In this document: positions 1-64,000 of the stretch, in pieces
How positions within the stretch are numbered: the stretch's first letter is position 1
Layout: each line of letters begins with the position of its first letter
From: a virus
Taxonomy: Duplodnaviria > Heunggongvirae > Uroviricota > Caudoviricetes
Reading direction: 5' to 3' (one strand)
Virus record (IMG/VR): IMGVR_UViG_3300037504_000201
Span: 1 to 64,000 of that record
DNA: 64,000 bases
Made by a program: the position numbers and the translations under genes
Notes under the pieces: generated by a model
Database searches by the model: none
Seen by the model: the letters and a program-made list of their open reading frames with translations, nothing else
What the model was told of the DNA's origin: nothing

Positions 1-1
1 A

Positions 2-1678
2 GCCCTTTTTCAGCCCGCCACGTGTCGTTACGCCCACGAGATGATTTCGTGGATGAAAAAGGGCTACCCCGGCATGGAGATGTGCCTGCAACTTTGCACC
101 GGCGACGGGCACATTCACGATTGCCCATTCCGCCGCCAGTCCAAGCGCAAGGAACCCATCGTCTACGGGCGGCACGAACACCTCGCCTACGGCGTTAGCG
201 TGAGAGACGGGTTCACACTGGGCGTCGTGGACGAACTGCCGCTCAAGGCGTTTATCCGTGAGCGCAAGATCGGGCACAAGCAGATCGACGAGGTGCGCGG
301 GAACGGCGGCCCACTAGACGCGCTGTTCGACCGGCTATACAACTTGATAAAATTCCCCGAGTCGTTTGGGGAGGACACGTGGTGGGGGCACCGTCTACTT
401 GATGAGATCGGGCCGATTCTTGACGACGTGTTTGCCGCCGTCGAGGTGGGCCAACTGCCGCTGCCTGAGATTCCGCCATTGTACGAGGCCAAGGATGTGT
501 TCGACGTCCCGGCCTTCTTTTGGGACGATCTATTGAAAAAGCTGTCCCCCGAATACGAGTGCTGGAAGGCAGGCTGGGTCAATTGGGTCCCCCGCGTCAA
601 GGTCAAGCCCGGCGTGGGCTTGCAAATCTTGGGCCGTGAGACGGTGTGGGAGAATCTGCCAGAGGCGCTGGTGGTGCTAGACGCCACCGGGTCCCCCGAG
701 ATATACGAGCATATTTTTAGACGCCCCATCCACAAGATCGTCGCCCCATCGGTCAAGGCGTCCGGGCGCATCTTCCAAGTCGTCCAGCGACTCAACAACA
801 TCACCGCCGTGATGGAGGCGACGGGCGAGGTAGACGACGAAGGGAAGAAACTGTACGCTCCTAAAAAGAACGGCGCCGAGATGCTCAAGTTAGCAGAGAT
901 GATCGCCGGGCACTATGAGCGACCGGGCCTGGTCACGTTCAAAGGATTAAAACGACACGCGCCTGAATGTTTCGGAGGGCGCGTGTTGCATTTTGGCGGA
1001 CTGCGAGGGCGCAACGTGCTAAAAGACGTGGATTGCTTGATCGTCGCCGGCGGGTTCTGCCCACCCATCCTTGCCGTGATGGACGCCTGCGCCGCAATCA
1101 CCGACCGGATGAAGCCATTCTTCGGCTACTCTGGAAGCGACCCGGTCAGCCCCTGGGTGCCCGCCGCCGTGCGCTACGTGACCAAGGACGGCTCGTGGGC
1201 ATGGCGTTACGTATCGGGATTTTGGAACGACCCCGACCTGCGCGCGTTCCTTGAGCAGTTCCGCCAGGCCGAGCTGGTGCAGTCCATTCACCGCTCACGC
1301 ATCAACTCGCGCCCAGAAAGCGACCCGGTGGATGTGTGGGTGCTGACGTCCATTCCGACCCAAGTCGAGCTGGACGGTGTGTATCAGTGCATCTCAGAGT
1401 CGCATCTATTCCCCAAGCGTGACACCGAGACGCACGAGGGTGTGTACTGGCCCCACTGGCTAAAGATCAAGCCAAAGCTGGACGAGCTGTGGGCGGCGGG
1501 CAGCGCGTGGGTAGACGCAGAGATGCTAGCCGGGTGGACGGGCGTGCAAGTTGAGACGGTGCGCTCTCAAAAGTGGCTTTCGTCCATCGCCGACTATGAA
1601 ACCGAGCGCTGGATTCTCAAGGACAAGCAGATCGGCAACGGACGACCACGCCTGGGGCTGCTGGCGGTGGAGAGTTAA
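2..1678 (+). CDS. hypothetical replication-module protein (5' end lies outside window)
   Basis: Long ORF whose frame is open to the window edge. Strand-like motifs VVLDATG and LIVAGG. No family recognised. Confidence 0.5.
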   Translation, partial: ALFQPATCRYAHEMISWMKKGYPGMEMCLQLCTGDGHIHDCPFRRQSKRKEPIVYGRHEHLAYGVSVRDGFTLGVVDELPLKAFIRERKIGHKQIDEVRGNGGPLDALFDRLYNLIKFPESFGEDTWWGHRLLDEIGPILDDVFAAVEVGQLPLPEIPPLYEAKDVFDVPAFFWDDLLKKLSPEYECWKAGWVNWVPRVKVKPGVGLQILGRETVWENLPEALVVLDATGSPEIYEHIFRRPIHKIVAPSVKASGRIFQVVQRLNNITAVMEATGEVDDEGKKLYAPKKNGAEMLKLAEMIAGHYERPGLVTFKGLKRHAPECFGGRVLHFGGLRGRNVLKDVDCLIVAGGFCPPILAVMDACAAITDRMKPFFGYSGSDPVSPWVPAAVRYVTKDGSWAWRYVSGFWNDPDLRAFLEQFRQAELVQSIHRSRINSRPESDPVDVWVLTSIPTQVELDGVYQCISESHLFPKRDTETHEGVYWPHWLKIKPKLDELWAAGSAWVDAEMLAGWTGVQVETVRSQKWLSSIADYETERWILKDKQIGNGRPRLGLLAVES

Positions 1679-1766
1679 CACGGTTCCGTGTTAATCAATT
1701 TGAGATAATTGATTGTCTTAAAATATAATAATAATGTTTTAAGCCAATCAATTAAGTCAAATTGAA
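1678..1766. repeat. AT-rich composite palindromic element, copy 1
   Basis: TAACACGGTTCCGTGTTA palindrome, then left arm AATCAATTTGAGATAATTGATT, an AT-rich spacer and right arm AATCAATTAAGTCAAATTGA. TTGAGA-18-TATAAT on the + strand (1700-1729). Confidence 0.8.
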
Positions 1767-1779
1767 CAAGGAGAAGACC

Positions 1780-1995
1780 ATGCTATTGATAATCTTGGCC
1801 CTACTATCCCCCATCGTCCCGCCCAATCAGCCCCCACTGGACGACATCGCGTGCATCGTTGGCGGGGAGGCGTCGCACTGGGACGCACAAGTTTTTATCG
1901 CCACCCAACTCATCCATGATCACGAACGCGGCGTTACTTGCGCGACCGCTGGTATGGCTGGCGTTGCGGGTCTGAGCAGGCCGAGCGCGCGGTGA
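1780..1995 (+). CDS. hypothetical small protein with hydrophobic N-terminus
   Basis: ATG at residue 7 of the tracked ORF with RBS AAGGAGAAG. Downstream of element copy 1. Confidence 0.5.
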   Translation: MLLIILALLSPIVPPNQPPLDDIACIVGGEASHWDAQVFIATQLIHDHERGVTCATAGMAGVAGLSRPSAR

Positions 1996-2155
1996 GGCTG
2001 GCGCTGGCTTACTACCCGTTACACTCACACTGCCGGTTCGTCGGAAGCGAGGCCGACGCCGTCACGTGGCGCGCGTGTGGTTGGATTGACGGTGAGGCCG
2101 ACTTGGTGTTTCGCGGCCCAGTTCTGGCGTTTGGATGTGAATAGCAAGCAATTGC

Positions 2156-2184
2156 TTGACATATTCTAGAATGTGTTATATAAT
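2156..2184 (+). promoter_or_regulatory. sigma70-type early promoter class A, copy 1
   Basis: TTGACA-17-TATAAT with the palindrome ATTCTAGAAT in the spacer and CAATTG just upstream. Confidence 0.7.
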
Positions 2185-2230
2185 CTAATCAAGTTAGTAA
2201 ACAACAGATGCGAGATTGAAGGAGACACAA

Positions 2231-2713
2231 ATGAAGCGCACGCAAGATCAAATCAACCAGATGACCAAGCAAGAAAAGATTGACGCCGCGATTGCGACGA
2301 TCCGCAAGCAGTATACCAGCGGAGAACTTACCTTCGAGCGTTTTGACCGGGCTTTTAACAACATTGAGCGCGCTGCCAAGATGATGGGTTGCGAGTTCAA
2401 CCACACCCGCCGCGAGAACGAAGTGCGCTATACCGAGGCGTGCGGGACAGTTGAGGCAGAGGACGGCACAGAGATTAAAATGACCGTCCAGCATGTCAAC
2501 ATCGACCCCGAACGCGCCAGGGCGATATTTGAGACGGGGCATGACGAAGGCGACTGGGGCTGGAAGCACAAGTCTTGGTATTGCCGAGACGAGCAAGAAC
2601 TGAGAGAAACGCAGGCAGCCGCCCGGTTTTACTATGGGTGGAAGGATGGATCGGAAAAGATCACGCCCATCGGCACCGGCGCATTTTGGTACGATGCGCG
2701 ATACGCTTGCTAA
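2231..2713 (+). CDS. hypothetical protein
   Basis: ATG with RBS GAAGGAGA. First gene after promoter A1. Confidence 0.6.
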   Translation: MKRTQDQINQMTKQEKIDAAIATIRKQYTSGELTFERFDRAFNNIERAAKMMGCEFNHTRRENEVRYTEACGTVEAEDGTEIKMTVQHVNIDPERARAIFETGHDEGDWGWKHKSWYCRDEQELRETQAAARFYYGWKDGSEKITPIGTGAFWYDARYAC

Positions 2714-2766
2714 TCGCAATTGAATCGGGGCGGCCTAACCAGCCGCCCCAGAAAGGATTAGAGACG

Positions 2767-2949
2767 ATGAAACAACAACCTAGCATTGATGAAATGAAGA
2801 GGATATGGCACTATCTAAACATCGGTTTGTCGCCAAGGCAGATAGCTGAAAAGATGGAGGCCGCCGGGTACGACTATCTGTGGTCGCTGGACGTTATAGG
2901 CAAAGAGATTGACGATGCCTATAGCGTGGCGCTTGGGAGCGTGCGATGA
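2767..2949 (+). CDS. small helix-turn-helix DNA-binding protein
   Basis: 60-aa ORF from an internal Met. LSPRQIAEKM resembles an HTH. Confidence 0.45.
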   Translation: MKQQPSIDEMKRIWHYLNIGLSPRQIAEKMEAAGYDYLWSLDVIGKEIDDAYSVALGSVR

Positions 2950-3024
2950 ACACAGAGCGAGTACTACCCAACGGAATGGACGAGATCGTCAATCGGCTAA
3001 TCGAGAGTAATTTACAGCAATTAC

Positions 3025-3053
3025 TTGACATATTCTCGATTATGCTATATACT
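3025..3053 (+). promoter_or_regulatory. sigma70-type early promoter class A, copy 2
   Basis: TTGACA-17-TATACT. Near-identical to the copy at 2156, preceded by CAATTA. Confidence 0.65.
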
Positions 3054-3089
3054 ATCTATAGATTGATAGAATGATGGAGGGAGACACCA

Positions 3090-3398
3090 ATGTATTACAT
3101 CAAGCAGGTTGAGGGCGAGCTAGCAGACGCAGCCAAGTCCATTCGCGCCGCTGTCAAAGCCAAAGACTTTGACCGGGCGCGTGAGATTTGGCGCGATGTG
3201 ACCGGTGAGGACGATAAGGATGAGTCGTGGTTTCGCTACAATGCGGCTCATTACATCGCTTGCCGGTCCGGTCTCACCGTCAATGACTGGCACCTGCTAT
3301 ACGAGCGGTGCAGCGACGAAGAGATGCGAGCCAAGGCCGCCGCTCGATTGGCAGAGCGCAAGGTCGGCGGCAAGTGGGCCGTCGAGTACACGTATTAG
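3090..3398 (+). CDS. hypothetical protein, tandem paralog 1
   Basis: 102 aa with RBS GGAGGGAG. Paralogous to 3408-3716. Confidence 0.65.
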   Translation: MYYIKQVEGELADAAKSIRAAVKAKDFDRAREIWRDVTGEDDKDESWFRYNAAHYIACRSGLTVNDWHLLYERCSDEEMRAKAAARLAERKVGGKWAVEYTY

Positions 3399-3407
3399 GA
3401 GGCTTCA

Positions 3408-3716
3408 ATGTTCTACATCGAGCAGACTGAAGGCACACGCGTCACCGCCGCTAACGACATCCGTCTGGCGGCTGAGCTTGGCGAATTCGCCCGCGCCCGC
3501 GCGATTTTTGAGCGCGTGACCGGCGAGCGGATGCCAAGCGCGACGGATGACGCCTGGTGGGCTGAAGCCGCGCCAATCGCCATTCAACGTTTTGTCCCCC
3601 GCCACATCACAGACACTTACCCGATGTGGCGCGAGGAATATTTCAGCGCCCGCGCCGCCGCCGACCACGCAGAGCGTGAGTTGGGCGGACGGTGGGCCGT
3701 TCGATTTGGATACTAG
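3408..3716 (+). CDS. hypothetical protein, tandem paralog 2
   Basis: 102 aa with RBS AGGAGG. Shares its N- and C-terminal motifs with 3090-3398. Confidence 0.65.
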   Translation: MFYIEQTEGTRVTAANDIRLAAELGEFARARAIFERVTGERMPSATDDAWWAEAAPIAIQRFVPRHITDTYPMWREEYFSARAAADHAERELGGRWAVRFGY

Positions 3717-3726
3717 GAGGGAGACG

Positions 3727-4092
3727 ATGCAGAAGATTTATTTAATCCGTGGCTGGCACAAGCTAGATTTGAATGTGCCGGATGACGTACCGGACGATTG
3801 GCAGATTTGGAACGCTGCCCGCCCGTTCCCCGCCCACAAGACGTGGCAAGGCGACTTTGTCCATGGTGTCTTTTACGGCGCCATTGACCCACAAGGCGAC
3901 TTCGGACAAGAGTACATCGAGCGTGCTCAAGAGCTGGATGCCAGCGTCATTGAATGGAAGGCTGAAGATGACGTATGGGCCTATGGGGAGATGATTTGCG
4001 CCAAATACGGGCGTGAGTTGGACGGGTTCACATTCGACCAGATCGCCGAAAGCTATGCCGGTTGGTTGCGGCGGCAAGAGGAGGGAAGATGA
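3727..4092 (+). CDS. hypothetical protein
   Basis: Internal Met with RBS AGGAGGGAG. Confidence 0.55.
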   Translation: MQKIYLIRGWHKLDLNVPDDVPDDWQIWNAARPFPAHKTWQGDFVHGVFYGAIDPQGDFGQEYIERAQELDASVIEWKAEDDVWAYGEMICAKYGRELDGFTFDQIAESYAGWLRRQEEGR

Positions 4093-4394
4093 AGTGGTAT
4101 ATTGGCTTCACCTTCGCCGACACCCGCGCATATCTCGACCAGCGCGGCATAGACGCAAGCCGCGTCAACATCGAGCGCTCGACGCGCTACCTTGAGTGCT
4201 TGGTGGCGCTGGCGATTCAGCATCAGTGGCCCCACGCGGGCTATCAGTGCAACGATGGACCGAGCGGGCGAACGCTCGAGATCGCGGGCGACGTAGGCGA
4301 CCCCACGTCCATTGTCGAGCGCGTCAAGGCGCGGCTCGGGTGGCCGGTGGACGATTACGGACAGGTGGCGCGATGCCAGAACGATCCGGCATAA
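4089..4394 (+). CDS. hypothetical protein
   Basis: ATGA overlap with the upstream gene. RBS AGGAGGG. Confidence 0.5.
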   Translation: MKWYIGFTFADTRAYLDQRGIDASRVNIERSTRYLECLVALAIQHQWPHAGYQCNDGPSGRTLEIAGDVGDPTSIVERVKARLGWPVDDYGQVARCQNDPA

Positions 4395-4924
4395 TCGCCT
4401 TCACCTACGCCTGGCGCCTTGTCGGGCCGACCCACCCGCGTCACTTGTGGCCAGGCGACCAACGCCCGGTATCCACCCAGTTCGTCGTCTACGGTGGGCT
4501 ATCGTTCCACACCGACCGCGACGACGCGCCGGGCCGGGTATGGATGCCGCACGTCATGGCGGTAACGGCAGAGGCGTTTTACCGTCACGCCTGGCGCGAC
4601 CGCAAGCCATTCCACGTCAACACCCACGTTGATTTGGAGGGCAAGTACACGCTCCACCCCTATTCGCTCGTCGCCGGCCTGGTCGTGTTGCTCGACTTTG
4701 ACAAAAACGGCGTGAACGACGTATGGGCGGACGTGATAGTCAGCAGGCCCGGCGACATCGAGTCGCTGGGTAACGAGATGGACGAAACGCTTGACTTTAT
4801 GCGAATGAGTCAAGCGGACAAGCAGCCGCTAGGTCAGTTCAGTTGGGGCGCCATCGTGCAAAGAGTGAGCGACGTGACGTTCCAATATGACGGCCCGGCG
4901 GCAGCGGCACAAGAGGCTTTTTAA
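4373..4924 (+). CDS. hypothetical protein
   Basis: Internal Met overlapping the upstream stop. Confidence 0.45.
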   Translation: MPERSGIIAFTYAWRLVGPTHPRHLWPGDQRPVSTQFVVYGGLSFHTDRDDAPGRVWMPHVMAVTAEAFYRHAWRDRKPFHVNTHVDLEGKYTLHPYSLVAGLVVLLDFDKNGVNDVWADVIVSRPGDIESLGNEMDETLDFMRMSQADKQPLGQFSWGAIVQRVSDVTFQYDGPAAAAQEAF

Positions 4925-4938
4925 GAAGGAGATAAACA

Positions 4939-5211
4939 ATGTTTACGAGGGTAATCGCGGATGAAAATGGTCCAGTTTACTTGCCGTATGAATTTAGCGG
5001 CGCATGGACTGGCGAAGAAAAGCAGATCGTCAAAAGCACGCTGGACAAGCACGTGCCAGAGCACGTCTACGCCAGCTTTAACAACTGGCACATCGCCAAG
5101 TATCACGACGGGCTTTTTACCGCCCGTCGCGCAACGTGGACAATGGGCGGCATCACGGGCGAGACGGCGCAAGAGTTAACTCAAAAGATTGCGGAGTACT
5201 ATCATGATTGA
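4939..5211 (+). CDS. hypothetical protein
   Basis: RBS AAGGAGA. Confidence 0.6.
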   Translation: MFTRVIADENGPVYLPYEFSGAWTGEEKQIVKSTLDKHVPEHVYASFNNWHIAKYHDGLFTARRATWTMGGITGETAQELTQKIAEYYHD

Positions 5212-5821
5212 ATTCGAATCAGACACCCAGACCAATAGAGTGCGGCTCGAGTGGGCCGCGCGGCGCATCGCGTCCAATCATGACAAGGCCCCCGCGTCCC
5301 CGCTCTACGCGCTATCTAAGCTCGTCATCGCCCCGCGCTGGATTGGGCGAGGCGTGCGAGCACCGGGATTGCGCCGCTGGAAGCGTGGCGAGCTGATCGA
5401 GGTCGTAGGCGCGCTGTTGCGCCGCGACAAGGCGGCGGCGCGTGAGGAATGGGGCGACGTGGGCTATTACGTCGCCCAATCGTGGGGCTGGCTGTGGCGC
5501 GCCTATGTGGCCGTCACGCCCAACGACGTCATCGAGGCCGCGTGCCGCAAGTTCGAGGCGCGCGCTGCGACAAAGCGAGTGGTACCCGTCGGACGTCGGC
5601 GGGTGATCAGTGCAAGGAGGGGTGAATCTATGTTACAGTTTCCACTTTTTGGGTTTGGCGATGCGAGCGTCTCCCGCTCGCCTGACGGGTGCACTGTTTA
5701 CACACAAAGAATGGGCATTGTATTGCGCACGATTACTTATTCGCCCAGTGGCGCGTACATAAGTACCGTTGATGTAAACACTGCCACAAAAGAGACGATA
5801 ATGGTGCAGCTCAATGAGTAG
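5204..5821 (+). CDS. MazG-like nucleotide pyrophosphohydrolase domain protein (putative)
   Basis: EL-IEVVGALL...EEWGDVGYYVA follows the EExxE...EexGD pattern of MazG/HisE. Confidence 0.4.
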   Translation: MIEFESDTQTNRVRLEWAARRIASNHDKAPASPLYALSKLVIAPRWIGRGVRAPGLRRWKRGELIEVVGALLRRDKAAAREEWGDVGYYVAQSWGWLWRAYVAVTPNDVIEAACRKFEARAATKRVVPVGRRRVISARRGESMLQFPLFGFGDASVSRSPDGCTVYTQRMGIVLRTITYSPSGAYISTVDVNTATKETIMVQLNE

Positions 5822-6149
5822 AATCAGCAACGAATGGGATGAGAATAGCGTGGCTGTCGAGGCGTTGATAATCTTCGCCAAGCTTCGCCGCGCCAAATGT
5901 TACCCCGATTGCCACAAAGTCGGCAAGCCCGAGATCGTCGCCGAGCGTCAGCACCTCGATGGAATGTCATACGAGGTCGTCATCCCCTACGAGGTGGCGC
6001 CGAACACCTACGGACCTGACCGGCTGGCCCGCTACCGGTTTGGCCCACGCTGTGATTACTGTCTTGGCACCGGCTTTAGCTCATCCGGCTCGACCGACGG
6101 CGTGACGTGCCGTGCGTGTCAGGGCTGGGGCGTAAAGCCGCCAGTGTAG
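5814..6149 (+). CDS. hypothetical protein with C-terminal CxxC-x-CxxC
   Basis: CDYC and CRAC motifs. Confidence 0.5.
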   Translation: MSRISNEWDENSVAVEALIIFAKLRRAKCYPDCHKVGKPEIVAERQHLDGMSYEVVIPYEVAPNTYGPDRLARYRFGPRCDYCLGTGFSSSGSTDGVTCRACQGWGVKPPV

Positions 6150-6158
6150 GAGGGAGAA

Positions 6159-6872
6159 ATGCCTAAACGTAAACGACCCACTTTGCAGCAACTCGAGGCC
6201 CATTCCGCGCCGATTATGAGCGCGATGGGCACAACGCTCACCGACACCGAGCGTGCAATTTACTGGCACGTGCGCAAGGCCGGCCCCAGCACGTCGCAAG
6301 ACCTGCTGGACGCCAGAAACGAGATCGGCGCGTGCGAAAGCGGTATTCGCAACGCACTGACTGACCTGGTCAAGCTAGGCCTGCTCACGCGTCGCCATGG
6401 AACATACCCTTACGTCCATGAGGCCGTGACGCACTTCCCGCTGGACGACGCGCAGAAGCTGTGCCAAGACGAGCGCGAGGTGGCGCGATGTCTGTCCGGC
6501 TGCGGAACCGACCGGTTCATTAGCCTGGCGCTGGATTTCTTCTGGCGCGCCAAGCCGGTATTAAGGATGGGGAAAGGATTGAGCGGTAGATACTTGGTAT
6601 ACGGCGTGAGCTACAAAGGCGGGTTCAAGGAACGGGTGTCCGTCTCGTTGGTTGAGCAGCACGAATACAAGCCAGACTACCATGTCCATATTAGCCCCGC
6701 CTGGTTTGAAAATATCGGTGCTGATGCACCGCTGATCAGCTTGCTCGAAGCCGACTTGGGCGCCTACCCGTGGGCTTATACCTACTGGGTGCGGCGCAAC
6801 GAGGGAAAGCTACCGCGCTACCTACTGCCCGGTCAAGAGGCGGCGATAATGGAGGAGCTAAACGATGCCTAA
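6159..6872 (+). CDS. winged-helix DNA-binding protein (putative regulator)
   Basis: RBS AGGAGGGAG. The N-terminal 90 aa are wHTH/MarR-like. Confidence 0.45.
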   Translation: MPKRKRPTLQQLEAHSAPIMSAMGTTLTDTERAIYWHVRKAGPSTSQDLLDARNEIGACESGIRNALTDLVKLGLLTRRHGTYPYVHEAVTHFPLDDAQKLCQDEREVARCLSGCGTDRFISLALDFFWRAKPVLRMGKGLSGRYLVYGVSYKGGFKERVSVSLVEQHEYKPDYHVHISPAWFENIGADAPLISLLEADLGAYPWAYTYWVRRNEGKLPRYLLPGQEAAIMEELNDA

Positions 6873-7167
6873 ACCGATTTTGTGGCACGCCTACGAAACT
6901 GACACGCGCACCGGCGCGCGCCGTCGCTTGACCGAGCGCCCAATGGCGTGGGCGTGGTGCGCGCGGCTGTTCGAGAACTTCAAGTCCTCCAACTCCAACA
7001 ACGGCGTCACCATCATCGACGTCGAGCCGGAGGGCGGGTGGCGCGTCATCGAACACGAGCCAATTATGGTAATTTTGCAAGCGTTCCGCGATGGACAGTT
7101 GGACATGCGCGGCGCGCTACAGGCGATAAAGCAGGTCGGGCAATGTGACCCGACGGATGAGCTGTAA
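6865..7167 (+). CDS. hypothetical protein
   Basis: RBS GGAGGAG. Overlaps the upstream stop. Confidence 0.55.
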   Translation: MPKPILWHAYETDTRTGARRRLTERPMAWAWCARLFENFKSSNSNNGVTIIDVEPEGGWRVIEHEPIMVILQAFRDGQLDMRGALQAIKQVGQCDPTDEL

Positions 7168-7174
7168 AGGAGAG

Positions 7175-7396
7175 ATGATGAAACCAAAGATTAAAAAAGA
7201 AGTCGCCGTGTCTTGGGTGTATAAGCCAGTGGGGATAATCTATTTGTACGCCACGAACGATGCCGCCAACGAGCTATCTGAGTTTGGTGATTTATTCCAG
7301 CGAGATTCAGGCGAGTGGCGCATGATCGTTGATCCAAGATTTGATTTTGATGAAGTGCTTGCGTACATCGAGCGCTACGGAGAAGATAAGAAATGA
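7175..7396 (+). CDS. hypothetical protein
   Basis: Internal Met with RBS AAGGAGAG. Confidence 0.5.
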   Translation: MMKPKIKKEVAVSWVYKPVGIIYLYATNDAANELSEFGDLFQRDSGEWRMIVDPRFDFDEVLAYIERYGEDKK

Positions 7397-7674
7397 ACCT
7401 ACCAACCGACAAAACCAAGCTGGACCACCTCGTCGCCGCCGTGCTGCTCAAGCTAGGCGATGCGACCGAGGCTCAAGAGGTAGTGGACGAGCTGGGGGCG
7501 ATGGGCTACGACGTGAGCGAATTCTCCAAACATGCTTGCGGGCACTGCCTGGCCCGCTTGCGCCGTGGGCACCCGGCAATCGCAGACCGCTACCGGGGCA
7601 CAAGTAATGTGTGGTCCCTCACGCGCATCGGGCGCGCGCGGGCCGAACGGTGGGCAGAGAGGATAGAGGTGTAA
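7393..7674 (+). CDS. hypothetical protein
   Basis: ATGA overlap (translational coupling). Confidence 0.5.
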   Translation: MNLPTDKTKLDHLVAAVLLKLGDATEAQEVVDELGAMGYDVSEFSKHACGHCLARLRRGHPAIADRYRGTSNVWSLTRIGRARAERWAERIEV

Positions 7675-7675
7675 T

Positions 7676-8278
7676 ATGGAATACATTGATAATCTGATGG
7701 ACAAGCTGGAAGTGGTATTCGCCCCACCGTGGAAGCGTATACCTGGTAACACAATCGTCGCCGGCGATTACATCGACGTGAGCGTCAAAGGCCAATCCGG
7801 GAAGGTCGTCATTAACTTGTACTGTCGCCCTGACTGGCGCCTGCTCTATGAACGCTACGGACAAAGCGTGCTGGACGCGCGGGGAGACGAGCAATCCAAG
7901 ACGATAGCCGTGACGTGGGTGTACCCAAGTGCTGACGCAGTCGATCCGCAAGACGTCAGTCGGCGCGTGGAGTTCTTTCTGCGCGAGTTTGGCGTTGCGC
8001 ACCTGGTTGACCTCGACCTATGGGACGCGGCGGCGCTGTTGGTCGGCAACGGGCCGAAGTGGTGGGCGTACACAGAGATCCCGCTTGTCGAACGAGAGAT
8101 CAAGGACGGAGTGGTCACGGCGCACTACCGGCGCAACGATGAGGGTGAGGTGGTAGGATTCTTGCACGTCAAGCGCGCGTCCATTGACTTACCAGACGGC
8201 GCCGACAATATGTCGCTGACGTGGTCGGGCACGCCGGAAGAGATCAAGTCAGTCTGGGAGACGCTAGACTTCGCATAG
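7676..8278 (+). CDS. hypothetical protein
   Basis: 200-aa ORF. Start is 2 nt after the upstream stop. Confidence 0.55.
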   Translation: MEYIDNLMDKLEVVFAPPWKRIPGNTIVAGDYIDVSVKGQSGKVVINLYCRPDWRLLYERYGQSVLDARGDEQSKTIAVTWVYPSADAVDPQDVSRRVEFFLREFGVAHLVDLDLWDAAALLVGNGPKWWAYTEIPLVEREIKDGVVTAHYRRNDEGEVVGFLHVKRASIDLPDGADNMSLTWSGTPEEIKSVWETLDFA

Positions 8279-8289
8279 ATATATGACTT

Positions 8290-8350
8290 TGTTGATTCTC
8301 CTAAAACATTATTATTATATTTTAAGAGAATCAATTATGTCAAATTGAAT
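8290..8350. repeat. AT-rich palindromic element, copy 2 (right arm only)
   Basis: Arm GAATCAATTATGTCAAATTGAAT. TTGACA-18-TATAAT on the minus strand, so it points antisense here. Confidence 0.7.
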
Positions 8351-8373
8351 TCTAGGAGGGAGATAGAAACCGC

Positions 8374-10149
8374 ATGACAATCACTCTACGCCCTTATCAA
8401 CAAGACGCCGTCGACGCCGCCTGGGTGCGTTTTGCAACCGACCAGAGCACGCTTTTCGCAATGGCGACGGGTTGCGGCAAGACCGCCGCCGCCTGCGGGA
8501 TGGGTGCCAGGCTGGTCGAGGAATACGGTCGGCCTATCCGCACGCTGCTCTTGTGCGACCAGCGGCACCTCACCAAGCAAGCGGTGAAGCACGTCGCCAA
8601 ACACTGGCAACACGTGCTGGGCACGCCGGGTGTGGTGATGGGCAAGCTGGACGAGTACAAACGCGACTTTGTGGCGTGCACCGTCCAGTCGCTCGTGTCG
8701 AACGGGCGCATGGCGCGCCTGCTGAGCAAGCCGGTTGACTTTGTCATCCTCGACGAGTGCCACCACGCTGTGGCACCCACCTGGCAACAGTGCATCGAGG
8801 AGATCAAGGACGCCAACCCCGACGTTAAAATCCTGGGTCTGACCGCCACGCCCCGCCGCACTGACGACGTGGGGCTTGAAAAAGTCTTTGACTCCGTCGC
8901 TTGCCGGTTGAGCATCGCCAAGGCGATTGAGATCGGCGCGCTGTGCCCGTTCGAGGCGCTGGGCTTCCGGCTTGAGCAAGCCGACCTCGACGCGCTGCGC
9001 CAGAACGAGGACGGAGAGTTCATCGACCAAGAAGAGGTGGACCGGATCCTTGAGGCCGCCAACGCCGAAGAGATTGTCATTGAGAAATGGGAAGAGTACG
9101 CGGCAGGACGCCCCACGCTCGTCTTTACCTCGACCGTGGCCCAAGCCTACCGGCTGGCGGCAAAGTTCCACGCCGCCGGGCACAAGTTCTATGCCATTGA
9201 AGGTAACACGCCCCAAGAGGAACGGGACCGGCTGGTCAAGGCCTACCGTGCTGGGGACATTGACGGCATCGTCAATGTGCGTGTGTTCGCCGAGGGGTTC
9301 GACGCCCCTTGGACCGAGTGCATCGCGTTCCTGGCCCCCACCGGCTCAGACCTCGTCTACGTGCAAAAGGTCGGGCGTGGCCTGCGACTCTACCCCGGCA
9401 AGGTCAAGGCGCTGATCCTCGACTTTGTGCCCGCCGGCGAGCGCGACTTCCGTATGGCCGGCGACCTACTGGAAGGCAAGCCCAAGGCTCAGCGCAAGGC
9501 CGAGAGCAAGGCCGCCGACGTAGGTGTGCTGTTCGGCCTGGGCATCAACTCAAAAGGCGAGGGCATCGACGCCGACCCCGACCAAGTGCGAATGATGGTG
9601 CTGGACTATCTGACCAACGGCGCGCGCGACTTGCCCTGGACGCTGTACAAAGACGACGGGCTGGCGACGTGCGCGATCTCGTTTAGTCGCACGCTGGCCG
9701 TCATCCTCAAGGGAGACGGCGACACCCCGCCCGAGGTCGCCGCCCGGCTTGATAAAGCGGACGGGGTCCGGGCGAACGGGGAATGGCAACCCAACTACGA
9801 CCCCGTCTACAAGGCGCTGTTGCGCCAGGACCACGGCAGCTTTAAGGTGCTGGAAGTGCGCGCGATAAAAGAAGAGGGACGCCGCACGCGATACGTCGTG
9901 ACGCCGTTGGGCCGGTCAGAGGATTGGGAGACGGCACGGGACATCGCAGAGCGGCACGCCGACAAGTGGGAAGACAAGCGCGTCGCCCGGCGCCGCAAGC
10001 AGTGGCGGGGTAAGCCGATGTCAGACAAGCAAATCCCGCTGTTGAAAAAGCTGCACATCTACTCGCCAGACCTAGACCGCGGTCAAGCGAGCCAGCTCAT
10101 TGACCACACATTCACCCGCCAGCGCCTTCAGCGCTACGGATATTTGTAA
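8374..10149 (+). CDS. SF2 DEAD/DEAH-box DNA helicase
   Basis: Motif I AMATGCGKT, motif II ILDECHH, motif III TATPRR. RBS AGGAGGGAG. Confidence 0.85.
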   Translation: MTITLRPYQQDAVDAAWVRFATDQSTLFAMATGCGKTAAACGMGARLVEEYGRPIRTLLLCDQRHLTKQAVKHVAKHWQHVLGTPGVVMGKLDEYKRDFVACTVQSLVSNGRMARLLSKPVDFVILDECHHAVAPTWQQCIEEIKDANPDVKILGLTATPRRTDDVGLEKVFDSVACRLSIAKAIEIGALCPFEALGFRLEQADLDALRQNEDGEFIDQEEVDRILEAANAEEIVIEKWEEYAAGRPTLVFTSTVAQAYRLAAKFHAAGHKFYAIEGNTPQEERDRLVKAYRAGDIDGIVNVRVFAEGFDAPWTECIAFLAPTGSDLVYVQKVGRGLRLYPGKVKALILDFVPAGERDFRMAGDLLEGKPKAQRKAESKAADVGVLFGLGINSKGEGIDADPDQVRMMVLDYLTNGARDLPWTLYKDDGLATCAISFSRTLAVILKGDGDTPPEVAARLDKADGVRANGEWQPNYDPVYKALLRQDHGSFKVLEVRAIKEEGRRTRYVVTPLGRSEDWETARDIAERHADKWEDKRVARRRKQWRGKPMSDKQIPLLKKLHIYSPDLDRGQASQLIDHTFTRQRLQRYGYL

Positions 10150-10155
10150 TTCAAT

Positions 10156-10184
10156 TTGACACAATTGATTTTTTGTTGTATGAT
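10156..10184 (+). promoter_or_regulatory. promoter within truncated element copy 3
   Basis: Arm TCAATTTGACACAATTGATT gives TTGACA-17-TATGAT pointing at 10208. Confidence 0.6.
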
Positions 10185-10207
10185 AGATTCTAGGAAGGAG
10201 ACAGTCT

Positions 10208-11170
10208 ATGAGTACTACTAAAATAGAATGGACCAACAAGACTTGGAATCCCATTACCGGATGCACGAAGGTCAGCGCCGGTTGCCAGCACTGTTATGCA
10301 GAGCGCATGGCGCGGCGGTTGGCCGGGCGCTTTGGCTACCCAGAGGCGCCGCATCATTTCGATGTGACGCTGCACCCCGACCGATTGGACGAACCGCTGC
10401 GCTGGCGCAAGCCACGGCGGGTGTTTGTGTGCTCGATGTCGGATCTGTTTCACGAGGATGTGCCGGATGAGTACATTTGCGATGTATTTTATACAATGCA
10501 TCGATGTACACAGCACACATTCCAGGTGCTCACGAAGCGACCCGCTCGGATGTTGGAGTGGTTCAATCGCCCTGCTGCATCACTCAGTAAGTGGCATAGG
10601 CCGCTACCCAATGTTTGGCTGGGCGTCACCGCCGAAAACCAGAAAGCCGCCGACGAGCGCATACCGCTGCTGCTCAAATGCCCGGCGGCGGTGCGGTTCG
10701 TGAGTTGCGAGCCGTTGCTGGGTGAGATTGTATTGGAAGCTCGCCCGAATGAAAATTGTCGTTCTTGTTTCGGCGCTGGATTCCAGCGCGGCGGAATGAT
10801 TGGCGATGTCGAGTGTCATTGCTGGGGCGATGGGTATCTAGGTAGTAATGGCGGTCCATCGCTCGACTGGGTAATCGTCGGCGGTGAGAGCGGACCCGGC
10901 GCACGCCCGATGGACCCAAGCTGGGCGCGTTCGTTACGTGACCAGTGTCAGGACGCTGGTGTGGCGTTCTTTTTCAAGCAGTGGGGTGAGTGGATTCACG
11001 AAAACCAAGCCAATGATTCATTGCGCCCAACTTCGTGCGGAGGACTAGGGGCTCTGATGGACAGAGGGAAAGTCATAACCCTAGACGGTGAGAGCTTTTT
11101 TTGGCGCGTCGGCAAGAAGCGCGCCGGTCGTCTGCTCGACGGGCGCGAATGGAATGAGTACCCCATCTAA
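10208..11170 (+). CDS. phage Gp37/Gp68 family protein (DUF5131)
   Basis: N-terminus EWTNKTWNPITGCTKVSAGCQHCYAERMA is the signature of this family. Confidence 0.8.
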   Translation: MSTTKIEWTNKTWNPITGCTKVSAGCQHCYAERMARRLAGRFGYPEAPHHFDVTLHPDRLDEPLRWRKPRRVFVCSMSDLFHEDVPDEYICDVFYTMHRCTQHTFQVLTKRPARMLEWFNRPAASLSKWHRPLPNVWLGVTAENQKAADERIPLLLKCPAAVRFVSCEPLLGEIVLEARPNENCRSCFGAGFQRGGMIGDVECHCWGDGYLGSNGGPSLDWVIVGGESGPGARPMDPSWARSLRDQCQDAGVAFFFKQWGEWIHENQANDSLRPTSCGGLGALMDRGKVITLDGESFFWRVGKKRAGRLLDGREWNEYPI

Positions 11171-11186
11171 GGAAGGAGACACTTCG

Positions 11187-11369
11187 ATGGAATTCAAGTA
11201 CCGCGACACCACAGCAACAATCGAGCAGACCGACCCATGGACCGTGCGCGTCACTACCGGCGCCGGGAACGTCATCGAGATTCACATCACGTCAGACGAT
11301 AGCGCCGACGGCGAAACCGGCGCCATCCTGGAGTGTGACGTGATCCAGACGGCGCAAGGGTCGCTTTAA
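11187..11369 (+). CDS. hypothetical small protein
   Basis: Internal Met with RBS AAGGAGACA. Confidence 0.45.
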   Translation: MEFKYRDTTATIEQTDPWTVRVTTGAGNVIEIHITSDDSADGETGAILECDVIQTAQGSL

Positions 11370-11770
11370 TGATAATCTCAATAGCCATCCACAGGGGCAC
11401 ACTCGCCGTCGTCACCTACGACGGCGCCGAGGTGACGTGCATCAAGACCTTGGCGATGAACCGCACGACGTGGCCCGACCTTTGGAACACGCTGTTCGGT
11501 TACGCCGCCGGCCGGGCACGCCAGAACGGCGGCAAGGTTGGCAAAGTCGTGCTGTACCAGAACGGCGGGGACATATCGGAGACCGAACGGATGTTCGGGT
11601 TGCTGACGGGCGTGGCGGGCGAGTTCAATTGCCCGCTTGAGCGGGCGCATTGTGACGACGAGGATGAGGCGCGCGCGTGGCGCATGTTGCCGGGCGGTGA
11701 GGATACCGCCGTGGCGCTGGCGCTGGGTGCGGCGATGAAGGTGATAAACAGAAAGGAAGATGAAAAATGA
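11369..11770 (+). CDS. RNase H-like fold protein, possible RuvC-like resolvase
   Basis: N-terminus MIISIAIHRGTLAVV and C-terminal ALALGAAMKV are RuvC-like, but the N-terminal Asp is not conserved. Confidence 0.25.
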   Translation: MIISIAIHRGTLAVVTYDGAEVTCIKTLAMNRTTWPDLWNTLFGYAAGRARQNGGKVGKVVLYQNGGDISETERMFGLLTGVAGEFNCPLERAHCDDEDEARAWRMLPGGEDTAVALALGAAMKVINRKEDEK

Positions 11771-12384
11771 AATACCCAAAAATTGAAACGTTGTGGAATC
11801 GCGGGGACGACTTTAAAGTCATGCCCGGAGATTTCAGAATGCCAGAGTTTGTGCTTGTCAAATCTTGGCTGATCACCGAGAAAATTGATGGGCGCAATCA
11901 TCGCGTGATCCTAAACGTAGACGGCACTGTCGAGCATCGCGGACGAACCGACCGCGCGCAATTTGCCGACTTTGAGCTTGAAGCGGCGCAGCGTATCATT
12001 GACGACGATTTGGTGCGCGCCGCCTTCGACCGAGGCTCACAAGCCGTTCTTTACGGGGAGCTGTACGGCCCTAAGATTCAAAAGGGAGGTGTGTATGGTG
12101 ATGAGATTCAGTTTAGACTGTTTGATGTTCGCGTTGGCGATTGGTGGCTAAATTGGAGAGACGTTGAGGATGTGGCGCAAAAGATCAACGTATCGACTGT
12201 GCCGCTGATTTACGAAGATGAATTTTTACCGACCTGCAAGGATGAGCTTGGGGACTATTTTACTGACGGCAGCTATGTCGGCGGCGACAGACCGGAGGGC
12301 ATTGTGGCGCGAACAGACCCTCTTTTATTCACTCGACGCGGAGAGCGTCTAATGTGGAAGCTAAAATTTAAAGATTTCAAATGA
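11767..12384 (+). CDS. ATP-dependent RNA/DNA ligase-like nucleotidyltransferase
   Basis: Motif I TEKIDGRN (KxDG). 205 aa, Rnl2-like size. Confidence 0.6.
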   Translation: MKYPKIETLWNRGDDFKVMPGDFRMPEFVLVKSWLITEKIDGRNHRVILNVDGTVEHRGRTDRAQFADFELEAAQRIIDDDLVRAAFDRGSQAVLYGELYGPKIQKGGVYGDEIQFRLFDVRVGDWWLNWRDVEDVAQKINVSTVPLIYEDEFLPTCKDELGDYFTDGSYVGGDRPEGIVARTDPLLFTRRGERLMWKLKFKDFK

Positions 12385-13367
12385 CCACCACTGACGAACT
12401 CCTTGACCGGCTAGCCCGGCACTTTGGCTCGGGTCGCATCACCGACCAGCGGGGATACACACACGTGGATTGCCCGTTCCCCGGTTGCGACGTCGAGGCC
12501 AAGGACCGCGCTTGTTCGTACTGGCTAAAGGACGGCTACGTCCGGGCCGGGTGCTTCAAGTGCGGCTTGCTGACCAAGGAGTTCCTAGACCTATCCATCG
12601 GCTACCGTTCCAATGGCTCGGCGCCAATCAGACGCGCAAGGCGGCAGAAGAAGGCGCCGCCCAAGCCAACCTACTACGCCTGGAAGCAGCCGGGGCAAGC
12701 GGAGATCATCCTGCGCCAGCAACTCAATCACCCCGATCGGGTGCGGCTTTGGCAAGAGTACCGACCCTTTGACGTGGCGGACTTGGACCGCTGGGAGCAC
12801 GGGGTAGGCGTGCTGCCCAACACCGCTTGTCGCCACCTTCGCCTCACCTATCCCGTCCGAGCACGTGGCGGACGCATCGTGGCGTTCCGGGGGCGCCGGA
12901 TAGACTGTGATTGCCGTGGCAAGTGGCTGACGTGCGGCGGCGGCAAGGTACAAAAGACGCTCATGATCTGCGGGCCGCTTGAACCAGGTCGCGTCGTCGT
13001 CATCGCCGAAAGCCCAATTGACGCACGCCTCGCCTACAAATTTGAGCCCGAGTACACCTACGTGGCATCGGGCGGCGGGGCCGGGCTATGGAACGACGAT
13101 TGGACCAGGCGCATCGCCGCTAGCTCCCCCGCCAAGGTCATCGTGTGGTTTGACAACGACCTCGCCGGTCAAGCGGTTGGGGACACGCGTGATAGGCTCG
13201 CGCGGGAGTGGTGGCTCAAACACCCCAACGCGCCACGCGGGCCGATTGCGAACGGGATTAGACTTTTTAACCGATTGCGGTTCAAGCTCCCCGTCGAGTT
13301 GTACGACTGGGGGGATGCACCGCCCAAGAGCGACATAAGCAGTTTGATAATAAGGAGGATGAAGTGA
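12381..13367 (+). CDS. DNA primase (zinc finger plus Toprim)
   Basis: N-terminal Cys cluster. IAESPIDA and WFDNDLAGQ resemble Toprim E and DxD motifs. Confidence 0.6.
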   Translation: MTTTDELLDRLARHFGSGRITDQRGYTHVDCPFPGCDVEAKDRACSYWLKDGYVRAGCFKCGLLTKEFLDLSIGYRSNGSAPIRRARRQKKAPPKPTYYAWKQPGQAEIILRQQLNHPDRVRLWQEYRPFDVADLDRWEHGVGVLPNTACRHLRLTYPVRARGGRIVAFRGRRIDCDCRGKWLTCGGGKVQKTLMICGPLEPGRVVVIAESPIDARLAYKFEPEYTYVASGGGAGLWNDDWTRRIAASSPAKVIVWFDNDLAGQAVGDTRDRLAREWWLKHPNAPRGPIANGIRLFNRLRFKLPVELYDWGDAPPKSDISSLIIRRMK

Positions 13368-13558
13368 CCGACAAATACTTGGTAGTGATGTATGGCAAAG
13401 ATGGAACATACGTGCATGAATGGAGCAACGTCGATGATGCGTGGATTGACTACAACAACATCGCCCAGCAAGGCTTTGGTGTCGTCATCTCACAAGTCAT
13501 TCAAGATTCAAGCATGCCCGACACGTATGCAGATTGCAACGCAGGAGAGGCAGAGTGA
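13364..13558 (+). CDS. hypothetical protein
   Basis: Overlaps the upstream stop. Confidence 0.45.
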   Translation: MTDKYLVVMYGKDGTYVHEWSNVDDAWIDYNNIAQQGFGVVISQVIQDSSMPDTYADCNAGEAE

Positions 13559-13746
13559 TGACCGATAACCGCCCAATCCTAGACCAGCTGCTGGACTTGC
13601 TCAACGTCAGCACCTACGGCGAGATCGTGCCGGCGGTGCGGGCGCTGATGAATGACTATGACGCATTTGTCATCAGCTCGTTTAAGCATTTAGCAGAAGT
13701 GGACGAATTCATAAAAGAGATGAGGGAGCTATGCACCAAGCCATAA
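13558..13746 (+). CDS. hypothetical protein
   Basis: Internal Met with RBS GGAGAGG. Confidence 0.45.
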   Translation: MTDNRPILDQLLDLLNVSTYGEIVPAVRALMNDYDAFVISSFKHLAEVDEFIKEMRELCTKP

Positions 13747-14150
13747 TCGACCAAAAGACAGACGTAAAAGAACAACTGCGCTACATTCGGCGCCAGATTG
13801 ACCAAGACGCATTCTTGATCAACCAGATCGAACGCGGGATAGTATTGAACGGCAAATCATACGCCCGTCTCATAGACACGCACACGCTGCGCATCGTCAC
13901 CGATGAACACGAACTTACCTCCGCCATCCGTCACGCTAACACCGTGCCCGGCTTTTGGGCCAGCCCCATCGGCCAGATTGTCGCGCGCGGTATTGTGCGC
14001 GACTTGCCAACATTGTCGCTGACCGAGTACGCCGAGCGCGAGGGTATCACGTTAAGCGCCGCCTCCCACAGAGTGCGACGAGGGGCGGCGGTGGCAGTCC
14101 CGGACCCGGATGAGCCGAACCCGCGCAAGGCGACGAGGGTGCTGGAATGA
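13731..14150 (+). CDS. DNA-binding protein with C-terminal HTH
   Basis: LSLTEYAEREGITLSAASHRVRRG is HTH-like. Confidence 0.45.
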   Translation: MHQAIIDQKTDVKEQLRYIRRQIDQDAFLINQIERGIVLNGKSYARLIDTHTLRIVTDEHELTSAIRHANTVPGFWASPIGQIVARGIVRDLPTLSLTEYAEREGITLSAASHRVRRGAAVAVPDPDEPNPRKATRVLE

Positions 14151-14479
14151 TAAATCGAACTCACGACCCACACGACATCGCGCACTTTGAGGCCGTGCGC
14201 CTGGCTCGCGAGGCCGGGCTGGACCCGGTATACTACCACGACCCGTTCGCCAAGCCGCCGGTGATGTTCGGCGACGCGCCCGACATCCGGCGGCGCGGGA
14301 TACTGGACGGGTCGGACGAGGCGCCGTTCGACCTTGGCGACAGCTGGCGCGCGCTGCCCGCCGGAAACACGGGCTATTGGTTCGTGGTCCCAAGGCTTTC
14401 CGCGCCAGATAGCCGATTGAGGACGTTGATTTGCACGCGACGTGAGATCGTGGCGTGCGATCCGTTGGATTTGCTATGA
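14147..14479 (+). CDS. hypothetical protein
   Basis: ATGA overlap with the upstream gene. Confidence 0.45.
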   Translation: MINRTHDPHDIAHFEAVRLAREAGLDPVYYHDPFAKPPVMFGDAPDIRRRGILDGSDEAPFDLGDSWRALPAGNTGYWFVVPRLSAPDSRLRTLICTRREIVACDPLDLL

Positions 14480-14673
14480 ACCTAACCCCCAAGACTTTCG
14501 CGTCCTACGACAAGAACGAGCTGGACGAACAGGAGCGCGCGTTCCTTGCTGGCACGTCAGGCGTCGTGCGCAAGATGGACTTTAACGTCACCGAAGTGGA
14601 CGACAGGCCATTCTTCGCCGTTCACATATTGTACGAAGAGTTCCCAGATCACACACAGATAAAGGAGGTATGA
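14476..14673 (+). CDS. hypothetical protein
   Basis: Internal Met overlapping the upstream stop. Confidence 0.4.
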   Translation: MNLTPKTFASYDKNELDEQERAFLAGTSGVVRKMDFNVTEVDDRPFFAVHILYEEFPDHTQIKEV

Positions 14674-15275
14674 TGAGTGACGATCCGCTTTTGGACAAAT
14701 ACGGACTAAAACCAGAAGACGTGATGGTATGCTTTCTCGAACGCGCAATAGGAGCGCACCCTACAGTTCTGTACTTTCTGAGCGAGGCAACCTACTGCCC
14801 GGAAAGCCCGTCCATGTTCGATGGCTCTTTGTCAAATGACTTTGACCGAACATCAAAGCTGCTAGAGAAGATGCTTTACGATGCGCTTCCAGGCGGCACT
14901 TATGACCGATTGCTTGCGCGAATGCAGCAACGCAAAGCGAGCCATTACGCATTCTCGTATGGCTTACACGGCAACGGCGCGGGCAAGTGGGAGAGAAAAG
15001 TAATCGCAGAGGTAGTGGGGCTATTTGAGATTCAACGCGAGAGTGAGTGGGGGAAAGATAAAGAAGTTTACTCGGCTGTCAAGAACGCCGATGACGCCAT
15101 ACACCTACTCGACGAATCTGTGATCCATTCCGCGTTTGCAAGCATTGACAATGTCCGACAGTTCGTTCTTCTATTCTTTAAAAATTGGTCAGAAGATGAC
15201 GGCGAAACAATGCAAGAGAGATGTTACGCCGCCGTCAACAAAGCCAACCAAAAAATGACAGGCAAGGAGGTATGA
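14670..15275 (+). CDS. hypothetical protein, paralog A
   Basis: RBS AAGGAGG. Shares LPGGTYDRLL...RKAS with 15272-15799. Lower-GC segment. Confidence 0.55.
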   Translation: MMSDDPLLDKYGLKPEDVMVCFLERAIGAHPTVLYFLSEATYCPESPSMFDGSLSNDFDRTSKLLEKMLYDALPGGTYDRLLARMQQRKASHYAFSYGLHGNGAGKWERKVIAEVVGLFEIQRESEWGKDKEVYSAVKNADDAIHLLDESVIHSAFASIDNVRQFVLLFFKNWSEDDGETMQERCYAAVNKANQKMTGKEV

Positions 15276-15799
15276 TGCACAAGCTAAAGATCAACAAGGC
15301 GACAGATTCAGAGGGTGGGACGCTCGTCATTGATGAGCGAGGGCTGGACGGCACAGCCGATACAGGAGTGCTACTGTCATTCTACGAAGGTGAAGCCGAG
15401 AAGTTAGAGCGATTCCTGTACAACACGCTCCCCGGCGGCACCTACGACCGGTTGCTATCCGATATGATGACGCGCAAGGCGAGCTTGTTCAAGGTGCGAT
15501 GGGGGGATGGCAATGCCTCAGAGCCGCCAGGAAAACCGTTCCGATGGGACGGCGAGATTGTCCAGCGAGTCCTGGACAAGTGCCACGAGTTGCCTGGCTT
15601 ACGTGACTGCATTGACACCACCGACAGCGCTCGCAAGCTACTCAACGACTCAACACTCGTGCCCGGACTCGATGGTCTGGATAGCGTGATGGTGTGGATG
15701 GAGCGATTTATGGCGAACTGGCCCCCCGCAATAGGGATGACGGAAAGCGAACGTTATCTTTTCGCCGTCAACAAAGCCAACAGCATAGGTGGTTTGTAG
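15272..15799 (+). CDS. hypothetical protein, paralog B
   Basis: Identical RBS context AAGGAGGTATGATG. Paralog of 14670-15275. Confidence 0.55.
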   Translation: MMHKLKINKATDSEGGTLVIDERGLDGTADTGVLLSFYEGEAEKLERFLYNTLPGGTYDRLLSDMMTRKASLFKVRWGDGNASEPPGKPFRWDGEIVQRVLDKCHELPGLRDCIDTTDSARKLLNDSTLVPGLDGLDSVMVWMERFMANWPPAIGMTESERYLFAVNKANSIGGL

Positions 15800-15801
15800 T
15801 G

Positions 15802-16062
15802 ATGGACGAGATATCCATATTTGAGCTAAAATGGACAGATACCGTTGTTGACGGCGTGATTGATATGTGCGAGACTTGGGACGTCGGAAGGTTTATCAAT
15901 ACGCGCGCAGACGTCGAGTTGCTGTTGTATTGCGCCGACTTGCGCGGCAAGGACATGTACACATGGTCATTCGATTTTACCAAGGCCCTGGTCGCCAACA
16001 AGGGCATGACCAGCGACCTTGAGCGATACAGAGACGCGATAAGGAGCGCGAACGATGACTAA
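15802..16062 (+). CDS. hypothetical protein
   Basis: Internal Met after RBS AGGTGG. Confidence 0.4.
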   Translation: MDEISIFELKWTDTVVDGVIDMCETWDVGRFINTRADVELLLYCADLRGKDMYTWSFDFTKALVANKGMTSDLERYRDAIRSANDD

Positions 16063-16924
16063 CCCACTATCCAACTCACTCGCCATCTTCGACTTGTCAG
16101 GCACGCTCACAGTCGAGCGGGGCGGCCCACCCAACATGCCCGGCGAGGTGGTGTTGGTTGACGGTGCGCGGGACGTGGTGCGCTGGCTTGAAAATAGCAG
16201 CGCCAGCGTTTACATCGCGTCCAACCAAGGCGGGGTCGCATACGGCTACCTTGACATCGACACGTGCGACGCGATTATGTCTAGATGCGCGATGCTGCTT
16301 GATCTTCCCAAAGAGCGCTTCTTCTGGTGCCCCCATCACCCCAAGGGCAACGTCAGCCCCTGGAACAAGGCTTGTTACAACCGCAAGCCCAACCCCGGCA
16401 TGCTCTTGACCATCATGCAAGAGACTGGCGTCCCATCCAAGCGAACGCTGTTCGTCGGGGACCGTAAAAGCGACGTAGACGCCGCGGGGCGAGCTGGCGC
16501 GCACTATGTCCACGCATCGCCGATTCGGCACGTGTTCGGGCGCGCCTGGTCGCTCTTCTCCCGGCCCGTCTTTATCATCGACGGTACCGAGGTTGCGCGC
16601 GACCTACGCGTCAAGCTGGTCAAGAAAGGGATCGAAGGCGATTTTTTAGACGAGATGATAGAGCTGTACGTCGGCCCGGCGATTGACGATGTTGAGCCGA
16701 CCTTCACACACAACAGCAAGCTATTCTACGCTGTCGATGGTGACGACGGCACCGTGACACAGCTGGCCCAAGTCGGTGCCCAGCGCATCGAGTACGTGGA
16801 GCAAGACACGTTCGACCGATTTGCCGAGATCAAACGTCGCTTGCACGGCGGGTGTAGCGACGACGTGTTGGTGGATTTGTTTGTTGAGCATCTACTCGTC
16901 GAGCGTGGTTACGCGACGAGATGA
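16055..16924 (+). CDS. HAD-superfamily phosphatase (GmhB/PNKP 3'-phosphatase-like) with extra C-terminal domain
   Basis: FDLSGTL (motif I variant), RKPNPGM and GDRKSDV, the HAD IIIA signatures. Confidence 0.6.
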   Translation: MTNPLSNSLAIFDLSGTLTVERGGPPNMPGEVVLVDGARDVVRWLENSSASVYIASNQGGVAYGYLDIDTCDAIMSRCAMLLDLPKERFFWCPHHPKGNVSPWNKACYNRKPNPGMLLTIMQETGVPSKRTLFVGDRKSDVDAAGRAGAHYVHASPIRHVFGRAWSLFSRPVFIIDGTEVARDLRVKLVKKGIEGDFLDEMIELYVGPAIDDVEPTFTHNSKLFYAVDGDDGTVTQLAQVGAQRIEYVEQDTFDRFAEIKRRLHGGCSDDVLVDLFVEHLLVERGYATR

Positions 16925-17033
16925 AGCATGGGGCGTGATCTCACACAGAAAGGAGGATGCTCCGCTAAATTGGCAATGAGGGAATGCCCCCGGCGGTACG
17001 TGCCCCGCCGCCGGGGCAAGCGGAGTGAGTAAT

Positions 17034-17243
17034 ATGACGAGAGCTGTAAGAATGGCAACTGGATTAGTTTTTATGGCCCTTCTGTTGCTACATCCACTGA
17101 GTAGGTCTGTGATTTATTTTTTACTACCATTGGGTAGTGGCGCAGATGATTACGTGGCGATTGCTTTGTTGGTGATCGCCGCAACAATCTTGTTCATCAA
17201 GGGATGGACAAGTATTCCAGATTTTTTCAAGAAAGGAAAGTGA
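17034..17243 (+). CDS. small two-TM membrane protein (possible SPFH partner)
   Basis: Two hydrophobic helices. Lower GC. Immediately upstream of the SPFH gene. Confidence 0.5.
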   Translation: MTRAVRMATGLVFMALLLLHPLSRSVIYFLLPLGSGADDYVAIALLVIAATILFIKGWTSIPDFFKKGK

Positions 17244-17244
17244 T

Positions 17245-18117
17245 ATGTACAAGTTTCGTTTTGTTCTCGCATTGGTTGTTCTGTCGCTACTGATTAGCGG
17301 ATGTTACTTACCGGGTACCGTGGATAGCTCCGAGGTCGGTCTGAAGATTACAAGCGGTAAGGTCGAGGATGTCCTGGAGCCTGGGCGCTACACCGACGTG
17401 GGTTGGTATACGTCTCTCGCTACCGTGGATACGTCTGCGAAGACCACTGACTGGAAGGACCCGGACCTGGTGACTAGAGATAAACAGCCCATCGGCCTTA
17501 CTATCTCGGTGACCTACGCACGAAACCGTGACCACAAGTCTATTAAACAGATGTGGACCCAGTACAATACAGAGGCGCGAGACGATAAAGCGCTGGCTGC
17601 ACAGGTGCTTAAACGTGTCCCTGGCGCAGCTAAGGACCTTACTACCCGTTACAGCCTGGACGAGATGCTCGGGATTACGCCAGACGCCCCTGGTCGGGCT
17701 ATCGTGACCCAAGCGCTATTCGACGCCTTAGAGCCGGAGCTTGAGGAGATCGGCATCAGTTTGCTCAATGTCACCATCGGTAACATTGCCCCGAGTGAAC
17801 AGTATCTTAATCTCTTGGAGGAAAAGGCCAATGCGCAAGCATCTACAGAGGTAGCGCGGGAGATGACTAAACAGCTTGAGGAACAGCTCAAACAAGAGGA
17901 AGCTCAAACCCAAATCGAGTTGGAGAAGGCACGTCGTCAGAACGAGGTCAATTCTGAACTAGCAAAGACGTATGAGCAATCGCCTGAATACTTTGAGCTG
18001 GAGAAGCTACGCTTGATGCAGGGCGTGATCGGCGGTAAAGACAAGCTCATTTTTATTCCACCCGGTACCGACCTGTCGTTATTGTTCTCTGCTGATGGAT
18101 TAGTCCCGCTTCAATGA
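17245..18117 (+). CDS. SPFH/band-7 (HflK/prohibitin-like) domain lipoprotein
   Basis: Signal peptide with lipobox LLISGC. EVGLKITSGKVEDVLEPGRY and a C-terminal coiled coil typical of SPFH. GC content is clearly below the surrounding genome. Confidence 0.7.
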   Translation: MYKFRFVLALVVLSLLISGCYLPGTVDSSEVGLKITSGKVEDVLEPGRYTDVGWYTSLATVDTSAKTTDWKDPDLVTRDKQPIGLTISVTYARNRDHKSIKQMWTQYNTEARDDKALAAQVLKRVPGAAKDLTTRYSLDEMLGITPDAPGRAIVTQALFDALEPELEEIGISLLNVTIGNIAPSEQYLNLLEEKANAQASTEVAREMTKQLEEQLKQEEAQTQIELEKARRQNEVNSELAKTYEQSPEYFELEKLRLMQGVIGGKDKLIFIPPGTDLSLLFSADGLVPLQ

Positions 18118-18305
18118 ACGAATACTCATTCAACCTGGCAGGCTGGACGGCGCATCGAGAAGACACGGTGCTGACGATGCTACTGGCAAACGTGATACAA
18201 GACCGGGTCACCGTCAACGTCGAGCCGGGCAGTCAAGTAGACGGCGCGGGCGTGGTGATGCAATGCGACGAGGAACGCGCCAAGGCCATCGTGGGCGTGG
18301 CGTAA
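18114..18305 (+). CDS. hypothetical protein
   Basis: ATGA overlap with the upstream gene. Confidence 0.4.
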   Translation: MNEYSFNLAGWTAHREDTVLTMLLANVIQDRVTVNVEPGSQVDGAGVVMQCDEERAKAIVGVA

Positions 18306-18361
18306 GAGAAGTACCATCGCAATTTGATGCGCTTTTACCGGCGCAAGGAGGGAACAAAGAC

Positions 18362-18712
18362 GTGGAAGAGGATGTGAGGCTTATAAATCTACTGAGTGAA
18401 AATGTTGAGTCTCTAACGACGGAAGTGGTGCAAGACATCATTGACGGATCGGACGAGGCACTTGTATTTTTTGCCGGGGACCCATTTAACCGGCGAGGTA
18501 TTGAGCCGGATGTCGTGCGCCGAATTCACACGCGCGACGCCAATACGACGGCGCGGCTGATCGTCGAGCGACTACGGTCGTGGAACAAAAGGCGACAAAG
18601 AGCGTGCATGGACCACAGTCGCCATCTTCAAATGATCAACGAGCACCTTTATCACGAGATAGAGGAAGCGGACAAAGAGCTTAAAGATTGGCTGTATGGG
18701 CCGGGAGGGTAG
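18362..18712 (+). CDS. hypothetical protein
   Basis: GTG after RBS AAGGAGGG. Start is uncertain. Confidence 0.35.
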   Translation: MEEDVRLINLLSENVESLTTEVVQDIIDGSDEALVFFAGDPFNRRGIEPDVVRRIHTRDANTTARLIVERLRSWNKRRQRACMDHSRHLQMINEHLYHEIEEADKELKDWLYGPGG

Positions 18713-18714
18713 CC

Positions 18715-19062
18715 ATGCCATATCACGTAACCTGGGACGACTTTTACGACGACCAGTTGCCAGACGAAGCGGAGCCAAGCGAGCGTGTGGCCTTTATCCA
18801 TTCCGGCGTCATTGTCTATGCAACATCGAACCGCTTTTATTACAAGGTGTTTAGCAAATCGCGGGGTTGGTACGCTATCGATATTCGGCAAGCTGCACAC
18901 TTGATGATTGCGCCAGAGTCGGTTGATGAGGTGGTGAATGGCGACCACCGACCATTGATTCAGATGCTGATTGACCAGGCCTTCGGCGCAACGGAGCCGG
19001 AGGACGTATTGATAAACCATATGGAAAGATTGAAAGGAGATAAACAAGAATGGCCGATTTAA
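18715..19062 (+). CDS. hypothetical protein
   Basis: RBS GGGAGGG. Confidence 0.5.
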   Translation: MPYHVTWDDFYDDQLPDEAEPSERVAFIHSGVIVYATSNRFYYKVFSKSRGWYAIDIRQAAHLMIAPESVDEVVNGDHRPLIQMLIDQAFGATEPEDVLINHMERLKGDKQEWPI

Positions 19063-19256
19063 CACTTTACGGTGCATGGATTATGGGCGATAACGAGTGG
19101 GGCACCACCGGCACCGGCGAGGTGTTCAACACACCCCACGTCGGCGTAGCCCGCGCGCAGGCGTGGCAATGGTGCAAATTTAGAAACACCGTCCCGGCCA
19201 AGTTTGGCGACGACGGCAAACCGATATTCTTAGGTGAACTCCCAGCGGACGAATAA
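19050..19256 (+). CDS. hypothetical protein
   Basis: RBS GGAGATAAACAAG. Confidence 0.5.
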   Translation: MADLTLYGAWIMGDNEWGTTGTGEVFNTPHVGVARAQAWQWCKFRNTVPAKFGDDGKPIFLGELPADE

Positions 19257-19416
19257 TCCGCTATGGAATAGGGGGCGTATAGGCACGACAAGAAAGGGGG
19301 TACTCATCAAAGCACTTAAAACTAGACCGGGCACGCTACATCTGAGGGGTCAGATAGCTGACCTGGTTGGCTTGAGGTAGTGGGCGGTGGTCGTGCCCCC
19401 GTCACCGCCCACGATT

Positions 19417-19506
19417 TACACGGTTCCGTGTTACTTAGCCGACTTAGTTTTAGCTCTTAAAACATATATTATATATTTTAAGAGAATCAATTATGTCAAA
19501 TTGATT
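19417..19506. repeat. AT-rich palindromic element, copy 4 (hairpin-extension type)
   Basis: TACACGGTTCCGTGTTA, then CTTAGCCGACTTAGTTTTAGCTC, spacer and arm GAATCAATTATGTCAAATTGATT. The TTGACA-18-TATATAAT it carries is on the minus strand. Confidence 0.75.
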
Positions 19507-19526
19507 TTAGATGAATAGGAGGTAAA

Positions 19527-19691
19527 ATGATGCAAGTAGTATGGATGGTGTTAGGTGTGGCGCTATGCTTCACCGGCGGCCTTGGCGTCGGGCTTGTCCT
19601 GGGCCGCGCCAACGGGTACAAGGAGGCGAGTCGTGTCAGGCGGCGCTATTACGGCCTGGGCGAGGAAGGGGCAGAACGTGACTTTACGTGA
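19527..19691 (+). CDS. small membrane protein (54 aa)
   Basis: RBS AGGAGGTAAA. One TM helix (VLGVALCFTGGLGVGLVLG). Not in the ORF track because it is under 60 aa. Confidence 0.45.
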   Translation: MMQVVWMVLGVALCFTGGLGVGLVLGRANGYKEASRVRRRYYGLGEEGAERDFT

Positions 19692-19908
19692 TTATCAAGT
19701 GGTCGAGGGCTACACGGCCCACATGCTGCGTAGTCGCGTCGTCAAGGCGATGCGTGACGGCTGGCGCCCCATTGGCGGTGTGGCGATGATGTACGACGGC
19801 AAGGTGTCGCGCTACGCCCAGGCGATGGTAAAGGACGAGGAAGATCAGTCGGTTTTGGACCGTCCCATTATCGACTATGCAGAACAGTTTAACGAAAGGG
19901 GTAAGTAG
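19678..19908 (+). CDS. hypothetical protein
   Basis: GTG start after GAAGGGG. Overlaps the upstream ORF's end. Confidence 0.4.
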   Translation: MTLRDYQVVEGYTAHMLRSRVVKAMRDGWRPIGGVAMMYDGKVSRYAQAMVKDEEDQSVLDRPIIDYAEQFNERGK

Positions 19909-20216
19909 TGATGACCAATAAAGAGCTACAAATAAATGTCAAGCGCGCGCTTGAACTGGCGCTTGAGCTTGAGCAAGCCGCGGCCGACGTGGCACAAGCG
20001 CTCGACGCATTCAATGAGGCAAGTTGCGAGCTTGGCGCCGCAAATCAGCGCCGACACGAACTGGCAATGGAGCTTCAACAGGTCGCGGACTTGAAGGGGC
20101 ATGTGCCCGGCGCGTCGGTGTGTATCCAGACCGGTGACGACATCGTGGTCACCATCACGCGCGTGCAAGGCGAACCGGTCAAGGCGTCGCGCCGCAAGCT
20201 ATACCGCGCCACTTGA
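19908..20216 (+). CDS. hypothetical protein
   Basis: ATGA overlap. Last gene of the + block. Confidence 0.5.
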   Translation: MMTNKELQINVKRALELALELEQAAADVAQALDAFNEASCELGAANQRRHELAMELQQVADLKGHVPGASVCIQTGDDIVVTITRVQGEPVKASRRKLYRAT

Positions 20217-20240
20217 CACGGGCGCGCGCCTGCGATACAA
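20212..20240 (+). promoter_or_regulatory. sigma70-type promoter
   Basis: TTGACA-17-TATACAAT-like (TACAAT). The -35 overlaps the stop codon of 19908-20216. Confidence 0.5.
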
Positions 20241-20246
20241 TAGAAG

Positions 20247-20320
20247 CATCTCCTCCTTGAGAGGCACCAATCGCTTGCCCCATCGGGCCACCGCACCCCC
20301 GATGGGGCAGCCTCTTTTTT
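20247..20320 (+). ncRNA. candidate small RNA (about 70 nt) with anti-SD motif
   Basis: Sits between the promoter at 20212 and an intrinsic terminator. Contains UCUCCUCCUU, complementary to the AGGAGG RBSs used throughout. Confidence 0.3.
20270..20320 (+). terminator. rho-independent terminator
   Basis: Stem TTGCCCCATCGGG / CCCGATGGGGCAG followed by CTCTTTTTTAT. It sits at the convergence of the + and - blocks. Confidence 0.75.
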
Positions 20321-21329
20321 ATCCCTCATCTATCACATCGGCCAGCTCATCAACCTGCGCGTCAAGCTCTTGCAGCGCCACAATACGCGCTGCTATCCGG
20401 TCGGCCAGCGCCGTAAGCTCGGCGGCCTTTTCCCGCAGCTCCGCCTCGTCCGCTCTCATCTCGTCAATCAATGCCATTAAATCCACCTTTCCATATTGTT
20501 GCAACAGCTCTTCTAGTCGCACTTCACGCGCGTCATCGTAGCCGGGCTGAATCGCCTGGAATATTGACGCGCCGGCAAATCCAAACCCATCAGCAGCGTC
20601 CAGCCTCCGCTCCACTCCGTCGATGTCGATACGGTAGCTTCCTCGATCAGGGCACCATCCGACGCCCATTATTACGCGCGAAATGTCGTGATGGGTGCGC
20701 CACCAGTCTAGCTCGAATGTCCAGTCATTGATGCTGGATTGATAATTCATCGGGACGAGAAAATCCACGCCCCAATTTAGCGCATCCTGCTGGACCTCGC
20801 GAAAGAATGGCGTGCCGCGGGGCCAGTCGGTGTACGGCCCGCCACTCAATCCGCCATCATACGTCGCCGTTCGGATAGCCGCCGACAACTCGCCAGTCGC
20901 CGATGCACGAAACGCCTCGACGATGCGCGTGATACCGGCTGTAATTCTATCGTCGATGCGTGGGCGATGGTCGTTGCCGGACACGTCGTATTTGTCCACT
21001 CGAATGCCATCGAGGTGGACATTGCCACTCAGCGCGGGAAAGCGCTCTATCGGCGCCAGCGATGACGCAACGAACCTATGCAATTGCGTCTCGCCCTGAT
21101 CGCCCACCGCCCAAGGCCGCGCGAACTCCAGACACCACACCCACAAGTGACAGCGCACGCCAATACCGGTCAGCGCGTCGATAGTAGCGCCAAATGCCTC
21201 TGCCGTGCCGCCGTACACCTCCGGCTGCAAAAGGTAAGCGTCGGTATACGATGCACGCTCAAAATGCTCAATCAGTCGCTCCTGCCGGTCGGTATACGCA
21301 CTCGGATTGATCCACGCCGCAATTCTCAT
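20319..21329 (-). CDS. TIM-barrel glycoside hydrolase-like protein with C-terminal coiled coil (possible endolysin)
   Basis: 336 aa. GH-like barrel pattern. Terminal gene of the late operon. Confidence 0.35.
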   Translation of the reverse strand: MRIAAWINPSAYTDRQERLIEHFERASYTDAYLLQPEVYGGTAEAFGATIDALTGIGVRCHLWVWCLEFARPWAVGDQGETQLHRFVASSLAPIERFPALSGNVHLDGIRVDKYDVSGNDHRPRIDDRITAGITRIVEAFRASATGELSAAIRTATYDGGLSGGPYTDWPRGTPFFREVQQDALNWGVDFLVPMNYQSSINDWTFELDWWRTHHDISRVIMGVGWCPDRGSYRIDIDGVERRLDAADGFGFAGASIFQAIQPGYDDAREVRLEELLQQYGKVDLMALIDEMRADEAELREKAAELTALADRIAARIVALQELDAQVDELADVIDEG

Positions 21330-21616
21330 CCCATCACCTCGTAAATTTGCGGCAGTATCTCCGGCTCGACCACTACATCACCCACGACCTCCATAAGCAG
21401 CACGCGCTCGGCCTGCGATAGCTCAAGCTCGCCGGCCTCAATCCGCGCCAACAGATCCGCCTTGGCGAGTGTCACGAACGCCTGGTAGGCCGGCAATTGT
21501 CGCGTGTGACCGCGTAGCGCCTGGGCCAGCACGTCGCCAACCGTGAGCGCCTTTCCGTTTCGCGTGGCCGGCTTACCGTTGATCTTGACAACTTGCGACA
21601 ATTCAATTACGTCCAT
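21326..21616 (-). CDS. hypothetical protein
   Basis: Overlaps the downstream gene's start. Confidence 0.45.
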   Translation of the reverse strand: MDVIELSQVVKINGKPATRNGKALTVGDVLAQALRGHTRQLPAYQAFVTLAKADLLARIEAGELELSQAERVLLMEVVGDVVVEPEILPQIYEVMG

Positions 21617-21996
21617 TACGCCACCTTTTCGAGATTGGTGTCCGTGCCGCCGTCGAACGTCGTGTACAGCGTGCCGAGATTGGAAATCACGCTCGTAAAC
21701 GACGTCAGCCGTGATTCGTTGGTCGGGACAATCCCTAGATGCTCGGGGTCAAAGCTGGCCTCATCAATGAGAGACTGAAACAGCGTCTCCCAGCGCTCGG
21801 TCAGCGAGTGCGCCCGTTCCATCATGAGCCGGTAATCCCGCGCAAACTGCCGCACGTCCTCGATGAACTGTCCTTCTTTGGTCATTTCTGCCATTTTCTC
21901 CATAGCCTCCGTTTCGCTATCGAAATACAATTTCTCGTCTATGTCGCGCAGCCATAGCACCCACTGCGTCTCGTCTCTGTAAATTCTTGCATTCAT
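21616..21996 (-). CDS. hypothetical protein
   Basis: 126 aa, acidic. Confidence 0.45.
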   Translation of the reverse strand: MNARIYRDETQWVLWLRDIDEKLYFDSETEAMEKMAEMTKEGQFIEDVRQFARDYRLMMERAHSLTERWETLFQSLIDEASFDPEHLGIVPTNESRLTSFTSVISNLGTLYTTFDGGTDTNLEKVA

Positions 21997-22005
21997 AATC
22001 CAGTC

Positions 22006-23763
22006 CTACGCATTATACAACTGAATGTATTTAAATGTGCCGTTGACGGCCACACGAAGCCGGGCATAGGCCGACCCTACAGCGTTGACGGTATCAACCG
22101 GGTCGCCGTCGCCTACGCTGCTGATGAAATTGATAAACTCCTCAGAGTCGTCGGCCTGATCCAATTCTAGCACCGGAATGGCGCCGGACGAATCCGATTG
22201 GTCAATGGAAACCTGGCCGGATGGCGATATGGTGCCTATGCCGACGCGACCAGAATACAGAATAGACAATAGATTGTCTGAAAATCCGCCCGCGTCCGTG
22301 CGGGACTGAAAAGCAAGCCGATTGTCGCCGCCCGCTGCGCTTGGTGTCACGTTGACCATCGCGAAATTTTTTCTATTCGCAGCCGCCTGCGAGCCATCAG
22401 AATTTAGCTCAAATCGTGATACGCCATTATTAAGAGTGGTTAGTCCACTGTCAATTCGAAATACAACATTTGACGAATTGTATACCTCCACGCTTGCATC
22501 GGGGCTATTTGTGCCAAATCCAACCTTGCCATCGCTCCCCCGCACGAACAGCGCGTTGGCCTCTCCGACGGCTTCAATCCGCGTGTCAACGTCCTGGGCG
22601 TCGTCGTTTATCACCACCTCGCCCTCGTCGATGCTGCCGTTGTATCCACTAAGGCGCAACAGCTCGCGTTGTGTATCATCCATCCATATTTTAAATATCA
22701 ACTCGCCGCCCTCGCCGCCGTCGGTAACATCGGCGCTTTTACCGCCTATGGTGACGAATCTTGTCTGATTATCACCGTCGTCGTTGCCGTAAAAATCAAT
22801 GGCGCCCAGCCAATCCCCGTCTGCCGGGCTGGAGCTATCCTTGATAAAAAGCAGCGCCGCAGGGTTGGCGTCGTCGTTGGTATTCTCAATCTCGATTTCC
22901 GGCTTGTTTGTTGCGCTATCCGTGACCTTGAACTCGTGCAGCGTCAGCAAGCCGTCCGAGTCCGTCGCTAACACGCGCGCGTTAGCGCCGGGGTCACTGT
23001 CGGCGCCTTCGATATACACATTGTCCCAGCCGCTGATCGTGCCGGTGACGTGTACGTCTTGCAGATAAAGATCGGCCCCCGCCACACCGGTCAAGTCGCC
23101 GTCGATGCGCGTGGAACGGATGCGTGTTGTGGTCGCCGCTGAGCACACCACATCGCCTTCAATCTCGCAGCCCTCAATATCTACCCCGCCACCGCAAAGG
23201 TCTACCGCCTCTCCACTGGACTCGTTGCTCATAAAAATGCGACATTGGACAATCGTGCTCTCGATAGTCCCATCGCCTCTCATTTTTACGCCGGTCACAT
23301 CGCGCCCGGTAGCGGCACCGTCCATGTTGATGTAGCATTGCTGCAAGTGCGTGTGGAATGCTCCGCTTGCGTCGATACCGATAAAATCCCCAGCGCCACC
23401 GGACAACGTGCGCGTGATGTGCATCCACACAACGTTAACATCGTTGTCTAGATCGAGAATCGGCCCGGTATCGTCCTCGCCGCCCAGTTGCACGATGCCG
23501 CTATCTTTAGCGCCGCCAAAGCCCAGCATCGTGACAAATTGCTCGTCAAGCGTCACATTTTCATTGTACACGCCTGGCATAATCGCCAATAGGTCGCTGG
23601 TAGAGCACGCGGCCTCGCCTTCCGTGACGGTGTCGTAATCCGCGTTGGATTTGGCGACGACGACAACGTTCTCAAAGTCCTGCAAATTGCCGCCAATACT
23701 CTCGACAATGACTTTCGAGAGTACGCTGCCGCTTGTGTTGATCGTAACCGCCGGAAACCTCAT
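22006..23763 (-). CDS. tail fibre/spike with beta-helix (pectin-lyase fold)
   Basis: ATGA coupling at 23763. Repeated beta-helix rungs (GDGTIESTIVQCRIF, VDIEGCEIEGDVV). Confidence 0.5.
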   Translation of the reverse strand: MRFPAVTINTSGSVLSKVIVESIGGNLQDFENVVVVAKSNADYDTVTEGEAACSTSDLLAIMPGVYNENVTLDEQFVTMLGFGGAKDSGIVQLGGEDDTGPILDLDNDVNVVWMHITRTLSGGAGDFIGIDASGAFHTHLQQCYINMDGAATGRDVTGVKMRGDGTIESTIVQCRIFMSNESSGEAVDLCGGGVDIEGCEIEGDVVCSAATTTRIRSTRIDGDLTGVAGADLYLQDVHVTGTISGWDNVYIEGADSDPGANARVLATDSDGLLTLHEFKVTDSATNKPEIEIENTNDDANPAALLFIKDSSSPADGDWLGAIDFYGNDDGDNQTRFVTIGGKSADVTDGGEGGELIFKIWMDDTQRELLRLSGYNGSIDEGEVVINDDAQDVDTRIEAVGEANALFVRGSDGKVGFGTNSPDASVEVYNSSNVVFRIDSGLTTLNNGVSRFELNSDGSQAAANRKNFAMVNVTPSAAGGDNRLAFQSRTDAGGFSDNLLSILYSGRVGIGTISPSGQVSIDQSDSSGAIPVLELDQADDSEEFINFISSVGDGDPVDTVNAVGSAYARLRVAVNGTFKYIQLYNA

Positions 23764-24362
23764 GTTATCACCCTGCACCTAAACTCTGAGACGGGTTCGG
23801 TGTAAAACACTTTCATCTGCATCAAGTCAATGTCGGCGCGCGTGTTGGTAGCCGTGGCAAACGCCTCAACCTGAATCGCCACGCCAAAGGAAGAATGCTC
23901 CACATACGCCTCGTTGATCGTGCCGGACAAGCCCCACAGATTCGACTCGTCGCCGCTAGGCAGCGTCACCGTCTCGTAATTGTCGGTACTGACACCCGAT
24001 GCGGCTTGCCAGTCCGCCGTATCGCCAGAGTTATCACTGCCAACAAGGCTGCCACCATAGACGAGCTTCATCACCTTGGTGCGCAGCGAGCGGTCAACAC
24101 CACCATCGGCGTCGTATCGCTTTTGGCGCACCATCTTGACTTGCACGCCGGTGATCTCAGAGCCGGTCGGGATAGAGAAGTTGAAATCGTAGGCTTTTAA
24201 AATGTCCGACTCTTCACCAGAGTCAAATCCGCCAGCGCCACCGACGGTAGATGCCGGCGTGGCGTCCTGGGAGCGGATGTTGCTGGTATTGCTCCAGGTC
24301 ACGCCGTCGGCGCCTGCCGTCGTCGCCTCTGCCGTAGACGATTTCCATCCCGTATCACTCAT
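23760..24362 (-). CDS. tail/baseplate protein
   Basis: TGATG coupling with RBS GGAGAG. Confidence 0.45.
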   Translation of the reverse strand: MSDTGWKSSTAEATTAGADGVTWSNTSNIRSQDATPASTVGGAGGFDSGEESDILKAYDFNFSIPTGSEITGVQVKMVRQKRYDADGGVDRSLRTKVMKLVYGGSLVGSDNSGDTADWQAASGVSTDNYETVTLPSGDESNLWGLSGTINEAYVEHSSFGVAIQVEAFATATNTRADIDLMQMKVFYTEPVSEFRCRVIT

Positions 24363-24784
24363 CAGTCTATTCTCTCCACAAAAATGATGACTTCGATCTG
24401 CGTGCACGTCGTGACGCTATCTAGGTTGAATACCAACCAGTCGCCTTCGTTGATTGTCAATTGCGACCAGTCCGGCGCGCTATCTTCGCGCACCTGCTCG
24501 CTCGATAGATAAGGCTCGGTGCCGGTATCCACCATGCTGTCGGCGTTGGTGGGCGGAAAGTTGGCGTGCGTGTCTTTCCAGATGTCAACGACGCAACTTC
24601 CGGACTGATCCGCCGCCACCGACCAGCCGGTTACACGGCATTTGAATGATAATCTTTCGTACCCCTTTACGCCCGTCGTCGGCTCCGACTGTCCGTTGCC
24701 GATAGTGGCGTGAATTTGACCTTCCGGATAATCTTTAGTGCTGTCTCGCACTACAAGGCGACCTGAGCTATCTAGCGTTGGCAT
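24362..24784 (-). CDS. tail/baseplate protein
   Basis: TAATG coupling. Confidence 0.45.
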   Translation of the reverse strand: MPTLDSSGRLVVRDSTKDYPEGQIHATIGNGQSEPTTGVKGYERLSFKCRVTGWSVAADQSGSCVVDIWKDTHANFPPTNADSMVDTGTEPYLSSEQVREDSAPDWSQLTINEGDWLVFNLDSVTTCTQIEVIIFVERID

Positions 24785-26121
24785 TAGTTGTTGATTGCCT
24801 CCCCCGTGATGTAGGCGTAAATTTTACTGGCCTCTTCCGCCTCTACCACTATCGTCTCAGACGCATCCAGCGCCCCCGCGCCGTCAATGATGTGCGTGTG
24901 CCCGCCGCCAAGCTCAATGTCCACAATGACGCGGCTGTCTAGCTTGACCGAAATGTCCAGCGCAGTCGATTTTGAGTTGTGGAGCGTGATCGACTCGACG
25001 CGCAATTTTTGTCCAGCCGCAACCGTGTAAGCCGTCGTCGCGGCTGCCGGCACCTGCGCGCCGTACAACTGCTCGGTCGCCACGTCAACGATCCCGCTGA
25101 TGGAATAATCCACCTTTGACGCGGTGTCGGTGTGGCCCTCGATCAAATCCAGCGCGTCAAGCGTGCGTGGCGTGGCGTCGATGTAGGTGCCGCCCGCCTC
25201 CAGCGAAAAATCAACGACGACCTGACCATCCATCTTAATCTGGATGTCTTCGCTTGACGAGTTGGTGTTGTGGATGACAATCCTCGTCACGCGCACGTTC
25301 TCGCCAGCCGGCGCCGTGTACAGCGTGTTGGACGCCGAGGGAAGTTGTCCGCTCGCCAGCTTCTCTTCAACGTCCACCGACAATCCTTGCACGCTGTTGA
25401 GGAAGCGCAAATCCATCCTCACACGGCTGGTGCTGGCCGACGTGTCGCCGGCCTCAAGCCAAATCGCCGCCAGCGCAAACTCACCCTCCGGCACCCGCGG
25501 CACATCCTCTATCGTGATCGCCGCCTCGGCATCGCCCTCTGTGACGTTGACCGTCGCGCTCTCGGTCAATGTCAGTAGCACCCACTTGGCGCCATTTGCA
25601 GGCACGTAGCTAGACAGATCGACCTCGGTCACCGTCTTGATCTCGGCATAGGTGGCACCGACCGGATAGGCGCCGGGCAGCACGTCGTATTTGACGCCCG
25701 TCGCTTGCGGCTGCACGCGCAAGGGGAAGATTTGCAGCATATGCAGATTGTTGGTGCGATCCGTGCCGTCCCATCCGTGCTCTTCACCGTGCAGATGCAT
25801 TAAATCTGGCGGTGTCACCCCGTCGATGATATAACTCTCACGCTCCACGCCGACGATGACCCAGCTTGCGTCCCCCCACCGCTTGCGGTCGCGTGTCACG
25901 CGCACCAGCGCATCAGGCCATGGCTTTACATCGCCGTACACCCGGATGCGTGATCCCTCTGTGCCGTCGGGATTGAGAATCGCGACCAGATGCTCTTGCT
26001 TGTCCTCATCTGCAAGCTCGATATAGCGCGCCAGATAGACCGACGGCGCATCTTCTTTTTTGTTGCTCCAGGCCGACACAGCGGCTTGAAGGCGCGAGCG
26101 TGCATCGTTGAGGTTAGCCAT
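24784..26121 (-). CDS. tail protein with two internal Ig-like repeats
   Basis: Two 50-aa segments repeat (LYTAPAGENVRVTRIVIHN and AYTVAAGQKLRVESITLHN). Confidence 0.45.
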   Translation of the reverse strand: MANLNDARSRLQAAVSAWSNKKEDAPSVYLARYIELADEDKQEHLVAILNPDGTEGSRIRVYGDVKPWPDALVRVTRDRKRWGDASWVIVGVERESYIIDGVTPPDLMHLHGEEHGWDGTDRTNNLHMLQIFPLRVQPQATGVKYDVLPGAYPVGATYAEIKTVTEVDLSSYVPANGAKWVLLTLTESATVNVTEGDAEAAITIEDVPRVPEGEFALAAIWLEAGDTSASTSRVRMDLRFLNSVQGLSVDVEEKLASGQLPSASNTLYTAPAGENVRVTRIVIHNTNSSSEDIQIKMDGQVVVDFSLEAGGTYIDATPRTLDALDLIEGHTDTASKVDYSISGIVDVATEQLYGAQVPAAATTAYTVAAGQKLRVESITLHNSKSTALDISVKLDSRVIVDIELGGGHTHIIDGAGALDASETIVVEAEEASKIYAYITGEAINN

Positions 26122-29100
26122 CAGTCATTCGTCCAATCCGAGATGATACCACATCCCCCATCGCATCCCAACGCCCGCAAATTGCCCGACTTGTCCGAGA
26201 ACGTCGCGCCGTCGGTGGTGGCATAAAACACCGACGGGTAAGAGACATTGGCGTCCTCGTCGTTGAAAAACGAGCGAAGCGCATACACCACGTCGCCATC
26301 GACCAAAAAGCAGTGTAGCGTGCGGTACGGGTTGGGCAAAGTGTCAACTGTGCTGCCGTTCTTTTGTACGTAAGTATCGCCCGTGCGGTCGTTTGGCGTG
26401 ACAACTTGCAGCGCATACCACGCGTCGTTGGCATTGATCGCCAGCATGTCCCGCACATCGGCATAGCTGTCTTCGTCGGTCAACGTCTTGACAGTGCTGA
26501 TCACCGGCGTCCCGGCGCCAATGTTGGAACACGAAGCGATGACGTGATTGCCACTTGTGGCGTCTTTCCAGCGCGCAAGCCAGAGCTTGCCGGTCGAGTC
26601 TACGTCAGCCGCGGTAACACCCTCTGCCGAGTTACCAACACCGCCATCGCCTTCTGGGTAGTCGTCGAACCCTTCCCAGGTGGCACCCCAATCGGTAGAG
26701 ATTTGCACACCGCTAAACTCTGACGCGGTTGGTGATTTTGCGCACAGCAGCAGACGAGAACCGTCATAGACCAGTTCGCCGTCGCCGGCATCGGTGATCG
26801 CTGCTCCGGACCCCTCAGTATCCTTGTTATAGTACACCCATCCCGTGTACTCTGTGGCGCCGACCTTGTGCCCGGCAATCTCGCCACCGCACGTCCAATT
26901 GTCACCCCAGTCGGTTGAGCGAAGTACGCGTGTCTGCTCGTCCGGTGCCGCGCCGTATTCGTATTGAATCACTGCCAGCAGGTACGTGGTTGAATAATCT
27001 ACAGAGATCGCCACCACGTCAACGATAGCTAAGGAGTCGGCGGTTATCGTGTCACCTATTGCCGTCTCGACCAGCGTCGTAGCGGCAGCGGGGGTTAACT
27101 TGCTCGACCACGACGTGGTGCCGCGCCAGTTGGTTGTGACGTACACAATACCGTCGTCTGGCGCCGTGACGCTCGTGTGCGCCAGGCAGCACGCCCACCG
27201 CGGATTAAGGCTTGGTTGGTCCAGCGCCGAGATGTAGGCGACGGACGTCAGTCCGGTGTTGAATGCCGCCCAAGTTGGCGGGCTGCCCGTCAGCGCATCG
27301 TCGGTCCAAAAGAAACCGCCGATACCCCCAACCCCCACCACCTCGCCTGTCCCAATTGCCGGACGGGGGTCAATCTCCGGGTCCTCGAGGTCGGGCGGGT
27401 CAGGGCGGTCAGGGGCATCGGGGATGTCTTTTGTCTCGCCGCCGTACTCACCTGGGTCTGCAAGGAGCGTCCAGGTTGACATTGTGACGCCCGGCTCGTC
27501 TCTAAATGAAATGGACTCAATCGTGTATGGACCGTCTGGCAGTCGCGCGTCAAAATCGCTCAAATCGCCGTCCAATATCTCGCACAATGCCGGGTCGGCC
27601 ACGTCAAACTCACCCGCCATCTCGACGCGAATGGGCTTTTGCCAGTTTTTGATTGCCAAATCCTGCCCCGCCCACCGGTTTAGCTCGGACTGGGTCTTAG
27701 GCGCCAGATTCATTACCTCTCCAGGCCGACCTCCATCCAATGGACTGGGGGGCGCACCGGACAAGTAAGCGTTAGTACCCTCTGTGCCGCCCAGTCTCAC
27801 CTCGCGCACCGACGCTTGGTGTGGGTCGGTAAAGCTGACGCTGATGATATGCGATTTGGCGAGGGTAAACAGCGTATCGCGCGCTGCCTTCTCCGTGTCG
27901 CTAAGATGCCAATAGTCACGTGTGGCCCGAAGAATACCTTGCCGGTCGCATCGCAGATTAGCAAAACAAGCGCGCAAAACGTCATCTATTTGATCGAGCA
28001 GAGAGTCAGCCTTGCAGTTCTCCCCCGGCCTGGCCCGGTCGGTCCAGTCACCGATAGGGATATAGTCACACACCTGGAGCACCGTTGAATGCCAGCGCAG
28101 AATGTGGACGACCACGCTATCAATTGACAAGTCGGTCAGGCCGTACCAATCGGACGGCGCCGCCTCGTCACGGATGCCAATTGGATAAGCCGGGATGTTG
28201 GAGATCAATTCGTTGGACGAAACAACGTCAAATGACACCGTTCTGTTCAGCGCGTCGCGGCGAAGTTGGTCGCTCGCACACCAGCCGACGTAACGCGTCT
28301 CGGCCCGATTGTCAACGAATGCCTCGTCCGCTTGCTGGTCGTCGTCTTGAGAGACAAGGATGATCAACGCGCCGTCGTAAAGATAGTCGTCGATGGTGTT
28401 GATCACGTCGTCGGTCAACGTCTCAAGATTGAATGATAATCGCCAGCCGCTCTTGTCCCCGTCGCGCCTACCAAGCGTCACGTAGCCCAGATCAAGCGTC
28501 CCGTCGTCAATGATGACCGGCACGTATTTTACGTCCGTCTCGCCGTTCGCGTCTGTCACGGTCAGAGAGACGTAATAGTATCCCGCCGACGTGTAACGAT
28601 AAGTGACGGTGCTGGTGTTCTCGGCCCCGGCCTGCACGGCCGGCGATCCGCCCAGCGCGTCCCACTCGTAGGACGTGACGGCGCCGCCTGACGGCACCAC
28701 GAACGAACCTTCGTCACTAAACACGACATCAGCTTGTCCGCCAGATAGCGTAGCCACAACCGCCGGGCCTGCGTTGGCGACGGGCGGCTGAGCAGCATTG
28801 TCGCTTGACCATGTAGTATCACCGTCTTTGCTGATTGCGCCGGTGTCCTGGTCGATAACCGGCACGCGCGGTCCTAATTCCCAAAAGCGGTAGACATAAA
28901 CTTTGTCTCCGGCATCCCAGTCTATCGCATTCTCTGCAACGTCCAGTGTTCCCGTTATGAGCACAAGCGGTGTCCAGTCCTTTGCGCGCACTTTACTTGG
29001 CTTCATCTTGCTCGCGCCGCCAGCCGTCGTTACACGACACGTCATTCCTGCAGTGACATCTGAGCCGTTCCCGGTGAGTGTTTCCACACTCAATGATTCT

Positions 29101-29228
29101 GCCCCTTGCGCATGCGCGAAAGGCAACTCACCGCTCCAAACGCACACCGGCTGGTATGCGTAAAGTTTAAATCGCTGCGCAAGCGGACGGGATGTAACCG
29201 TCGAGAGAGACGTGATCTTGTCTGCCAT
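26121..29228 (-). CDS. large tail protein with PKD domain and BNR/Asp-box repeats (candidate receptor-binding protein)
   Basis: 1035 aa. STDWGATW and STDWGDNW Asp-boxes. PKD-like TVTYRYTSAGYYYVSLTVTDANGETD. Confidence 0.5.
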   Translation of the reverse strand: MADKITSLSTVTSRPLAQRFKLYAYQPVCVWSGELPFAHAQGAESLSVETLTGNGSDVTAGMTCRVTTAGGASKMKPSKVRAKDWTPLVLITGTLDVAENAIDWDAGDKVYVYRFWELGPRVPVIDQDTGAISKDGDTTWSSDNAAQPPVANAGPAVVATLSGGQADVVFSDEGSFVVPSGGAVTSYEWDALGGSPAVQAGAENTSTVTYRYTSAGYYYVSLTVTDANGETDVKYVPVIIDDGTLDLGYVTLGRRDGDKSGWRLSFNLETLTDDVINTIDDYLYDGALIILVSQDDDQQADEAFVDNRAETRYVGWCASDQLRRDALNRTVSFDVVSSNELISNIPAYPIGIRDEAAPSDWYGLTDLSIDSVVVHILRWHSTVLQVCDYIPIGDWTDRARPGENCKADSLLDQIDDVLRACFANLRCDRQGILRATRDYWHLSDTEKAARDTLFTLAKSHIISVSFTDPHQASVREVRLGGTEGTNAYLSGAPPSPLDGGRPGEVMNLAPKTQSELNRWAGQDLAIKNWQKPIRVEMAGEFDVADPALCEILDGDLSDFDARLPDGPYTIESISFRDEPGVTMSTWTLLADPGEYGGETKDIPDAPDRPDPPDLEDPEIDPRPAIGTGEVVGVGGIGGFFWTDDALTGSPPTWAAFNTGLTSVAYISALDQPSLNPRWACCLAHTSVTAPDDGIVYVTTNWRGTTSWSSKLTPAAATTLVETAIGDTITADSLAIVDVVAISVDYSTTYLLAVIQYEYGAAPDEQTRVLRSTDWGDNWTCGGEIAGHKVGATEYTGWVYYNKDTEGSGAAITDAGDGELVYDGSRLLLCAKSPTASEFSGVQISTDWGATWEGFDDYPEGDGGVGNSAEGVTAADVDSTGKLWLARWKDATSGNHVIASCSNIGAGTPVISTVKTLTDEDSYADVRDMLAINANDAWYALQVVTPNDRTGDTYVQKNGSTVDTLPNPYRTLHCFLVDGDVVYALRSFFNDEDANVSYPSVFYATTDGATFSDKSGNLRALGCDGGCGIISDWTND

Positions 29229-29584
29229 TAGCTCAAATCCACCATCGAGATGACCATCTCGAGTGAGCTTACCGCGCCGCCAGTCTCAGCGCCGCCCGGC
29301 GTCACGGTGCAATACACACTCGAATAATCCGACCACACGCGCCCAATCTCTGGCTCTATTAGCGTCGCGGTGTGGGTGCTGCCATCGTCAAAATCAAACC
29401 AGTTGACGTTGTTCAGGTTCAACGCACGCCCGGACACGCGCAGCCGGCAAGAGCCGTACTTGCGCTTGATGGGCGCGCCAAGTCCATCACGCCCCACCAC
29501 CAAAGCATCGCCGTATTCCCATTCGTACTCTGTCGGCTGGGGAAACAATGGCGCGTCGTCAATCTCAAAGGCGTGTTCTGTCAT
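29228..29584 (-). CDS. tail protein
   Basis: ATGA coupling. Confidence 0.4.
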   Translation of the reverse strand: MTEHAFEIDDAPLFPQPTEYEWEYGDALVVGRDGLGAPIKRKYGSCRLRVSGRALNLNNVNWFDFDDGSTHTATLIEPEIGRVWSDYSSVYCTVTPGGAETGGAVSSLEMVISMVDLS

Positions 29585-30342
29585 CCCCGATCTCCCATCC
29601 CCAGATGCTCATCATAATCGTCACGGGGCGGTGTGGGCGCGGTAGGCAGCCGGAATGTAGCAAAGCTCTTGAACAAGTTAGACCGCGTAGTCTGCTGCTC
29701 AACCATCAGCGGCCCGATGTTTTGTCCGTATTGTGCCGCCGCCGCCACCAGCTCGTCACCCCACAAGTGCAAGTCGCCGGGGCAAGCCGTCGCCTGCCAG
29801 TACTTGTGCCCGACAATGCCTTGCAGGCTCGGAAGCTGGGGCACGAGCCACGCCATGAGTTGCCCGAAACAATCCAATTGCGCGTCGTTAGGCCGCACGT
29901 CGTGACCGGCCCGCAGGTCACCCGACATGCACACGCCCACGGTTTGATAATTCTTAGTGTCGTGCCAGGATACGGTCGCCAACTGGTTAAGCTGGTACAA
30001 TTCAATAACCCCGCCCGGTTCCCAGGCCGAGATTCCAAAATGATACCCCACTCTCGACCAGCTCTTGTACTCTCTGTGGTAGCGGTCCCACCAGGCGATG
30101 TTCTGCGTATCGCGTGAGCCAGCAGAGTGATGCACGGTGATCCACTTGATGTCAGTAAGCGGACGGTCCCAAACCGGGAACGGCCAGTGGGCGCCCTTAT
30201 TGGTCGCCAGCTCGTCAACAATGTCGATGGGCGGATAGACCTCTGGCTCGTCTTCAACCTCAATCTCGACGGGCGTGAAGGTGATGACGCCTTCGGGGGA
30301 CACGTCGCGTCGGTACAGTTCAATATCGCTTGCGCCAGACAT
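29581..30342 (-). CDS. N-acetylmuramoyl-L-alanine amidase (Amidase_2/PGRP fold)
   Basis: ITVHHSAG...YHF...ACPG zinc-amidase motifs. RBS CAGGAGG. Own upstream palindromic element. Confidence 0.7.
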   Translation of the reverse strand: MSGASDIELYRRDVSPEGVITFTPVEIEVEDEPEVYPPIDIVDELATNKGAHWPFPVWDRPLTDIKWITVHHSAGSRDTQNIAWWDRYHREYKSWSRVGYHFGISAWEPGGVIELYQLNQLATVSWHDTKNYQTVGVCMSGDLRAGHDVRPNDAQLDCFGQLMAWLVPQLPSLQGIVGHKYWQATACPGDLHLWGDELVAAAAQYGQNIGPLMVEQQTTRSNLFKSFATFRLPTAPTPPRDDYDEHLGMGDRG

Positions 30343-30358
30343 TGTTAACCTCCTGATA

Positions 30359-30451
30359 AATCAATTTGAGATAATTGATTGTCTTAAAATATATAATATA
30401 TGTTTTAAGAGCTAAAACTAAGTCGGCTAAGTAACACGGAACCGTGTACAC
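30359..30451. repeat. AT-rich palindromic element, copy 5 (reverse-complement of the copy-4 type)
   Basis: Arm AAATCAATTTGAGATAATTGATT, spacer, then GAGCTAAAACTAAGTCGGCTAAG and TAACACGGAACCGTGTA. Confidence 0.75.
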
Positions 30452-30453
30452 TT

Positions 30454-30546
30454 TAACCATAATGACTTGGGCTGCTAAGTTGAAGCACCCACAGCATAAA
30501 GCCGATTGCCGCCAATAGAGCCAGCGCGGTGATGATGCATTCCATG
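30454..30546 (-). CDS. 30-aa hydrophobic peptide (MECIITALALLAAIGFMLWVLQ...)
   Basis: RBS GGAGTGGAAC 6 nt upstream. Single TM helix. Sits between the tape measure gene and element copy 5. Confidence 0.35.
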
Positions 30547-30579
30547 TTCCACTCCTTTATACACGGTTTAGTGTGCACT

Positions 30580-33500
30580 TTAAGCCTTCTCGAACACCGA
30601 TGCCAGGTCATTCATGATAATCGCGGCGGCAGCGTCTGCCACCTTGCCGCCAATCTGGTCTCCCAAGCCGCTCACATTCACATCCACGCGCCCGCCGACG
30701 TTCACATTTTGCGGCGCCATCGTCGGGGTGCCGGGGAGCGCCATCTGGGCCGGGCTGGCGGCGCCGCCAAGGGCGCCGGATGCGTATACGTACTCACGCA
30801 CGCCCGGCTCGACGACGAAGGCGTGTGGGCCGGTCACCACGCCAGAGAATCCGTGTTGCACCGCGTCGGTGGGCATTTGGTATCCGCCAGGGCGTTGGTA
30901 GCCCGTCGCGCCGACCGGCGTCTGTCGCGCTGACATCCGAGCGTTGAACTGCGCAATCATCGCCTCATACTGAGCAATGTACGCTTGCAAGTCGGCAAGC
31001 TCTTGGTTGTATTGCTGGCGCTTGATCTCGATTTGATTGTTAGCTGCCTCTTGCTCGCGCCGTACCTCTTCTTGCAAGCTTTGATTCAGCGCCGCCAGCC
31101 GTTGCTGGTACGCCTCTTCTGCCGCGCGTTGTTGCTCGGCGTAATTGCGGCTTTCGGTGCGCACCTGCTCGCTGTAGTTCTGCTCCTCGTCCATCACGGC
31201 TTCGTCGCGTGCTTCACGCGCCTCTATAATGGCGAGGGCATTGCGCTCAATCGCTGCCTTGCGCACCGTGATGTCATAGTCGCGCTGGATGTCGCGCAGG
31301 CGTTGGCGATGTGCGCGCTCGATGTCCTCCATTCGCATGCGGTGGGCGCGTTCGTTCTTGGCGCGCTGGGATTGATAATCGCTGCTAAGCTGGTTGCGCC
31401 GCGCGAGGGCGTCTTGGCGGATCTGTGTGATGTTGTCTTGTGTATCGCGCTCGATCTGCTCGACCTCGGCGCCCATCTGACGTTGAATGTCGGCCTCTTG
31501 CTCTTGCGCCGCCGTCAATTCCTCATAGGCCGCGCCCTTGTCCTTCATCACGCGGATAGTCTCAAGCGTTGACTCGATGCTCTCACGCTCGGCGTTGCTC
31601 AGCTCAATGATGCCTTCCTTGGCTTGTTCTGTGTATTCGACCAGCTCCTGCTCGGTGATAATCCCGCGCGCATAGGCCTCGCTCAGCATCTCCATCGTGT
31701 CGCGCGCCTGGACCTGCTCCCACGACGTCTCGCCCAGCGCAACGGCAAGAGCGTTCTGCTTCGCCGCTAGCACCTCGGGGTCCATATCCACGTCGCCCAG
31801 GCCCCCGCGCGCAAGCTGCACTGCCTCTTCGCCCAGGGCAGATCGCTCTTGCAACGCGATAAGCTCTTCTTCTTCGAGCTTGAGACTCGCCGCCGCAAGC
31901 TGAGCCTTGGCGAACGCCTTCTCGACACCGCTAAGATTCTCTACCTTCCACTCAAGCCATTCGACCAGCGCCGCCGTGCTATCGCCCATCTCATCGACGA
32001 TTTGCGTGTACTTCCACGCGGCCTCACTGGCTTGCCCTATCGCCTCGGCATGCTTGGGCAGTTCTTCATTTGCCTCTTGCACGGCCCGGATGTACTCCGG
32101 GTAGCTCTGGCTTGATAATTGCAATAGCGTCTGAATCTCTTCTTCTTGTGCGTTGACAAGCGATTCTTCGTCCATGTGATTGCGCGCGACCCAGTATCTG
32201 TAATCTTCAAGCGGTCCCTCTGAATCGTATAGCGCCGCGCTGACATCGCGCCGCTTTTGCGCATAGTCCTGCGCGATAGCGATGGCTGATTGTTCTTCGC
32301 CGCCTACCTCGCGGATGGACTCAAGGTATTCACTCCATTGATCCTTGGTTTCCTCTGTCCCATCGCGCACTTCGGCACTAACTTTTTCGACTTGCTTGAA
32401 CATCACAACGAGGCCGCCAATAGCCGCAGCAAGGGCAGCGAACGGTGCCGCCGCGGACGCAGCACCGACTGCCAACTCTTTCAGCCCGCCCAGCATCGCG
32501 CCGGTCCCGCCGACGTTCTTGAGCGCGCTCAGATATTGCAGGTTACCCTTTAGCCCGGCGCTGATCTTTGTGGCGACGGTGTTCTGCCCCATCGCACCGG
32601 TCTGCGCGATAAGCGCCTTGTTCTCCGTCGCCAGCGCCGCCGCGTGGGCCGCTGCTGCCGTCGCCGCCGCCTGCTTGGCGAGGATGAACGGCGTAAACAG
32701 CGTACTCGCCATCTGCAAAAAGTTGGTGAATTTAGAGAAGAACGGGCCAATACCGGACTGGTCGATCAGGTTGTTGACGACGTTGGTCACTCGCTGAACG
32801 GACACACCGAATTGGTCATAGGAGTCGGTGGCCTTGGTGACCCCGTCCGGGAATTCCTCAAGCTGCTTGTCCGCCTGCTGCAAGAGCGCGTTCCATATCG
32901 CCATAGATCGCTCTTGGCTTGATAATTCCCCCGTCGTCTTGCCAAGCCGCTCTGCCGTCATCTCCAGCGCGTCGTTGAGCTTGATGGTGATGCCCAACTC
33001 GTCAAGGAATTCAACCTCGGCCTTGACGGCGCCGTAGGACATACGGGTGAAGGCGGCTTCTGTGGTCAGCCCGAACTGCTTGGATTTTAGCCGGGCAAAC
33101 TCCATCATCTGCGCCATGTCCTCGACGCTGGTCTCAAAGTTAGCGCCGAGCACCATGTTAGACACTTGCATGATGTTGTTGGCCGATACGGTGCCGTTCG
33201 CCGCGCGTTGCATCGCGTCAACCAGCTCGTCACCGGACAGCCCGGCGCGCTCGGCGAGGTGGTCGAACGACTCTGACATGTCGCGCAGTTGCGCGCCTTG
33301 CCGGCCCATCTGCGCGAATTGCTGCCCGACTTCGTTCCACGTGTCCAGCATTTCGTCGCCAGCCGCGCGGAATTGACGCCCCATATTCTCAAAGTGACCC
33401 AGCATCCCGTCAAGGTCTTGCTCGATGAGCACAACCTTGTCATGGGCCTCTTGGGCCATCTCGGCAAAGGCGCGCTGAATGTCCTCTGACGCGCCGGACG

Positions 33501-33633
33501 CCTGGTCACCTACTGAACCATACTTGGATTCCAGGTTATCCAACATGGCGACGAGGCGCGAGGCTTTGCCCTCGACGTCCTGAATGTCCATCTGGACCAG
33601 GATTTTGATAATGTCCTCGCGCGTCATCGCCAT
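30580..33633 (-). CDS. tape measure protein
   Basis: 1017 aa, extensively coiled-coil, with Gly/Ala-rich hydrophobic segments. Follows the chaperone genes. Confidence 0.8.
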   Translation of the reverse strand: MAMTREDIIKILVQMDIQDVEGKASRLVAMLDNLESKYGSVGDQASGASEDIQRAFAEMAQEAHDKVVLIEQDLDGMLGHFENMGRQFRAAGDEMLDTWNEVGQQFAQMGRQGAQLRDMSESFDHLAERAGLSGDELVDAMQRAANGTVSANNIMQVSNMVLGANFETSVEDMAQMMEFARLKSKQFGLTTEAAFTRMSYGAVKAEVEFLDELGITIKLNDALEMTAERLGKTTGELSSQERSMAIWNALLQQADKQLEEFPDGVTKATDSYDQFGVSVQRVTNVVNNLIDQSGIGPFFSKFTNFLQMASTLFTPFILAKQAAATAAAAHAAALATENKALIAQTGAMGQNTVATKISAGLKGNLQYLSALKNVGGTGAMLGGLKELAVGAASAAAPFAALAAAIGGLVVMFKQVEKVSAEVRDGTEETKDQWSEYLESIREVGGEEQSAIAIAQDYAQKRRDVSAALYDSEGPLEDYRYWVARNHMDEESLVNAQEEEIQTLLQLSSQSYPEYIRAVQEANEELPKHAEAIGQASEAAWKYTQIVDEMGDSTAALVEWLEWKVENLSGVEKAFAKAQLAAASLKLEEEELIALQERSALGEEAVQLARGGLGDVDMDPEVLAAKQNALAVALGETSWEQVQARDTMEMLSEAYARGIITEQELVEYTEQAKEGIIELSNAERESIESTLETIRVMKDKGAAYEELTAAQEQEADIQRQMGAEVEQIERDTQDNITQIRQDALARRNQLSSDYQSQRAKNERAHRMRMEDIERAHRQRLRDIQRDYDITVRKAAIERNALAIIEAREARDEAVMDEEQNYSEQVRTESRNYAEQQRAAEEAYQQRLAALNQSLQEEVRREQEAANNQIEIKRQQYNQELADLQAYIAQYEAMIAQFNARMSARQTPVGATGYQRPGGYQMPTDAVQHGFSGVVTGPHAFVVEPGVREYVYASGALGGAASPAQMALPGTPTMAPQNVNVGGRVDVNVSGLGDQIGGKVADAAAAIIMNDLASVFEKA

Positions 33634-33634
33634 G

Positions 33635-33970
33635 TCATTCGTTCCTCAGTCTGATCTGTTCGCTAATGTACGCCTCGTTACGCAGCTTCTGCCGCCGATA
33701 GCCAATCATCAGCGCCCGCCAGCGCCTGTCGATCTGGCTCCATTGGGGCGGCTGGTAGTTAAACAGCTCCATCGCCCGGAACTCTTCCATCACCGGCGGC
33801 TCGTACACCGCCACCGTGGGCTTGGTGGGCGGGACGGGCTTGCCATCACTCAGATGACTTTCGAAAAAGCGCCCTGGACGCTTCACGCTCACTCTCGGGC
33901 ACAATGCCAGAGACGGCGGCGTCCAGGGTTTCCTTGTCGCTCTTGGTGCGCAAAATCTCATAGCGCACAT
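33635..33970 (-). CDS. tail assembly chaperone, frameshifted extension (T-like part)
   Basis: Overlaps the 3' end of 33846-34376 in the +1 frame. Putative shift site CUU_UUU_CGA. Confidence 0.4.
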   Translation of the reverse strand: MCAMRFCAPRATRKPWTPPSLALCPRVSVKRPGRFFESHLSDGKPVPPTKPTVAVYEPPVMEEFRAMELFNYQPPQWSQIDRRWRALMIGYRRQKLRNEAYISEQIRLRNE

Positions 33971-34376
33971 ATTGCACCAGCCGATCGATCTTGTCCGTGG
34001 AGGTCTCTACGCCCGAAAGCCGGAATATCTCGGGCACTTCCCAATCGTCGGGCACCTCGACGATGCCCTTAAAGGCGTAGTACCACCTCACGCGCTGGAT
34101 GATGCGGCTGATCTTGTCGGTGTATTCGTCGATCTCGATGTAATAGCGAATCCAGCGCGGGTCGTCGGCCTTGGGGCGCACAAGTTCCGTGGTCCCCGCC
34201 GCCGTCTCAACCTCGTCTACCGGCTCTTCCGGTCGCGGGTTCGCCGCGTGAATGTCAGCCCACAAGTGGATAGGCACCTCGCGCGCGTGCACGGTGCGCC
34301 CGCCACTCAATGGGATGACAAGTAACTCTTCTTTGCTGCCGTCCAGAATCTCGACGGTCTCTCGTTCAAACCCCAT
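33846..34376 (-). CDS. tail assembly chaperone (G-like)
   Basis: 176 aa, acidic. Immediately upstream of the tape measure gene. Confidence 0.55.
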   Translation of the reverse strand: MGFERETVEILDGSKEELLVIPLSGGRTVHAREVPIHLWADIHAANPRPEEPVDEVETAAGTTELVRPKADDPRWIRYYIEIDEYTDKISRIIQRVRWYYAFKGIVEVPDDWEVPEIFRLSGVETSTDKIDRLVQYVRYEILRTKSDKETLDAAVSGIVPESEREASRALFRKSSE

Positions 34377-34394
34377 TATGACCCCCTTTTACTT

Positions 34395-34736
34395 CTACTC
34401 TACTTTTATCCCCCCGCCACGGCGCTCGATTGCGCCGCTGGTGACGGGGTTGTACAAACTCATTCGCTTCGACAAATAGTGCGACACGTTTGATCCCAAC
34501 AGCGCGATGACGAGTTGCCCGACGAGGCCGGCAATCTCGGTTAATTGCGCTGCCAGGTCGCCGGACAAGTCAAAGTCAAACACTTGCACGACGAACGTCA
34601 ACAGTGCTGCGATGACGATGTTGGCGCCGGTGGCCCATTTGCCGCCCTGCCCTTCTTTGATAATCCCGGCGTACTTTAGCACTCCAAGCACAGCCGTGAT
34701 CAACGTCCCAATCCCTACCGGGATAGCTACCCACAC
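34395..34736 (-). CDS. membrane protein (2-3 TM), holin-like
   Basis: GTG start with RBS AAGGAAGG. TM helices. Confidence 0.4.
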   Translation of the reverse strand: MWVAIPVGIGTLITAVLGVLKYAGIIKEGQGGKWATGANIVIAALLTFVVQVFDFDLSGDLAAQLTEIAGLVGQLVIALLGSNVSHYLSKRMSLYNPVTSGAIERRGGGIKVE

Positions 34737-34752
34737 GGATCACCTTCCTTTC

Positions 34753-36246
34753 TTAGCTCAGATTGGAGCCTTCACCGGCCCCAAAAATCTTCTCGATCCA
34801 GGTCGTGGTCACGACGTCACCGACCACCCACGCAAGATTGGCGTGGCACACGTGGCATGCGTTCAAGCCGGTATTGCTGGCGCCGGTGTCCTGCGCCGTC
34901 CACGTCATCCCGCCGTCCTCCGAGCGATACACCACGTCGTCGCTACCCGAATCGTCCACGAGCAGATACAAGATGTAATGATAATCCGGGTCGATCTGGA
35001 TATCGTTAATCGCCGATATGGTGTCGGGCAATGAGATGGTGGTGAACGTGTCGTCTTCGGTCTTGGTGTATTTGAGCGATGTGCCGTCAATGACAAACAC
35101 ATACCCGGCATAGTTGACGCACACACCGCCACCGTTACCGCTTAGCGTGCCCGCGGAGGTCCACGTCTTGGCGTTGTCCTCTGAGTAATAGAACTCATTA
35201 GAGTCGCCCACCGCCCAGATTTTGCCGTCGGTCGGGGACACTGCGAACGCGCGCACGTCGTTGGAGCCTCCGTAGGAACCAAGGCTCCAAGAAGCACCCT
35301 TGTCGGTAGAGTACACAACCTCTCCCTGGTCCGTCCCGGCGACCAATAGGCCGTCGTGGACTTTGATCGCGGCGGTGACAAACTCTGCGTCATAGTCAGA
35401 GTCGCCACTCATCAGCTCGACCTCGGTCCAGTTGGTGCCCCAATCGTCAGTGTAGATTGCGACTGGGTTTTCTGCGGCTGCCGTTTCGGTGCGGAACACG
35501 ATCACGCGCTTGGCAAGCGTCTGTGGCAAATCCACGCCCAACGGGAAGCCTACGTTTTCATAGGTCCCGTCAGTCAATGGCGTTGCCGCGGCAGCCGTCC
35601 ACGTCGCGCCATAGTCGGTCGTTAGCAACACGTTCGCCTCGGCGGCGGCGTCAGCGTCGGCGGTGATGACGCCATACTCGCCAGCGTCACGCGCCATTAG
35701 CCCGCCGTCAATCGGCTCGAAGAAAAACACACCGTTGCCCAGCTGGTCTTCGGTGGTGGTCTGGCGTGAGGCGTCGAGCGACTTTAGCTCAAATCCGTGC
35801 ACGCCCGTGGCGGACACTTGCATCATCATGCGCGACACGTCACCGGACTGGAGCGGCTTGGACCCATCGAATGCCGGGCCGCCCAATGACGCCTGCGTCC
35901 AAATGTACGCCACGTCATAGTTCTCCAAGTCGGTCTCGGCACCCCACCGCGCATAGTTCACGCGCAGATTGATTGGCCCTTTCTTGCGCAGCATGTCCAA
36001 ATAGTTCTTCTCGCGCAGCGGGCGGGACATCTGGAAGCCGGGGTCGATCTTGCCGCCCGGCAACACGCGCCGATTGACAAAACGCCCGCGCCGTCCAGGG
36101 TCAGAACACTGCACCGGACTACCCGGCTCCTGCCCGGATAGCTGCATGTTGCTGATCATCGAGCAACCCAGCCACTTGGGCGTGTCGTCGGGGTAGACTT
36201 GATAAAAGATACTTGCTTCACTGTTAAAGAATTCCTCGTTACTCAT
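34753..36246 (-). CDS. tail protein with BNR/Asp-box beta-propeller repeats (in the major tail protein position)
   Basis: Repeats TDYGATWT, DDWGTNWT, STDKGASWS, SEDNAKTWT, SEDGGMTWT. RBS GAGGTGAAGG. Confidence 0.5.
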   Translation of the reverse strand: MSNEEFFNSEASIFYQVYPDDTPKWLGCSMISNMQLSGQEPGSPVQCSDPGRRGRFVNRRVLPGGKIDPGFQMSRPLREKNYLDMLRKKGPINLRVNYARWGAETDLENYDVAYIWTQASLGGPAFDGSKPLQSGDVSRMMMQVSATGVHGFELKSLDASRQTTTEDQLGNGVFFFEPIDGGLMARDAGEYGVITADADAAAEANVLLTTDYGATWTAAAATPLTDGTYENVGFPLGVDLPQTLAKRVIVFRTETAAAENPVAIYTDDWGTNWTEVELMSGDSDYDAEFVTAAIKVHDGLLVAGTDQGEVVYSTDKGASWSLGSYGGSNDVRAFAVSPTDGKIWAVGDSNEFYYSEDNAKTWTSAGTLSGNGGGVCVNYAGYVFVIDGTSLKYTKTEDDTFTTISLPDTISAINDIQIDPDYHYILYLLVDDSGSDDVVYRSEDGGMTWTAQDTGASNTGLNACHVCHANLAWVVGDVVTTTWIEKIFGAGEGSNLS

Positions 36247-36475
36247 CCTTCACCTCACTTTCGATCTTGGCTTGACGCGGCGGCTTGACCTTCTCCCATT
36301 GCCGGGCCTCGAACGTCTCCACGTCCCGCTCGTCGATTACAACCACCTCACCGGGCGTGGCGTTGTAGCCTTGCCCGCTCACCGGCCCACGAACGTAGGG
36401 GTTGTGGCGCGGCGGGCCGACGTACCGCATTTTTACCCCATCCTTCACTGGAAAACGTCTGCGCGTTTTCGCCAT
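36239..36475 (-). CDS. hypothetical protein
   Basis: RBS GGGAGG, 8 nt before the internal ATG. Confidence 0.4.
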   Translation of the reverse strand: MAKTRRRFPVKDGVKMRYVGPPRHNPYVRGPVSGQGYNATPGEVVVIDERDVETFEARQWEKVKPPRQAKIESEVKDE

Positions 36476-36486
36476 ACACAACCTCC

Positions 36487-37020
36487 CTAGTTACCATATA
36501 CCCGGTCCGTGCTGCGCCGGGTGTCAATCATCAACGTGAACACCCCGGCAAAATATTGTTCTTTGCCATAAGGCCTCACGACCAATCCACTAAAATCTGT
36601 AATCTGTGCGCGTCTCACGCCCGCGTCGTCAAAGTCAAAGTCCTGCCATGCCTCGTCTGCGCCCAGTCCCTCAGCGTTGACCAACTTGGGACGAGCGTCG
36701 AAGGCGGTATAGATGTCGGGTATCAAGTCGTCCAGTGTGCGCGCCGCGTCGCCCACCAAGCCCTGAGTGACCGGAGACACGTACACCACCATCTCCAGCG
36801 TCACGCCCTCAAGCATGTAGCACGACGCGCGCGACCCGACCTCGTTGTCCACGTCGCGCGTCGTCGGGCCTGGCACCGTGATGGTGGACGGCAAATCCTC
36901 CCTGTTCAGCGCGTGCGGCGTCTCGTCGTAGGAGAATGCCGTCTGCCCGCTCACATTCTCATTGAGAATGGACGCAATCTGATCCACTACCGGGCCGTAT
37001 TCAAAATCTCCGCTGGTCAT
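36487..37020 (-). CDS. head-tail joining/tail completion protein (putative)
   Basis: Position. ATGA coupling. Confidence 0.35.
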   Translation of the reverse strand: MTSGDFEYGPVVDQIASILNENVSGQTAFSYDETPHALNREDLPSTITVPGPTTRDVDNEVGSRASCYMLEGVTLEMVVYVSPVTQGLVGDAARTLDDLIPDIYTAFDARPKLVNAEGLGADEAWQDFDFDDAGVRRAQITDFSGLVVRPYGKEQYFAGVFTLMIDTRRSTDRVYGN

Positions 37021-37952
37021 CCTATCAACACCTGATCTTCATCTCTCAGCAAGTACCCGTATCGCTTCGTCTCGCTCCCCACGCCCACCAACACGCGCGC
37101 GTAGGGGGCGATTAGCTCTATCGCCGTCTTGGGGATGGTGAGCGGTATTGAATAATCACCCGTCGCCGTCCCCACCTCGATGGTGCCGAACGGTGCGTTG
37201 GGTAGCTCGCGCAAGTAGTCGGCGGTGATAAGCGTGGCGCGAACAACAGGCATCATAGGGCGATAGATGTAAACCTTGTCGCCCGTCGAGTGCGCCGCCG
37301 CCGTCGATCCGCCTTGCGCGCGCAGGACAGTAAGCTTGTCGGTCGTCGCATTGACGTCGGACACGTACATCCACTCGTCGCCAATCTTGAGCGTCTGGCC
37401 AATCTGGAATCTGGGGTATGTGCCGTCTCCGCTTACCCCGTCGGCGTCGTTGACGGTCAACTCTGTGCCAGAGTCCGTTACGTCCACGGCAAGCGCATCA
37501 AGGCTATCGAGGTAGGCATCAGAGTACTGCTCGTGATAGCCCCATACCCCGGCGATGACGTTGGCCTTGACGAACGTGTCATCGTAGCTCAACGCGTCTG
37601 CGGAGTCGGGCATCATCACCAATCCGAATTTGACCTCGGTGTTGTAACGCCCCTCGCCAGAGATCAGCTCGTAATCGTCGGACGAGATGAGCGTGTTGCC
37701 GTTGTCGGTGTGAAACGTCGTGACGGACAGCAAATCCTCTTCGCCAAAGTCCAGCCGGTCGGCGTACAAGTAATCAAAGTACTTGGTGGCGATGGTCGGA
37801 TAGAACAGCCGCTCACAATAGGTCTCGATGCGCCGGCTTGCAGTCTGCAAGTCACGGATGATGTCCGTGATCTGCGCGTTGCTCAAGTCGACCCGTGCCG
37901 TCGCTATGTGTTTATAGGCGTGGAACTCGTCCACCGTTGCGTAGAGCATCAT
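37017..37952 (-). CDS. virion structural protein
   Basis: ATGA coupling. 311 aa. Confidence 0.4.
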   Translation of the reverse strand: MMLYATVDEFHAYKHIATARVDLSNAQITDIIRDLQTASRRIETYCERLFYPTIATKYFDYLYADRLDFGEEDLLSVTTFHTDNGNTLISSDDYELISGEGRYNTEVKFGLVMMPDSADALSYDDTFVKANVIAGVWGYHEQYSDAYLDSLDALAVDVTDSGTELTVNDADGVSGDGTYPRFQIGQTLKIGDEWMYVSDVNATTDKLTVLRAQGGSTAAAHSTGDKVYIYRPMMPVVRATLITADYLRELPNAPFGTIEVGTATGDYSIPLTIPKTAIELIAPYARVLVGVGSETKRYGYLLRDEDQVLIG

Positions 37953-38416
37953 TTTATCAATAGCTCCAGGAATTGCAGTGCGCCGCCGATCAAGGACAGC
38001 ACGACTAGAACGATGGTCACGTAGACTAGCACCGTCGTTGCCCTCTGATTTTGCCTCACCAAATCCTTAACGTCTCTCAATGCATCCCTCAGAAACTCAA
38101 AATAAACGCTCTCATCATCGCCGTCCAAATAAGCCTTTTCGGGCAGTGGCGGTTGCATCACGCCTTCGTCGATCGCTACCTTGGCAAATATCTTGCGCCA
38201 GAACTCATTATCGCGTCTTAGGACGATAGCGCCGATGAGCTTGTGTAGCGCCATGCGCTGCTCAAAGTGAATAATGAGCTTGCGAACCAGCTTGGATTTA
38301 GGCGAGCCGGGCGCGCACAGCATCTCGGCATCAACCCCAAGGTCGAAGCAGATGTCGCGCAGCTCCTCTTCGTTAAAGTATTGATCGAGAATCTGACCCA
38401 GCTCTTGACGATCCAC
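37949..38416 (-). CDS. hypothetical protein with C-terminal TM helix
   Basis: GTG start with RBS GAGGGG. Helical N-terminus, C-terminal membrane anchor. Confidence 0.4.
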   Translation of the reverse strand: MDRQELGQILDQYFNEEELRDICFDLGVDAEMLCAPGSPKSKLVRKLIIHFEQRMALHKLIGAIVLRRDNEFWRKIFAKVAIDEGVMQPPLPEKAYLDGDDESVYFEFLRDALRDVKDLVRQNQRATTVLVYVTIVLVVLSLIGGALQFLELLIK

Positions 38417-38423
38417 ACGTCAG

Positions 38424-38990
38424 CTACCCCTCGTACTCGTGTATACCGATGTAAAAGTCGAACGTGCCCGTGTTCTCGCCGGGGCACTTGCACCGCGCCC
38501 ACAGCTTGCTTCCAACCGGGGCACGTCCAGTCTGTACTTGGATAATCCCGGCTTCTTTTTGCACAGACGCGGAGTAAATAAACTCAGAGAACTGCCCCGC
38601 CGCCAATCCGGCGGCAAATGAGTCGCCGCGCGCAATCTGGATAAAGTAGGTCGAGGCACGTTCGGTGTCCTCTACAATGCACTGGTGCGGGTCGAAATAG
38701 GCAAAGCCGGACGATACCGGCGTGTCGTCGGAGCCCAGCACTTGAATCGCCGTGCCCCAATCGTCGTTCCCGGCGTCCATCTGGAATGCGCCGCCACCGT
38801 CGCCAATCCGGTCTGCGACGTGCGTCTCGCCAGACGGTGAAGCCGCCGCCTCAAACCAGCGTGCGCCGCCATGCAGGTGCCGCTCAATCTCTTCAACCTT
38901 GTAAGCCAAGCTGTTCGCCGTGCCCTCCAACCCGTCCACAGCGGATTGGTCTAGCTTTAGCGTGTCAACCGGGGGGTTATTCAACGGCAT
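38424..38990 (-). CDS. virion structural protein
   Basis: Internal Met coupled (TGATG) with RBS GGAGGG. Confidence 0.4.
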   Translation of the reverse strand: MPLNNPPVDTLKLDQSAVDGLEGTANSLAYKVEEIERHLHGGARWFEAAASPSGETHVADRIGDGGGAFQMDAGNDDWGTAIQVLGSDDTPVSSGFAYFDPHQCIVEDTERASTYFIQIARGDSFAAGLAAGQFSEFIYSASVQKEAGIIQVQTGRAPVGSKLWARCKCPGENTGTFDFYIGIHEYEG

Positions 38991-39388
38991 CACACACCCT
39001 CCGTCACGAGCAGCGTCTTGGATCCGCTCGCACAAATCGCGTTGACGGCGCCGGTGTACAGGTTGCCCAGCGCGCCGCTCATCTCGTAGCTGCCGCCCGA
39101 TGCGTTGAGCCGAATACCCTCATTCAGCACCGCTGATGCACCGAGCTTGACGTAAATTACCTCGTCGGAGTCGTTGACAAGTAGCAAGTACTTGCGGCTT
39201 GTGTTGGTGGCCTTGGCGGTGGTCGTGGCAGCGCCGACAGTCACGGCGGTGTGGGTGGGCGTGGTGTAGGCGCCGCTCTCGGCAAAGTCCAACCCGCCGA
39301 CGTAGACGACCTCGGCGTGGGTGTCGTCGCCCATGTCCTTGTATCGCTTGTCGATGCGACTAAACGCCTCGAACGTGTAATCAGCCAC
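38990..39388 (-). CDS. virion structural protein
   Basis: GTG start overlapping the upstream stop, with RBS GGAGGG. Confidence 0.35.
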   Translation of the reverse strand: MADYTFEAFSRIDKRYKDMGDDTHAEVVYVGGLDFAESGAYTTPTHTAVTVGAATTTAKATNTSRKYLLLVNDSDEVIYVKLGASAVLNEGIRLNASGGSYEMSGALGNLYTGAVNAICASGSKTLLVTEGV

Positions 39389-39815
39389 TGTCGCCCTCCA
39401 ATCGTTCGCGTAAATCTGCCAGCCGCTTGGGGCCAATGCCGTCGACCTTGAGCAATGTATCGTCGCTGGCGTCGCGCAAGCGCTCAAACGAGTCAAGGCC
39501 CAGCGCCTTCATGAATTCGATGGTGTTTGCCGGCAAGATGTCGTCGAATGTGTCAAGATCGATGACCGCTTCAGGCTCATCGCTGTGCGTCATTGTCACG
39601 GTAGGATAGTGCGCCCATCCGTTGCCAACCATCATCCCAGCGTAGGTCGCACGTGATACCAGCCGGTCTCCGGCCTCGCATGGCACGCCAGACAGCGTCA
39701 CGTCGAGATAAGTACCCGGCACGTCGACCACCACCTCGCGCCCGGCGTTGGGCTTGTCGCCCTTGCCCAGCGCGTTCTGCTCGGTGACCGCGTTGCCCAA
39801 ATCGTCAATGAACAT
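39381..39815 (-). CDS. protein with C-terminal helix-hairpin-helix motif
   Basis: LLKVDGIGPKRLADL is an HhH motif. RBS TAGGAGGG. Confidence 0.45.
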   Translation of the reverse strand: MFIDDLGNAVTEQNALGKGDKPNAGREVVVDVPGTYLDVTLSGVPCEAGDRLVSRATYAGMMVGNGWAHYPTVTMTHSDEPEAVIDLDTFDDILPANTIEFMKALGLDSFERLRDASDDTLLKVDGIGPKRLADLRERLEGDSG

Positions 39816-39824
39816 AGTTCCCTC

Positions 39825-40355
39825 CTACAATACCTTAAACTCTCGCGCGTCCACTTCCATCTGCGAGTCGGTCAAGTGCTCCTTGGCCCGCTCAAGCGCC
39901 AAGTCAACCGCCAACCTTGGCACGTCGCCCAAGATTTTCAATAGCAGCATCCCCAGCTTGTCGGCGCCTGCCACGCCCTTGTCGCGCCCGTAATTCTCGC
40001 CCGGCCCGCCAATGACGGTCGCGCCGGCTTTTTTAAAATAATACGGGAACTTGGTATCAGTAAAGTGACACACACTCGCATACACCACCACGCCCTCAAG
40101 GTTCAGGTCGCGGATGTCGCCAGCGTACAGCGCCTTTACCTTGATGGGGAAGGGGTTAGACGGGATGGAGTTGCCATACAGATAATGCGGGTCGGTCGTC
40201 ATCCCGTGCAGCCCAAGCCACACGAACCGTGCTTGCTCCATCACGCGCGTGTCGAACGTGCGATAGTCGAATGGTGGGCAGGTGACGGGGTGTGTCCCCG
40301 TCGCCCGCCACACCACGTCGGCCTGGCTTGCCATGCAGTAGGCCAAGGTCTTCAT
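39825..40355 (-). CDS. hypothetical protein
   Basis: Internal Met 3 nt after the upstream stop. Confidence 0.35.
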   Translation of the reverse strand: MKTLAYCMASQADVVWRATGTHPVTCPPFDYRTFDTRVMEQARFVWLGLHGMTTDPHYLYGNSIPSNPFPIKVKALYAGDIRDLNLEGVVVYASVCHFTDTKFPYYFKKAGATVIGGPGENYGRDKGVAGADKLGMLLLKILGDVPRLAVDLALERAKEHLTDSQMEVDAREFKVL

Positions 40356-40357
40356 AT

Positions 40358-41311
40358 CTAGTTTGCGTCGCTCCAGGTGCCGGTCTCTTGAAGCGGAATC
40401 CAAAACTCGCCGTCGATAGCCACCAACCATATGCTGTCACCGGCAGTGCCCGCGTTCTGAAGTCTATCAGCCGTTGCGTTGGTCAAGTGGTGCACCTGGT
40501 CCCCCGTCGCCGGCTGAATCGTGATCGTTTGGGCCTCGTAAACGTAAAATCCATACGATAGATCGGTGGTTGCGGACGGCAAAGTAATGGTAATCTCGCC
40601 ACTAGCGCCCTTGTTGTCAATGAGCGCGCCGGACAGCTGTCTGGTAAGCGTGTAATCCGCAGTCTTTGACAGAGACGGCACACGCGCATAGATCGGCATC
40701 AGATAGTAACTGGCCGCTTGAGTGAACGAGATCATATCCTGCCCACCAATCTCCCAATCAATCTGGTCGTCGGTGTCGGCGGTCACTGACGTATCCGCGT
40801 CGGCGTCCAAGTCCAGCTTTTGCCCGTTCAGATCAAAGGTGTCGCTTACAGTCGTAGTGCCGTCCACCGTCACGTTACCCGCCACGTCCAGTGTGGTGAC
40901 ATTGGCGGTGGTCGCCGTCAAGCTCGTGACCGTCTCGGTCGTCACGGTGTTGGTCGTGAGAATGCTGGTCGTAGCTGTAAGATTGGTTGCGGTCAAGTCC
41001 GTGATCGTCGCGTCGGTCAGCGTCATCTCGGAGAACGACGCCGTCCCGGTCCAGGTAAGCGTGCCGTCACCTTCAAGCGTCCCGCCGACCACCCAGGTGT
41101 TGCCACCGTCGGTAGAATAGTTGTCGGTCTGGTAGCCATAGGTGACAATGTCGCCTTCTTCCGGCACATCAGTCGTGGCGGGCGGCGGGGGGTAGTCAAC
41201 GTCCTCGATACCCCACTCGTTCATAAAGTATGCGGCGCCGAGAATGACAACGACGGTGATAACCCATCGCCCCAACTCGAATACCTTGCGCTTCAGTTCA
41301 TCGTTCGACAT
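40358..41311 (-). CDS. membrane-anchored Thr-rich repeat protein
   Basis: RBS GAAGGAG. N-terminal TM helix. Long T/A/D-rich repeats (TDLTATNLTATTSILTTNTVTTETVTSLTATTANVTTLDV). Confidence 0.45.
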   Translation of the reverse strand: MSNDELKRKVFELGRWVITVVVILGAAYFMNEWGIEDVDYPPPPATTDVPEEGDIVTYGYQTDNYSTDGGNTWVVGGTLEGDGTLTWTGTASFSEMTLTDATITDLTATNLTATTSILTTNTVTTETVTSLTATTANVTTLDVAGNVTVDGTTTVSDTFDLNGQKLDLDADADTSVTADTDDQIDWEIGGQDMISFTQAASYYLMPIYARVPSLSKTADYTLTRQLSGALIDNKGASGEITITLPSATTDLSYGFYVYEAQTITIQPATGDQVHHLTNATADRLQNAGTAGDSIWLVAIDGEFWIPLQETGTWSDAN

Positions 41312-41360
41312 ATTTCACTCCTTCGTAAAGGGTGGGGCGGTTAGGCCCCACCCGATTATG

Positions 41361-41819
41361 CTAGTCGTCGCCAGCGTGGCGCATCTGGTTATCGCTCGGG
41401 CACACGCTCGTGGTCTGAGTCACCGGCTTGGACTTTTCGTCCAGCAGATAGGTGATCGTCGCATAGTTGTTGCCGCTCACACCGGATACCACCATCGTGG
41501 CGTACCAGTGGTCAGAGGCCAGCTTGCGATTTTCAACCGTCCACACCGCAACTTGCCCGTCGTCAGTGTCGGCGAACGTCTTCTTCAGGTCCGTCGCATC
41601 AATACTATCCGGCGTCCCGTCGGCGGCTTCAGCAATCTTTAACTCCATGCTGATCCCGTCCGCCAGGTCGCCCAGGGCGACGATGACGTGGAAGCGCTCG
41701 CACTTGCTCACATCGACAAAGCTGCCCGAAGCCGGGTAGTTGCCGTTGGACAAAGCGACTTGCGCGTCAGCGTTACCGACTGCCAGCTTGTATTCGTTCC
41801 CTAAAATCATCCCGTACAT
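41361..41819 (-). CDS. head decoration/accessory protein (putative)
   Basis: Directly downstream of the major capsid gene. Confidence 0.35.
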   Translation of the reverse strand: MYGMILGNEYKLAVGNADAQVALSNGNYPASGSFVDVSKCERFHVIVALGDLADGISMELKIAEAADGTPDSIDATDLKKTFADTDDGQVAVWTVENRKLASDHWYATMVVSGVSGNNYATITYLLDEKSKPVTQTTSVCPSDNQMRHAGDD

Positions 41820-41837
41820 CTCTTGTACCTCCCTATA

Positions 41838-43265
41838 CTAAGCGCTGCACTTGAGTGCGGCGGCTCGCCAAGGCTCCATGAGCTTGCCGCCCACGCGCCT
41901 GCGAATCTGGAACTCGACCTTGTTGATCCCGGTATTGGAGTCGTTGTAGCGCACCACGGACAATCCGGCGCGCTCGACGATGATATACCCGGCCAGGTCG
42001 ATAAACACGATGGGGTAAGCGCTTGCCGCGATGTCGGGCATCGCCTCGGTCTCGGCGACCTGGAACCCGAACAGCCGGTCACCGGATTCGGCGGTGTCAA
42101 AGTAGAAGCGACCGAACCCGTCTTGCCAAAGCTCGATCTCGGCGGCGGTGTCAGAGTTCATCAGCCACACCGCGCGTCTGTCTGCGCGATATTGGCTGGC
42201 GATCTGGCGCCGAAGCTGCTTTGTGGTCGTGATCTGGATGTCATCCGCCACGCCCGTATCCAGCTCGGTGATCCCATCTTCCAGCGTGGTCCCGCCGGGA
42301 ACGATACCGCGCGGCTCACCCGCAACGCCCGTCCCGGCCACAAAGGCGTCGTCCTCGTCAACCGCCAGCGTGGTCGAAACCTGTGCAGAGAAGACGTCCT
42401 CGATGTTCTGCCCGTCCTCAAGGAAAGACACGGACATCGGGACCTTGTAGGTGTACAGCTCGACGGGAATCTCTTCAGTCCCGAAGGTTAGGTTGGTCTC
42501 TTCGGGGCTTTGCGTCTCGTCGCCCCACTTGCCGCGCAGGGCCGTTGGGTAGCGCTCGTCGGTGCTGGCGCCGGTGAGCTTGATCCAGCGCATAGAGCTG
42601 GACACGGTCTGAACGACCGTGGCGCCGTAGCGCCGGACGGCGGTCAGCCCAGCCATGCGAGTGATAATCCGGTCGGCGATTTGCGGAGGGACCGCGTAGC
42701 CGCCCAGAATGTCAACGCCCTCGACCATCGTCGCTTTGACCTCAGAGATGGAGTAGCCGGACTTGACCATGTCCAACACGGTGTCCGGGCTCCAGTATTG
42801 AGAATACAAGCTCTTCAGATCGTAACCCTTGCGTGCGGCGGTCTCGCCCCAGCGCATGTAAGCGGTGAACGCTTGCTTTTGGTCCCACAGCAATTGGCGC
42901 CAGTCGGCGCTCTTGGTGCTGCCGTAGGCCTCGCCCATCACTAGGTCGGTGTGCTCGTCCACGTCGCCGTAGCGCAACACCTGGATGGTCTTGTAGATTT
43001 TGCTCTTGTCGGCGCCTTTGTTCTCGCCTTCCGCCGGTTCGCCACCCATCGGCAATCGGTCGCCGCCGGCGGGTTGCGCGTCGCTCTCGGTCAGCTCGGC
43101 GTAGCTGTCAAGGCTCTTGAGCGCTTCGATTTGCGCCTTGAACTTGTCCAGTTGAGGTTGCACCTCTTCCTGGAACGCCTTTAAGCTCATCTCGCCAGCG
43201 GACATCTTGGCCCGGCTGTCGTCGATGAGTGCCTTCATCTTTTTCTGCAACTCTTGAATCGTCAT
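41838..43265 (-). CDS. major capsid protein (HK97 fold) with N-terminal coiled-coil delta/scaffold domain
   Basis: 475 aa. N-terminal 100-aa coiled coil. Position after the protease. RBS TAGGAGAG. Confidence 0.65.
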   Translation of the reverse strand: MTIQELQKKMKALIDDSRAKMSAGEMSLKAFQEEVQPQLDKFKAQIEALKSLDSYAELTESDAQPAGGDRLPMGGEPAEGENKGADKSKIYKTIQVLRYGDVDEHTDLVMGEAYGSTKSADWRQLLWDQKQAFTAYMRWGETAARKGYDLKSLYSQYWSPDTVLDMVKSGYSISEVKATMVEGVDILGGYAVPPQIADRIITRMAGLTAVRRYGATVVQTVSSSMRWIKLTGASTDERYPTALRGKWGDETQSPEETNLTFGTEEIPVELYTYKVPMSVSFLEDGQNIEDVFSAQVSTTLAVDEDDAFVAGTGVAGEPRGIVPGGTTLEDGITELDTGVADDIQITTTKQLRRQIASQYRADRRAVWLMNSDTAAEIELWQDGFGRFYFDTAESGDRLFGFQVAETEAMPDIAASAYPIVFIDLAGYIIVERAGLSVVRYNDSNTGINKVEFQIRRRVGGKLMEPWRAAALKCSA

Positions 43266-43280
43266 GATTTCTCTCCTATT

Positions 43281-45161
43281 TTACAAAGTTGATAACTCGT
43301 ACTCGTACAGCTCCAAGATCGCCTTGGCTTCGCTGATCTCATCCCGCCCCTTCAGGCCAGTCTCTAGCCTCTCTTCCAGAGTGGGTTCGACGTAGCGCAA
43401 GCCGGCAGCGTCGTAAGCTGCTTTTACGTAATCAAGGGGCCGGTCCCGAAGCGCGTACTGAATCGGGATCGGCGTAAACGTATCGTCGGCAACCGGGAAT
43501 GATAATATCTCCCGGTCCGGCGTTCGTTTTACCAGGTGGGGCACGGAGCCGGGGCTGTAGTAGAGTGCCTTTTGCGCCAGCAAACCATCTATCATATCCC
43601 AATAATCACTAGACACATCAATCCAGTCTTGCACCCACAAGCCAACCTCGTCTTGCCAGGCGTCGTCACGGTGCCCCAGGGTAGCAACGCCTAGCTTGGG
43701 GTCCTTGCCGTGATGGAACAATGCCGGCGCCTTGCTGTAGGCGTCAAGGTAAAACTCGGTCTTGGGGGTAAAATAATCGCCGTGCAAGTCTCTGTGGTCT
43801 GGGTCGCCCCATAGTGCCATGTAGCCGCCGATGACGGCGCCCTTGCGGTCGCCTCCAGGCAGCGCCACGGCTTTAAGGTAGGGGAATGAAAATGCCTTTT
43901 GCATCGTCATCGCCGAACCGGCTTGTATCTGTGGCTGGCCCTCGCTGTAGCGCGCCCAGGCCAGCACCGCGTCCAGCTTGGCGATAATCTCTTCGAGCGA
44001 TGATTGGGCCATTTTGCGCAAGGACACAAGGTCTTCCACCTTGCTTTGAGCGATGCGCTTGCCGGCCTTGGTGGCGCCGGTGTCGATGGGGACGATCTCG
44101 TTCGCCCACATCAGAGCCAGTTGCATCACGACCGGCTCTGTCGGCAAGTCTGGCGCGTCCGGCATCGGCGCGCCGCTTGGCACATAAGCCAGCGTCAGAT
44201 GGGGCGTGTAACCGTGCTCCGAGACGTTCAGTGTGCTGAACGCCCGCCGCAGACCCTCAATGTCGGGGCTGTCAGCGTTGACGTAGACAGGGTCGCCCGC
44301 CTCGTCGGTGCCACGGAACCGACCAATGCCGTTTAGCATCACCGGCACCGCCGTCATTAGCCCACGCGCCGTGTCGCGCACGGCGGACAACACGCGCGCC
44401 CGGTCCAGCTCGTCCACCTCGCCCAGGTAGGCGATGGTGACGTGTAGCGTCTCTGACGGTAACCCGCCGGGGATCACCAGCATCTCGGCCACTGTCGGGT
44501 CGGGGATCAACACCACCGCCGCGCCGTCCGAGCCGGGTGTCTCTTTCTCCGGTTCATATTGCTTGGTGACGGGGATAGGTTCGCCGAATGAAAATCCGTC
44601 TTGCCCCTCTGCGTAGGGATAACGCAGCAACTGCCCGTCCTCCATCCGACGCGCAATGACGGCGTCGTTGAGGATATCGTGAATCCAAATGTCGACGGGC
44701 GACGGGACGAGAATCCCTTCATCGTCGTAGCGACGGGGCCTAAACTCAGCCTCCCAGGCCGACCTCACCTTCTCTTCGTACTCGGACAGACTGTATGATT
44801 TGGCCTCGTCTTCGTCCATCGCTTGCGGTTCACCGAATACCGGCTCGCCTTCGTCGTCCTCTGACCACGGGTAGCTCATTAGCCCGTCGTCGTCCTTGGC
44901 GATCACAGCATCGTCGGTCACCTCAAGCACAGACCCGCCGTGCTCCTTCTCCCACGCGGCGCGGACGTCGGACTTGGAGCAGGCTTTGGCCTCGGCGCGA
45001 GGGGACGATTGAATCTTGTCTTCTAGTTTCTCAATCTCTTCCAGCTTCTTCTCATACGACGCCTTGAGCTTGTCCGCATCTTCCGGCGGCACGTCTTGCA
45101 TTGTGTGGAATAGAATGTAAGCGTCGATTACTAGCTGGTCCAGCTTTTCTTGATCGTTCAT
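43281..45161 (-). CDS. prohead protease (S78/U35, C-terminal) fused to a 2H phosphoesterase domain (LigT/Acb1-like fold)
   Basis: Two H-x-T motifs, LHVTIAYLG and PHLTLAYVP, about 75 aa apart. C-terminal IGGYMALWGDPDHRDLHGDYF...LFHHG matches the prohead protease. N-terminal coiled coil and two internal repeats. Confidence 0.5.
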   Translation of the reverse strand: MNDQEKLDQLVIDAYILFHTMQDVPPEDADKLKASYEKKLEEIEKLEDKIQSSPRAEAKACSKSDVRAAWEKEHGGSVLEVTDDAVIAKDDDGLMSYPWSEDDEGEPVFGEPQAMDEDEAKSYSLSEYEEKVRSAWEAEFRPRRYDDEGILVPSPVDIWIHDILNDAVIARRMEDGQLLRYPYAEGQDGFSFGEPIPVTKQYEPEKETPGSDGAAVVLIPDPTVAEMLVIPGGLPSETLHVTIAYLGEVDELDRARVLSAVRDTARGLMTAVPVMLNGIGRFRGTDEAGDPVYVNADSPDIEGLRRAFSTLNVSEHGYTPHLTLAYVPSGAPMPDAPDLPTEPVVMQLALMWANEIVPIDTGATKAGKRIAQSKVEDLVSLRKMAQSSLEEIIAKLDAVLAWARYSEGQPQIQAGSAMTMQKAFSFPYLKAVALPGGDRKGAVIGGYMALWGDPDHRDLHGDYFTPKTEFYLDAYSKAPALFHHGKDPKLGVATLGHRDDAWQDEVGLWVQDWIDVSSDYWDMIDGLLAQKALYYSPGSVPHLVKRTPDREILSFPVADDTFTPIPIQYALRDRPLDYVKAAYDAAGLRYVEPTLEERLETGLKGRDEISEAKAILELYEYELSTL

Positions 45162-46135
45162 AGTCCTAATTCCTCCGCCGCCTTTGCCATCCCGCGCATT
45201 TGAATGTCCTCCATGTCCTCATGCTTCATGCTCAAATCGCGCAACGTGTATTGGAACATCGCGCGGCGACGAATAGCATCTGCTTTTCTTCGACTTCGGC
45301 TGCTATAGCTGTAGCCGCTGATTACCTCGTCCAAATCGGCAATCTTGGACTCTATTCTGTCAACGTTCTGACGTAGTTTTTTTTGGGTGCTCTTGATCCG
45401 CGTGGTCCTCACCGCCTGTTTGACTTGCTTGATCTGGCTTGCATTGAGCTTGGTGCCGTCAGCGACGTGAAAATATTGACTGGCGATGTCGCGCGCCACA
45501 TCCGCCGCCTCGGGTGCAACAACCCAGCGTTTCTTACTTGGATTCCACTGGCGCATGCTGTACGCGATGTTGTTTTTTAAATCATCAACAAAGTCTCGAT
45601 TGTACGGCGTCTCAAAAGTTGTGCCTCCGCCCTTGTTTTTACCGATCACGGCCACGTCGCGCTCGGGATTCTTGGCGATTTGCTGGCGCAAGTCAGCGGT
45701 CGCGCCGGTGCGCAGTGACATAGCCGAAGTCCTTGGCGCGCTACCGCCGCGCTTCCCTTTGCGCCCGGCGTGCCCCCAGTTGCCGCTACCTGGGCCGCCC
45801 TTGGCCTCTTCCCGCTTGATAATCTTCTCACTGTCGGGGTCATAGCGATATGTATCGCCGTCCAGCATCTCGGCGATGCGCCGCCCGATGACGCGCCAGT
45901 CAGATTCCGAATAGTTGCCGGCCTCACGTTGCCCATCGTGGTTAAAGTACTGCATCGCCGCCAGCGCCCGGTCCCCGTCGCACGGGTACTTCCAGTTGAC
46001 GGGGTCGGCAAATTTACTCTCCGGCACGTCTTCATACTCTGCGGGTTTGGTGAGATGCCCGCCTTCGACGGGCGATATCCCGTATTTTTTAGCGCGCTTG
46101 GCTTGCGCTTCTTTTAGCTTCTCACGATCTGCCAT
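45158..46135 (-). CDS. head-module protein carrying Gly-rich motif GGPGSGNWGHAGRKGKRGGS
   Basis: RBS ACGGAGG. The motif is shared with the portal's C-terminal region. Confidence 0.5.
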   Translation of the reverse strand: MADREKLKEAQAKRAKKYGISPVEGGHLTKPAEYEDVPESKFADPVNWKYPCDGDRALAAMQYFNHDGQREAGNYSESDWRVIGRRIAEMLDGDTYRYDPDSEKIIKREEAKGGPGSGNWGHAGRKGKRGGSAPRTSAMSLRTGATADLRQQIAKNPERDVAVIGKNKGGGTTFETPYNRDFVDDLKNNIAYSMRQWNPSKKRWVVAPEAADVARDIASQYFHVADGTKLNASQIKQVKQAVRTTRIKSTQKKLRQNVDRIESKIADLDEVISGYSYSSRSRRKADAIRRRAMFQYTLRDLSMKHEDMEDIQMRGMAKAAEELGL

Positions 46136-46145
46136 ACATCGCCTC

Positions 46146-46210
46146 CGTAAAATAAAAGCGGTTCGCTAATGAGTCAAGCAGTCTTGCTTGACTCATTAGC
46201 GAACCGCTTA
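46146..46210 (-). terminator. rho-independent terminator (25-bp perfect stem)
   Basis: AAGCGGTTCGCTAATGAGTCAAGCA-agac-TGCTTGACTCATTAGCGAACCGCTT, then UUUAUUUUA on the minus-strand RNA. A GGCC-UUCG-GGCC tetraloop hairpin just upstream. Confidence 0.7.
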
Positions 46211-46242
46211 TCCGGCCCGAAGGCCTTGGGGTGGCTATTTGC

Positions 46243-46482
46243 TTATCTGGCCTGGCGGTTTAGTCCGTATCGGTGGCACAAATAATCGTCGTACACCACC
46301 AGGCATTTGTGCAAAACTATCGCGACGTCGCGCGCCCTATCCGACCACGCCCACCGCTGCCGGTGGGTCGGGAATGACGCCTTGGCGCCGTCTCCGTTGC
46401 GCGAGAATGAAAACTGCTCGCATAGATAATCATCGAGTAGAACGCATATTCTGTGAATGACTGTCGCGTGTGCTCTGTCCAT
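46243..46482 (-). CDS. hypothetical 79-aa protein with internal repeat (autonomous moron)
   Basis: Leaderless start 4 nt after the -10. Repeats LLDDYLCEQF and VVYDDYLCHRYG. Has its own promoter and terminator. Confidence 0.5.
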   Translation of the reverse strand: MDRAHATVIHRICVLLDDYLCEQFSFSRNGDGAKASFPTHRQRWAWSDRARDVAIVLHKCLVVYDDYLCHRYGLNRQAR

Positions 46483-46486
46483 ATCT

Positions 46487-46516
46487 AGTATACACTATCC
46501 CGTGTATGGTTGTCAA
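46487..46516 (-). promoter_or_regulatory. leaderless promoter class C, copy 1, with TACAC-N6-GTGTA operator
   Basis: TTGACA-ACCATACACGGGATAGTG-TATACT-AGAT-ATG. Confidence 0.7.
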
Positions 46517-46522
46517 TATGCC

Positions 46523-47143
46523 TTAACCGTGCCTCGTTAACGAGTACAACAATCCAGCGTCAAAGTTCTCATTAATGACATCCTCACTCCACCTCGATCG
46601 CACCTCGTCGGCAGTCATTCCCAGCTTCTGCTCAAGCCTCTTGATCTCGGCTTGCTCTTCGTCGCCAGTCATTATGCCGTCGTAACCAAGAAACCAACGA
46701 ATTGCTTTAAACCATCCTGGATTACGATAAGGCTCTTTGTTGTCCAGAACTATGTCAATAAACTCTCTCAGCGCCGTCGCGTAATCTCTTAGCGCTTCAA
46801 CCAGGCACAATCCCTCACCATAGCAAAACGTCACGTCGTCGTTGACGATAAAGTGGCATCGCCCATCCCGCTCTATGTTTATGGCATAACGCATACTCAT
46901 ACCGTGATCATTATCATTAATTGGGGCGTCTCTTGATTGTGTCGGTCTATCGTCGGGAAGCTGTGGTATATCACGGTACACTATGATGCATTCATTGCAG
47001 GCATTAGACGTCGCGCATCCAACTTGCCCCAGGTCGCCACCGTATTTGCTCTTGTCCGGATCGACAGCGACAAAGACGGGCATGTCGCCAAACGCATTAA
47101 GATGAACCTGTAATTGGTGGATCAACTCAGATAGTGACGCCAT
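46523..47143 (-). CDS. hypothetical protein (lower-GC moron)
   Basis: RBS GAAGGGG. Cys-rich. GC below the genome mean. Confidence 0.5.
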   Translation of the reverse strand: MASLSELIHQLQVHLNAFGDMPVFVAVDPDKSKYGGDLGQVGCATSNACNECIIVYRDIPQLPDDRPTQSRDAPINDNDHGMSMRYAINIERDGRCHFIVNDDVTFCYGEGLCLVEALRDYATALREFIDIVLDNKEPYRNPGWFKAIRWFLGYDGIMTGDEEQAEIKRLEQKLGMTADEVRSRWSEDVINENFDAGLLYSLTRHG

Positions 47144-47164
47144 AATATCCCCTTCGTATAGATA

Positions 47165-47233
47165 TCTGACTTTATCGATTCTCCTAAAACATTATTATTA
47201 TATTTTAAAAGAATCAATTATCTCAAATTGATT
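47165..47233. repeat. AT-rich palindromic element, copy 6
   Basis: CTGACTTTATCGATTCTCCTAAAAC, spacer, arm GAATCAATTATCTCAAATTGATT. TTGAGA-18-TATAAT on the minus strand points at 46523-47143. Confidence 0.75.
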
Positions 47234-47698
47234 TTACCGCCCCAGTACCTTGCGGATCACACCGACCACACCGTCAACGAACTTGTCGCGGAACATCTCC
47301 GCTGCCTCGTCAATGCGACGCCAGCCGCGCGCGCCGTGATAGTCAGCTTGATAGCCGCCGGGGCCGTGCACGTCTTGCGCATAGCTAACAGGGTTCTCGA
47401 CGGTCACCTCGGTCACGTCCGACAGGTAGGTTGACCAATGGTCACCCAACTGCTCGGACACAGACGTCTGCTCAAGCGTGCCGTCGGAGTAGAGATACAT
47501 CCCACCGGTGCCGCGCTTGTAAAATGACCCCCACGTGCCATACCTTGGCCGGTTAGCCTCAGACTCGGGCGGGTACTTGCCTACCCAATTCTCCATGGCC
47601 TTGCCTTGCTTGATAAGCATCGGCTGGGCTGCCCTGCGCAAGTCATCTACTAAGTTGGCGAACGTGGTTCGGACGGCACGGGTGTAGGCGCGGATCAT
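47234..47698 (-). CDS. hypothetical protein
   Basis: ATGA coupling. Confidence 0.45.
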   Translation of the reverse strand: MIRAYTRAVRTTFANLVDDLRRAAQPMLIKQGKAMENWVGKYPPESEANRPRYGTWGSFYKRGTGGMYLYSDGTLEQTSVSEQLGDHWSTYLSDVTEVTVENPVSYAQDVHGPGGYQADYHGARGWRRIDEAAEMFRDKFVDGVVGVIRKVLGR

Positions 47699-48213
47699 CT
47701 CAAAAGCTCCGGCATGTCCAATTGCTCATCCAACGCGTCGATGAACGTGTGCCACTCGGGCAAGCGATGGGCCTTGCGTTGGCCTCGGATGCGCTTAAGC
47801 GTCTTATAATTCGTCTTGATAATCCGGCGCTGAAGGAACGACTCGGGCAGCTCGCGCTTGACTTGCCGCCAGTCGCCGTCTGCTATCAACGTGTTAAGCC
47901 AGAACAGTGTGGACGGCACAATCTCGCCCTCAAAGTCATCTTGCGTCAAGGGGCGCCTGGTGATCGTATACATTGTGGATTCGCTCTGCTTGGACACGCC
48001 CACGCGGTAGGTGTCAGCTTGCTGCCACCAATAGCGAGGGGCCGTCACGTCAATCCACACCTCGATGAACTCAAGGAATTTGTTGTGCCCGCCGTCTTTG
48101 GGCGCCAGTCTCTCCGCAACTGCCGACATCTGATCAACCGGCTTATTGCGCGATAAGCTCAGGCCCAACAGCGCGAATTCGTAGCCGTATTCACCCAGCA
48201 CCTTGACAATCAT
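47695..48213 (-). CDS. hypothetical protein
   Basis: ATGA coupling. Confidence 0.45.
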   Translation of the reverse strand: MIVKVLGEYGYEFALLGLSLSRNKPVDQMSAVAERLAPKDGGHNKFLEFIEVWIDVTAPRYWWQQADTYRVGVSKQSESTMYTITRRPLTQDDFEGEIVPSTLFWLNTLIADGDWRQVKRELPESFLQRRIIKTNYKTLKRIRGQRKAHRLPEWHTFIDALDEQLDMPELLR

Positions 48214-49160
48214 TCCACCACCGCCTGGACCAGCTGCCCGCTGTAAAATTCCGTCGCGTCTGCAAACGCTAACACCGGATCGTCAGGCACCCGGTTGTTG
48301 AACACGCGCCGGGCGAGGGCGCGGACAATGCGCTGCTCGCCTTCCAATCTCAATACCCCATCGCCTAGCGAGAATGCCGCCACGTCGCGCGCCGCCCGCT
48401 CGTTGTGGTCAAAGACATAAAAGGTCAACGTCATCCGCTCGTCGCTGTCAACCTCTGCTTGCCCGGCTTGCAACATCGCGTTGAAAGCTTGATAATCGGC
48501 CTCAAGCGCGTTGCGATCCATCGCGGTGCCGTAACGGTCAACCATGCGGCGCTCGGCTACCTCGTCATCTCCGTTGAACCAACGAATGGCGCGCATGCTA
48601 ATGAGCCGCTCGGCGGCCTCACGCACAGCGATCTCGACTTCAGCACCGACGTCGCCATACTCAAGCGCTTCAACCCGCGCTATCATCATATCTCTGACAC
48701 GATGCGAACCGTAACCGCTGCCCATCAGGCACGTGTCGAGGCCCATATCGCGCTCGACCTCGGGAAGCGCCGTGTAAAGCGCGCTCGCCGGGTTGGTGAC
48801 GGGGGCCAGTGTCGCCCCTTGATAATCCACGCCCCACACCGCCCCCACTCCGTCCACAATCAAGCTGGACGGGGAGCGAACGGGGACGCCCAGTAAGTAG
48901 TCCAGCACCAGCAGCGCCTCGGCCCGCTCGTTGCGTGGCACATCGATGCCCAGCGACGGCTTGGCGCCGACGAACTCACGCAAGAATTTACCGTCCGCCA
49001 CATCGACGGTGACCGGAACAATAGGATTGCTTGGCAACAGCTTCTCGGACAGCACATAGGCGGCATAGTTGAGCGGGTCTTCCATCTCGACTAGAATGTT
49101 ATCATCGGTGTAGCATAGGTATTTATACATCTTCCACCTCGGCACTTCGCCGGTATACAA
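48210..49160 (-). CDS. hypothetical head-module protein
   Basis: 316-aa ORF. The alternative start at Met11 (49130) has better coupling. Confidence 0.4.
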   Translation of the reverse strand: MYTGEVPRWKMYKYLCYTDDNILVEMEDPLNYAAYVLSEKLLPSNPIVPVTVDVADGKFLREFVGAKPSLGIDVPRNERAEALLVLDYLLGVPVRSPSSLIVDGVGAVWGVDYQGATLAPVTNPASALYTALPEVERDMGLDTCLMGSGYGSHRVRDMMIARVEALEYGDVGAEVEIAVREAAERLISMRAIRWFNGDDEVAERRMVDRYGTAMDRNALEADYQAFNAMLQAGQAEVDSDERMTLTFYVFDHNERAARDVAAFSLGDGVLRLEGEQRIVRALARRVFNNRVPDDPVLAFADATEFYSGQLVQAVVE

Positions 49161-49770
49161 GCCGACACCGGCAATTGGTCAGACACTGCGTGCTCCCATC
49201 ACCGGGGAACGCGCCGCCATACGGGTTTAGTCGCATTGGACGCCACTCCATCGCCGCAAACTCTACGCAGTCCGGGCAGCTCTCGGCCTCGGGATCCAGC
49301 ACCCACTTCACCTCGTCAAATCGCGCCTCAATATGCGCGCGTTGCTTGCCACGCTCGTAGGCTTCGCGGGCCGAGTTGATGTACATCCGCGCGCGCGCTC
49401 TGATCTGCGCTGTGGACAATGCGCCGTCCGCTATCTGCTCGGCAAATCGATCAAGGAACCGGTATTGCTCGGTGAGCATCCCGCCGATTGAGCCCCAGTC
49501 CGCAGGCGTCATCTGGTCGCGCCCGCCACGCCCGAACAGATACTGTCGGATGTACTCGTCCTTGATCTCTTGGCGCATCGCGTCGCGCCAGTCTCCAGGC
49601 GAGATAAGCGGCGGGTCGCTGCCGGCCATCTCGGCAAGCGTGTCGGTGCGCGACGCGCTCACCTCAAGCGACGCGTCGACCAGCTCTATCGCGCGGGCAC
49701 GGGACATATAGCGACCGGTCTCCATGTCGCGGTAGCGCGCTGATCGGATGTCCCAAGCCCAGGTTGCCAT
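49123..49770 (-). CDS. minor head protein (MuF/SPP1 gp7-like, tentative)
   Basis: Position after the portal. C-terminal CPDC...C motif. TAATG coupling. Confidence 0.35.
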   Translation of the reverse strand: MATWAWDIRSARYRDMETGRYMSRARAIELVDASLEVSASRTDTLAEMAGSDPPLISPGDWRDAMRQEIKDEYIRQYLFGRGGRDQMTPADWGSIGGMLTEQYRFLDRFAEQIADGALSTAQIRARARMYINSAREAYERGKQRAHIEARFDEVKWVLDPEAESCPDCVEFAAMEWRPMRLNPYGGAFPGDGSTQCLTNCRCRLVYRRSAEVEDV

Positions 49771-49952
49771 TACTCTTCGCCTTCCTCCGCCTCGACCACG
49801 TAATACCACGGCGTCTGCTTGGCAATTTCGTGCGGCGTGTCGCTGGGGACGATGACGGAGGCGATAACGCCCTCTTCTAGCTCTTTACCTTGAACCTCGT
49901 AAAGCTTGCGGTCGCCGTGTTTGTCCGGGTCATAGTCGATGTATCTGGGCAT
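49770..49952 (-). CDS. small acidic protein
   Basis: TAATG coupling to the portal stop, with RBS GGAGG. Confidence 0.4.
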   Translation of the reverse strand: MPRYIDYDPDKHGDRKLYEVQGKELEEGVIASVIVPSDTPHEIAKQTPWYYVVEAEEGEE

Positions 49953-52396
49953 TAGTCACTGCCTCCAAATATTTCATCTAGGGAATCGACTTCTAAATAT
50001 TCGGCAAGAGCTTGTCGCTGTTCATTCGAACCATAATGATATACCCTAAAGGTATCGGCCTTAAATTCGAGATCTTTGGTTAGTGAGTACTCACGAAGGC
50101 CATACCTAGCAAGGTCGCCCTTCGTCACTCTATCCACAAACCCATACCTATAAGCATCCTTCATGTCCTTAAAACCATTAACCAATAAATCGTTCGCCCT
50201 TTGACCACGCTTACTCTCCAAGAACGCAGAGCGCATGGTTACATGGTGCCCAAGCTCGTGAGAGAAGATATACCTTGAAGACGATATAAAATCAGGATTT
50301 ATATGTATTGATTGCTCTTGCGGATCGTACACTCCTGCAGCATCATAATCGCCTACGTGGGAACGCCAAGGATTATCTGGCGAAAGTTGCGCGCGGATCT
50401 TTGTTGGCTCCGTCGTAATCCGCTTCAGCCCTTCCAAGTGTCGCGGCTGAATCTCATCTCGCACCATCATATCAACAACGACTTTGCGCGTCTTTTCATC
50501 AAGGCCCTCTACCAACTTGCGCCCAGGCCCAACCTCAAAGTATCGCGGATTGACACGTCCGCTTCCACGCATTGAACCCGGAGCACTCCCGCCGCGTTTC
50601 CCAGGGCGCCCAGCATGCCCCCAGTTGCCACTACCTGGGCCGCCTTTCACGTTCTCATCCCACGTCGGCGCGTTCATCAACTGCGCCCACTCGTCACTCA
50701 CCCGCGCAGCGCCCGCCACGGCCCGCTCGGCGTCGGTCTGCGTGATGGTCAACGTATCGTTGGCGAATAACGTGTCTCGGTCGGGCACAGGCATAAACTC
50801 GACGACCTCCTCCGGCTCCGACTCATTGTAGCGCGCCAAGAGCAGCGCCTCGGCGGTGGCGTCCTTGACCTCTGTGATAGGCAGATCGACCGGCGTCGCC
50901 GCAATCTCACGCAGGCCGGCAAACACCTCAAGCACGCCTTGGTCGCTCACGCCATCGGGTAGCGCAGTCAGCGCCGCTTCGGTCAGTGATTTTAGCCAGG
51001 CGGGGATGTCGTGGCACACGAACGGCGCCGACGACGGGTGCCGGCCAGACTGAGCGAAGCGCAACGCCTTGCGCTCCCACTTGCCCAGCTCGTCAAGCGC
51101 CTTGTTCTCTTCTTCTGCGGGCGGCTCTTCTTGCGTCTGTTCCTCGCCTTGCTGCCCCATCGATGCCAGCTCCGGTATCAATGGGATAAAGCGGGTGGGC
51201 AACGTGTCGCAGTACTCTGCCACCGGGCCGGCCTCGATAGGATCCAGGCCCTGCTTGGCCCGCGCCTCGTTGACCGTCATGTCCGGCGCGTATGTCGTAT
51301 AATCTTGACGGTCCTCATCACGTCGGGCGGGGCGAAAGTCCTCGTACTGACAAATGAATTGCTCGCCGTAGGTGGGCCGAATGAACTGCGTGGTGATGTC
51401 CCCGGCTAGAAGCTGCGCAATTGGGTAAACGTGCCACTCGGTCACCATGTCAAGGGACGCATACATCGAGGCGTAGGTGGTGTTCTGCGCCCCCAGCGCC
51501 TCCGACCAGCCCAGCACCTCCATAAACTCGCGGCGGTTGGAATCGCTCAACTGGACGATAGCCAGGTCGTCCAGGTTCATCTCCATCGCCTTGACGTCCA
51601 TATCGCCCGCGCGCATCACCAGCGCCGCCCGGTCCACCACCCGCAGCTCTTTGATAATCTCGTCGCGGATAGCAAAAAACTGCGAGCGCGTGACCGGCTT
51701 TTTGATGTTAAAGATGGTGGTGGGGGAGGCGTTCCTTGGCCCGAAAAAGTTCTCACGGAATCTCCGCTGGCCTAACTCAGTCTTGATGGTGCTCTCAAGC
51801 GCGCTTACCCCGCTCATCCCGTCCAATGGGTCGAGGATGTTGGGCATGCGACACCAAATGACTTGCGTGTGAGGAATCAGATAGGGCCGCCCGTCGCGCC
51901 CAGAGAACTCGTAGCCCAACACCGGCGTCTTGGTGTCGGGGCCTGGGATAGGCTGCACCGACATCGGCGGCAAGGGCCACAATGACTCCGGTTCAAGATT
52001 ATCATCCAGCCCTACAAAGATGAACGCGCTACCGCGAATCGGCAGACATAGCCCAATGAACCAGCGGAAGAACACGCCCGACATGAATGAGTTGGGGTCG
52101 TGCAAGAGAAGCTCGAACGGGTGATTCTCGACCGGCGTCGGCTTGTCCTCGGGCTTGGCACGCTCATAGATGCCGGGGATATAGCTGGAGAGAATCTTGG
52201 CGATGCCGTTGGCTGCTGTGTAGACGGGCGGGAGCTTGAGCGCCTTGCGCTGCAAGCTCTCGTGACTTGCGCCGGGCGCGGCACGTGATATGCCGCCGCC
52301 CATCGAGATAGGCAGATCGGGCACGGCGGGGTAAGGCTCACGTTCCCCAGGCCGTTCAATGCTCAGCTTTCCGACCCCCGGAATTCTGAATCTCAT
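49952..52396 (-). CDS. portal protein with C-terminal extension containing Gly-rich motif and HExxH zincin-like domain
   Basis: N-terminal 480 aa is portal-like. Then GGPGSGNWGHAGRPGKRGGS. Then a 230-aa domain with IFSHELGHHV. Confidence 0.65.
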   Translation of the reverse strand: MRFRIPGVGKLSIERPGEREPYPAVPDLPISMGGGISRAAPGASHESLQRKALKLPPVYTAANGIAKILSSYIPGIYERAKPEDKPTPVENHPFELLLHDPNSFMSGVFFRWFIGLCLPIRGSAFIFVGLDDNLEPESLWPLPPMSVQPIPGPDTKTPVLGYEFSGRDGRPYLIPHTQVIWCRMPNILDPLDGMSGVSALESTIKTELGQRRFRENFFGPRNASPTTIFNIKKPVTRSQFFAIRDEIIKELRVVDRAALVMRAGDMDVKAMEMNLDDLAIVQLSDSNRREFMEVLGWSEALGAQNTTYASMYASLDMVTEWHVYPIAQLLAGDITTQFIRPTYGEQFICQYEDFRPARRDEDRQDYTTYAPDMTVNEARAKQGLDPIEAGPVAEYCDTLPTRFIPLIPELASMGQQGEEQTQEEPPAEEENKALDELGKWERKALRFAQSGRHPSSAPFVCHDIPAWLKSLTEAALTALPDGVSDQGVLEVFAGLREIAATPVDLPITEVKDATAEALLLARYNESEPEEVVEFMPVPDRDTLFANDTLTITQTDAERAVAGAARVSDEWAQLMNAPTWDENVKGGPGSGNWGHAGRPGKRGGSAPGSMRGSGRVNPRYFEVGPGRKLVEGLDEKTRKVVVDMMVRDEIQPRHLEGLKRITTEPTKIRAQLSPDNPWRSHVGDYDAAGVYDPQEQSIHINPDFISSSRYIFSHELGHHVTMRSAFLESKRGQRANDLLVNGFKDMKDAYRYGFVDRVTKGDLARYGLREYSLTKDLEFKADTFRVYHYGSNEQRQALAEYLEVDSLDEIFGGSD

Positions 52397-52403
52397 ATGC
52401 TAC

Positions 52404-52586
52404 CTACCTCTCAATTTTAAACCAGCCCTCAACCCACAACGTCGCCACGATAACTCCGAGCCAGAACACCGGCGCGCCAACCCACCACGCCCACCCGGCG
52501 CCGAATGCCAGCCCGGCGAACGGGCAAGCGACCAGCGCATAGCACGCAGCGCGGCGGACGAGCCAAGACAAGCTTATCTCTGGCAT
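52404..52586 (-). CDS. small two-TM membrane protein
   Basis: Internal Met with RBS GGTGAGAG. W-rich TM helices. Confidence 0.4.
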   Translation of the reverse strand: MPEISLSWLVRRAACYALVACPFAGLAFGAGWAWWVGAPVFWLGVIVATLWVEGWFKIER

Positions 52587-52694
52587 ATCGCTCTCACCAC
52601 GGCAAAGCCCACACCAACATTTAGTAGGACGAATGCCCAAAAGTCGAGGCGCTTCCAGAACTCACGCACGCGCATCACAATGTAACACCCATCG

Positions 52695-53570
52695 CTAATC
52701 TCTTTTAGCTTGATCGTTCGCATTAAACACCACGTATGCAAAGACGCTCTCGGAGAACGTCTGTCTAAAATATGCCGGCGGCATGCGCCGGACGGCGCCG
52801 TCGTAGGCGTCCACAATGATAAACTCTAGCTCGTCCACTTCGTCTACGCCCACTACCAACACCCACGCCCGTCCCCCTTGGTCTCCCGACACTTGCAGCC
52901 CGACCAGCCCGCCGGCCTCAACCAACCGACTAAGGCGGTTGACGGGCAAAGGGGACGCCATCGTCGATTGATAATCTATATCGATATTGGGATAGGCCCG
53001 GTTGACGGCGGGCCAGTTGATGTCGGGCCTAAACGCATCGACTTGCAATAGCGTCGCGTTGGCGTCGAGGGGAGAGACCATAAAGCTACCCAATCGGCTG
53101 GCGGCCATAGCGACGGTCGTAACGGCGCCGCCGTGCGTGGCGAACGTCTCTGGCCCACCGCCCACCGGCTCGTCGGCCCAGCGCGTGTCGGTCTGGGCGA
53201 ACAAGTACAGCTCTTCGTGCGGGTGAAACAAGTCAATGAGACGACGAACACGCCTAATCTGCTCGTCAGCACGCGCCATTTGCGCAGCCAAGTCGGCCTG
53301 GTGCTCAAGCAAGTGCTGCTCCAGCGCCTGCAAGTCTTGAATGCCCAAATGCACCATCCCTCTAATATCGCTGTCCTCAGTCATTCGCTTGCACACCTCG
53401 CACAGCCGCTGAATGTGGACTACCTTGAGATTGGCGAAGGCGAGACGGGGATTGTCGTGCCCCATCGCGCTCAGCCGTTCAAGCGCCTCTTCCTCCGGCA
53501 GTGCAATCAGTTCGTGGTACAGCACATCTTCACTCGTCGTCACGGCGCACCACCGAGAACTCAACGTCAC
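52695..53570 (-). CDS. hypothetical protein
   Basis: 291-aa ORF. Start is uncertain (alternative GTG at 53543). Confidence 0.4.
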   Translation of the reverse strand: MTLSSRWCAVTTSEDVLYHELIALPEEEALERLSAMGHDNPRLAFANLKVVHIQRLCEVCKRMTEDSDIRGMVHLGIQDLQALEQHLLEHQADLAAQMARADEQIRRVRRLIDLFHPHEELYLFAQTDTRWADEPVGGGPETFATHGGAVTTVAMAASRLGSFMVSPLDANATLLQVDAFRPDINWPAVNRAYPNIDIDYQSTMASPLPVNRLSRLVEAGGLVGLQVSGDQGGRAWVLVVGVDEVDELEFIIVDAYDGAVRRMPPAYFRQTFSESVFAYVVFNANDQAKRD

Positions 53571-53733
53571 CTTGCACCATCAACACGTCAATGCCCGGCA
53601 GCGCCAGGCGCAACTCTTCGTAAAAGGCAACGGCGTGCTCGTGCTTCATGTCGCGCGGGATGCGCACCATGAGACGGTCACCCGGCCCAATGTCCAGCTT
53701 GGCAATCTCGACGGTCACAGCATCGATCTTCAT
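53530..53733 (-). CDS. hypothetical small protein
   Basis: TAAATG junction. Confidence 0.4.
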   Translation of the reverse strand: MKIDAVTVEIAKLDIGPGDRLMVRIPRDMKHEHAVAFYEELRLALPGIDVLMVQGDVEFSVVRRDDE

Positions 53734-54300
53734 TTAGTCCTCGTCTGGGTGCTCTCTCATATAATGCGCAAAATCTGCACTCATCTCTCGATTGCGCCGC
53801 TCAAGATGCGCAATCTCTTTAACGTACCCATCGAGGTTGTCTTGCAGCCTCTCGTTAATCGCCTTATATCTTTCGCACTCTCGTTTCAATTCTTCAACGC
53901 GCTGCGACCATTCTTCGGCGGTGTAGAGACTGCGAACGGCTTTTACTTTCCCGTCCTTATCAAAGCAATAAACGAATCCCTCCGGCGCGTTCTCTGAGCA
54001 CACGGCATTTTTTACAAAGTGCAGCACTTCAGGCGCACACCATACCCGATCCGCAATGTGCTGCATTGCCGATAGCGCTTCGTGGACATTGACGAACGGC
54101 ATGAACTTTATTATGTACGTATACATATCGTAGGACCGCCAAGTCTTCGTCTTTTCTTTTTTTATCAACTTAAAGCACGGCCCAACACTATCGTCTGAGA
54201 CAATAGCGCTCATCGCCTCTTGCGTTGTTAGGATGGTCGCGCCTTTGTCGTCGTGGCAAATGACGGTAAAATCGTTGACTAGGTCATATCTTGGTGTCAT
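53734..54300 (-). CDS. hypothetical protein with C-terminal coiled coil (lower GC)
   Basis: RBS AGGTGG. Confidence 0.45.
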   Translation of the reverse strand: MTPRYDLVNDFTVICHDDKGATILTTQEAMSAIVSDDSVGPCFKLIKKEKTKTWRSYDMYTYIIKFMPFVNVHEALSAMQHIADRVWCAPEVLHFVKNAVCSENAPEGFVYCFDKDGKVKAVRSLYTAEEWSQRVEELKRECERYKAINERLQDNLDGYVKEIAHLERRNREMSADFAHYMREHPDED

Positions 54301-54354
54301 GGTCTATCTACCACCTAAACGGATTGAGATTAAATCTAGTATCCATATCAATGC

Positions 54355-54927
54355 TCATTCCACCCTCGCCGTCACAATGCCGCGCTGGCGCTGATACTTG
54401 CCATTCTTGTCGGCGTAGCTCCGGGCGCACTCGCTCGACGCGCGCTGGAACAGCACTTGCGCGATGCCCTCGCCGGCGTAAATCTTGGCCGGGAGCCGCG
54501 CGGTGTTGCTGATCTCAAGCGTCGCATAGCCTTCCCACTCTGGCTCAAAGGGCGTTACATTCACAATAATACCACAACGCGCATAGGTGCTCTTGCCCAA
54601 ACAGATCGTCAGTATATCGCGTGGTACTCTAAAATACTCGACGGTGCGGGCCAACACGAACGAGTTAGGCGGGATGATGCAATATGGTCCCTGGTGTCGC
54701 TCCAACAGCTCCGGGTTAAACGCCTTGGGATCGACGATGGAACCGCCGTTGTAGCTGGGCCTAAACACATCGAATTCATCCGCCACCCGGATGTCATAGC
54801 CATAGCTTGACAGTCCGTAGCTGATCACGCCGCCGCGTATCTGCTCCGGCACGAACGGCTCTATCATCGGCGGGTCAGCGTTGCATCGTCGCTTGATCTC
54901 GTGGTCGGGAAGTAAGCCGTTAGTCAT
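54355..54927 (-). CDS. dcd: dCTP deaminase
   Basis: [35 protein letters not shown] match the Dcd family. RBS GGGAGGA. Confidence 0.85.
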
Positions 54928-55232
54928 TTACTAGCATCCTCCCAGGCGTCCACCGCTTTTCTCGCTATCATGAACGTATCAATGCCCATGCCGAACAATA
55001 ACGACGTTTTTACGTCTGGCAAAAAGCTATAAATTCTCTCTCTCAGAAAATCGCCAGACGTTCCGCCGAACTGCCTTGGTAGACAAATGATCAGCTCGTC
55101 ACCAGGACTAATAAGCTCGCCAATTTCGGAGATGATAAACGCAGCCGCGTCCGCATGATCACTAAAAGAATGGCACGTTACAACAAACGCCATCCCGGAT
55201 TTTGTAGGTATCACATTGTACCCGTCACTCAT
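54924..55232 (-). CDS. hypothetical protein
   Basis: ATGA coupling with RBS GGAAGG. Confidence 0.4.
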
Positions 55233-55690
55233 CCAGGGTCCCATCCTTCCAGCGGCACCAGCCAGCTCGCCGGGTTGGTCAGCTTGACCAGCTCTATGCC
55301 GATCTCGTGTAGCAAGTCGCGCGGCCAGCTCTTGCGGTCCAGCTCGGCACGCGTGCGCGCCAGCTCGCCGAACGGGACGAGCAAGGCCACGCCTCGGTCG
55401 CGCGGGGCGTAGAACTCGAAGGCGGCCCACGTACTGGCGGTGGTGGCGTGACACGTCGCCAGTGCAGTCCACTGCTCATCGCTGAATGTGTCCGTAAAAT
55501 TGACGCTCGTCACCGGCTCCTTGCACGTCTTGCACTCACAAAAGAATCCTTTGCCGTTGACGAGACATCCCAATAGGTCGATTGGGTTTTTTAGCCCTCT
55601 ATAATCCGTCGGGCGATGCACCCAAGCAACCATCGGGGACGCCTGGAAGCAATTCTTCATCTCGGTCTCAAAACTGCTGTGGCGACTCAT
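55229..55690 (-). CDS. PD-(D/E)xK nuclease (Hjc/RecU-like resolvase candidate)
   Basis: Leaderless start. IDLLGCL...FFCECK fits the D...ExK motif. Confidence 0.4.
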   Translation of the reverse strand: MSRHSSFETEMKNCFQASPMVAWVHRPTDYRGLKNPIDLLGCLVNGKGFFCECKTCKEPVTSVNFTDTFSDEQWTALATCHATTASTWAAFEFYAPRDRGVALLVPFGELARTRAELDRKSWPRDLLHEIGIELVKLTNPASWLVPLEGWDPG

Positions 55691-55696
55691 ATTACA

Positions 55697-55726
55697 AGTA
55701 TACACCATACCGTGTATGGTTGTCAA
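55697..55726 (-). promoter_or_regulatory. leaderless promoter class C, copy 2
   Basis: TTGACA-ACCATACACGGTATGGTG-TATACT-TGTAAT-ATG. Confidence 0.7.
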
Positions 55727-55747
55727 CGGGCGGGAATGGTAAAAGTG

Positions 55748-55855
55748 TACACGGTTCCGTGTAACTTAGCCGACTTAGTTTTAGCTCTTAAAACATTATA
55801 TATATATTTTAAGGGAATCAATTATGTCAAATTGATTGCTCTTGAATGCACTAGG
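55748..55855. repeat. AT-rich palindromic element, copy 7 (hairpin-extension type)
   Basis: TACACGGTTCCGTGTA, CTTAGCCGACTTAGTTTTAGCTC, spacer, arm GAATCAATTATGTCAAATTGATT, extension TGAATGCACTAG. The minus-strand TTGACA-18-TATATATA is in sense. Confidence 0.75.
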
Positions 55856-55888
55856 CGAGTGAGCAAGTGTAAGTGTCGGGTCGGGGAA

Positions 55889-55918
55889 TAAAAAAAGCCC
55901 CGCCGGGGGTGGCGGGGT
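55889..55918 (-). terminator. rho-independent terminator
   Basis: On the minus RNA: CCCCGCC-ACCCCC-GGCGGGGC, then UUUUUUUAUU. Confidence 0.7.
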
Positions 55919-55937
55919 TGGGGTTGGTACGGCGTGG

Positions 55938-56408
55938 CTATTTGTCGATAAGCATCTCTTCCAGTTCGTCCCACATCTCGGACGCCAGTTCATCCCGGTA
56001 AAACCAGGCGCTTTCTTCCTCGATCTGCTCGTCCGTCAGCGCTGGGACGCGGATGATAACGCCGTTCGATTGGTAGCGGTTGCCGATCTGGGCGCTCGAC
56101 AGCACGCGATAGGCGCCGTCGTCGAACAGCTCGGCGGCGTAGTACTCGCCATTCGCCGCTGCTTGCGTGCTCTTGACGATAGTCGGCACAAAGTCAATGC
56201 TATCGATGAATGCCCTCAGCGCCCACTTGAGCGCGGCAAAGCGCTGTCCGCGAAGGTGGGATGCGTAGTGTCTCAGCGCGTCGTCGATGATTGCCACGCG
56301 GTCGCCGTGCTGCCCGGCATCGCGGTGGGTCAGCACGGCAAGCTCGTCGAATAAGTCAGCGCGGTTGTCTGCCGCGCTGTAAACGTTGGTGTATCCGTTG
56401 CTGGACAT
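55938..56408 (-). CDS. hypothetical protein
   Basis: TAATG coupling. Confidence 0.45.
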   Translation of the reverse strand: MSSNGYTNVYSAADNRADLFDELAVLTHRDAGQHGDRVAIIDDALRHYASHLRGQRFAALKWALRAFIDSIDFVPTIVKSTQAAANGEYYAAELFDDGAYRVLSSAQIGNRYQSNGVIIRVPALTDEQIEEESAWFYRDELASEMWDELEEMLIDK

Positions 56409-56695
56409 TAGAGCCACTTCTTCGTTGAGATGGCACCATCTGCGCTCTCGACAACGCTGACGCGGCGATTCACATCGGCCATGTATGGTCGACCGTGCTG
56501 GTCAACGTGGACCCAGCCGCGCCGCTTGACTTCAATGCCGTTTTTGTGCGCCCAATCGCGCATCCGGCGCTTGAAGCTCTCGACATCGGATTGAGTCGGA
56601 GCGATGACCTTTTCAAGGTTGACGCCACGGTCAACTTGCACGCCACTCAAGCGCGCATGGTATAAGCACTTTTGATTTTGATTACAAACACACAT
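56408..56695 (-). CDS. hypothetical Cys-rich protein
   Basis: RBS AAAAAGGAGATTGAG. N-terminus MCVCNQNQKC. Confidence 0.45.
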   Translation of the reverse strand: MCVCNQNQKCLYHARLSGVQVDRGVNLEKVIAPTQSDVESFKRRMRDWAHKNGIEVKRRGWVHVDQHGRPYMADVNRRVSVVESADGAISTKKWL

Positions 56696-56807
56696 CTCAA
56701 TCTCCTTTTTCATTCTAGCGATCCCCCATTACCGCATCGTTTTCAGCGGCACCCGCACGGCGCGGGCTGTAGGGCCAACCCTGCTTGTTAGGCGGGGGTT
56801 TTAGATA
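56696..56807 (-). ncRNA. conserved structured RNA leader, copy A
   Basis: 90-nt repeat with multi-hairpin potential. Compensatory changes relative to copy B. Confidence 0.4.
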
Positions 56808-57017
56808 TTAGTCCAAGTGAGTCGCTTCATTCGCCCATGTGGCGACGTGGGCCGAGTACACCTGCCCGCATCGCGTGCAACGCGCGGCATAGCTACGCTG
56901 CTGCGGGACGAATCCAGCCTTGCGAAAGCCGCGTCCGTGCTCCCAGTACCCGTCTTCGACGGGCGCGCCACATTCGCATTTGCCATTTACCAACTCATCG
57001 GTTGATTTGACCTTCAT
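56808..57017 (-). CDS. zinc-ribbon protein (CxC...CxxC)
   Basis: RBS AAAAGGAGAGATTGAA. GKCECG and CTRCG motifs. Confidence 0.45.
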   Translation of the reverse strand: MKVKSTDELVNGKCECGAPVEDGYWEHGRGFRKAGFVPQQRSYAARCTRCGQVYSAHVATWANEATHLD

Positions 57018-57136
57018 TTCAATCTCTCCTTTTCTCATCAAGGCGATCCCCCATTACCGCATCGACTTTTCAGCGGCACCCGCACGGCGCGGGCTGTGGG
57101 GCCAACCCCGCTGGCTAGGCGGGGGTTTTGGAATTT
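57018..57136 (-). ncRNA. conserved structured RNA leader, copy B
   Basis: Near-identical to copy A, with a covarying GGGG-UUGG-CCCC versus AGGG-UUGG-CCCU stem. Confidence 0.4.
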
Positions 57137-57607
57137 CTAGGCGGGCCAATCCACAACCCACCAAGAGCCATCAATGAAGTATGCGCTAAACCAGCGGTCG
57201 CGGTCTCCGCCATCCTCGACATCGCGGGTCATATCGAGGCACTCGTGCACCCAGTAGGCATTGGGCACATCGTCCTCGCTCGCCAGCTCGCGCCAGGCTT
57301 GGACGTCTTGGGCGAAGCCGAGAGGAACATAGACTCGGCTCAGTGAGTGGGCAATTAAGTCACCCTGGCGTTGACCGCACCCAGCTATGACGGGCTCATA
57401 CTGCTCACCCGCAACAAGACGGCCTATCTCGATATTCACCATCTTGAAGCCGTCGTTTTCCCCGACGGCCAGAGCGATGGTGTGGGGTGCGCCCTTACTC
57501 AGCGACGCGAAGGAGATCATCTCCTCGCCATCATTGAATAGCATGTCCGCACAAACCCACCGCCACGGCAAATAACCTAATCTCATTGATAACTTTTCCA
57601 CGTTCAT
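57137..57607 (-). CDS. hypothetical protein
   Basis: RBS AAAGGAAG, 4 nt before the ATG. Confidence 0.45.
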   Translation of the reverse strand: MNVEKLSMRLGYLPWRWVCADMLFNDGEEMISFASLSKGAPHTIALAVGENDGFKMVNIEIGRLVAGEQYEPVIAGCGQRQGDLIAHSLSRVYVPLGFAQDVQAWRELASEDDVPNAYWVHECLDMTRDVEDGGDRDRWFSAYFIDGSWWVVDWPA

Positions 57608-57719
57608 CTTACTTCCTTTCTGCCGGTTTCTCGCGCACTCCGGCAAACGCTATCGGCCTTGCCACATCAGCTCCGGGCGGCCATCCCCGACGGACGCGGG
57701 CGCGTTGCCCGCGTTTCGG

Positions 57720-57947
57720 CTAGCGCTTTTTCAATTCGCGCCAAACGTCATCCTCAATCTTGGCATGAATGAAGCGCTTTTCGCCCTCATCGTACTCAAT
57801 CCCCTGCTCGCGACACCTCTTTTCCCAGCTATTCAAAACACCTTCGACGTATAGGCCAATGGACCAATCGAGAAATTCAGCAATGCTGAATGGGCTATCT
57901 TCCATCGCGCTATCGGCCACGCTGGCTAGCTTGTCAATGCTAGTCAT
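57720..57947 (-). CDS. hypothetical protein
   Basis: Internal Met overlapping the upstream stop. Confidence 0.35.
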   Translation of the reverse strand: MTSIDKLASVADSAMEDSPFSIAEFLDWSIGLYVEGVLNSWEKRCREQGIEYDEGEKRFIHAKIEDDVWRELKKR

Positions 57948-58131
57948 AATCCAGCCGTCCGCCGTGGACGGCCCAACGCTCGGCGTCTTCGACCTCGACG
58001 CGCAGCTTCTTGCCGCGCTTCCAGCCGATCTGCTCGGATGCATCGGCGCCGACGCGCTTGAACTTGTCCGACGCTCCGGCAGCGCTGATGCTACCGCTTC
58101 CATCGCCCTTGATCTTGATTACTGCCTTCAT
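57940..58131 (-). CDS. hypothetical protein
   Basis: RBS TAGGAGGAACAG. Confidence 0.45.
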   Translation of the reverse strand: MKAVIKIKGDGSGSISAAGASDKFKRVGADASEQIGWKRGKKLRVEVEDAERWAVHGGRLDYD

Positions 58132-58140
58132 CTGTTCCTC

Positions 58141-58380
58141 CTATCGATTTCCCGCGAACAAGGAGCGCGCCCACTCCTCGTCCGTCTGCGGCTTCTCATT
58201 CTCTCGTTCTGCGCGCGCTTGGCGCTGAATATCACGCGCGCGCTCTAACTCTTCCTCGCTCAGCCGGCACCACTCGTGGCGCCAAGCGCTGGACAACCCG
58301 TGCTGCTGAGCTTGCCCGGTCTCGATTTGCTCGCGGGTGACCGGCTTGCCGCACTTGCGGCACTTGCGCTCGTATATCAT
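58141..58380 (-). CDS. zinc-ribbon protein
   Basis: TAGATG junction with RBS AAGGAG. CRKCG...C motifs. Confidence 0.45.
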   Translation of the reverse strand: MIYERKCRKCGKPVTREQIETGQAQQHGLSSAWRHEWCRLSEEELERARDIQRQARAERENEKPQTDEEWARSLFAGNR

Positions 58381-58839
58381 CTACTCAATCTCCTTAATCG
58401 CGCTCAAGTCCCAGACCACCAGGTTGTAGCTCTGTTGCTGCCACATCCCCTTGTAGCCCAGGTCCTTGAGCCAGTTGGTCGTCATTTGCCAGATCGCGTC
58501 GTCCTCGTGCGCGAACTGGCTAACGAATTCGTCGGCCTTTGCGGTGGGCTGCCCATCGGCTACCCAGCCGTTGGCTTCCAGCCACTCGCCAAAGCCGGCG
58601 ATCTCGGTGGGATTGACGGCGATGTCGTCCATTTCTACCGTGACCTGCACTACGGGCTGAATCCCGTAGTGCCCGAAGATTTGGCCTTCCCAGTATTCGG
58701 GGTTCTGGCTCAGATAGACGCCTTGCCCCATCTGGGTGCCGCCCTTGCTTCCGGCTTGGCTTGCGCTGAAGCCATTGGCGCGGATGCTCTTGGCTGATTC
58801 TTCGGTCGTTATGTGGTAGAATTTCTTGGTCGCCATTTG
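58381..58839 (-). CDS. ADP-ribosyltransferase-like (H-Y-E type) protein, tentative
   Basis: RBS AGGAGA. FYHITTEE...GVYLSQNPEYWEG...VEMDD is consistent with H/Y/E ART or Tpt1-like folds. Confidence 0.3.
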   Translation of the reverse strand, partial: QMATKKFYHITTEESAKSIRANGFSASQAGSKGGTQMGQGVYLSQNPEYWEGQIFGHYGIQPVVQVTVEMDDIAVNPTEIAGFGEWLEANGWVADGQPTAKADEFVSQFAHEDDAIWQMTTNWLKDLGYKGMWQQQSYNLVVWDLSAIKEIE

Positions 58840-58875
58840 CCGTCTCCTAGTTGGTCCATCTCCTAACCTGGCTAT

Positions 58876-58904
58876 AGTATACCACACATTCTAGAATATG
58901 TCAA
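58876..58904 (-). promoter_or_regulatory. sigma70-type promoter class A, copy 3
   Basis: TTGACA-TATTCTAGAATGTGTGG-TATACT. Same ATTCTAGAAT palindrome and upstream CAATTG as the copies at 2156 and 3025. Confidence 0.65.
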
Positions 58905-58945
58905 GTAAGTGGTGGCAATTGGTCTAAGTTTTTAAGGTTCGGTAG

Positions 58946-59036
58946 AATTCAATTTGACATAATTGATCGGCTTAAAACATATATTATATATTTTAAAAGA
59001 ATCAATTATGTCAAATTGATTGTGCGTGAATGCACT
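58946..59036. repeat. AT-rich palindromic element, copy 8 (complete two-arm copy)
   Basis: Left arm ATTCAATTTGACATAATTGATCGG, spacer, right arm GAATCAATTATGTCAAATTGATT plus GTGCGTGAATGCACTAG. Minus-strand TTGACA-18-TATATAAT. Confidence 0.8.
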
Positions 59037-59056
59037 AGATTGCGATGCAATAGGAA

Positions 59057-60664
59057 TTATACCCAACCCATAAGGACGGCGTTGTCGCCTTCGAGGGCGA
59101 AGGATAGCGCCAGGGCGTCGGCTTTATCTGGGGATCGTCCGAGGGAATCGCGCATCTTGTCTTTAGGCGTGATGCGTCGCACGCCACCTTTGTTCTCGTA
59201 CTGGATCGCCGTCAGCTCTTGCGCCAGTTGGTCGTCTGGCGGCAGCATCGCCGTAGGGTCGTCGTGAAGCCAGCGGCGCACCTGGTCGAATAGATAGGCG
59301 CGCAGGTCATAGTAGGCGGTGACGCCATCCTCGTTGGGTGGTGACTTCCAGCTTACCTTGACGCCCAGCACCTGCGTCTCGGCGAACGGCACGCGCTCGG
59401 AGCGGGCGAGGCCGGCAATCTCTTGTATCCTCTCAATCTCTTCGCGCATCCTTGGCGCCACACCGGCACCAACTCCCACGGCGTCCACGGCCACGGCGGC
59501 GGGGTGCACGTTGGCCAGGCGCATCGTCGCCTCTTTCGCCGTCTCGTTGGGGTCGATGCCGTTCCACAGCTCAAGCGGCGCCACCCACCCACCGTAGCGC
59601 TTGCACAGACAGTTAAAGTCGGCGCCAAACTCGGCGATGTCCAGCCCGACCAGCGGCGCGATGCCAGGCGGTTGGTCGCCCACCAGCTCTTGCCTCAGCT
59701 TCCATCGCCCCATCGCGCGCGTTACGTCGCTTTCGGGGATGAGCTGATTGAGCGACTGGCCGGGGAAGCGGGCCAGAACGATGTAGGAGAGTTGCGGGTC
59801 TTCGACTTTGCGCCACCCGGCGCCGACCTGGTCTGCTAAAAAGTCGGGCACCTTAAAATATTCAAGCTCGGCCTCGTCGAACTTTTCTCCGTCAACAACC
59901 GGGCGCGACCACTTTTCTATGCGCCGGATCGTTCGTCGTCTCGTCACGGCCCCGCCGGGGATCACTGTCTCGCCGGTGATGACGTTAGGATGGGAGAAGG
60001 CGTCGAGGGTGACGACGTGGGCGCCTTGGGTGATGAGCTTGTAGGCCGGTGAATTCTTGGACCTCGGGTTGAACATCACAAGCAGCCGGGCGAACCCGCC
60101 GCTCATACACGACTCAATGCCGCGATACACCTCTTCGGGCACCGCATCCCCTTCGTCAATGATAAAGAGAAGGAAGGGAGCGTGCTTGCCGGCAAACTTG
60201 GCTTCACGTTCTGCGCTGGATCCGCTCGTCGGGATCGCCACACCGTCAAACCACCAGTTAGGCCCGGCAGCGATGTGCATGGTGTGCACGTCGCAATCAT
60301 TGAACAGCTCCGGATGGTCCATAACGCGCTGGTCCACCTCGCCCCACAGCAGGCGCTGGAGGTTGTCAAGTGGCGGGGCAGCAGCGCTGACGATCTTGGA
60401 GTTGGTGAGGCAGCGGAAGAACCACACGCCCACGTCGGCGGCGATAAACGTCTTGCCGACGGCATTAGCCGACTTGACGACGGTGACGCGGTGGTCGACG
60501 ACGGACTGCAGTACCTCGGCTTGCCCGTCGGTGACGTGGTGGCCCAGTACGCGCCGGGAGAAGCCGATAGGGTCGAAGGCCCAGGCGGACCATTCGTTGG
60601 GGGAGAGGCGTTTTAGCCCGGCGACGGCCTCGCGCTGAAGAAGGTAGCGGTCATTCCTCGCCAT
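59057..60664 (-). CDS. terminase large subunit
   Basis: Walker A KSANAVGKT. About 535 aa with a nuclease-like C-terminus. Overlaps the small subunit gene. Confidence 0.75.
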   Translation of the reverse strand: MARNDRYLLQREAVAGLKRLSPNEWSAWAFDPIGFSRRVLGHHVTDGQAEVLQSVVDHRVTVVKSANAVGKTFIAADVGVWFFRCLTNSKIVSAAAPPLDNLQRLLWGEVDQRVMDHPELFNDCDVHTMHIAAGPNWWFDGVAIPTSGSSAEREAKFAGKHAPFLLFIIDEGDAVPEEVYRGIESCMSGGFARLLVMFNPRSKNSPAYKLITQGAHVVTLDAFSHPNVITGETVIPGGAVTRRRTIRRIEKWSRPVVDGEKFDEAELEYFKVPDFLADQVGAGWRKVEDPQLSYIVLARFPGQSLNQLIPESDVTRAMGRWKLRQELVGDQPPGIAPLVGLDIAEFGADFNCLCKRYGGWVAPLELWNGIDPNETAKEATMRLANVHPAAVAVDAVGVGAGVAPRMREEIERIQEIAGLARSERVPFAETQVLGVKVSWKSPPNEDGVTAYYDLRAYLFDQVRRWLHDDPTAMLPPDDQLAQELTAIQYENKGGVRRITPKDKMRDSLGRSPDKADALALSFALEGDNAVLMGWV

Positions 60665-61145
60665 CAATTCGCTGCTCGACCAGCGCGTCGATTAGCGCGT
60701 CCAGCTTCTCCGCGCGCTCGGTGTCGGTTAGGCCGGCGTGGACGGATTCAATGGGGCCGCCGTCCTTGCCGGTCAGCTCGGTGCGCGTCGGCGCGTCCAG
60801 TCCCATGAGGTCAGCCCGGCGCTTCATCAACTTGAGCACCCGGTCAATCGCGCTGTAATCGCCTTGCGCCGCCCGCGTCCAGATGCCAAGCAGCATCCGG
60901 TCGATGCGCTCAAGTTCTAGCGTGCGAACGGCGCCCGCATCGTCTGCGATTTGGTCACGCAACTTTTCAAGCTCGCGCTTGACGTCTTTGTGCGCGTAGC
61001 GTTCACCCCACCCACCGGGTAGATTGTCAATGCCAAACTCTCGCACCGCAGCGGCGGCGATGTCGCGATATGTGGCACCGGCACGGCGCATTTTTAGCAC
61101 GTATTCACGTCGTTCTGCCGTGTCTAACAAATCGCTTGTACCCAT
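60651..61145 (-). CDS. terminase small subunit (putative)
   Basis: N-terminal HTH (RRAGATYRDIAAAA). Position immediately upstream of the large subunit. Confidence 0.55.
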   Translation of the reverse strand: MGTSDLLDTAERREYVLKMRRAGATYRDIAAAAVREFGIDNLPGGWGERYAHKDVKRELEKLRDQIADDAGAVRTLELERIDRMLLGIWTRAAQGDYSAIDRVLKLMKRRADLMGLDAPTRTELTGKDGGPIESVHAGLTDTERAEKLDALIDALVEQRIDGEE

Positions 61146-61159
61146 CTTTGCGTACCCTA

Positions 61160-61894
61160 TTACTCCAACAACTCTGGTTCAAGCCCCATATCGGCCAAGC
61201 GTTGGAGCGCCACCGCCACATATTTCGGCTCTATCTCGATTCCTCTGCATTGCCGGCCTAGTCGCTCGCAAGCCACGGCGGTTGTGCCGGAGCCAAGGAA
61301 GGGGTCGAAGACCACATCACTGGAGTCGCTGCCGTGACGAAGCGCATTCTCGCACAATTCGACCGGCTTCATGGTTGGGTGCTCCCGCGACGCCGAAGGC
61401 TTGTCGTACTCCCACACAGTCGTCTGCTTGCGGTCGAGCGGCGCATGATGGTCTGCGCCGGGCTTCCATCCATAAAACAGTACCTCGTGCCTGTAATGGT
61501 AATCCGAATGCCCAAGCACCATCGTGTTTTTTACCCATACGATTGTCTGTCGCCACACCCCAATGCTCTTTAGTACTGTTGCGAAATCGTAGAATTGCGG
61601 CCCCGCCGGGGCCGCAATGTACCAGCACGCCCCATCGCGGCTCACATCGAAGGCCATGCATAGCGACTCGGACAGCAGCCCCAGAAGATCGTCCGCGCCG
61701 TCGTTCTGGATGGTAAGCGCGTCATCGGTCTTGCCGACGTAATCCACTCCATACGGCGGGTCAGTCACCACGCAATCCGCCTTCTCCCCGTCCATCACTA
61801 AATCAACAACGTCGGGATCGGTACAATCACCACAGACAAGTCTATGGCGGTACTTGATCTCTGGCTCAAATTCGTGACCGCATTGGCATTTCAT
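61160..61894 (-). CDS. DNA methyltransferase (N6-adenine/N4-cytosine, beta class) with N-terminal zinc ribbon
   Basis: DPPYG (motif IV) precedes FDPFLGSGTT (motif I). Starts 2 nt after the ParB-like stop. Confidence 0.8.
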   Translation of the reverse strand: MKCQCGHEFEPEIKYRHRLVCGDCTDPDVVDLVMDGEKADCVVTDPPYGVDYVGKTDDALTIQNDGADDLLGLLSESLCMAFDVSRDGACWYIAAPAGPQFYDFATVLKSIGVWRQTIVWVKNTMVLGHSDYHYRHEVLFYGWKPGADHHAPLDRKQTTVWEYDKPSASREHPTMKPVELCENALRHGSDSSDVVFDPFLGSGTTAVACERLGRQCRGIEIEPKYVAVALQRLADMGLEPELLE

Positions 61895-61896
61895 AG

Positions 61897-62529
61897 CTAA
61901 TCCAGCTTGTGCAATCTGCCGCACTTGGGGCAAATTGTATAACGCCCAATCCCCCACAACTGCCCAGATTCAACCCCCCACTTTTTGCGCAGCTCTTCCG
62001 CCTTGTCGATCTGCGCGCCGGGGTCCTCGGGCGGCTCTTGCGATAGCGCCAACAACGCCTCGATATCGCCCACGTCAAACGCCACCGGCGCCTCGTCCAT
62101 CTGCGCAAGCTCGGCAAGCTGCTGCTCAAAGTCGGCTTCCCACATTCGCATATGGTCAGTGAGATCAAAGTCGCCGCCGGATAGCGTCAATGCGTTGTGG
62201 TCCACTCCGTACGACTTGGCAGCCGCCTCGCTGGCAGCGTCAACGCCGAACGTGACGGGCACAAGCCAGCCGCCGTTGTCGTCAACAGCAATCCCGCGCG
62301 GCGGGTCGTCGCCAGCATTGCGCATCGCGTCCAACGCGATAAAGCGCCCGTTGCCTTCAACAATCCCGCCGTCGCCCTTGTTCAGCTGCGGCTCGAATTT
62401 AGGCGAGTCCTTGAATCCGTGGCGTTTGAAGGACTTAATCAGCGCCTCAATGTCATGGCGCTTCTTGTTATCGTCCCAAAGCAGCGCGAGGTTCAATGGC
62501 ACGTATTCGATGGTCAGTTTATCACTCAT
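61897..62529 (-). CDS. ParB-like nuclease domain protein
   Basis: Leaderless start. GNGRFIALDA and surrounding region are ParB/Srx-like. Paired with the methyltransferase. Confidence 0.5.
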   Translation of the reverse strand: MSDKLTIEYVPLNLALLWDDNKKRHDIEALIKSFKRHGFKDSPKFEPQLNKGDGGIVEGNGRFIALDAMRNAGDDPPRGIAVDDNGGWLVPVTFGVDAASEAAAKSYGVDHNALTLSGGDFDLTDHMRMWEADFEQQLAELAQMDEAPVAFDVGDIEALLALSQEPPEDPGAQIDKAEELRKKWGVESGQLWGIGRYTICPKCGRLHKLD

Positions 62530-62535
62530 ACCTCA

Positions 62536-62565
62536 AGTATACACTATCCCGTGTACGCTTGTCAA
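62536..62565 (-). promoter_or_regulatory. leaderless promoter class C, copy 3
   Basis: TTGACA-AGCGTACACGGGATAGTG-TATACT-TGAGGT-ATG. Confidence 0.7.
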
Positions 62566-62578
62566 CTGGATACGCCTA

Positions 62579-62652
62579 AAATCAATTTGACTTAATTGAT
62601 TGGCTTAAAACATATAATATATATTTTAAAGGAATCAATTAAGTCAAATTGA
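62579..62652. repeat. AT-rich palindromic element, copy 9 (two-arm)
   Basis: Arms AATCAATTTGACTTAATTGATT and GAATCAATTAAGTCAAATTGAAT. TTGACT-18-TATATA on both strands. Confidence 0.8.
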
Positions 62653-62668
62653 ATTCTACCGATTGGTA

Positions 62669-62698
62669 TAAAAAAAGCCCCGCCGGGGGGGCGGGGCC
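62669..62698 (-). terminator. rho-independent terminator
   Basis: On the minus RNA: GGCCCCGCC-CCCC-GGCGGGGC, then UUUUUUUAUACC. Confidence 0.7.
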
Positions 62699-62715
62699 TT
62701 GCGGGGCGGGTTGCT

Positions 62716-62931
62716 CTACACTCGTTCGTCGAACTCCTGGGCGCGGATGATGCGTGTCTCGTGGGCGGTGACGTCAATGCCGGCCTCGCGGCACGCATAG
62801 CGCCAATCTTTGATCAGCCCGTCGATGTACTCATCACGCGAGCGTCCAAACTCGGTAAGCGTCAACGGGCAATAGGCGAGTGTCTGCTCGGCGATGCGCC
62901 GAAGGACGGTCCAGCGGGCGTCGTTATTCAT
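62716..62931 (-). CDS. hypothetical protein
   Basis: RBS GGGGAGG, 4 nt before the internal ATG. 8-nt overlap with the upstream gene. Confidence 0.45.
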   Translation of the reverse strand: MNNDARWTVLRRIAEQTLAYCPLTLTEFGRSRDEYIDGLIKDWRYACREAGIDVTAHETRIIRAQEFDERV

Positions 62932-63169
62932 CGTCCTCCCCTTTCGGCATCTTGGCGCCATATAGCGACAGATGCAAATTCTTCCACGCCACCGCCGCGC
63001 TGGTGCCGAGCGAGCCTTTAGCCGCTTCGGCGTCGTCGCGCGACGGGAACAGCTTGATTGTGCCATCGTCGTTCTTGATAGCTTGTTGACCGCTCGTCAC
63101 GGCGATGAAGACGATGTCGTCGGCGGCATGCTGGCTAGCGTTGAATAGACTGTGTTGCGTGGCGTTCAT
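62924..63169 (-). CDS. hypothetical protein
   Basis: ATGA coupling. Confidence 0.45.
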   Translation of the reverse strand: MNATQHSLFNASQHAADDIVFIAVTSGQQAIKNDDGTIKLFPSRDDAEAAKGSLGTSAAVAWKNLHLSLYGAKMPKGEDDE

Positions 63170-63468
63170 TCCAGCACCTCATCCGCCTTGGGCGCATAGG
63201 CCCAGGCGTCAACATTGGACGGATCAATCTCCCATCCGTCGTCGTCGATAAAGCGGCTGGGGCGCGTCGCGTCGTATGACGCGATTTGCAACGCGCCGTC
63301 CATCATAATCAAGCAGCGCGCATACGGCTTGGGCTGATCAGTATTTGCGTGCCATTCAAGCGTTGTCCGCCGCAGAACCTCCTTATGATACGGCCCCGGC
63401 TCGCTGTTTACAATTCCTCCCTGCGCCTTGATAAAACTCTTGGCTAATCGCAAGCCCTTCTTGCTCAT
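63166..63468 (-). CDS. hypothetical protein
   Basis: ATGA coupling with RBS GGAGGG. Confidence 0.45.
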   Translation of the reverse strand: MSKKGLRLAKSFIKAQGGIVNSEPGPYHKEVLRRTTLEWHANTDQPKPYARCLIMMDGALQIASYDATRPSRFIDDDGWEIDPSNVDAWAYAPKADEVLE

Positions 63469-63854
63469 TTCAACCCTCCATAAATCTTTCGCCACTCCTC
63501 AAATCCCAGCCGCTCGGCATCCTCTGACGGCGCGCGCTCTGCGCACTCGTCATAGCTCAGATGCTTGGATCCAGCCTTCACCCACTCGCCAATGGCCTCG
63601 TCGGCGCTGCAAGCGTCGTGAGCGCGAATGGCACGTTCGGCAGTCTTGACGTCGATCTCGCCGTTAACGAGCCCAGACACCACCCACTCGGCAAAGTCGC
63701 CCTGAGCGTCGGGGCTATCTGACTGCTCGATGGTCCAAGAGATGAGATTGAGCAACTCGGACCACGTTAGGGCTTGGATTGCGTCGAATCCGTAGACGAT
63801 CGCGCCGCCGGGCCAGCGCCTGACGGTTACGTCGGGGGATAGTTGTTTTTTCAT
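63465..63854 (-). CDS. hypothetical protein
   Basis: RBS AAGGAGAG. A 100-bp GC-rich structured leader lies upstream. Confidence 0.45.
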   Translation of the reverse strand: MKKQLSPDVTVRRWPGGAIVYGFDAIQALTWSELLNLISWTIEQSDSPDAQGDFAEWVVSGLVNGEIDVKTAERAIRAHDACSADEAIGEWVKAGSKHLSYDECAERAPSEDAERLGFEEWRKIYGGLK

Positions 63855-64000
63855 TGATCTCTCCTTATCACTATGTGCCAGCCATTCCGGCACTCCTGCC
63901 CGCCCCGGTGGTCTGGCGCTTCCACCGTCTCGCCCGTGCTGTGAAGCTGTCGCCATCGGGTGGGCGGGCAGCAGGGCCGGAAACCCGGCGCCTGCTAAAT

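Follow-up and report, generated by a model that had tools for sequence, protein, structure and literature searches.

Terminase and portal genes are neighbours as a rule in phages, and Mu-like Pseudomonas phages carry anti-CRISPR loci within their head-gene block. Some morons and hotspots comprise several transcription units (bioRxiv 10.1101/2024.10.15.618418), and in T4-type variable regions composite promoter-terminator repeats, the PeSLs, mediate indels (PMC4122927). [quoted passage not shown] 2011, PMC3088659).

The locus compared here with these systems lies within a window of 64,000 nt, the whole stretch of DNA that was analysed; the full contig is 77.75 kb, 13.7 kb of it beyond the window. 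The source is a novel tailed phage, whose genes include one for a tape measure and a major head gene of the HK97 type. From TerL stop to portal start there are 6,660 bp, an interval (the island) that holds 15 densely packed minus-strand ORFs once start codons are revised, rather than the 'about 20 genes' first reported (Table 1). No virion gene is recognisable among the 15, and the original prediction of a non-structural island between terminase and portal is borne out. The island is probably a lineage-specific, variable accessory region of the moron type, made of two separately promoted units (modules A and B) and not of one insertion; it would then be large but ordinary for such a region.

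Table 1. Features of the island and its borders, in order of position from the terminase to the portal gene
Feature	Position	Strand	Evidence or remark
TerS-like small terminase candidate	60651-61145	-	immediately upstream of TerL, overlaps TerL start; phrog_645, E 3e-25
TerL	59057-60667	-	upstream island border; PHROG phrog_2, E 1.8e-24
AT-rich palindrome, 71 nt	58949-59019		two inverted copies of 19-mer TCAATTTGACATAATTGAT, 52 nt apart; repeats D2, I2
Promoter P_A (predicted)	58876-58904	-	TTGACA-17-TATACT, TG before -10 hexamer; 11/12 consensus positions
i01, 151 aa, stand-alone ADP-ribosyltransferase (ART) fold	58381-58836	-	H8 / Y41 / N137 triad
i02, 79 aa	58141-58380	-	CxxC...HxxC, possible zinc ribbon; motif from translation
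i03a, 63 aa	57940-58131	-	AGGAGG ribosome-binding site
i03b, 75 aa, low GC (0.50)	57720-57947	-	start overlaps i03a stop
Type II hammerhead ribozyme	57651-57721	-	RF02276, 41 bits vs gathering score 37; E 6e-5, whole window
i04, 156 aa, acidic	57137-57607	-	sequence
Leader copy 1, about 100 nt, GC-rich, multi-hairpin	57031-57132	-	upstream of i05; repeats D1, D4
i05, 69 aa	56808-57017	-	CxC...CxxC, possible zinc ribbon
Leader copy 2	56706-56805	-	upstream of i06
i06, 95 aa, basic	56408-56695	-	weak match to Lsr2-type DNA-binding motif
i07, 156 aa, acidic	55938-56408	-	last module A gene; TAATG stop-start overlap with i06
Intrinsic terminator, module A end	55888-55917	-	CCCCGCC-ACCCCC-GGCGGGG then T7
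Right boundary element	55749-55854		68-nt repeat copy (19-mer at 55817-55835) and palindrome ACACGGTTCCGTGT
Promoter P_B (predicted)	55697-55726	-	TTGACA-N4-TACACGGNATNGTG-TATACT; 11/12 consensus positions
i08, 153 aa, PD-(D/E)xK Hjc-like nuclease candidate	55229-55690	-	E10, D37, E52-x-K54
i09, 102 aa, low GC (0.48)	54924-55232	-	ATGA overlap couples i09 to i08
dCTP deaminase (dcd)	54355-54927	-	PF22769, E 1.6e-36; phrog_1663, E 2.8e-62
i11, 188 aa, low GC (0.48)	53734-54300	-	sequence
i12, 67 aa	53530-53733	-	tblastn, 40% identity, E 4e-5
i13, 282-291 aa, acidic	52695-53570	-	one relative only, 89% identity
i14, 60 aa, hydrophobic	52404-52586	-	ends 7 nt before portal ATG
Portal, 814 aa	49952-52396	-	downstream island border; PF04860, E 9e-29, residues 57-382

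The terminase–portal junction among relatives

The genes at both borders belong to recognised families. TerL has 1,169 homologues, and its Walker A GKT and Walker B DE residues are unchanged across 30 of them (alignment A1), while the portal also matches phrog_2662 and phrog_12. The TerS role is assigned from position, since the label of the PHROG concerned reads 'Rnase E'.

The gap was compared across 29 non-redundant relatives whose TerL and portal fall in the same families. Its median is 73 nt and its maximum 1,123 nt, and in 20 of the 29 it does not exceed 130 nt. The nearest relative (L004) has a gap of about 2,960 nt, filled with other small genes. Relatives with a filled gap (L004, L086, L092, L060, L089, L129) have other, unrelated cargo there, of 0.25-3 kb, i12 being the only gene in common. 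A single island protein, i12, has a homologue among about 190 related loci, in none of which a homologue of the other 14 was found; i01 and i13 are near-orphans in a search of 5.8 billion proteins. Because TerL and portal are mostly adjacent in relatives and the filled gaps differ in cargo, the junction is, judged by these sequence comparisons, a lineage-specific variable hotspot, as had been proposed for accessory genes, and the island is its largest known filling.

It is unlikely that the island is instead ancestral conserved core, such as an early or middle operon, that was lost by those relatives in which the two genes adjoin. The short gaps, the unrelated cargo of the remaining relatives and the missing homologues all argue against this, although island units use promoter, operator and terminator motifs that occur genome-wide, and the codon usage of most island ORFs resembles that of the rest of the phage. 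Some island genes are also shared. i12 is common to relatives at 49% TerL identity, lying directly upstream of the portal gene in L086, L092 and L006, and a fragment of 86% nucleotide identity (L205, JGI 3300060338) retains i13, i14 and portal, with i14 and its portal junction conserved. This fragment is the one exception to the finding that relatives do not share the island's gene order as a conserved core, and since it retains these genes, the portal-proximal end of the island is stable over short distances. The search for close relatives gave no complete genome.

The phage-like codon usage of most ORFs, together with the phage-wide regulatory motifs, also indicates that a large part of the island was not imported recently. 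Low-GC ORFs had been noted in the island and there are three, i03b (0.50), i09 (0.48) and i11 (0.48), which lie 2.3-2.9 standard deviations under the genome mean (0.58, sd 0.036). Their composition, and the direct repeats flanking module A, would suit a chimeric assembly or the integration of a foreign mobile element, be it a transposon, a satellite or a homing-endonuclease cassette, but such an origin is highly improbable. Both island ends are reproduced by independent assemblies from other runs or samples, namely L205 and L002 (Logan SRR12689834), the latter 100% identical and covering ParB to i02. Integrase, transposase and HNH families were not detected in any island ORF. As for the flanking repeats, they are not element-specific ends: their motif is present 12 times across the phage.

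Organization of modules A and B

Module A (about 3.2 kb, about 59.04-55.89 kb) is bracketed by 68-nt direct repeats that are 87% identical (left copy 58971-59038, right copy 55787-55854). The AT-rich palindrome on the TerL side is a copy of an intergenic element that recurs throughout the phage; its RNA fold has a free energy of -32 kcal/mol (z -9.8), and the window contains 12 occurrences of its 19-mer, with 0.01 expected. The second palindrome, at 55749-55762 in the right boundary element, has four copies in the window. Transcription of module A is likely to start at P_A, a near-consensus sigma-70 promoter behind which come the ribosome-binding site AGGAGA and the ATG of i01, and to be closed by the strong intrinsic terminator. 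Two terminators had been predicted for the island; this is its one canonical terminator on the minus strand. A near-identical copy lies at 62668-62697 (2 in the window, 0 expected), and P_B has further copies at 62536-62565, before ParB, and at 46487-46516 (3 in the window, 0 expected). The order terminator–palindrome–promoter–ATGAGT is identical at 62.7 kb and 55.9 kb. As classes, terminator-like matches do not exceed shuffles (12 vs 10.7 expected) and promoter-like matches are not enriched over them (8 vs 5.3).

The first product of module A, i01, has ART-fold matches and conserves the NAD-site His and Tyr, but stays below Pfam thresholds. The catalytic Glu position in its family is N, Q, T or S, and for this reason its ART activity is uncertain; it is a candidate for an effector of host takeover or anti-defence. 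Module A also encodes small proteins that have Cys motifs or resemble DNA-binding proteins. The Cys motifs that the Zn-ribbon prediction calls for do occur (i02, i05), and i06 has weak matches to phrog_1223 (E 1.4e-4) and to PF23359 (E 0.0065, under its cut-off). Family searches with i02, i03a and i04 gave no match.

The hammerhead starts on the i03b stop codon and would probably cut the polycistronic RNA of module A between i03b and i04. The predicted cleavage site follows GUC, between 57693 and 57692, 85 nt upstream of the i04 ATG. Its core reads CUGAUGU, with U in place of the conserved A9, a change that may weaken or abolish cleavage, and a pseudoknot is possible between the stem I loop UGGCC and a 3' GGCCG. 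None of 13 related loci yielded a hammerhead. Further downstream, i05 and i06 are each preceded by a copy of a duplicated leader of predicted structure. The two copies are 85-92% identical (alignment A3) and show one compensatory difference (GGGG-UUGG-CCCC vs AGGG-UUGG-CCCU); copy 1 has no Rfam family above threshold, and its fold z-score is -0.45.

Module B (55.73-52.40 kb) has P_B at its start, and there is no terminator between it and the portal gene. Its transcription is predicted from this promoter type, which also stands ahead of the ParB-MTase-terminase unit and of a unit at 46.5 kb. Since the i08 ATG is only 7 nt past the P_B -10 hexamer, the mRNA is probably leaderless. The predicted PD-(D/E)xK nuclease, i08, is plausible from its match to phrog_843 'Holliday junction resolvase' (E 2e-6) and its E..D..ExK motif; a single-sequence AF2 model was unusable (pLDDT 36.8). 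The predicted dCTP deaminase is genuine, scoring 152.9 bits against the TIGR02274 equivalog (cut-off 92.8) and matching PDB 4dhk (E 2.5e-71). i13 has no match to families, PDB or phage proteins. Of the small membrane proteins expected in the island, i14 is clearly membrane-like (Kyte-Doolittle 1.73, 19-residue window) and is the only such ORF.

dcd and the ParB/methyltransferase pair

A ParB-like domain protein and an N6/N4 DNA methyltransferase are encoded as a pair at 61160-62529. The original prediction placed dcd next to this pair, and proposed that together they alter the nucleotide pool and modification state for anti-restriction. They are not adjacent: the whole of module A intervenes, as do TerS and TerL, dcd and the methyltransferase gene are 6.2 kb apart, and the two belong to different transcription units. 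A coordinated system, in which dcd shifts the pool so that modified or non-canonical bases along with methylation evade restriction, is quite unlikely. It would draw on a genuine dcd and on a methyltransferase of a sort (orphan, in phages) generally seen as an anti-restriction device, and the promoter type common to the two units suggests co-regulation. However, dcd alone yields only dUTP, and it is a commonplace nucleotide-supply gene, present in 380 INPHARED phage records. Pfam, run on the early region at 1-20 kb, detected no gene for hypermodification, be it a dUMP/dCMP hydroxymethylase, a thymidylate-synthase homologue, a glycosyl- or aminoacyl-transferase or any other; in the 20-49 kb region ten proteins were searched, with PHROGs. 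Ten island proteins scanned with PADLOC gave no significant match (two weak ones, E 0.0017 and 0.0035). The island as a demonstrated DNA-modification system is not supported. As part of a variable accessory region, dcd would serve the supply of dUTP, and hence dTTP, for replication, beside the Hjc-like nuclease and orphan proteins.

Comparison with known systems

The HK97/lambda morons and the P2 old/tin and Z/fun hotspots likewise place variable cargo, most of it without a known function, between conserved core genes, with their own promoter and terminator, several transcription units, and content that varies between relatives. The island differs from these in sitting at the TerL–portal junction, which is usually uninterrupted, in having no recognisable defence system among the 10 proteins scanned by PADLOC, and in the lack of insulation between module B and the portal gene. 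In the early region (1-20 kb), to which the Pfam scan for an integrase was confined, there was none.

Its boundaries resemble the PeSL cassettes of T4 (PMC2839356, PMC4122927) in being short composites of a terminator or stem-loop and a sigma-70-type promoter, repeated genome-wide and bracketing blocks of variable genes, as the 68-nt repeats do around module A. Cargo would most likely be gained and lost here by recombination between the repeated terminator/palindrome/promoter composites, a process documented for PeSLs in T4-type phages and inferred in this one. In contrast to the PeSLs, the phage is not T4-like, the boundary elements are unrelated in sequence, and the element is a long AT-rich palindrome, its 19-mer pair 52 nt apart, which resembles an operator pair or RNase III site as much as a promoter.

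The hammerhead agrees with those of Perreault et al. (PMC3088659) in being type II, in lying in the spacer between two genes of a phage operon, with a possible loop-tail pseudoknot, and in its predicted effect, the splitting of a polycistronic RNA into separate messages; it differs in being a single copy, not an array, and in the A9-to-U core deviation. In fold and in the NAD-site His and Tyr, i01 is like the ART-PolyVal/PARP-like domains of phage polyvalent and MuF-fused proteins; it is likewise phage-encoded near head-morphogenesis genes, and has about the size of AcrIF11, a small phage ART. It differs in that it stands alone at 151 aa, falls below Pfam thresholds, and belongs to a family in which the catalytic Glu is replaced. 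Lastly, the anti-CRISPR loci of Mu-like Pseudomonas phages are likewise strongly promoted clusters of small orphan genes inserted among packaging or head genes, and their promoter bears operator-like repeats.

The TerL–portal junction and its counterparts in related loci

Between about 20 kb and 64 kb, the genes lie on the minus strand, as judged from GC skew and the longest ORFs. Around the junction their order on this strand is ParB-like protein, methyltransferase, TerS-like protein, TerL, 15 small ORFs and portal. TerL has 1,169 homologues, and its Walker A and Walker B residues are invariant. The 15 small ORFs, here called the island, comprise i01–i14 and the dCTP deaminase gene dcd, with start codons revised according to ribosome-binding sites and to overlaps of stop and start codons. 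Most show translational coupling (gaps of -14 to +9 nt), the exceptions being a 54-nt gap before i11 and four spacers of 108–247 nt, inside which RNA and promoter elements are found. A single ORF of 127 aa at 57720-58103 was rejected, as two ORFs fit better: one is preceded by an AGGAGG ribosome-binding site of its own, while an ATGA stop-start overlap opens the other. Three of the island genes (i03b, i09 and i11) have a GC content of 0.48–0.50, compared with 0.58 (sd 0.036) for the phage.

Features of the TerL–portal region and elements recurring in the window
Feature	Position	Strand	Remarks
ParB-like protein	61897-62529	-	
N6/N4 DNA methyltransferase	61160-61957	-	PF01555, E 8e-27
TerS-like protein	60651-61145	-	
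TerL	59057-60667	-	phrog_2, E 1.8e-24
Palindrome before module A	58949-59019		AT-rich, 71 nt, perfect arms; RNA fold z -9.8
Module A promoter (predicted)	58904-58876	-	TTGACA-17-TATACT; 11/12 sigma-70 consensus, TG before -10
Type II hammerhead	57721-57651	-	RF02276
Duplicated GC-rich leaders	57031-57132, 56706-56805	-	~100 nt; before i05, i06
Module A terminator	55917-55888	-	CCCCGCC..GGCGGGG then T7
Direct repeats, 68 nt	58971-59038, 55787-55854		87% identity; bracket module A
Module B promoter (predicted)	55726-55697	-	TTGACA-N4-TACACGGNATNGTG-TATACT
Other copies of module B promoter type	46487-46516, 62536-62565	-	second one before ParB
Portal	49952-52396	-	PF04860, E 9e-29
Major head protein	41838-43265		phrog_10
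TCAATTTGACATAATTGAT sites, first set	1695-1765, 8330-8348, 10151-10169, 19486-19504, 30361-30379		
TCAATTTGACATAATTGAT sites, second set	47213-47231, 55817-55835, 58949-59019, 62582-62652		

A near-identity DNA search (megablast) of 49–61 kb against INPHARED gave no match, so no isolate is usable for synteny; the best INPHARED match to TerL is 39% identical. Relatives were therefore sought among metagenomes, IMG/VR and GTDB genomes, where a TerL profile gathered about 190 loci. Searching IMG/VR for loci with a single TerL or portal protein gave nothing useful, whereas the TerL alignment succeeded. In many of these TerL relatives the portal belongs to another family, or the downstream gene is an integrase or something else, and the gap statistic covers only the 29 non-redundant loci in which the next large ORF clusters with the portal of this phage. 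Here the TerL stop and the portal start are 6,660 bp apart, against a median of 73 nt in the 29 relatives (no more than 130 nt in 20 of them, maximum 1,123 nt), which bears out the original prediction that two normally adjacent genes have been separated. In an Azonexus MAG locus (L003), for example, the spacing is 48 nt.

Where the junction is filled, the cargo differs. The nearest relative, L004 (TerL 54–55% identical), has a gap of ~2,960 nt that holds some ten small ORFs, including CxxC proteins and a 208-aa ORF whose translation contains a candidate M23-peptidase-like HxH motif; none of these ORFs is homologous to the island. The remaining filled gaps hold yet other, unrelated ORFs. Fourteen of the 15 island proteins have no homologue in the ~190 related loci, the only recurring one being i12 (67 aa), which is found directly before the portal in three of them (L086, L092 and L006). 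Two of these three carry a conserved 176-aa ORF together with an i12-like 68-aa ORF in the gap (L086, 3507-4037; L092, 2739-3269), and this pair represents another recurrent way in which the hotspot is filled. The mostly short gaps and differing cargo indicate that the TerL–portal junction is a variable site in this lineage, as expected of the accessory-gene hotspot that had been proposed, and the island of this window is its largest filling. L004 also contains a GC-rich array of ~450 nt (1539-1982) upstream of its small-terminase-like gene, with a period of 5 nt (…GCAAAGGCACGGC…) and repeats spaced 31, 36 and 41 nt apart; it has no counterpart in the window.

Two other origins of the island were considered. 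An assembly chimera is ruled out, since both borders are found in independent assemblies, L002 (100% identical) and L205 (86% identical). A mobile element was rejected because no integrase, transposase or HNH family was detected in the island ORFs.

The portal and major head genes are also separated, by ~6.7 kb (43281-49952, minus strand); some nine ORFs lie there, one of them coding for a 626-aa protein that weakly matches an RNA-ligase family. The expansion affects the head module as a whole, beyond the TerL–portal junction alone. The portal itself has a C-terminal extension of 250 residues (~560-814; 49952-50700) after a GGPGSGNWGHAGRPGKRGGS linker, with a HELGHH metallopeptidase-like motif inside it and no match in a PDB sequence search; the L003 portal carries a Mu F domain fusion instead.

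Predicted transcription units and repeated elements

The island appears to be organized as two transcription units, each headed by a predicted promoter. Module A (~59.04-55.89 kb, i01–i07) follows an AT-rich palindrome and ends in a terminator. In module B (55.73-52.40 kb, i08 to i14 including dcd), only 7 nt separate the -10 hexamer from the ATG of i08, so its mRNA is probably leaderless. This module reaches to 7 nt before the portal ATG, and no convincing terminator was seen before the portal gene.

Several of these elements recur elsewhere in the window. The module B promoter type has three copies, all on the minus strand and all with the conserved palindromic spacer, and at the two copies inspected (before i08 and the ParB-like gene) an ATGAGT start lies 7 nt after the -10, suggesting leaderless mRNAs at both. 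The module A terminator sequence has two copies and the ACACGGNNCCGTGT palindrome four. Terminator, palindrome, promoter and ATGAGT follow one another in identical order in two places, 62.7-62.5 kb and 55.9-55.7 kb. A 19-mer near-palindrome, TCAATTTGACATAATTGAT, has 12 intergenic occurrences in the window against 0.01 expected; three times it forms an inverted pair with 52-nt spacing about an AT-rich palindromic core. The element resembles a phage-wide operator pair, a hairpin of the RNase III type or a cassette like the PeSLs. An exact-pattern scan of IMG/VR for the 19-mer found only 8 single matches, in unrelated contigs. Roles for these elements as active promoters, bound operators or sites of recombination are inferred.

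Island proteins, DNA modification and RNA elements

The best-defined island protein is the product of dcd, which scores 152.9 bits with TIGR02274 over residues 6-188 (curated equivalog cut-off 92.8) and matches PDB 4dhk at E 2.5e-71; these matches identify it as a genuine dCTP deaminase (TIGR02274 / PF22769). The gene is common among phages, with 380 INPHARED records. The original prediction had placed it next to the ParB-like/methyltransferase pair, but the two are 6.2 kb apart and in separate transcription units, with one promoter type in common. The nucleotide-pool and anti-restriction system proposed with that adjacency is not supported. Within the 64 of 77.75 kb covered, the Pfam scan of the early region (1-20 kb) identified a helicase, DUF5131, an RNA-ligase-family protein, a HAD/PNK-type phosphatase and an SPFH protein, and, within the limits of Pfam sensitivity, detected none of the partner enzymes sought for dcd (a dUMP/dCMP hydroxymethylase or thymidylate-synthase homologue, a kinase, or transferases). 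No island ORF matches a base-hypermodification partner enzyme. Most parsimoniously, dcd would provide dUTP for making dTTP, and the methyltransferase would independently protect against restriction.

Two features of these genes may be added. The ParB-like and methyltransferase ORFs (61160-62529, minus strand) share 61 nt, read in different frames, and match phrog_498 consecutively, at positions 35-200 and 200-423, which indicates one fused protein in other phages; in this phage the gene is split or frameshifted. In the early region, the DUF5131 (E 2e-101), PF09414 RNA-ligase-family and HAD/PNK-3'-phosphatase-like proteins (10208-12384 and 16055-16924, plus strand) might together form an RNA-repair set. 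Phages use such sets against anticodon nucleases.

The first protein of module A, i01 (151 aa), has an ART fold and was compared with the H-Y-E (PARP / diphtheria-toxin / ART-PolyVal) clade. Its NAD-binding residues H8 and Y41 are invariant across 13 family members. The catalytic Glu expected where the last core strand starts is replaced by N137, ahead of strand 138-141, and by N, Q, T or S in the family, a position assigned by motif alignment to PARP1 NEYIVYD rather than by superposition. No Pfam (PF00644, PF18760), PHROG or NCBIfam match was obtained for i01; only distant long relatives have them. The first protein of module B, i08 (153 aa), is a nuclease candidate whose translation has E10, D37 and E52-x-K54 in PD-(D/E)xK order, with a spacing similar to that of archaeal Hjc. 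It matches phrog_843 (Holliday-junction resolvase) at E 2e-6, with no Pfam, NCBIfam or PDB match, and its single-sequence AF2 model is unusable (pLDDT 36.8). Among the others, the Cys motifs of i02 and i05 would suit zinc ribbons, i06 shows weak similarity to the Lsr2 DNA-binding motif, and i14 is the sole clearly hydrophobic ORF. No library tried gave a significant match for i04, i07, i09, i11 or i13, and the orphan island proteins had nothing significant in PADLOC, NCBIfam or PDB sequences.

Module A also contains a type II hammerhead, which begins at the stop codon of i03b and is the sole Rfam family above gathering score in the whole window (41 bits against 37, full model 1-66, three stems). 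The GAAA and a GUC triplet are present; the predicted cleavage site falls between 57693 and 57692, and a loop-tail pseudoknot is possible. The core of this hammerhead is CUGAUGU, with U at position 9 where the consensus (CUGANGA ... GAAA, NUH triplet) has A; natural core variants in phages are slow to inactive (PMC3088659). Hammerheads flanking single genes or short blocks are known in prophage transcripts (PMC3088659). Scanning 13 related loci with Rfam revealed none. The two leader copies are 85–92% identical and differ in one compensatory pair (GGGG/CCCC vs AGGG/CCCU). Their folding energy is not better than that of shuffles (z about -0.5). A 7.3-kb Rfam scan gave nothing for them at E 1 or better, a 456-nt scan gave only sub-threshold Chlorobi-1 matches (13.8 bits against a gathering score of 50), ARAGORN found neither tRNA nor tmRNA, and an exact scan of IMG/VR with the leader pattern had 0 matches. 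One hairpin loop, UAAUGGGGGA, has the same sequence as the conserved loop of the Chlorobi-1 motif, but the score is far below threshold.

Relation to known accessory loci

Overall, the locus is a new, unusually large case of a known kind of locus, the phage accessory hotspot, in an uncultured phage. The TerL–portal junction, usually a fixed landmark in phage annotation, can serve as a cargo site in some lineages. The locus also offers compact, testable parts: an orphan ART-fold family, a core-variant phage hammerhead, a duplicated leader and a repeated operator/promoter element.

In T4-type phages, indels in variable regions are mediated by PeSLs, repeated composite cassettes that combine terminator and promoter (PMC4122927), and the repeated composites of terminator or stem-loop and promoter in this phage likewise bracket variable genes. 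A bolder reading, which we regard as unlikely, is that the island is the product of PeSL-like cassette shuffling in a phage unrelated to T4. The elements made up of terminator, 19-mer-pair palindrome and promoter would then be regulatory switchboard and recombination joints at once. The cargo moved would represent a new ART anti-defence class, as a stand-alone H-Y-N/Q effector family acting like AcrIF11, and a new leader-RNA class of ~75 nt and four helices, perhaps a cis-regulator or a ribozyme alongside the hammerhead. If the repeats are recombination joints, PeSL-type modular shuffling would reach beyond T4-like phages.

As at a moron or hotspot, the core genes flanking the island adjoin in most relatives, and the cargo varies among them. 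With respect to moron autonomy, module A has both a predicted promoter and a predicted terminator, while module B has a predicted promoter and no terminator before the portal. Morons built from several transcription units have been documented (bioRxiv 10.1101/2024.10.15.618418), and the two-unit make-up of the island fits this arrangement.

What the first reader, a model, noticed from the sequence alone, without database searches (positions are those of the whole stretch)
56696..57136. Duplicated about 90-nt structured RNA leader with compensatory base changes
Two intergenic segments, 56709-56800 and 57045-57136, precede small Cys-rich or Zn-ribbon genes inside one - strand operon. They are about 90% identical. 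On the transcribed strand: AAAACCCCCGCC...CAGGGUUGGCCCUACAGCCCGCGCCGUGCGGGUGCCGCUGAAAA..GAUGCGGUAAUGGGGGAUCGC.

They can fold as a long-range CCCCCGCC/GGGGG pairing enclosing three hairpins: (A/G)GGG-UUGG-CCC(U/C), CCCGC-GCCGU-GCGGG and CCGC-...-GCGG. The two copies differ by a paired A to G and U to C change that keeps the first hairpin intact (AGGG...CCCU versus GGGG...CCCC). That is covariation and supports an RNA-level function.

It is a candidate cis-regulatory leader (a riboswitch- or thermometer-like element, or a protein-binding element) or an RNase processing site. Neither protein-coding nor promoter function explains the sequence.
Basis: seen in the sequence. Interest (0 to 1): 0.75.

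Follow-up and report, generated by a model that had tools for sequence, protein, structure and literature searches.

The report
Duplicated structured spacer RNA beside hammerhead
A phage operon of small genes carries two near-identical 87-base spacers that could fold into a four-helix RNA and lie just downstream of a hammerhead ribozyme, so they are probably sites where the long mRNA is cut or protected, but no other genome has them and this is not proven.

Summary
The repeat is real. There are two copies, 57129..57043 and 56802..56718, both on the - strand. They differ by 4 substitutions and one 2-nt indel (about 95% identity). Each fills the gap between a stop codon and the next ribosome-binding site in one promoter-to-terminator operon of eight small orphan genes. 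This operon lies between the large terminase and the portal gene of an unclassified phage.

The support is thin. It is one covariation event (p about 0.01 if the fold is fixed in advance, about 0.1 over all possible helices). Folding energies do not differ from shuffles. Competing folds exist.

No Rfam family, tRNA, coding frame or promoter explains it. Every homolog search was negative.

Two new facts bear on the finding:
- A type II hammerhead ribozyme fills the next spacer upstream.
- The structured core is far better conserved than the adjoining Shine-Dalgarno stretch (p=0.003).

Best reading: a cis-acting mRNA processing or protection module, confidence about 0.4. A new self-cleaving ribozyme remains possible, at about 0.1.

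The parts
57043..57129 (-). Element copy 2, 87-nt core (AAAACCCCCGCC...GGGGGAUCGC). P1 is 57125-57121 with 57052-57048. Hairpin 1 is 57109-57098, hairpin 2 is 57093-57079, hairpin 3 is 57077-57056.
   Evidence: repeat families D3 and D9; 120 bits
56718..56802 (-). Element copy 1, 85-nt core. P1 is 56798-56794 with 56727-56723. Hairpin 1 is 56782-56771 (A-U closing pair), hairpin 2 is 56766-56752, hairpin 3 is 56750-56731.
   Evidence: 115 bits
57015..57042 (-). Less conserved 3' extension of copy 2. It holds an in-frame upstream AUG (57038), the SD AAAGGAGA, and the SD-backed AUG (57017) of the 69-aa Zn-ribbon-like gene.
   Evidence: the JGI gene call uses the upstream AUG
56693..56717 (-). 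Less conserved 3' extension of copy 1. It holds an in-frame upstream AUG (56713), the SD AAGGAGA, and the SD-backed AUG (56695) of the 95-aa gene with an Lsr2-like motif.
57651..57721 (-). Type II hammerhead ribozyme (Rfam RF02276) in the next spacer upstream. It starts at the stop codon of the preceding gene.
   Evidence: 41 bits, gathering score 37, E=6e-5 for the whole window
58876..58904 (-). Sigma-70-type promoter of the operon (TTGACA-17-TATACT, with TG before the second hexamer).
   Evidence: sequence
55898..55917 (-). Intrinsic terminator that ends the operon (CCCCGCC..GGCGGGG followed by a T-run).
57137..57607 (-). 156-aa orphan gene between the hammerhead and copy 2.
   Evidence: only a self hit among 5.8 billion proteins
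56808..57017 (-). 69-aa CxC...CxxC gene flanked by the two copies.
   Evidence: only a self hit
56408..56695 (-). 95-aa gene downstream of copy 1, with an Lsr2-like DNA-binding motif.
   Evidence: one full-length homolog, P0008, 47% identity

Best explanation
The two copies are a cis-acting intercistronic RNA domain within a polycistronic phage mRNA. I read them as an mRNA punctuation module.

Each copy would fold into a compact four-helix junction: a 5-bp closing helix CCCCC/GGGGG around three hairpins. It sits about 8 nt (copy 2) or 5 nt (copy 1) after the upstream stop codon, with its G-run about 30 nt before the SD-backed AUG. By my estimate of ribosome footprints, it could therefore stay folded while both neighbouring ORFs are translated.

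Inferred function: the fold marks a place where the operon transcript is cut, and/or where exonucleases stall. This would split the message into separately stable, separately translated units. That is the same job the hammerhead ribozyme is thought to do one spacer upstream.

Shown: the duplication, its position, the foldability, one compensatory change, the non-uniform conservation, and the hammerhead neighbour.

Inferred: that the RNA form is the functional one, that cleavage or protection occurs, and which nuclease (or the RNA itself) does the cutting.
For: - Position. Three consecutive spacers of one promoter-to-terminator operon hold, in order, the hammerhead, copy 2 and copy 1. All other gene junctions in the operon are tight or overlapping. 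The 64 kb window holds only one hammerhead, so its adjacency to the element is unlikely to be chance.
- Literature. Bacterial and phage self-cleaving ribozymes cluster near each other, and processing of polycistronic transcripts is the role proposed for them (PMC6765202).
- Conservation. The core has 4 differences in 85 aligned positions; the adjoining SD spacer has 7 in 25 (Fisher p=0.0026; alignment). High identity stops at the edges of the fold.
- Substitution pattern. All changes fit the fold: two fall in the J1/2 loop, one pair is compensatory, and the indel only reshapes the tip of hairpin 3. The competing fold (Ha plus X) gets a C.A mismatch and a G.U wobble in copy 1.
- Strand. The G.U pairs (columns 53:74 and 36:52) work only on the - strand, which is the transcribed one.
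- Parallel case. The one other contig with a homolog of the downstream gene (L033) also has an operon of small genes separated by long, very stable but unrelated structured spacers. One of these is a tRNA-like domain and another is a stem of about 21 bp (z=-5.6 and -3.95). This fits a generic processing or insulation role better than a gene-specific ligand sensor.
Against: - There are only two copies in one genome, and no homolog anywhere that could be searched. The structure therefore rests on a single covariation event (p between 0.01 and 0.1).
- Folding energy is not better than shuffled sequence, and the four-helix fold is a minority of the predicted ensemble.
- No feature identifies a nuclease. 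The consensus fold has no coaxial duplex of about 20 bp for RNase III, and there is no T-loop or CCA for RNase P.
- A plain hairpin would be enough as an exonuclease barrier, so the complexity of the fold is not explained.
- There are no expression data.
Confidence: 0.4

Rival explanations
1. Translational operator or conformational switch. The G-run of P1 (GGGGG) would act as a Shine-Dalgarno-like sequence for an in-frame upstream AUG. P1, or the alternative helix X, hides it. An alternative hairpin GCGGU/AUCGC displays it in a 10-nt loop. A protein (perhaps one of the small Zn-ribbon proteins), temperature or a ligand would shift the balance.
For: - In both copies GGGGG lies exactly 9 nt before an in-frame AUG.
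- The 7-8 codons from that AUG to the SD-backed AUG read MRKGEIEM in copy 2 and MKKEIEM in copy 1. The differences are synonymous or conservative, plus an indel totalling 3 nt.
- The JGI gene calls start at that upstream AUG.
- Mutually exclusive helices exist: Ha/X against P1/hairpin 1, and Hd against hairpin 3.
- The conserved AUCGC tail just 3' of P1 is explained by hairpin Hd.
Against: - A canonical, stronger SD (AAGGAG) lies 6-7 nt before the second AUG, outside the fold. It is the same type as used by the other genes here and throughout L033.
- Hiding GGGGG would therefore change expression little.
- Pairing of the canonical SD is predicted in copy 2 only.
- No riboswitch or thermometer family matches.
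- In GC-rich RNA with C-runs and G-runs, alternative helices arise by chance.
Confidence: 0.2
2. No RNA-specific function. The repeat would be the scar or the substrate of a DNA-level cassette event: a small gene was inserted or duplicated along with its upstream spacer and first codons. The two copies are still young, or are kept alike by gene conversion. This would resemble the repeated regulatory cassettes that shuffle small ORFs in T4-type phages.
For: - The repeat unit is the whole spacer, and possibly also the first 7-8 codons.
- It flanks a single 69-aa orphan gene within a block of orphan genes.
- The element occurs nowhere else (all homolog searches negative).
- Structure A survives 4 random substitutions 21% of the time.
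- Thermodynamic support is weak.
Against: - Divergence is not uniform: the core is significantly better conserved than the adjoining stretch (p=0.0026).
- The compensatory pair is not expected under drift.
- Two direct repeats 327 bp apart at 95% identity should readily delete the gene between them unless selection keeps it.
- Unlike T4 PeSL cassettes, no promoter is present.
Confidence: 0.2
3. A new class of self-cleaving ribozyme. Together with the hammerhead it would cut the operon mRNA into single-gene pieces with 5'-OH and 2',3'-cyclic phosphate ends.
For: - It lies within 500-900 nt of a hammerhead, in the equivalent position in the same transcript. This is the genomic signature that led to twister-sister, pistol and hatchet (PMC6765202).
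- Its size (about 80 nt), multi-helix junction and invariant unpaired stretches (GCCUA, ACAG, AAU) are typical of small ribozymes.
- The phage encodes a 2H/LigT phosphoesterase domain, a fold that acts on cyclic-phosphate ends.
Against: - It matches no known ribozyme model, even at E<=10.
- Manual threading onto twister and HDV-like topologies failed (inference from the sequence).
- From my own recollection of the literature, most conserved motifs found next to ribozymes do not self-cleave.
- Nothing here can test catalysis.
Confidence: 0.1
4. The relevant strand is the + strand. The 5' end of the element, read in reverse complement, is a hairpin plus T-run (CCCCGC-loop-GCGGGG-TTTT). This would terminate antisense transcription entering the operon, or end a small antisense RNA.
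For: - The terminator scan flags copy 1 on the + strand.
- On the + strand the G21A change becomes a tolerated U.G wobble in that hairpin, whereas on the - strand it is a C.A mismatch.
- The conserved AAAA at the 5' edge of the element is the T-run on the + strand.
Against: - Only 4 T's follow the hairpin.
- The scan found 8 terminator-like sites against 5.1 expected in shuffles.
- No + strand promoter lies nearby in either copy.
- All genes from about 20 to 60 kb are on the - strand.
- This reading explains about 25 of the 87 conserved nucleotides and not the C32U change. The G.U pairs of hairpins 2 and 3 become A.C on the + strand.
Confidence: 0.05

Closest known systems
Motifs found next to hammerhead and twister ribozymes in phage-related DNA (twister-sister, pistol, hatchet and the RAGATH candidates)
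   Same: It is a conserved multi-helix RNA of about 80 nt, in an intergenic gap a few hundred nucleotides from a hammerhead, among phage genes (PMC6765202).
   Different: It matches none of their covariance models. It is known from two copies in one genome rather than a family. Catalysis is untested.
RNase III processing sites between the early genes of phage T7 (R0.3 to R1.3)
   Same: These are also repeated, mutually similar structured elements that fill successive intercistronic gaps of a phage operon and divide one transcript into units (established knowledge, recalled from memory).
   Different: T7 sites are single long irregular hairpins of about 20 bp. The consensus fold here is a four-helix junction with stems of 4-5 bp, so it is not an obvious RNase III substrate.
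Intercistronic stabiliser hairpins and REP elements (for example malE-malF, and the puf operon)
   Same: These are GC-rich structures between cistrons that can block 3' exonucleases and set differential stability within an operon (established knowledge, recalled from memory).
   Different: REP elements are simple palindromes present in many copies per genome. This element is a longer multi-branch fold with conserved unpaired nucleotides, present in two copies.
T4-type PeSL cassettes (early promoter plus stem-loop repeats that flank small ORFs)
   Same: Both are repeated non-coding modules that bracket small orphan genes in a plastic region of a phage genome.
   Different: No promoter lies inside this element. 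Its conservation pattern and compensatory change point to RNA rather than to recombination alone.
HK022 putL and putR antitermination RNAs
   Same: Both are two similar copies of a structured cis-acting RNA in phage transcripts, without Rfam-type breadth.
   Different: The put RNAs are two-hairpin elements placed just downstream of promoters and acting on terminators. Here both copies are in mid-operon, with no internal terminator to read through.

Membership tests
Known self-cleaving ribozyme classes in Rfam (hammerhead, twister, twister-sister, pistol, hatchet, HDV-like, hairpin) | Sequence-plus-structure match to the family covariance model at or near its gathering score | tested here: not met
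   No ribozyme family is reported for the element at the gathering threshold, at E<=10 on 1.2 kb, or at E<=10 on the 111-nt stretch alone. The same searches do find the neighbouring hammerhead.
Known self-cleaving ribozyme classes in Rfam (hammerhead, twister, twister-sister, pistol, hatchet, HDV-like, hairpin) | Site-specific self-cleavage giving 2',3'-cyclic phosphate and 5'-OH ends | not testable with these tools
   This needs an in vitro transcription and cleavage assay.
Riboswitches and RNA thermometers (Rfam families) | Match to a known aptamer or thermometer model, together with an expression platform that hides the SD or forms a terminator | tested here: not met
   There are no Rfam hits. 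The canonical SD is outside the fold and is predicted paired in copy 2 only. No - strand terminator follows the element.
tRNA or tRNA-like structure | Cloverleaf with a 7-nt T-loop (UUCRANY), a 7-bp acceptor stem, and detection by ARAGORN or the tRNA model | tested here: not met
   ARAGORN finds no tRNA in the window. There is no tRNA-clan Rfam hit. No T-arm motif occurs in or near the element. The loops are 4, 5 and 10-12 nt and P1 is 5 bp.
Intrinsic (rho-independent) terminator | GC-rich hairpin followed directly by a U-run on the transcribed strand | tested here: not met
   None of the hairpins is followed by a U-run on the - strand. Only a weak candidate exists on the + strand.
Protein-coding sequence | An open reading frame conserved between the copies | tested here: not met
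   A 2-nt indel lies within the core. The overlapping ORFs differ between copies in strand, frame and product.
Sigma-70-type promoter or PeSL cassette | -35 and -10 hexamers with 16-18 nt spacing inside the repeat | tested here: not met
   The promoter scan finds none in either copy. The operon promoter is at 58904-58876.
CRISPR repeat mimic (solitary repeat unit, RNA anti-CRISPR) | Full-length similarity to a CRISPR direct repeat, including the handle sequences | tested here: not met
   From memory, the alternative hairpin CCCCGC-loop-GCGGGG of copy 2 resembles the stem of type I-E repeats. However, no CRISPR-DR family is reported even at E<=10, copy 1 has a mismatch in that stem, and the flanks differ.
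Integron attC site | Imperfect palindrome bounded by the inverse core RYYYAAC and the core GTTRRRY | tested here: not met
   GCCTAAC occurs once, in copy 1 only; copy 2 reads GCCTAGC. No GTTRRRY partner sits at the other end (sequence).
T7-type RNase III processing site | About 20 bp of coaxial duplex, usually with an internal loop | tested here: inconclusive
   The consensus fold has only 4-5-bp helices. The single-sequence MFE folds draw a longer irregular hairpin over columns 10-52, but it is not supported by the substitutions.

The most novel reading that the evidence does not exclude
The element is a previously unknown class of small self-cleaving ribozyme. With the hammerhead it forms an array of three ribozymes that cuts a phage operon transcript into single-gene RNAs. 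These would carry 5'-OH and 2',3'-cyclic phosphate ends, which the phage's 2H/LigT-domain protein or a host RtcB ligase could then process.
Probability: 0.1. Interest if true: 0.85.

Novelty: new variant of a known kind. Interest (0 to 1): 0.45.

Why it matters
Why phages carry self-cleaving ribozymes is still unclear. An operon in which three successive spacers hold a hammerhead and two copies of an unrelated conserved fold is a compact system for asking what such RNA punctuation does to mRNA stability and translation.

If the element cleaves itself, it would be a new ribozyme class, found by the same proximity rule that yielded twister-sister, pistol and hatchet. If a host nuclease cuts it or is blocked by it, it would be a new, portable insulator or processing part. 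If neither happens, it documents how small orphan genes move around with their leaders.

The decisive experiment, in vitro transcription of a 150-nt template, is cheap.

Tried and rejected
Homolog searches, all negative:
- Exact or degenerate DNA patterns in IMG/VR. The 3' block gave 2 coding chance hits. P1 plus junction anchors gave 21 hits, all chance, including one coding family. A pattern with the hairpin 2 stem left free gave none, as did a pattern keeping only loops and junctions.
- The 5' half in JGI metagenome contigs gave 4 chance hits. The source contig itself is not in that collection.
- The 3' half in GTDB genomes gave 3 chance hits, all the same coding stretch in related Clostridia genomes.
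- blastn against GenBank phages found nothing.
- Flanking proteins as handles: the 156-aa, 159-aa and 69-aa genes have no relatives.
- The portal has relatives only at 43% identity or less. The one usable contig, L025, has no hammerhead above gathering score, and no sequence similar to the element was found in it by blastn or nhmmer.
- The 95-aa gene has one homolog, on L033, whose leader is unrelated.

Ideas considered and dropped:
- Twister, despite a 10-nt match CCGCCUAACA to the rice twister as I recall it. No P1 partner, no P2 and no pseudoknot partners could be found.
- An HDV-like nested pseudoknot. No P1/P3 arrangement survives in both copies.
- The hairpin ribozyme, tRNA-like structures, an attC site and a type I-E CRISPR repeat mimic (see the membership table).
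- The Chlorobi-1 match (11.5-13.8 bits against a gathering score of 50), which is a short loop coincidence.
- An 11-codon mini-ORF starting at UUG inside the element. It has no usable SD.

The look-up of encoding contigs could not retrieve the source contig.

Full report
**What is there**

On the - strand the window holds a self-contained operon.
- It starts at a sigma-70-type promoter at 58904-58876 (TTGACA-17-TATACT).
- It runs through eight small genes.
- It ends at an intrinsic terminator at 55917-55898.
- It lies between the large terminase (59057..60667, phrog_2) and the portal gene (49952..52396) of a phage with 57.7% G+C.
- The phage has no close relative in GenBank phages.

Most gene junctions in the operon are tight or overlapping. 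Three consecutive junctions are long.
- The first, 57721..57651, is a type II hammerhead ribozyme (Rfam RF02276, 41 bits against a gathering score of 37). It begins at the stop codon of the preceding gene.
- The second and third are the two copies of the reported element.

**The repeat**

The cores are 57129..57043 (87 nt) and 56802..56718 (85 nt). They differ at four positions and by a 2-nt indel, which is about 95% identity. Similarity continues at about 75% through the Shine-Dalgarno sequence to the start codon and then stops. The flanking ORFs are unrelated to each other.

A covariance model built from the pair and run without filters finds only these two copies in the window.

The element is not coding. 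The indel breaks every frame, and the overlapping ORFs are not shared between the copies. It contains no sigma-70-type promoter, and on the transcribed strand it has no hairpin followed by a U-run. ARAGORN finds no tRNA. Rfam gives nothing for the element at the gathering threshold, at E<=10 on 1.2 kb, or at E<=10 on the 111-nt stretch. The only exception is a 11.5-13.8-bit loop coincidence with Chlorobi-1.

**The structure**

- P1, columns 5-9 with 78-82
- hairpin 1, columns 21-24 with 29-32
- hairpin 2, columns 37-41 with 47-51
- hairpin 3, columns 53-57 with 70-74

This is also what RNAalifold returns for the pair. All 19 pairs form in both copies, and pair 21:32 is G-C in copy 2 and A-U in copy 1. 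The other two substitutions fall in the loop-like J1/2 segment. The indel only changes the tip of hairpin 3.

A competing fold uses helix Ha (6-11 with 19-24) and helix X (29-33 with 77-81). It is slightly more stable in copy 2. In copy 1 it acquires a C.A mismatch and a G.U wobble. The G.U pairs favour the - strand.

The limits of this evidence are real:
- MFE z-scores are -0.67 and -1.02.
- The four-helix fold is 1.6% and 33% of the predicted ensembles.
- Simulation gives p=0.011 for such a compensatory change within this fold, but p=0.105 within any possible helix of 4 bp or more. The fold survives four random substitutions 21% of the time.

Independent of any fold, the core is significantly better conserved than the adjoining SD stretch: 4 differences in 85 positions against 7 in 25, Fisher p=0.0026. 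Something constrains the core.

**The search for relatives**

All pattern scans returned chance matches or nothing. This covers four patterns in IMG/VR, one in JGI metagenome contigs and one in GTDB genomes. blastn against GenBank phages also found nothing.

The neighbouring genes are orphans. The portal has only distant relatives.

An exhaustive HMMER search with the 95-aa gene downstream of copy 1 found one full-length homolog, P0008, at 47% identity. Its contig, L033, shares no other gene with the window and has no match to the element.

L033 is still informative. It is also an operon of small genes separated by long, highly stable but unrelated spacers:
- a long stem carrying a tRNA-like domain with a perfect T-arm (z=-5.6, weak mascRNA hit)
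- a stem of about 21 bp (z=-3.95)
- a four-way junction closed by CUAUUCCCCAG/CUGGGGGAUAG

Structured punctuation between small phage genes thus recurs in a second, unrelated phage contig. The particular fold does not.

**How it most likely works**

The element begins 8 nt (copy 2) or 5 nt (copy 1) after the upstream stop codon. Its G-run lies about 30 nt before the SD-backed AUG. By my estimate of ribosome footprints (an inference from general knowledge), it sits just outside both the terminating and the initiating ribosome, so it can stay folded in a translated mRNA.

Three observations bear on function: the hammerhead lies in the equivalent position one gene upstream, self-cleaving ribozymes are known to cluster, and their proposed role is processing polycistronic transcripts (PMC6765202). 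Together with the position, these make a processing or protection module the best-supported reading. Under it, the transcript is cut at or next to the fold, or exonucleases stop there, which gives each small gene its own stability and translation context. I put this at about 0.4.

Which agent acts is not shown. Nothing in the fold identifies RNase III or RNase P, and self-cleavage (about 0.1) can only be tested at the bench.

**Rivals**

- A translational switch, about 0.2. GGGGG of P1 lies exactly 9 nt before an in-frame upstream AUG in both copies. The 7-8 codons that follow look conserved (MRKGEIEM and MKKEIEM). The JGI gene calls use that AUG. An alternative hairpin GCGGU/AUCGC would display the G-run in a loop. 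Against this, the canonical AAGGAG SD and the second AUG lie outside the fold. They match the SD type used throughout this operon and L033.
- A DNA-level cassette scar with no RNA function, about 0.2. This fits the uniqueness of the element and the orphan genes. It does not fit the non-uniform conservation or the compensatory pair.
- A + strand terminator, about 0.05. This explains only the 5' quarter of the element.

**Comparison with known systems, and verdict**

In function the element most resembles the T7 early RNase III sites, REP-type intercistronic stabilisers, and the ribozyme-associated motifs of phage DNA. It is a member of none of these, nor of any Rfam family (see the membership table).

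I rate it a new variant of a known kind: a structured intercistronic phage RNA. Interest is moderate at 0.45. The candidate is genuine and cheap to test, and its context is striking. However, it rests on two copies in one genome and a single covariation event.

Noticed in passing
window 57651-57721 (-): A type II hammerhead ribozyme (RF02276, 41 bits, gathering score 37) lies in the spacer one gene upstream of the element. Its core reads CUGAUGU, with U where A9 is usual. The stem I loop (AUGGCC) can pair with GGCCGA in the 3' tail, which is the tertiary contact I recall as typical of type II hammerheads.
   Followed up: partly
window 1693, 8276, 19432, 30359, 47159, 55763, 58947, 62580 (each 74-90 nt): There are eight copies of an AT-rich near-palindrome in a genome of 58% G+C. 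It has arms AATCAATTTGACATAATTGATT and a centre TTAAAACATATATTATATATTTTAA. At the copies examined it sits just upstream of a strong sigma-70-like promoter at an operon boundary. It looks like a regulator-binding or boundary element.
   Followed up: no
window 43281-45161 (-): The 626-aa protein just upstream of the major capsid gene carries a 2H/LigT phosphoesterase domain (PF13563, PF02834). This fold acts on 2',3'-cyclic phosphates, so it could relate to ribozyme products or to cyclic-nucleotide defence signals.
   Followed up: no
L033 283-420, 908-990 and 1768-1906 (+): A Logan contig (SRR12150544) carries the only homolog of the 95-aa gene. It has small genes separated by very stable spacers. 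One is a long stem with a tRNA-like domain: a perfect T-arm UCGGG-UUCGAGU-CCCGA, z=-5.6, and an 18-bit mascRNA hit. A second T-arm-like hairpin (CCCGG-UUCGACU-CCGGG) sits in a four-way junction. ARAGORN calls no tRNA. This may be tRNA-like punctuation of a phage operon.
   Followed up: partly
window 57036-57038 and 56711-56713 (-): Both genes downstream of the element have an in-frame AUG 7-8 codons before the SD-backed AUG, giving MRKGEIEM and MKKEIEM. The JGI gene calls use the upstream AUG, so the true start is uncertain.
   Followed up: partly
window 45735-45802 and 50580-50647: A 68-nt repeat at 84% identity lies inside two - strand ORFs: the 325-aa protein (45158..46135) and the C-terminal half of the portal protein. 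This suggests a shared protein segment.
   Followed up: no
window 46484, 55694, 62533 (33 nt each) and 2147, 3016 (36 nt each): These are repeated promoter cassettes. On the - strand they read TTGACAACCATACACGG.ATAGTGTATACT, and on the + strand TTGACATATTCTAGAATGTGTTATATA. Each has an internal palindrome that could be an operator.
   Followed up: no

What the first reader, a model, noticed from the sequence alone, without database searches (positions are those of the whole stretch)
58946..59036. Nine-copy AT-rich composite palindromic intergenic element carrying TTGACA-18-TATAAT hexamers
An AT-rich element of about 75 bp recurs at 1678-1766, 8290-8350, 10150-10190, 19417-19506, 30359-30451, 47165-47233, 55748-55855, 58946-59036 and 62579-62652. 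The genome is otherwise about 62% GC.

The full form has two 22-bp arms, each itself a palindrome (AATCAATT-N6-AATTGATT), whose 6-bp core spells TTGACA, TTGAGA or TTGACT. The arms flank a 30-bp spacer, TTAAAA(T/C)ATATAATATAT(G)TTTTAAG. Arm centres are about 50 bp apart, roughly five helical turns.

Reading from the arm core gives near-consensus sigma70 promoters with an 18-nt spacer (TTGACA-18-TATATAAT). Copies 1, 3, 6, 7, 8 and 9 point toward the downstream gene. All the - strand copies follow an intrinsic terminator or a stop codon, which fits dedicated late or middle promoters. Copies 2, 4 and 5 are different: the arm lies next to the downstream RBS and the embedded promoter points antisense.

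The mix of promoter hexamers with nested dyad symmetry suggests promoter/operator cassettes for a phage regulator. They are comparable in concept to actinophage stoperators or start-associated sequences, but with a different sequence and architecture. The alternatives are MITE-like module-boundary elements or recombination sites.
Basis: seen in the sequence. Interest (0 to 1): 0.85.

Follow-up and report, generated by a model that had tools for sequence, protein, structure and literature searches.

The report
Repeated palindromic promoter-like cassettes in a phage
An uncultured phage carries eight copies of a 75-bp AT-rich palindromic element, plus one lone arm, wedged between its genes; they most likely act as promoter/operator cassettes that also swap parts with one another, a new variant of a kind of element already known from T4-like phages.

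Summary
The repeat is real. The arm motif AATCAATT-N6-AATTGATT occurs 12 times, against 0.12 expected by chance. It forms eight 75-bp elements plus one lone arm, all in short intergenic gaps of a 58% GC metagenomic phage that has no close relative.

Each element has the layout [X arm]-NN-CTTAAAAC-(A/T)13-TTTTAAR-NN-[A' arm]. Only three copies have two A-type arms. Five have one arm replaced by a decayed B or C arm.

Every A arm holds TTGA(C/G)(A/T) in its non-palindromic core, pointing inward, with a -10-like hexamer 18 nt away. The lone arm is the -35 of a textbook TTGACA-17-TATGAT promoter.

The copies are mosaics of one another. A second dyad, TACACGG-N4-GTGTA, abuts four copies and also sits inside three other promoters.

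My best reading (confidence 0.45) is a PeSL-like promoter/operator cassette. It would pair a sigma70-type promoter, whose -35 lies inside a dyad operator, with a disabled mirror-image partner.

The weak points are these:
- Three of eight intact promoters point antisense.
- No regulator was identified.
- No relatives exist for comparison.

I found nothing that supports a MITE, a known RNA family or an intrinsic terminator. I rate it a new variant of a known kind, of moderate interest.

The parts
1678..1767 (.). E1. The palB dyad (1678-1691) is followed by a full element (1693-1767), lying between the stop codon at 1678 and the RBS/ATG at 1780. The sense promoter is TTGAGA-18-TATAAT at 1700-1729 (+). 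The mirror arm reads TTGACT-18-CATTAT at 1760-1731 (-).
8276..8350 (.). E2. A C-type (decayed) arm overlaps the stop codon of gene 7676-8278, followed by the centre and an intact A' arm that abuts the RBS of the helicase gene (ATG 8374). The intact promoter, TTGACA-18-TATAAT (12 of 12) at 8343-8314, points antisense (-). A weak sense site, TTGATT-18-TATATT, lies at 8292-8321.
10149..10184 (+). E3. A lone A arm (10149-10170) serves as the -35 and dyad of a TTGACA-17-TATGAT promoter (10156-10184). It starts at the last base of the helicase stop codon and lies 24 nt upstream of the DUF5131 gene ATG (10208).
19418..19506 (.). E4. palB (19418-19431), a B arm, the centre and an A' arm. It lies after a GC-rich hairpin and before the RBS/ATG at 19527 (a 54-aa membrane protein, then a DUF1737 protein). 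The intact A promoter (-35 at 19499-19494, TATATA at 19475-19470) points antisense (-).
30359..30447 (.). E5. The same B-type unit as E4, on the other strand. Reading along the minus-strand genes, the order is a 30-aa membrane ORF stop (30453), palB (30447-30434), the B arm, the centre, the A' arm, then the RBS/ATG of the amidase gene (30342). The intact A promoter (30366-30371 and 30390-30395, +) is antisense.
47159..47233 (.). E6. A C-type element lying exactly between the stop codon of gene 47234-47698 (-) and the RBS/ATG at 47143. The intact promoter TTGAGA-18-TATAAT at 47226-47197 (-) points with the genes.
55749..55837 (.). E7. A B-type element with palB (55749-55762). It lies between the terminator at 55917-55898 (-) and the D4b promoter at 55726-55697 (-). 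The intact A promoter (-35 at 55830-55825, TATATA at 55806-55801, -) points with the genes.
58947..59021 (.). E8, the copy given in the finding. It is a full palindrome lying between the terminase large-subunit stop codon (59057) and the D14c promoter at 58904-58876 (-). The sense arm is a perfect dyad with TTGACA-18-TATATA (59014-58985, -). The antisense arm has 2 mismatches, with TTGACA-18-CATATA.
62580..62654 (.). E9. A full palindrome lying between the terminator at 62700-62674 (-) and the D4c promoter at 62565-62536 (-). The sense arm reads TTGACT-18-TATATA (62647-62618, -) and the antisense arm TTGACT-18-CATATA.
30561..30574 (.). An extra palB-type dyad (TACACGG-N4-GTGTG) lying between the tape-measure gene stop codon and the RBS of the 30-aa membrane ORF. 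It belongs to the second dispersed dyad family that accompanies E1, E4, E5 and E7.
46487..46516 (-). D4a promoter, TTGACA-18-TATACT, with the palB-type dyad in its spacer. The other members of this family are 55726-55697 and 62565-62536, the companion promoters just downstream of E7 and E9.
58876..58904 (-). D14c promoter, TTGACA-17-TATACT, with TTCTAGAA in its spacer, 43 bp downstream of E8. The other members of this family are 2156-2184 (+) and 3025-3053 (+).

Best explanation
The elements are composite regulatory cassettes of the phage. They work like the PeSL promoter/stem-loop cassettes of T4-type phages.

Each intact A arm is a sigma70-type -35 hexamer (TTGACA, TTGAGA or TTGACT) embedded in a 22-bp dyad, AATCAATT-N6-AATTGATT. 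I infer that this dyad is the operator of a dimeric phage-encoded regulator that has not been identified. The AT-only centre supplies the -10 region 18 nt downstream.

Because the arms are inverted, the full element is a pair of face-to-face promoters with abutting -10 hexamers, so only one polymerase can occupy it at a time. One of the two promoters is disabled in every copy. The disabling is either a C in place of T at the first -10 position, or that change together with decay of the whole arm into the B or C form.

Two arms 53 bp apart (about five helical turns) would let bound dimers cooperate across the bendable centre. A second dyad, TACACGG-N4-GTGTA, presumably the site of a second regulator, abuts four copies and sits in the spacer of three other promoters. 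This ties the elements into a wider circuit.

The 75-bp homology also lets copies exchange segments, which explains their mosaic make-up.

Shown directly by the sequence: the anatomy, the statistics, the placement and the mosaicism. Inferred: promoter activity, regulator binding and cooperation between arms.
For: 1. All 12 A arms keep the asymmetric core T-TGA(C/G)(A/T)(T/C) between invariant half-sites TCAATT and AATTGA. A purely symmetric binding site would not need a conserved asymmetric core.
2. The lone arm E3 is the -35 of TTGACA-17-TATGAT (11 of 12), placed to give a 17-nt leader with an RBS before the DUF5131 gene.
3. E1, E2 and E6 score 11-12 of 12 against the sigma70 consensus. Ten sites in the 60 kb scanned score at least 11 of 12, and four of them are in these elements. 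All ten lie in AT-rich intergenic islands.
4. The 18-nt spacing is the one used by the phage's own D4 promoters.
5. In the three full palindromes, the T-initial hexamer belongs to the arm pointing with the genes and the C-initial hexamer to the antisense arm (3 of 3). In all five one-armed copies, the decayed arm is on the C side.
6. The phage's other promoter families each carry their own dyad: TTCTAGAA in D14 and TACACGG-N4-GTGTA in D4. The D4 dyad recurs next to E1, E4, E5 and E7, with 8 sites found against 0.8 expected.
7. The five arms that deviate at outer arm positions 1, 2, 21 or 22 show no compensating change in the pairing partner. This fits DNA-level recognition rather than hairpin pairing within an arm.
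8. Segment-wise identities between copies are discordant. For example, E5 matches E4 at 100% in the X arm and centre, but matches E1 at 100% in the A' arm. Of 253 informative column pairs, 126 show all four gametes.
9. PeSLs are described as sigma70 promoter plus AT-rich tract plus stem-loop. Their subclasses include one where the stem-loop overlaps the -35, degraded half copies occur, and crossovers fall inside the element (PMC2839356 and PMC4122927).
10. A distant relative by its helicase (L246) has repeated terminator/box/promoter cassettes and a 76-nt palindrome whose arms carry CTTGACATAA face to face.
Against: - The intact promoter points with the genes in only 5 of 8 elements. In E2, E4 and E5 it is antisense, and E2's is the best consensus match in the window. 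A 5-to-3 split is not distinguishable from random orientation.
- Five arms have TATATA, with A rather than the critical T at the last -10 position. In an AT-only centre, some -10-like hexamer at the right distance is expected by chance.
- E7, E8 and E9 sit just upstream of separate strong promoters, so a promoter there looks redundant.
- A sigma70 promoter alone does not explain why CTTAAAAC and TTTTAAR at the edges of the centre are conserved.
- No regulator was identified. Pfam, PHROGs, PDB sequence search and two structure predictions gave nothing significant for the candidate proteins.
- There are no relatives close enough to test conservation or filled versus empty sites.
- High identity between copies may reflect recent copying rather than selection.
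Confidence: 0.45

Rival explanations
1. The arms are dispersed operator or roadblock sites only, working like stoperators. They bind a phage repressor that silences or blocks transcription wherever a site occurs. The TTGACA core would be a relic of the operator at a true promoter such as E3, and the composite elements would not initiate transcription themselves.
For: The dyad is invariant in its inner 6+6 bp in all 12 arms. The sites lie in very short gaps between a stop codon and an RBS. Orientation relative to the genes is mixed, which matters little for a symmetric site. L5 operators and stoperators are likewise found both in promoters and in short intergenic spaces (PMC9283540).
Against: This does not explain the conserved 27-bp AT-rich centre or the fixed 18-nt distance to TATAAT or TATATA. 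It also does not explain why decay of one arm always coincides with the C-initial hexamer on the same side. No repressor or integrase was found in the window, so there is no sign of lysogeny.
Confidence: 0.15
2. The element is an RNA-level signal. Transcripts crossing it fold into hairpins that act as processing sites (RNase III type), stabilisers or attenuators between cistrons, as in the T7 intercistronic sites.
For: Full copies fold at about -32 kcal/mol, with z-scores of -8.5 to -9.8. E1, E2, E3 and E6 have no upstream terminator, so they are probably transcribed through. The arm cores are complementary between the two arms in E8 and E9 even though the two copies differ (TGACAT/ATGTCA versus TGACTT/AAGTCA). 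A palindrome folds the same way in either orientation.
Against: Five of the eight copies (the B and C types) form only short AU hairpins, at -18 to -22 kcal/mol with z about -3. The linker dinucleotides are never complementary. The five arms that deviate at outer arm positions show no compensating change, and E1's cores are not complementary. There are no U-tracts and no GC stems, so these are not intrinsic terminators. Rfam gives only far-sub-threshold generic hairpin hits. The conserved asymmetric TTGA core is left unexplained.
Confidence: 0.1
3. The element is a selfish or passively spreading repeat. It would be MITE-like, or a linker for homologous recombination between modules, with regulatory hexamers that are incidental or merely carried along.
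For: Subfamily units up to about 100 bp (palB, B arm, centre and A') are nearly identical at three sites, in both orientations relative to the genes. The copies are mosaics. The elements bracket gene blocks such as the ORFan and ribozyme block between E8 and E7 and the helicase between E2 and E3. PeSLs are proposed to act as such linkers.
Against: The flanks show no target-site duplications. No transposase or recombinase was found in the window. There are no copies in 185,579 reference genomes, in IMG/VR or in the metagenome set under two patterns. The elements fit exactly between stop codon and RBS, with the RBS context conserved. A recombination role is compatible with a regulatory role rather than excluding it.
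Confidence: 0.15
4. The element is an assembly site for a nucleoprotein complex with a non-transcriptional role. Candidates are replication initiation (binding sites flanking a DNA-unwinding element), dispersed centromere-like sites as in phage N15, or cruciforms acted on by the phage's junction resolvase.
For: Two dyads flank an easily melted AT palindrome, with the arms in helical phase at 53 bp. A ParB-like N-terminal domain protein and a Holliday-junction resolvase homologue are encoded just after E9 and E7.
Against: Eight to nine origins would be unprecedented. The ParB-like protein is the type linked to a DNA methylase, and no ParA partner or HTH domain was detected. The asymmetric -35-like core and the lone-arm promoter remain unexplained.
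Confidence: 0.05

Closest known systems
PeSL (promoter-early stem-loop) regulatory cassettes of T4-type phages (Arbiol et al. 2010, PMC2839356; Comeau et al. 2014, PMC4122927)
   Same: Both are repeated composite intergenic cassettes, conserved over about 75-100 bp. Both combine a near-consensus sigma70 promoter, an AT-rich tract and a stem-loop-forming dyad. In one PeSL subclass the stem-loop overlaps the -35. Many copies of both abut the Shine-Dalgarno sequence and start codon. Both show degraded half copies, and both show evidence of exchange between copies.
   Different: - PeSL stem-loops are G/C-rich and work as terminators. Here the stems are A/T-rich, have no U-tract, and the whole element is a nested palindrome.
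- PeSL promoters point at the downstream gene. Here 3 of 8 point antisense.
- PeSLs cluster in hyperplastic ORFan regions of T4-like myoviruses. This phage is unrelated, and its copies also sit at core genes (helicase, terminase, amidase).
- Mini-circles and indels between sister phages could not be tested here.
Stoperators and operators of cluster A mycobacteriophages (L5 gp71; PMC9283540)
   Same: In both, many copies of a repressor-type site are dispersed through a phage genome, both inside promoters and in very short intergenic spaces.
   Different: Stoperators are 13-bp asymmetric sites bound by a monomer, and their orientation correlates strictly with the direction of transcription. Here the site is a 22-bp dyad inside a 75-bp composite element with mixed orientation, and no repressor gene was found.
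SAS and ESAS of cluster K mycobacteriophages (PMC3203893)
   Same: Both are repeats placed immediately upstream of gene starts. ESAS adds a pair of 17-bp imperfect inverted repeats.
   Different: SAS is a 13-bp asymmetric GGGATAGGAGCCC that overlaps the RBS 3-7 bp before the start codon. It occurs in one orientation and only in the non-structural arm. ESAS spacers are 4-13 bp. Here the element has different sequence, size and composition, a 31-bp AT spacer, copies in both genome arms, and promoter hexamers.
Halovirus HF2 intergenic repeats (PMC8707807)
   Same: Both are a handful of conserved AT-rich intergenic repeats of 29-58 bp or more in a virus genome. The HF2 repeats were shown by reporter assays to carry promoters, and counter-transcripts were observed.
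   Different: HF2 is an archaeal virus with archaeal promoter elements. Its repeats are not palindromic composites.
Face-to-face promoter switches of coliphages P2 and 186 (from my own knowledge, not checked here)
   Same: In both, two convergent promoters lie close enough to interfere with each other, and operators overlap them.
   Different: Those are single-copy developmental switches with start sites tens of bp apart. Here the -10 hexamers abut, the unit is repeated eight times, and one partner is degraded.
BIME/REP mosaic elements of enterobacteria (from my own knowledge, not checked here)
   Same: Both are extragenic mosaic elements built from inverted palindromic units flanking a central motif, with combinatorial variants.
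   Different: BIME/REP elements are chromosomal, GC-rich, present in hundreds of copies and tied to RAYT transposases. None of these features is seen here.

Membership tests
PeSL cassettes (T4-type phages) | A near-consensus sigma70 -35/-10 pair within the repeat | tested here: met
   E1, E2, E3 and E6 score 11-12 of 12. The other copies read TTGAnn-18-TATATA.
PeSL cassettes (T4-type phages) | An adjacent or overlapping stem-loop that acts as a transcription terminator (G/C-rich stem) | tested here: not met
   Dyads are present, but they are A/T-rich and lack a U-tract, and the terminator scan calls none of them. Separate GC-rich terminators lie upstream of E7 and E9.
PeSL cassettes (T4-type phages) | The promoter is oriented toward the downstream gene, with the SD sequence and ATG at the 3' end of the cassette | tested here: inconclusive
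   Six copies abut an RBS and ATG. However, the intact promoter is sense in 5 of 8 elements (plus E3) and antisense in E2, E4 and E5.
PeSL cassettes (T4-type phages) | Recombination between copies (chimeric copies, indels between sister phages, mini-circles) | tested here: inconclusive
   The copies are mosaic, with discordant segment identities and 126 of 253 four-gamete pairs. No sister genome is available to show indels.
PeSL cassettes (T4-type phages) | The host genome is a T4-like myovirus with hyperplastic regions | tested here: not met
   No DNA match to any GenBank phage. The nearest cultured terminase is below 40% identity, in Salinibacter phages. The gene content is not T4-like.
Stoperators (cluster A mycobacteriophages) | A 13-bp asymmetric site bound by a monomeric repressor | tested here: not met
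   The site here is a 22-bp dyad. Protein binding cannot be tested with these tools.
Stoperators (cluster A mycobacteriophages) | Site orientation correlates with the direction of transcription | tested here: not met
   Element polarity is 5 sense to 3 antisense.
SAS/ESAS (cluster K mycobacteriophages) | A 13-bp GGGATAGGAGCCC motif 3-7 bp before the start codon, in one orientation | tested here: not met
   The sequence is different. The elements end 12-23 nt before the ATG, and both orientations occur.
MITE | Terminal inverted repeats flanked by target-site duplications | tested here: not met
   Inverted arms are present in 3 copies, but no direct repeats flank any copy.
MITE | Copies occur in other genomes or alongside a parent transposon | tested here: not met
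   No hits in the genome, viral or metagenome collections with the specific pattern. The two-arm pattern hits are unrelated sequences. No transposase was found.
Intrinsic terminator | A GC-rich stem followed by a U-tract | tested here: not met
   None of the elements is called by the terminator scan. The stems are AU-only or AU-rich.
Any Rfam RNA family | A score at or above the family's gathering threshold | tested here: not met
   No gathering-level hit lies at any copy. At E8 there are only miRNA-precursor models scoring 19-32 bits against thresholds of 90-171.
Dispersed parS or centromere sites (as in phage N15) | A ParA/ParB partition pair encoded by the element's genome | tested here: not met
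   Only a ParB-like N-terminal domain next to a methylase, with E about 1e-5. No ParA was found. About 13.7 kb of the contig lies outside the window and was not seen.

The most novel reading that the evidence does not exclude
The elements are a previously undescribed kind of switchable, self-complementary promoter module. Each is a pair of face-to-face sigma70 promoters sharing one AT-rich melting region, gated by a dimeric regulator bound to dyads wrapped around each -35.

The copies whose only intact promoter is antisense (E2, E4, E5) fire into the preceding genes. This would hold back or time the expression of the genes behind them: the helicase, a small membrane protein and the amidase (that is, lysis), by transcriptional interference or antisense RNA. 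The effect would last until the regulator shuts those promoters off.

Copies in opposite orientation would also produce mutually complementary RNAs. The same modules would double as the recombination linkers that shuffle gene blocks.
Probability: 0.15. Interest if true: 0.7.

Novelty: new variant of a known kind. Interest (0 to 1): 0.5.

Why it matters
If the reading is right, this phage controls much of its gene expression with one reusable 75-bp module. That module combines a promoter, an operator and a mirror-image decoy.

It would extend the PeSL idea of mobile regulatory cassettes from T4-like phages to an unrelated, uncultured lineage, and in a new architecture: nested palindromes and face-to-face promoters. 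The three antisense-only copies in front of the replication and lysis genes would be a testable case of timing by promoter interference.

For annotation, the elements mark the boundaries of transcription units in a genome where almost no gene has a known function. They also explain why short-read assemblies of this phage break at those points.

Tried and rejected
**Searches for the element elsewhere**
- A specific 29-nt pattern (spacer edge plus arm) gave no hits in IMG/VR, in 185,579 reference genomes or in the metagenome set.
- The arm motif alone in IMG/VR gave more than 117 single chance hits in AT-rich contigs, which was uninformative.
- A two-arm pattern gave 4 viral and more than 120 metagenome hits. 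All were unrelated tandem or CRISPR-like arrays.

**Searches for relatives**
- Megablast of 8 kb against GenBank phages found no match.
- The terminase in IMG/VR found none.
- The nearest terminase homologue is 55% identical and the nearest helicase homologue 44%.
- The contigs of those relatives (L119, L120, L245, L248, L249) lack the element. Only L246 shows an analogous palindrome.
- I tried to reach the 13.7 kb of the contig outside the window through Logan contigs. That gave only 62612-63975, and the left-end gene was not on record.

**Regulator hunt**
- Pfam and PHROGs on about 90 ORFs, some concatenated, found no confident HTH, sigma factor, RNA polymerase, integrase or ParA. The concatenated structural block from about 23760 to 49770 was not scanned with Pfam.
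- The AlphaFold model of 13731-14150 was unusable (pLDDT 42).
- The model of 2767-2949 is a three-helix bundle (pLDDT 74). Its best Foldseek hits are LuxR-type HTH domains, but at E of at least 1.8, which is not significant.

**Ideas considered and dropped**
- IHF site: the arms match only the WATCAA part of the consensus.
- FNR or ArgR type host sites: the half-sites are in the wrong order.
- Integron attC: no integrase, mixed orientation and kilobase spacing.
- Mini-ORF in the arm (ATGTCAAATTGA): absent from half the copies.
- B-type copies as small-RNA genes ending at the palB hairpin: only E7 has a U-run after it.
- Literature search for the arm sequence: only chance matches.
Full report
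**Context.** The window is part of a 77.7-kb metagenomic contig of a tailed phage. It encodes a terminase large subunit, portal, major head protein, tape measure, amidase, SF2 helicase, DUF5131 protein, primase-like protein, RNA ligase, dCTP deaminase and a DNA methylase. Genes run on the + strand up to about 20.2 kb and on the - strand from about 20.3 kb to the end. GC content is about 58% throughout, not 62%.

The phage is an orphan:
- It has no DNA match in GenBank phages.
- The nearest cultured terminase is below 40% identity.
- The nearest metagenomic terminase is 55% identical and the nearest helicase 44%.

An independent Logan assembly of run SRR12689834 reproduces 58154-62611, 62612-63975 and 8319-10706 at 100% identity. 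Its contigs end inside copies 9 and 2. The repeats are therefore real sequence, and they confuse assemblers as repeats do.

- The arm motif gives 12 matches against 0.12 expected.
- Its inner part gives 14 against 1.25.
- The centre gives 9 against 0.58.
- The repeat finder returns an eight-member 74-nt family.
- All copies are intergenic.
- Of the 13 strongly AT-rich islands in the window, 9 are these elements and 2 are other promoters.

**Anatomy.** I put all copies in one polarity. The element then reads [X arm, 22 nt]-NN-C(T/C)TAAAAC-(A/T)13-TTTTAA(G/A)-NN-[A' arm, AATCAATTA(T/A)(G/C)TCAAATTGA(T/A)T]. The arm starts are 53 bp apart.
- The A' arm is intact in all eight elements.
- The X arm is A-like in E1, E8 and E9, which makes them 35-38-nt inverted repeats at 86-87% complementarity.
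- In E4, E5 and E7 the X arm is a B arm, ACTTAGCCGACTTAGTTTTAG, always preceded by a 14-bp palindrome ACACGGTTCCGTGT that I call palB.
- In E2 and E6 the X arm is a C arm, TAGATATMTGACTTTRTYGATT.
- The B and C arms still share GACnT(A/T)nTT with the A arm. They look like A arms that have lost the outer half-site and the TTG.
- E3 is a single A arm.

One base breaks the symmetry of the centre in every copy: a C on the X side where the A' side has a T.

**Promoter-like content.** Every A arm has the same non-palindromic core, which with the preceding T reads TTGACA (6 arms), TTGAGA (3) or TTGACT (3). It always points toward the centre. Eighteen nucleotides downstream lies one of the following:
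- TATAAT in E1 sense, E2 and E6;
- TATATA in E4, E5, E7, E8 sense and E9 sense;
- CATTAT or CATATA on the C side, in E1, E8 and E9 antisense.

E3 has TTGACA-17-TATGAT, followed by an RBS and the ATG of the DUF5131 gene.

The consensus scan covered 60 kb; 20001-24000 was not scanned. It finds ten sites scoring at least 11 of 12. Four are in these elements. The other six form two further families:
- D14, TTGACA-TATTCTAGAATGTGT..-TATAAT/TATACT, at 2156(+), 3025(+) and 58904(-);
- D4, TTGACA-18-TATACT, at 46516, 55726 and 62565(-).

Nine of the ten point with the genes. The exception is E2, which is a perfect 12 of 12 and points antisense.

**Placement.** E1, E2, E3 and E6 fill the whole gap between a stop codon and the next RBS. 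In E4 and E5 the A' arm likewise runs up to the next RBS; upstream, E4 follows a GC-rich hairpin and E5 follows the 30-aa ORF's stop and palB. E7 and E9 lie between a strong intrinsic terminator and a D4 promoter, and E8 lies between the terminase stop codon and a D14 promoter.

Because the arms point inward, the gene-distal arm is the sense promoter.
- The distal arm is intact in E1, E6, E7, E8 and E9.
- It is decayed in E2, E4 and E5, where only the antisense promoter survives.

In the three full palindromes, the T-initial hexamer always belongs to the sense arm. In all five one-armed copies, the decayed arm is on the C side. Each element therefore has one live and one disabled promoter. Since all copies share this polarity by descent, the fair statistic is orientation relative to the genes, which is 5 sense to 3 antisense. 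That is not significant.

**A second dyad.** The motif ACAC-N6-GTGT occurs 8 times against 0.8 expected. More fully it reads TACACGG-N4-GTGTA.
- Four sites abut E1, E4, E5 and E7.
- Three lie in the spacers of the D4 promoters.
- One precedes the RBS of a 30-aa membrane ORF upstream of E5.

With the TTCTAGAA dyad in D14, the phage thus has three promoter classes, each carrying TTGACA plus its own dyad. That pattern fits a cascade of regulators acting on host polymerase. No sigma factor or phage RNA polymerase was detected in the window.

**RNA or DNA?** Full copies would fold at about -32 kcal/mol as RNA and about -20 as DNA, with z-scores near -9. B and C types reach only -18 to -22, with z about -3.

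Several observations argue against a hairpin function:
- The linker dinucleotides are never complementary.
- In the five arms that deviate at outer arm positions 1, 2, 21 or 22, no pairing partner carries a compensating change.
- E1's cores are not complementary, although those of E8 and E9 are.
- There are no U-tracts.
- No Rfam family matches; only generic hairpin hits appear, far below threshold.

A single RNA-structure function therefore does not fit all copies. The invariant inner half-sites say nothing either way.

**Mosaicism.** Identity computed by segment groups the copies differently.
- X arm: {E1, E8, E9}, {E2, E6}, {E4, E5, E7}.
- Centre: {E1, E2, E6} and {E4, E5, E8, E9}.
- A' arm: E1 = E5 at 100% and E4 = E8 at 100%.

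Half of the informative column pairs (126 of 253) show all four gametes. The copies have exchanged segments, or have been assembled from modules.

**Mobility.** I see no target-site duplications, no transposase and no copies elsewhere.

**Relatives.** Contigs of the nearest relatives lack the element. One distant relative by its helicase is L246, at 40% identity. It has repeated terminator/box/TTGACA-17-TGnTAYAAT cassettes. It also has a 76-nt palindrome, in two copies, whose arms carry CTTGACATAA face to face. One of those copies sits between a terminator and a promoter, as E7 and E9 do. I treat this as an analogy, not demonstrated homology.

**Comparison with known systems.** The closest described kind is the PeSL cassette of T4-type phages. 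It combines a sigma70 promoter, an AT-rich tract and a stem-loop, conserved over about 100 bp. Its subclasses include one with the stem-loop over the -35, degraded half copies occur, and crossovers fall inside the cassette (PMC2839356 and PMC4122927).

This element shares the composite logic, the placement and the signs of exchange. It differs in three ways:
- It lacks a GC-rich terminator stem.
- It does not keep a consistent orientation.
- It sits in an unrelated phage.

So it works like a PeSL but is not a member of that family.

Other known systems match less well:
- Stoperators are 13-bp asymmetric, orientation-bound sites (PMC9283540).
- SAS/ESAS are RBS-overlapping 13-mers, with or without 17-bp inverted repeats separated by 4-13 bp (PMC3203893). 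Neither set of defining features is met here.
- Halovirus HF2 intergenic repeats are a precedent for conserved AT-rich viral repeats shown experimentally to be promoters (PMC8707807).

**Verdict.** The best-supported mechanism, at about 0.45, is a promoter/operator cassette: a sigma70-type promoter whose -35 lies in a dyad operator, built as a face-to-face pair with one partner disabled, and capable of exchange between copies.

Three things remain unexplained: the three antisense-only copies, the conserved edges of the centre, and the redundancy with adjacent promoters. No regulator was identified. I rate it a new variant of a known kind, with interest about 0.5.

Noticed in passing
window 57651-57721 (-): A type II hammerhead ribozyme match (RF02276) scores 41 bits against a gathering score of 37. 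It lies in an intergenic gap of the ORFan block between E8 and E7. In the alignment the conserved CUGAUGA box reads CUGAUGU, so catalytic competence is uncertain.
   Followed up: partly
window 1678-1691, 19418-19431, 30434-30447, 30561-30574, 46492-46505, 55702-55715, 55749-55762, 62541-62554: A second dispersed dyad family, TACACGG-N4-GTGTA, has 8 sites against 0.8 expected. Sites lie next to four of the elements, in the spacers of the three D4 promoters, and before the RBS of a 30-aa membrane ORF. It is probably the operator of another regulator.
   Followed up: partly
window 46487-46516, 55697-55726, 62536-62565 (-): The D4 promoters (TTGACA-18-TATACT) are followed by an ATG only 4-6 nt after the -10. 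This suggests leaderless mRNAs for a 79-aa protein, a Holliday-junction resolvase homologue and a ParB-like/methylase gene. It may be a clue to the host.
   Followed up: no
window 2156-2184 (+), 3025-3053 (+), 58876-58904 (-): The D14 promoter family shares about 35 nt, including a TTCTAGAA palindrome in the spacer. Similar ATTCTAGG strings follow E2, E3 and E9. This may be a third operator.
   Followed up: no
window 46156-46209: A perfect 25-bp inverted repeat with a 4-nt loop (-32 kcal/mol as DNA), followed by a T-run on the - strand, forms a strong terminator. Its descending arm carries TTGACT-17-TATTTT, just before the RBS of gene 46135. A terminator and a promoter appear to overlap here, ahead of the head-gene block.
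   Followed up: partly
window 56706-56805 and 57031-57132: Two roughly 100-nt stretches are repeated 325 bp apart at 85-92% identity. This looks like a tandem duplication of a small gene plus its upstream region within the ORFan block.
   Followed up: no
window 45735-45802 and 50580-50647: A 68-nt GC-rich stretch is repeated at 84% identity inside two different coding regions, gene 45158-46135 and the portal gene. Shared protein segment or recombination trace; not examined.
   Followed up: no
window 55843-55854 and 59027-59038: TGAATGCACTAG occurs 5-6 nt beyond the A' arm of both E7 and E8. These two copies therefore share an extension outside the 75-bp core. On its own it is no more frequent than chance.
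   Followed up: partly
window 61897-62529 and 61160-61894 (-): A ParB-like N-terminal domain protein is followed by an N6/N4 DNA methylase, just upstream of the terminase small and large subunit genes. This pair is usually a single fused protein in phages but appears split here.
   Followed up: no
L246 273-348 and 7702-7777; boxes at 772, 7782, 11703, 15883, 17480: A contig related through its helicase (ENA ERZ27247828, 67.7 kb) has a 76-nt palindrome with CTTGACATAA-bearing arms. It also has a repeated box 20 nt upstream of extended -10 promoters, each after a terminator. This is a PeSL-like cassette system in another uncultured phage.
   Followed up: partly
window 19527-19691 (+) and 30453-30545 (-): Two very small single-pass membrane ORFs (54 and 30 aa) flank B-type elements, and the 30-aa one lies just upstream of the amidase gene. 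They may be holin- or spanin-like lysis components. There is no homology support.
   Followed up: no
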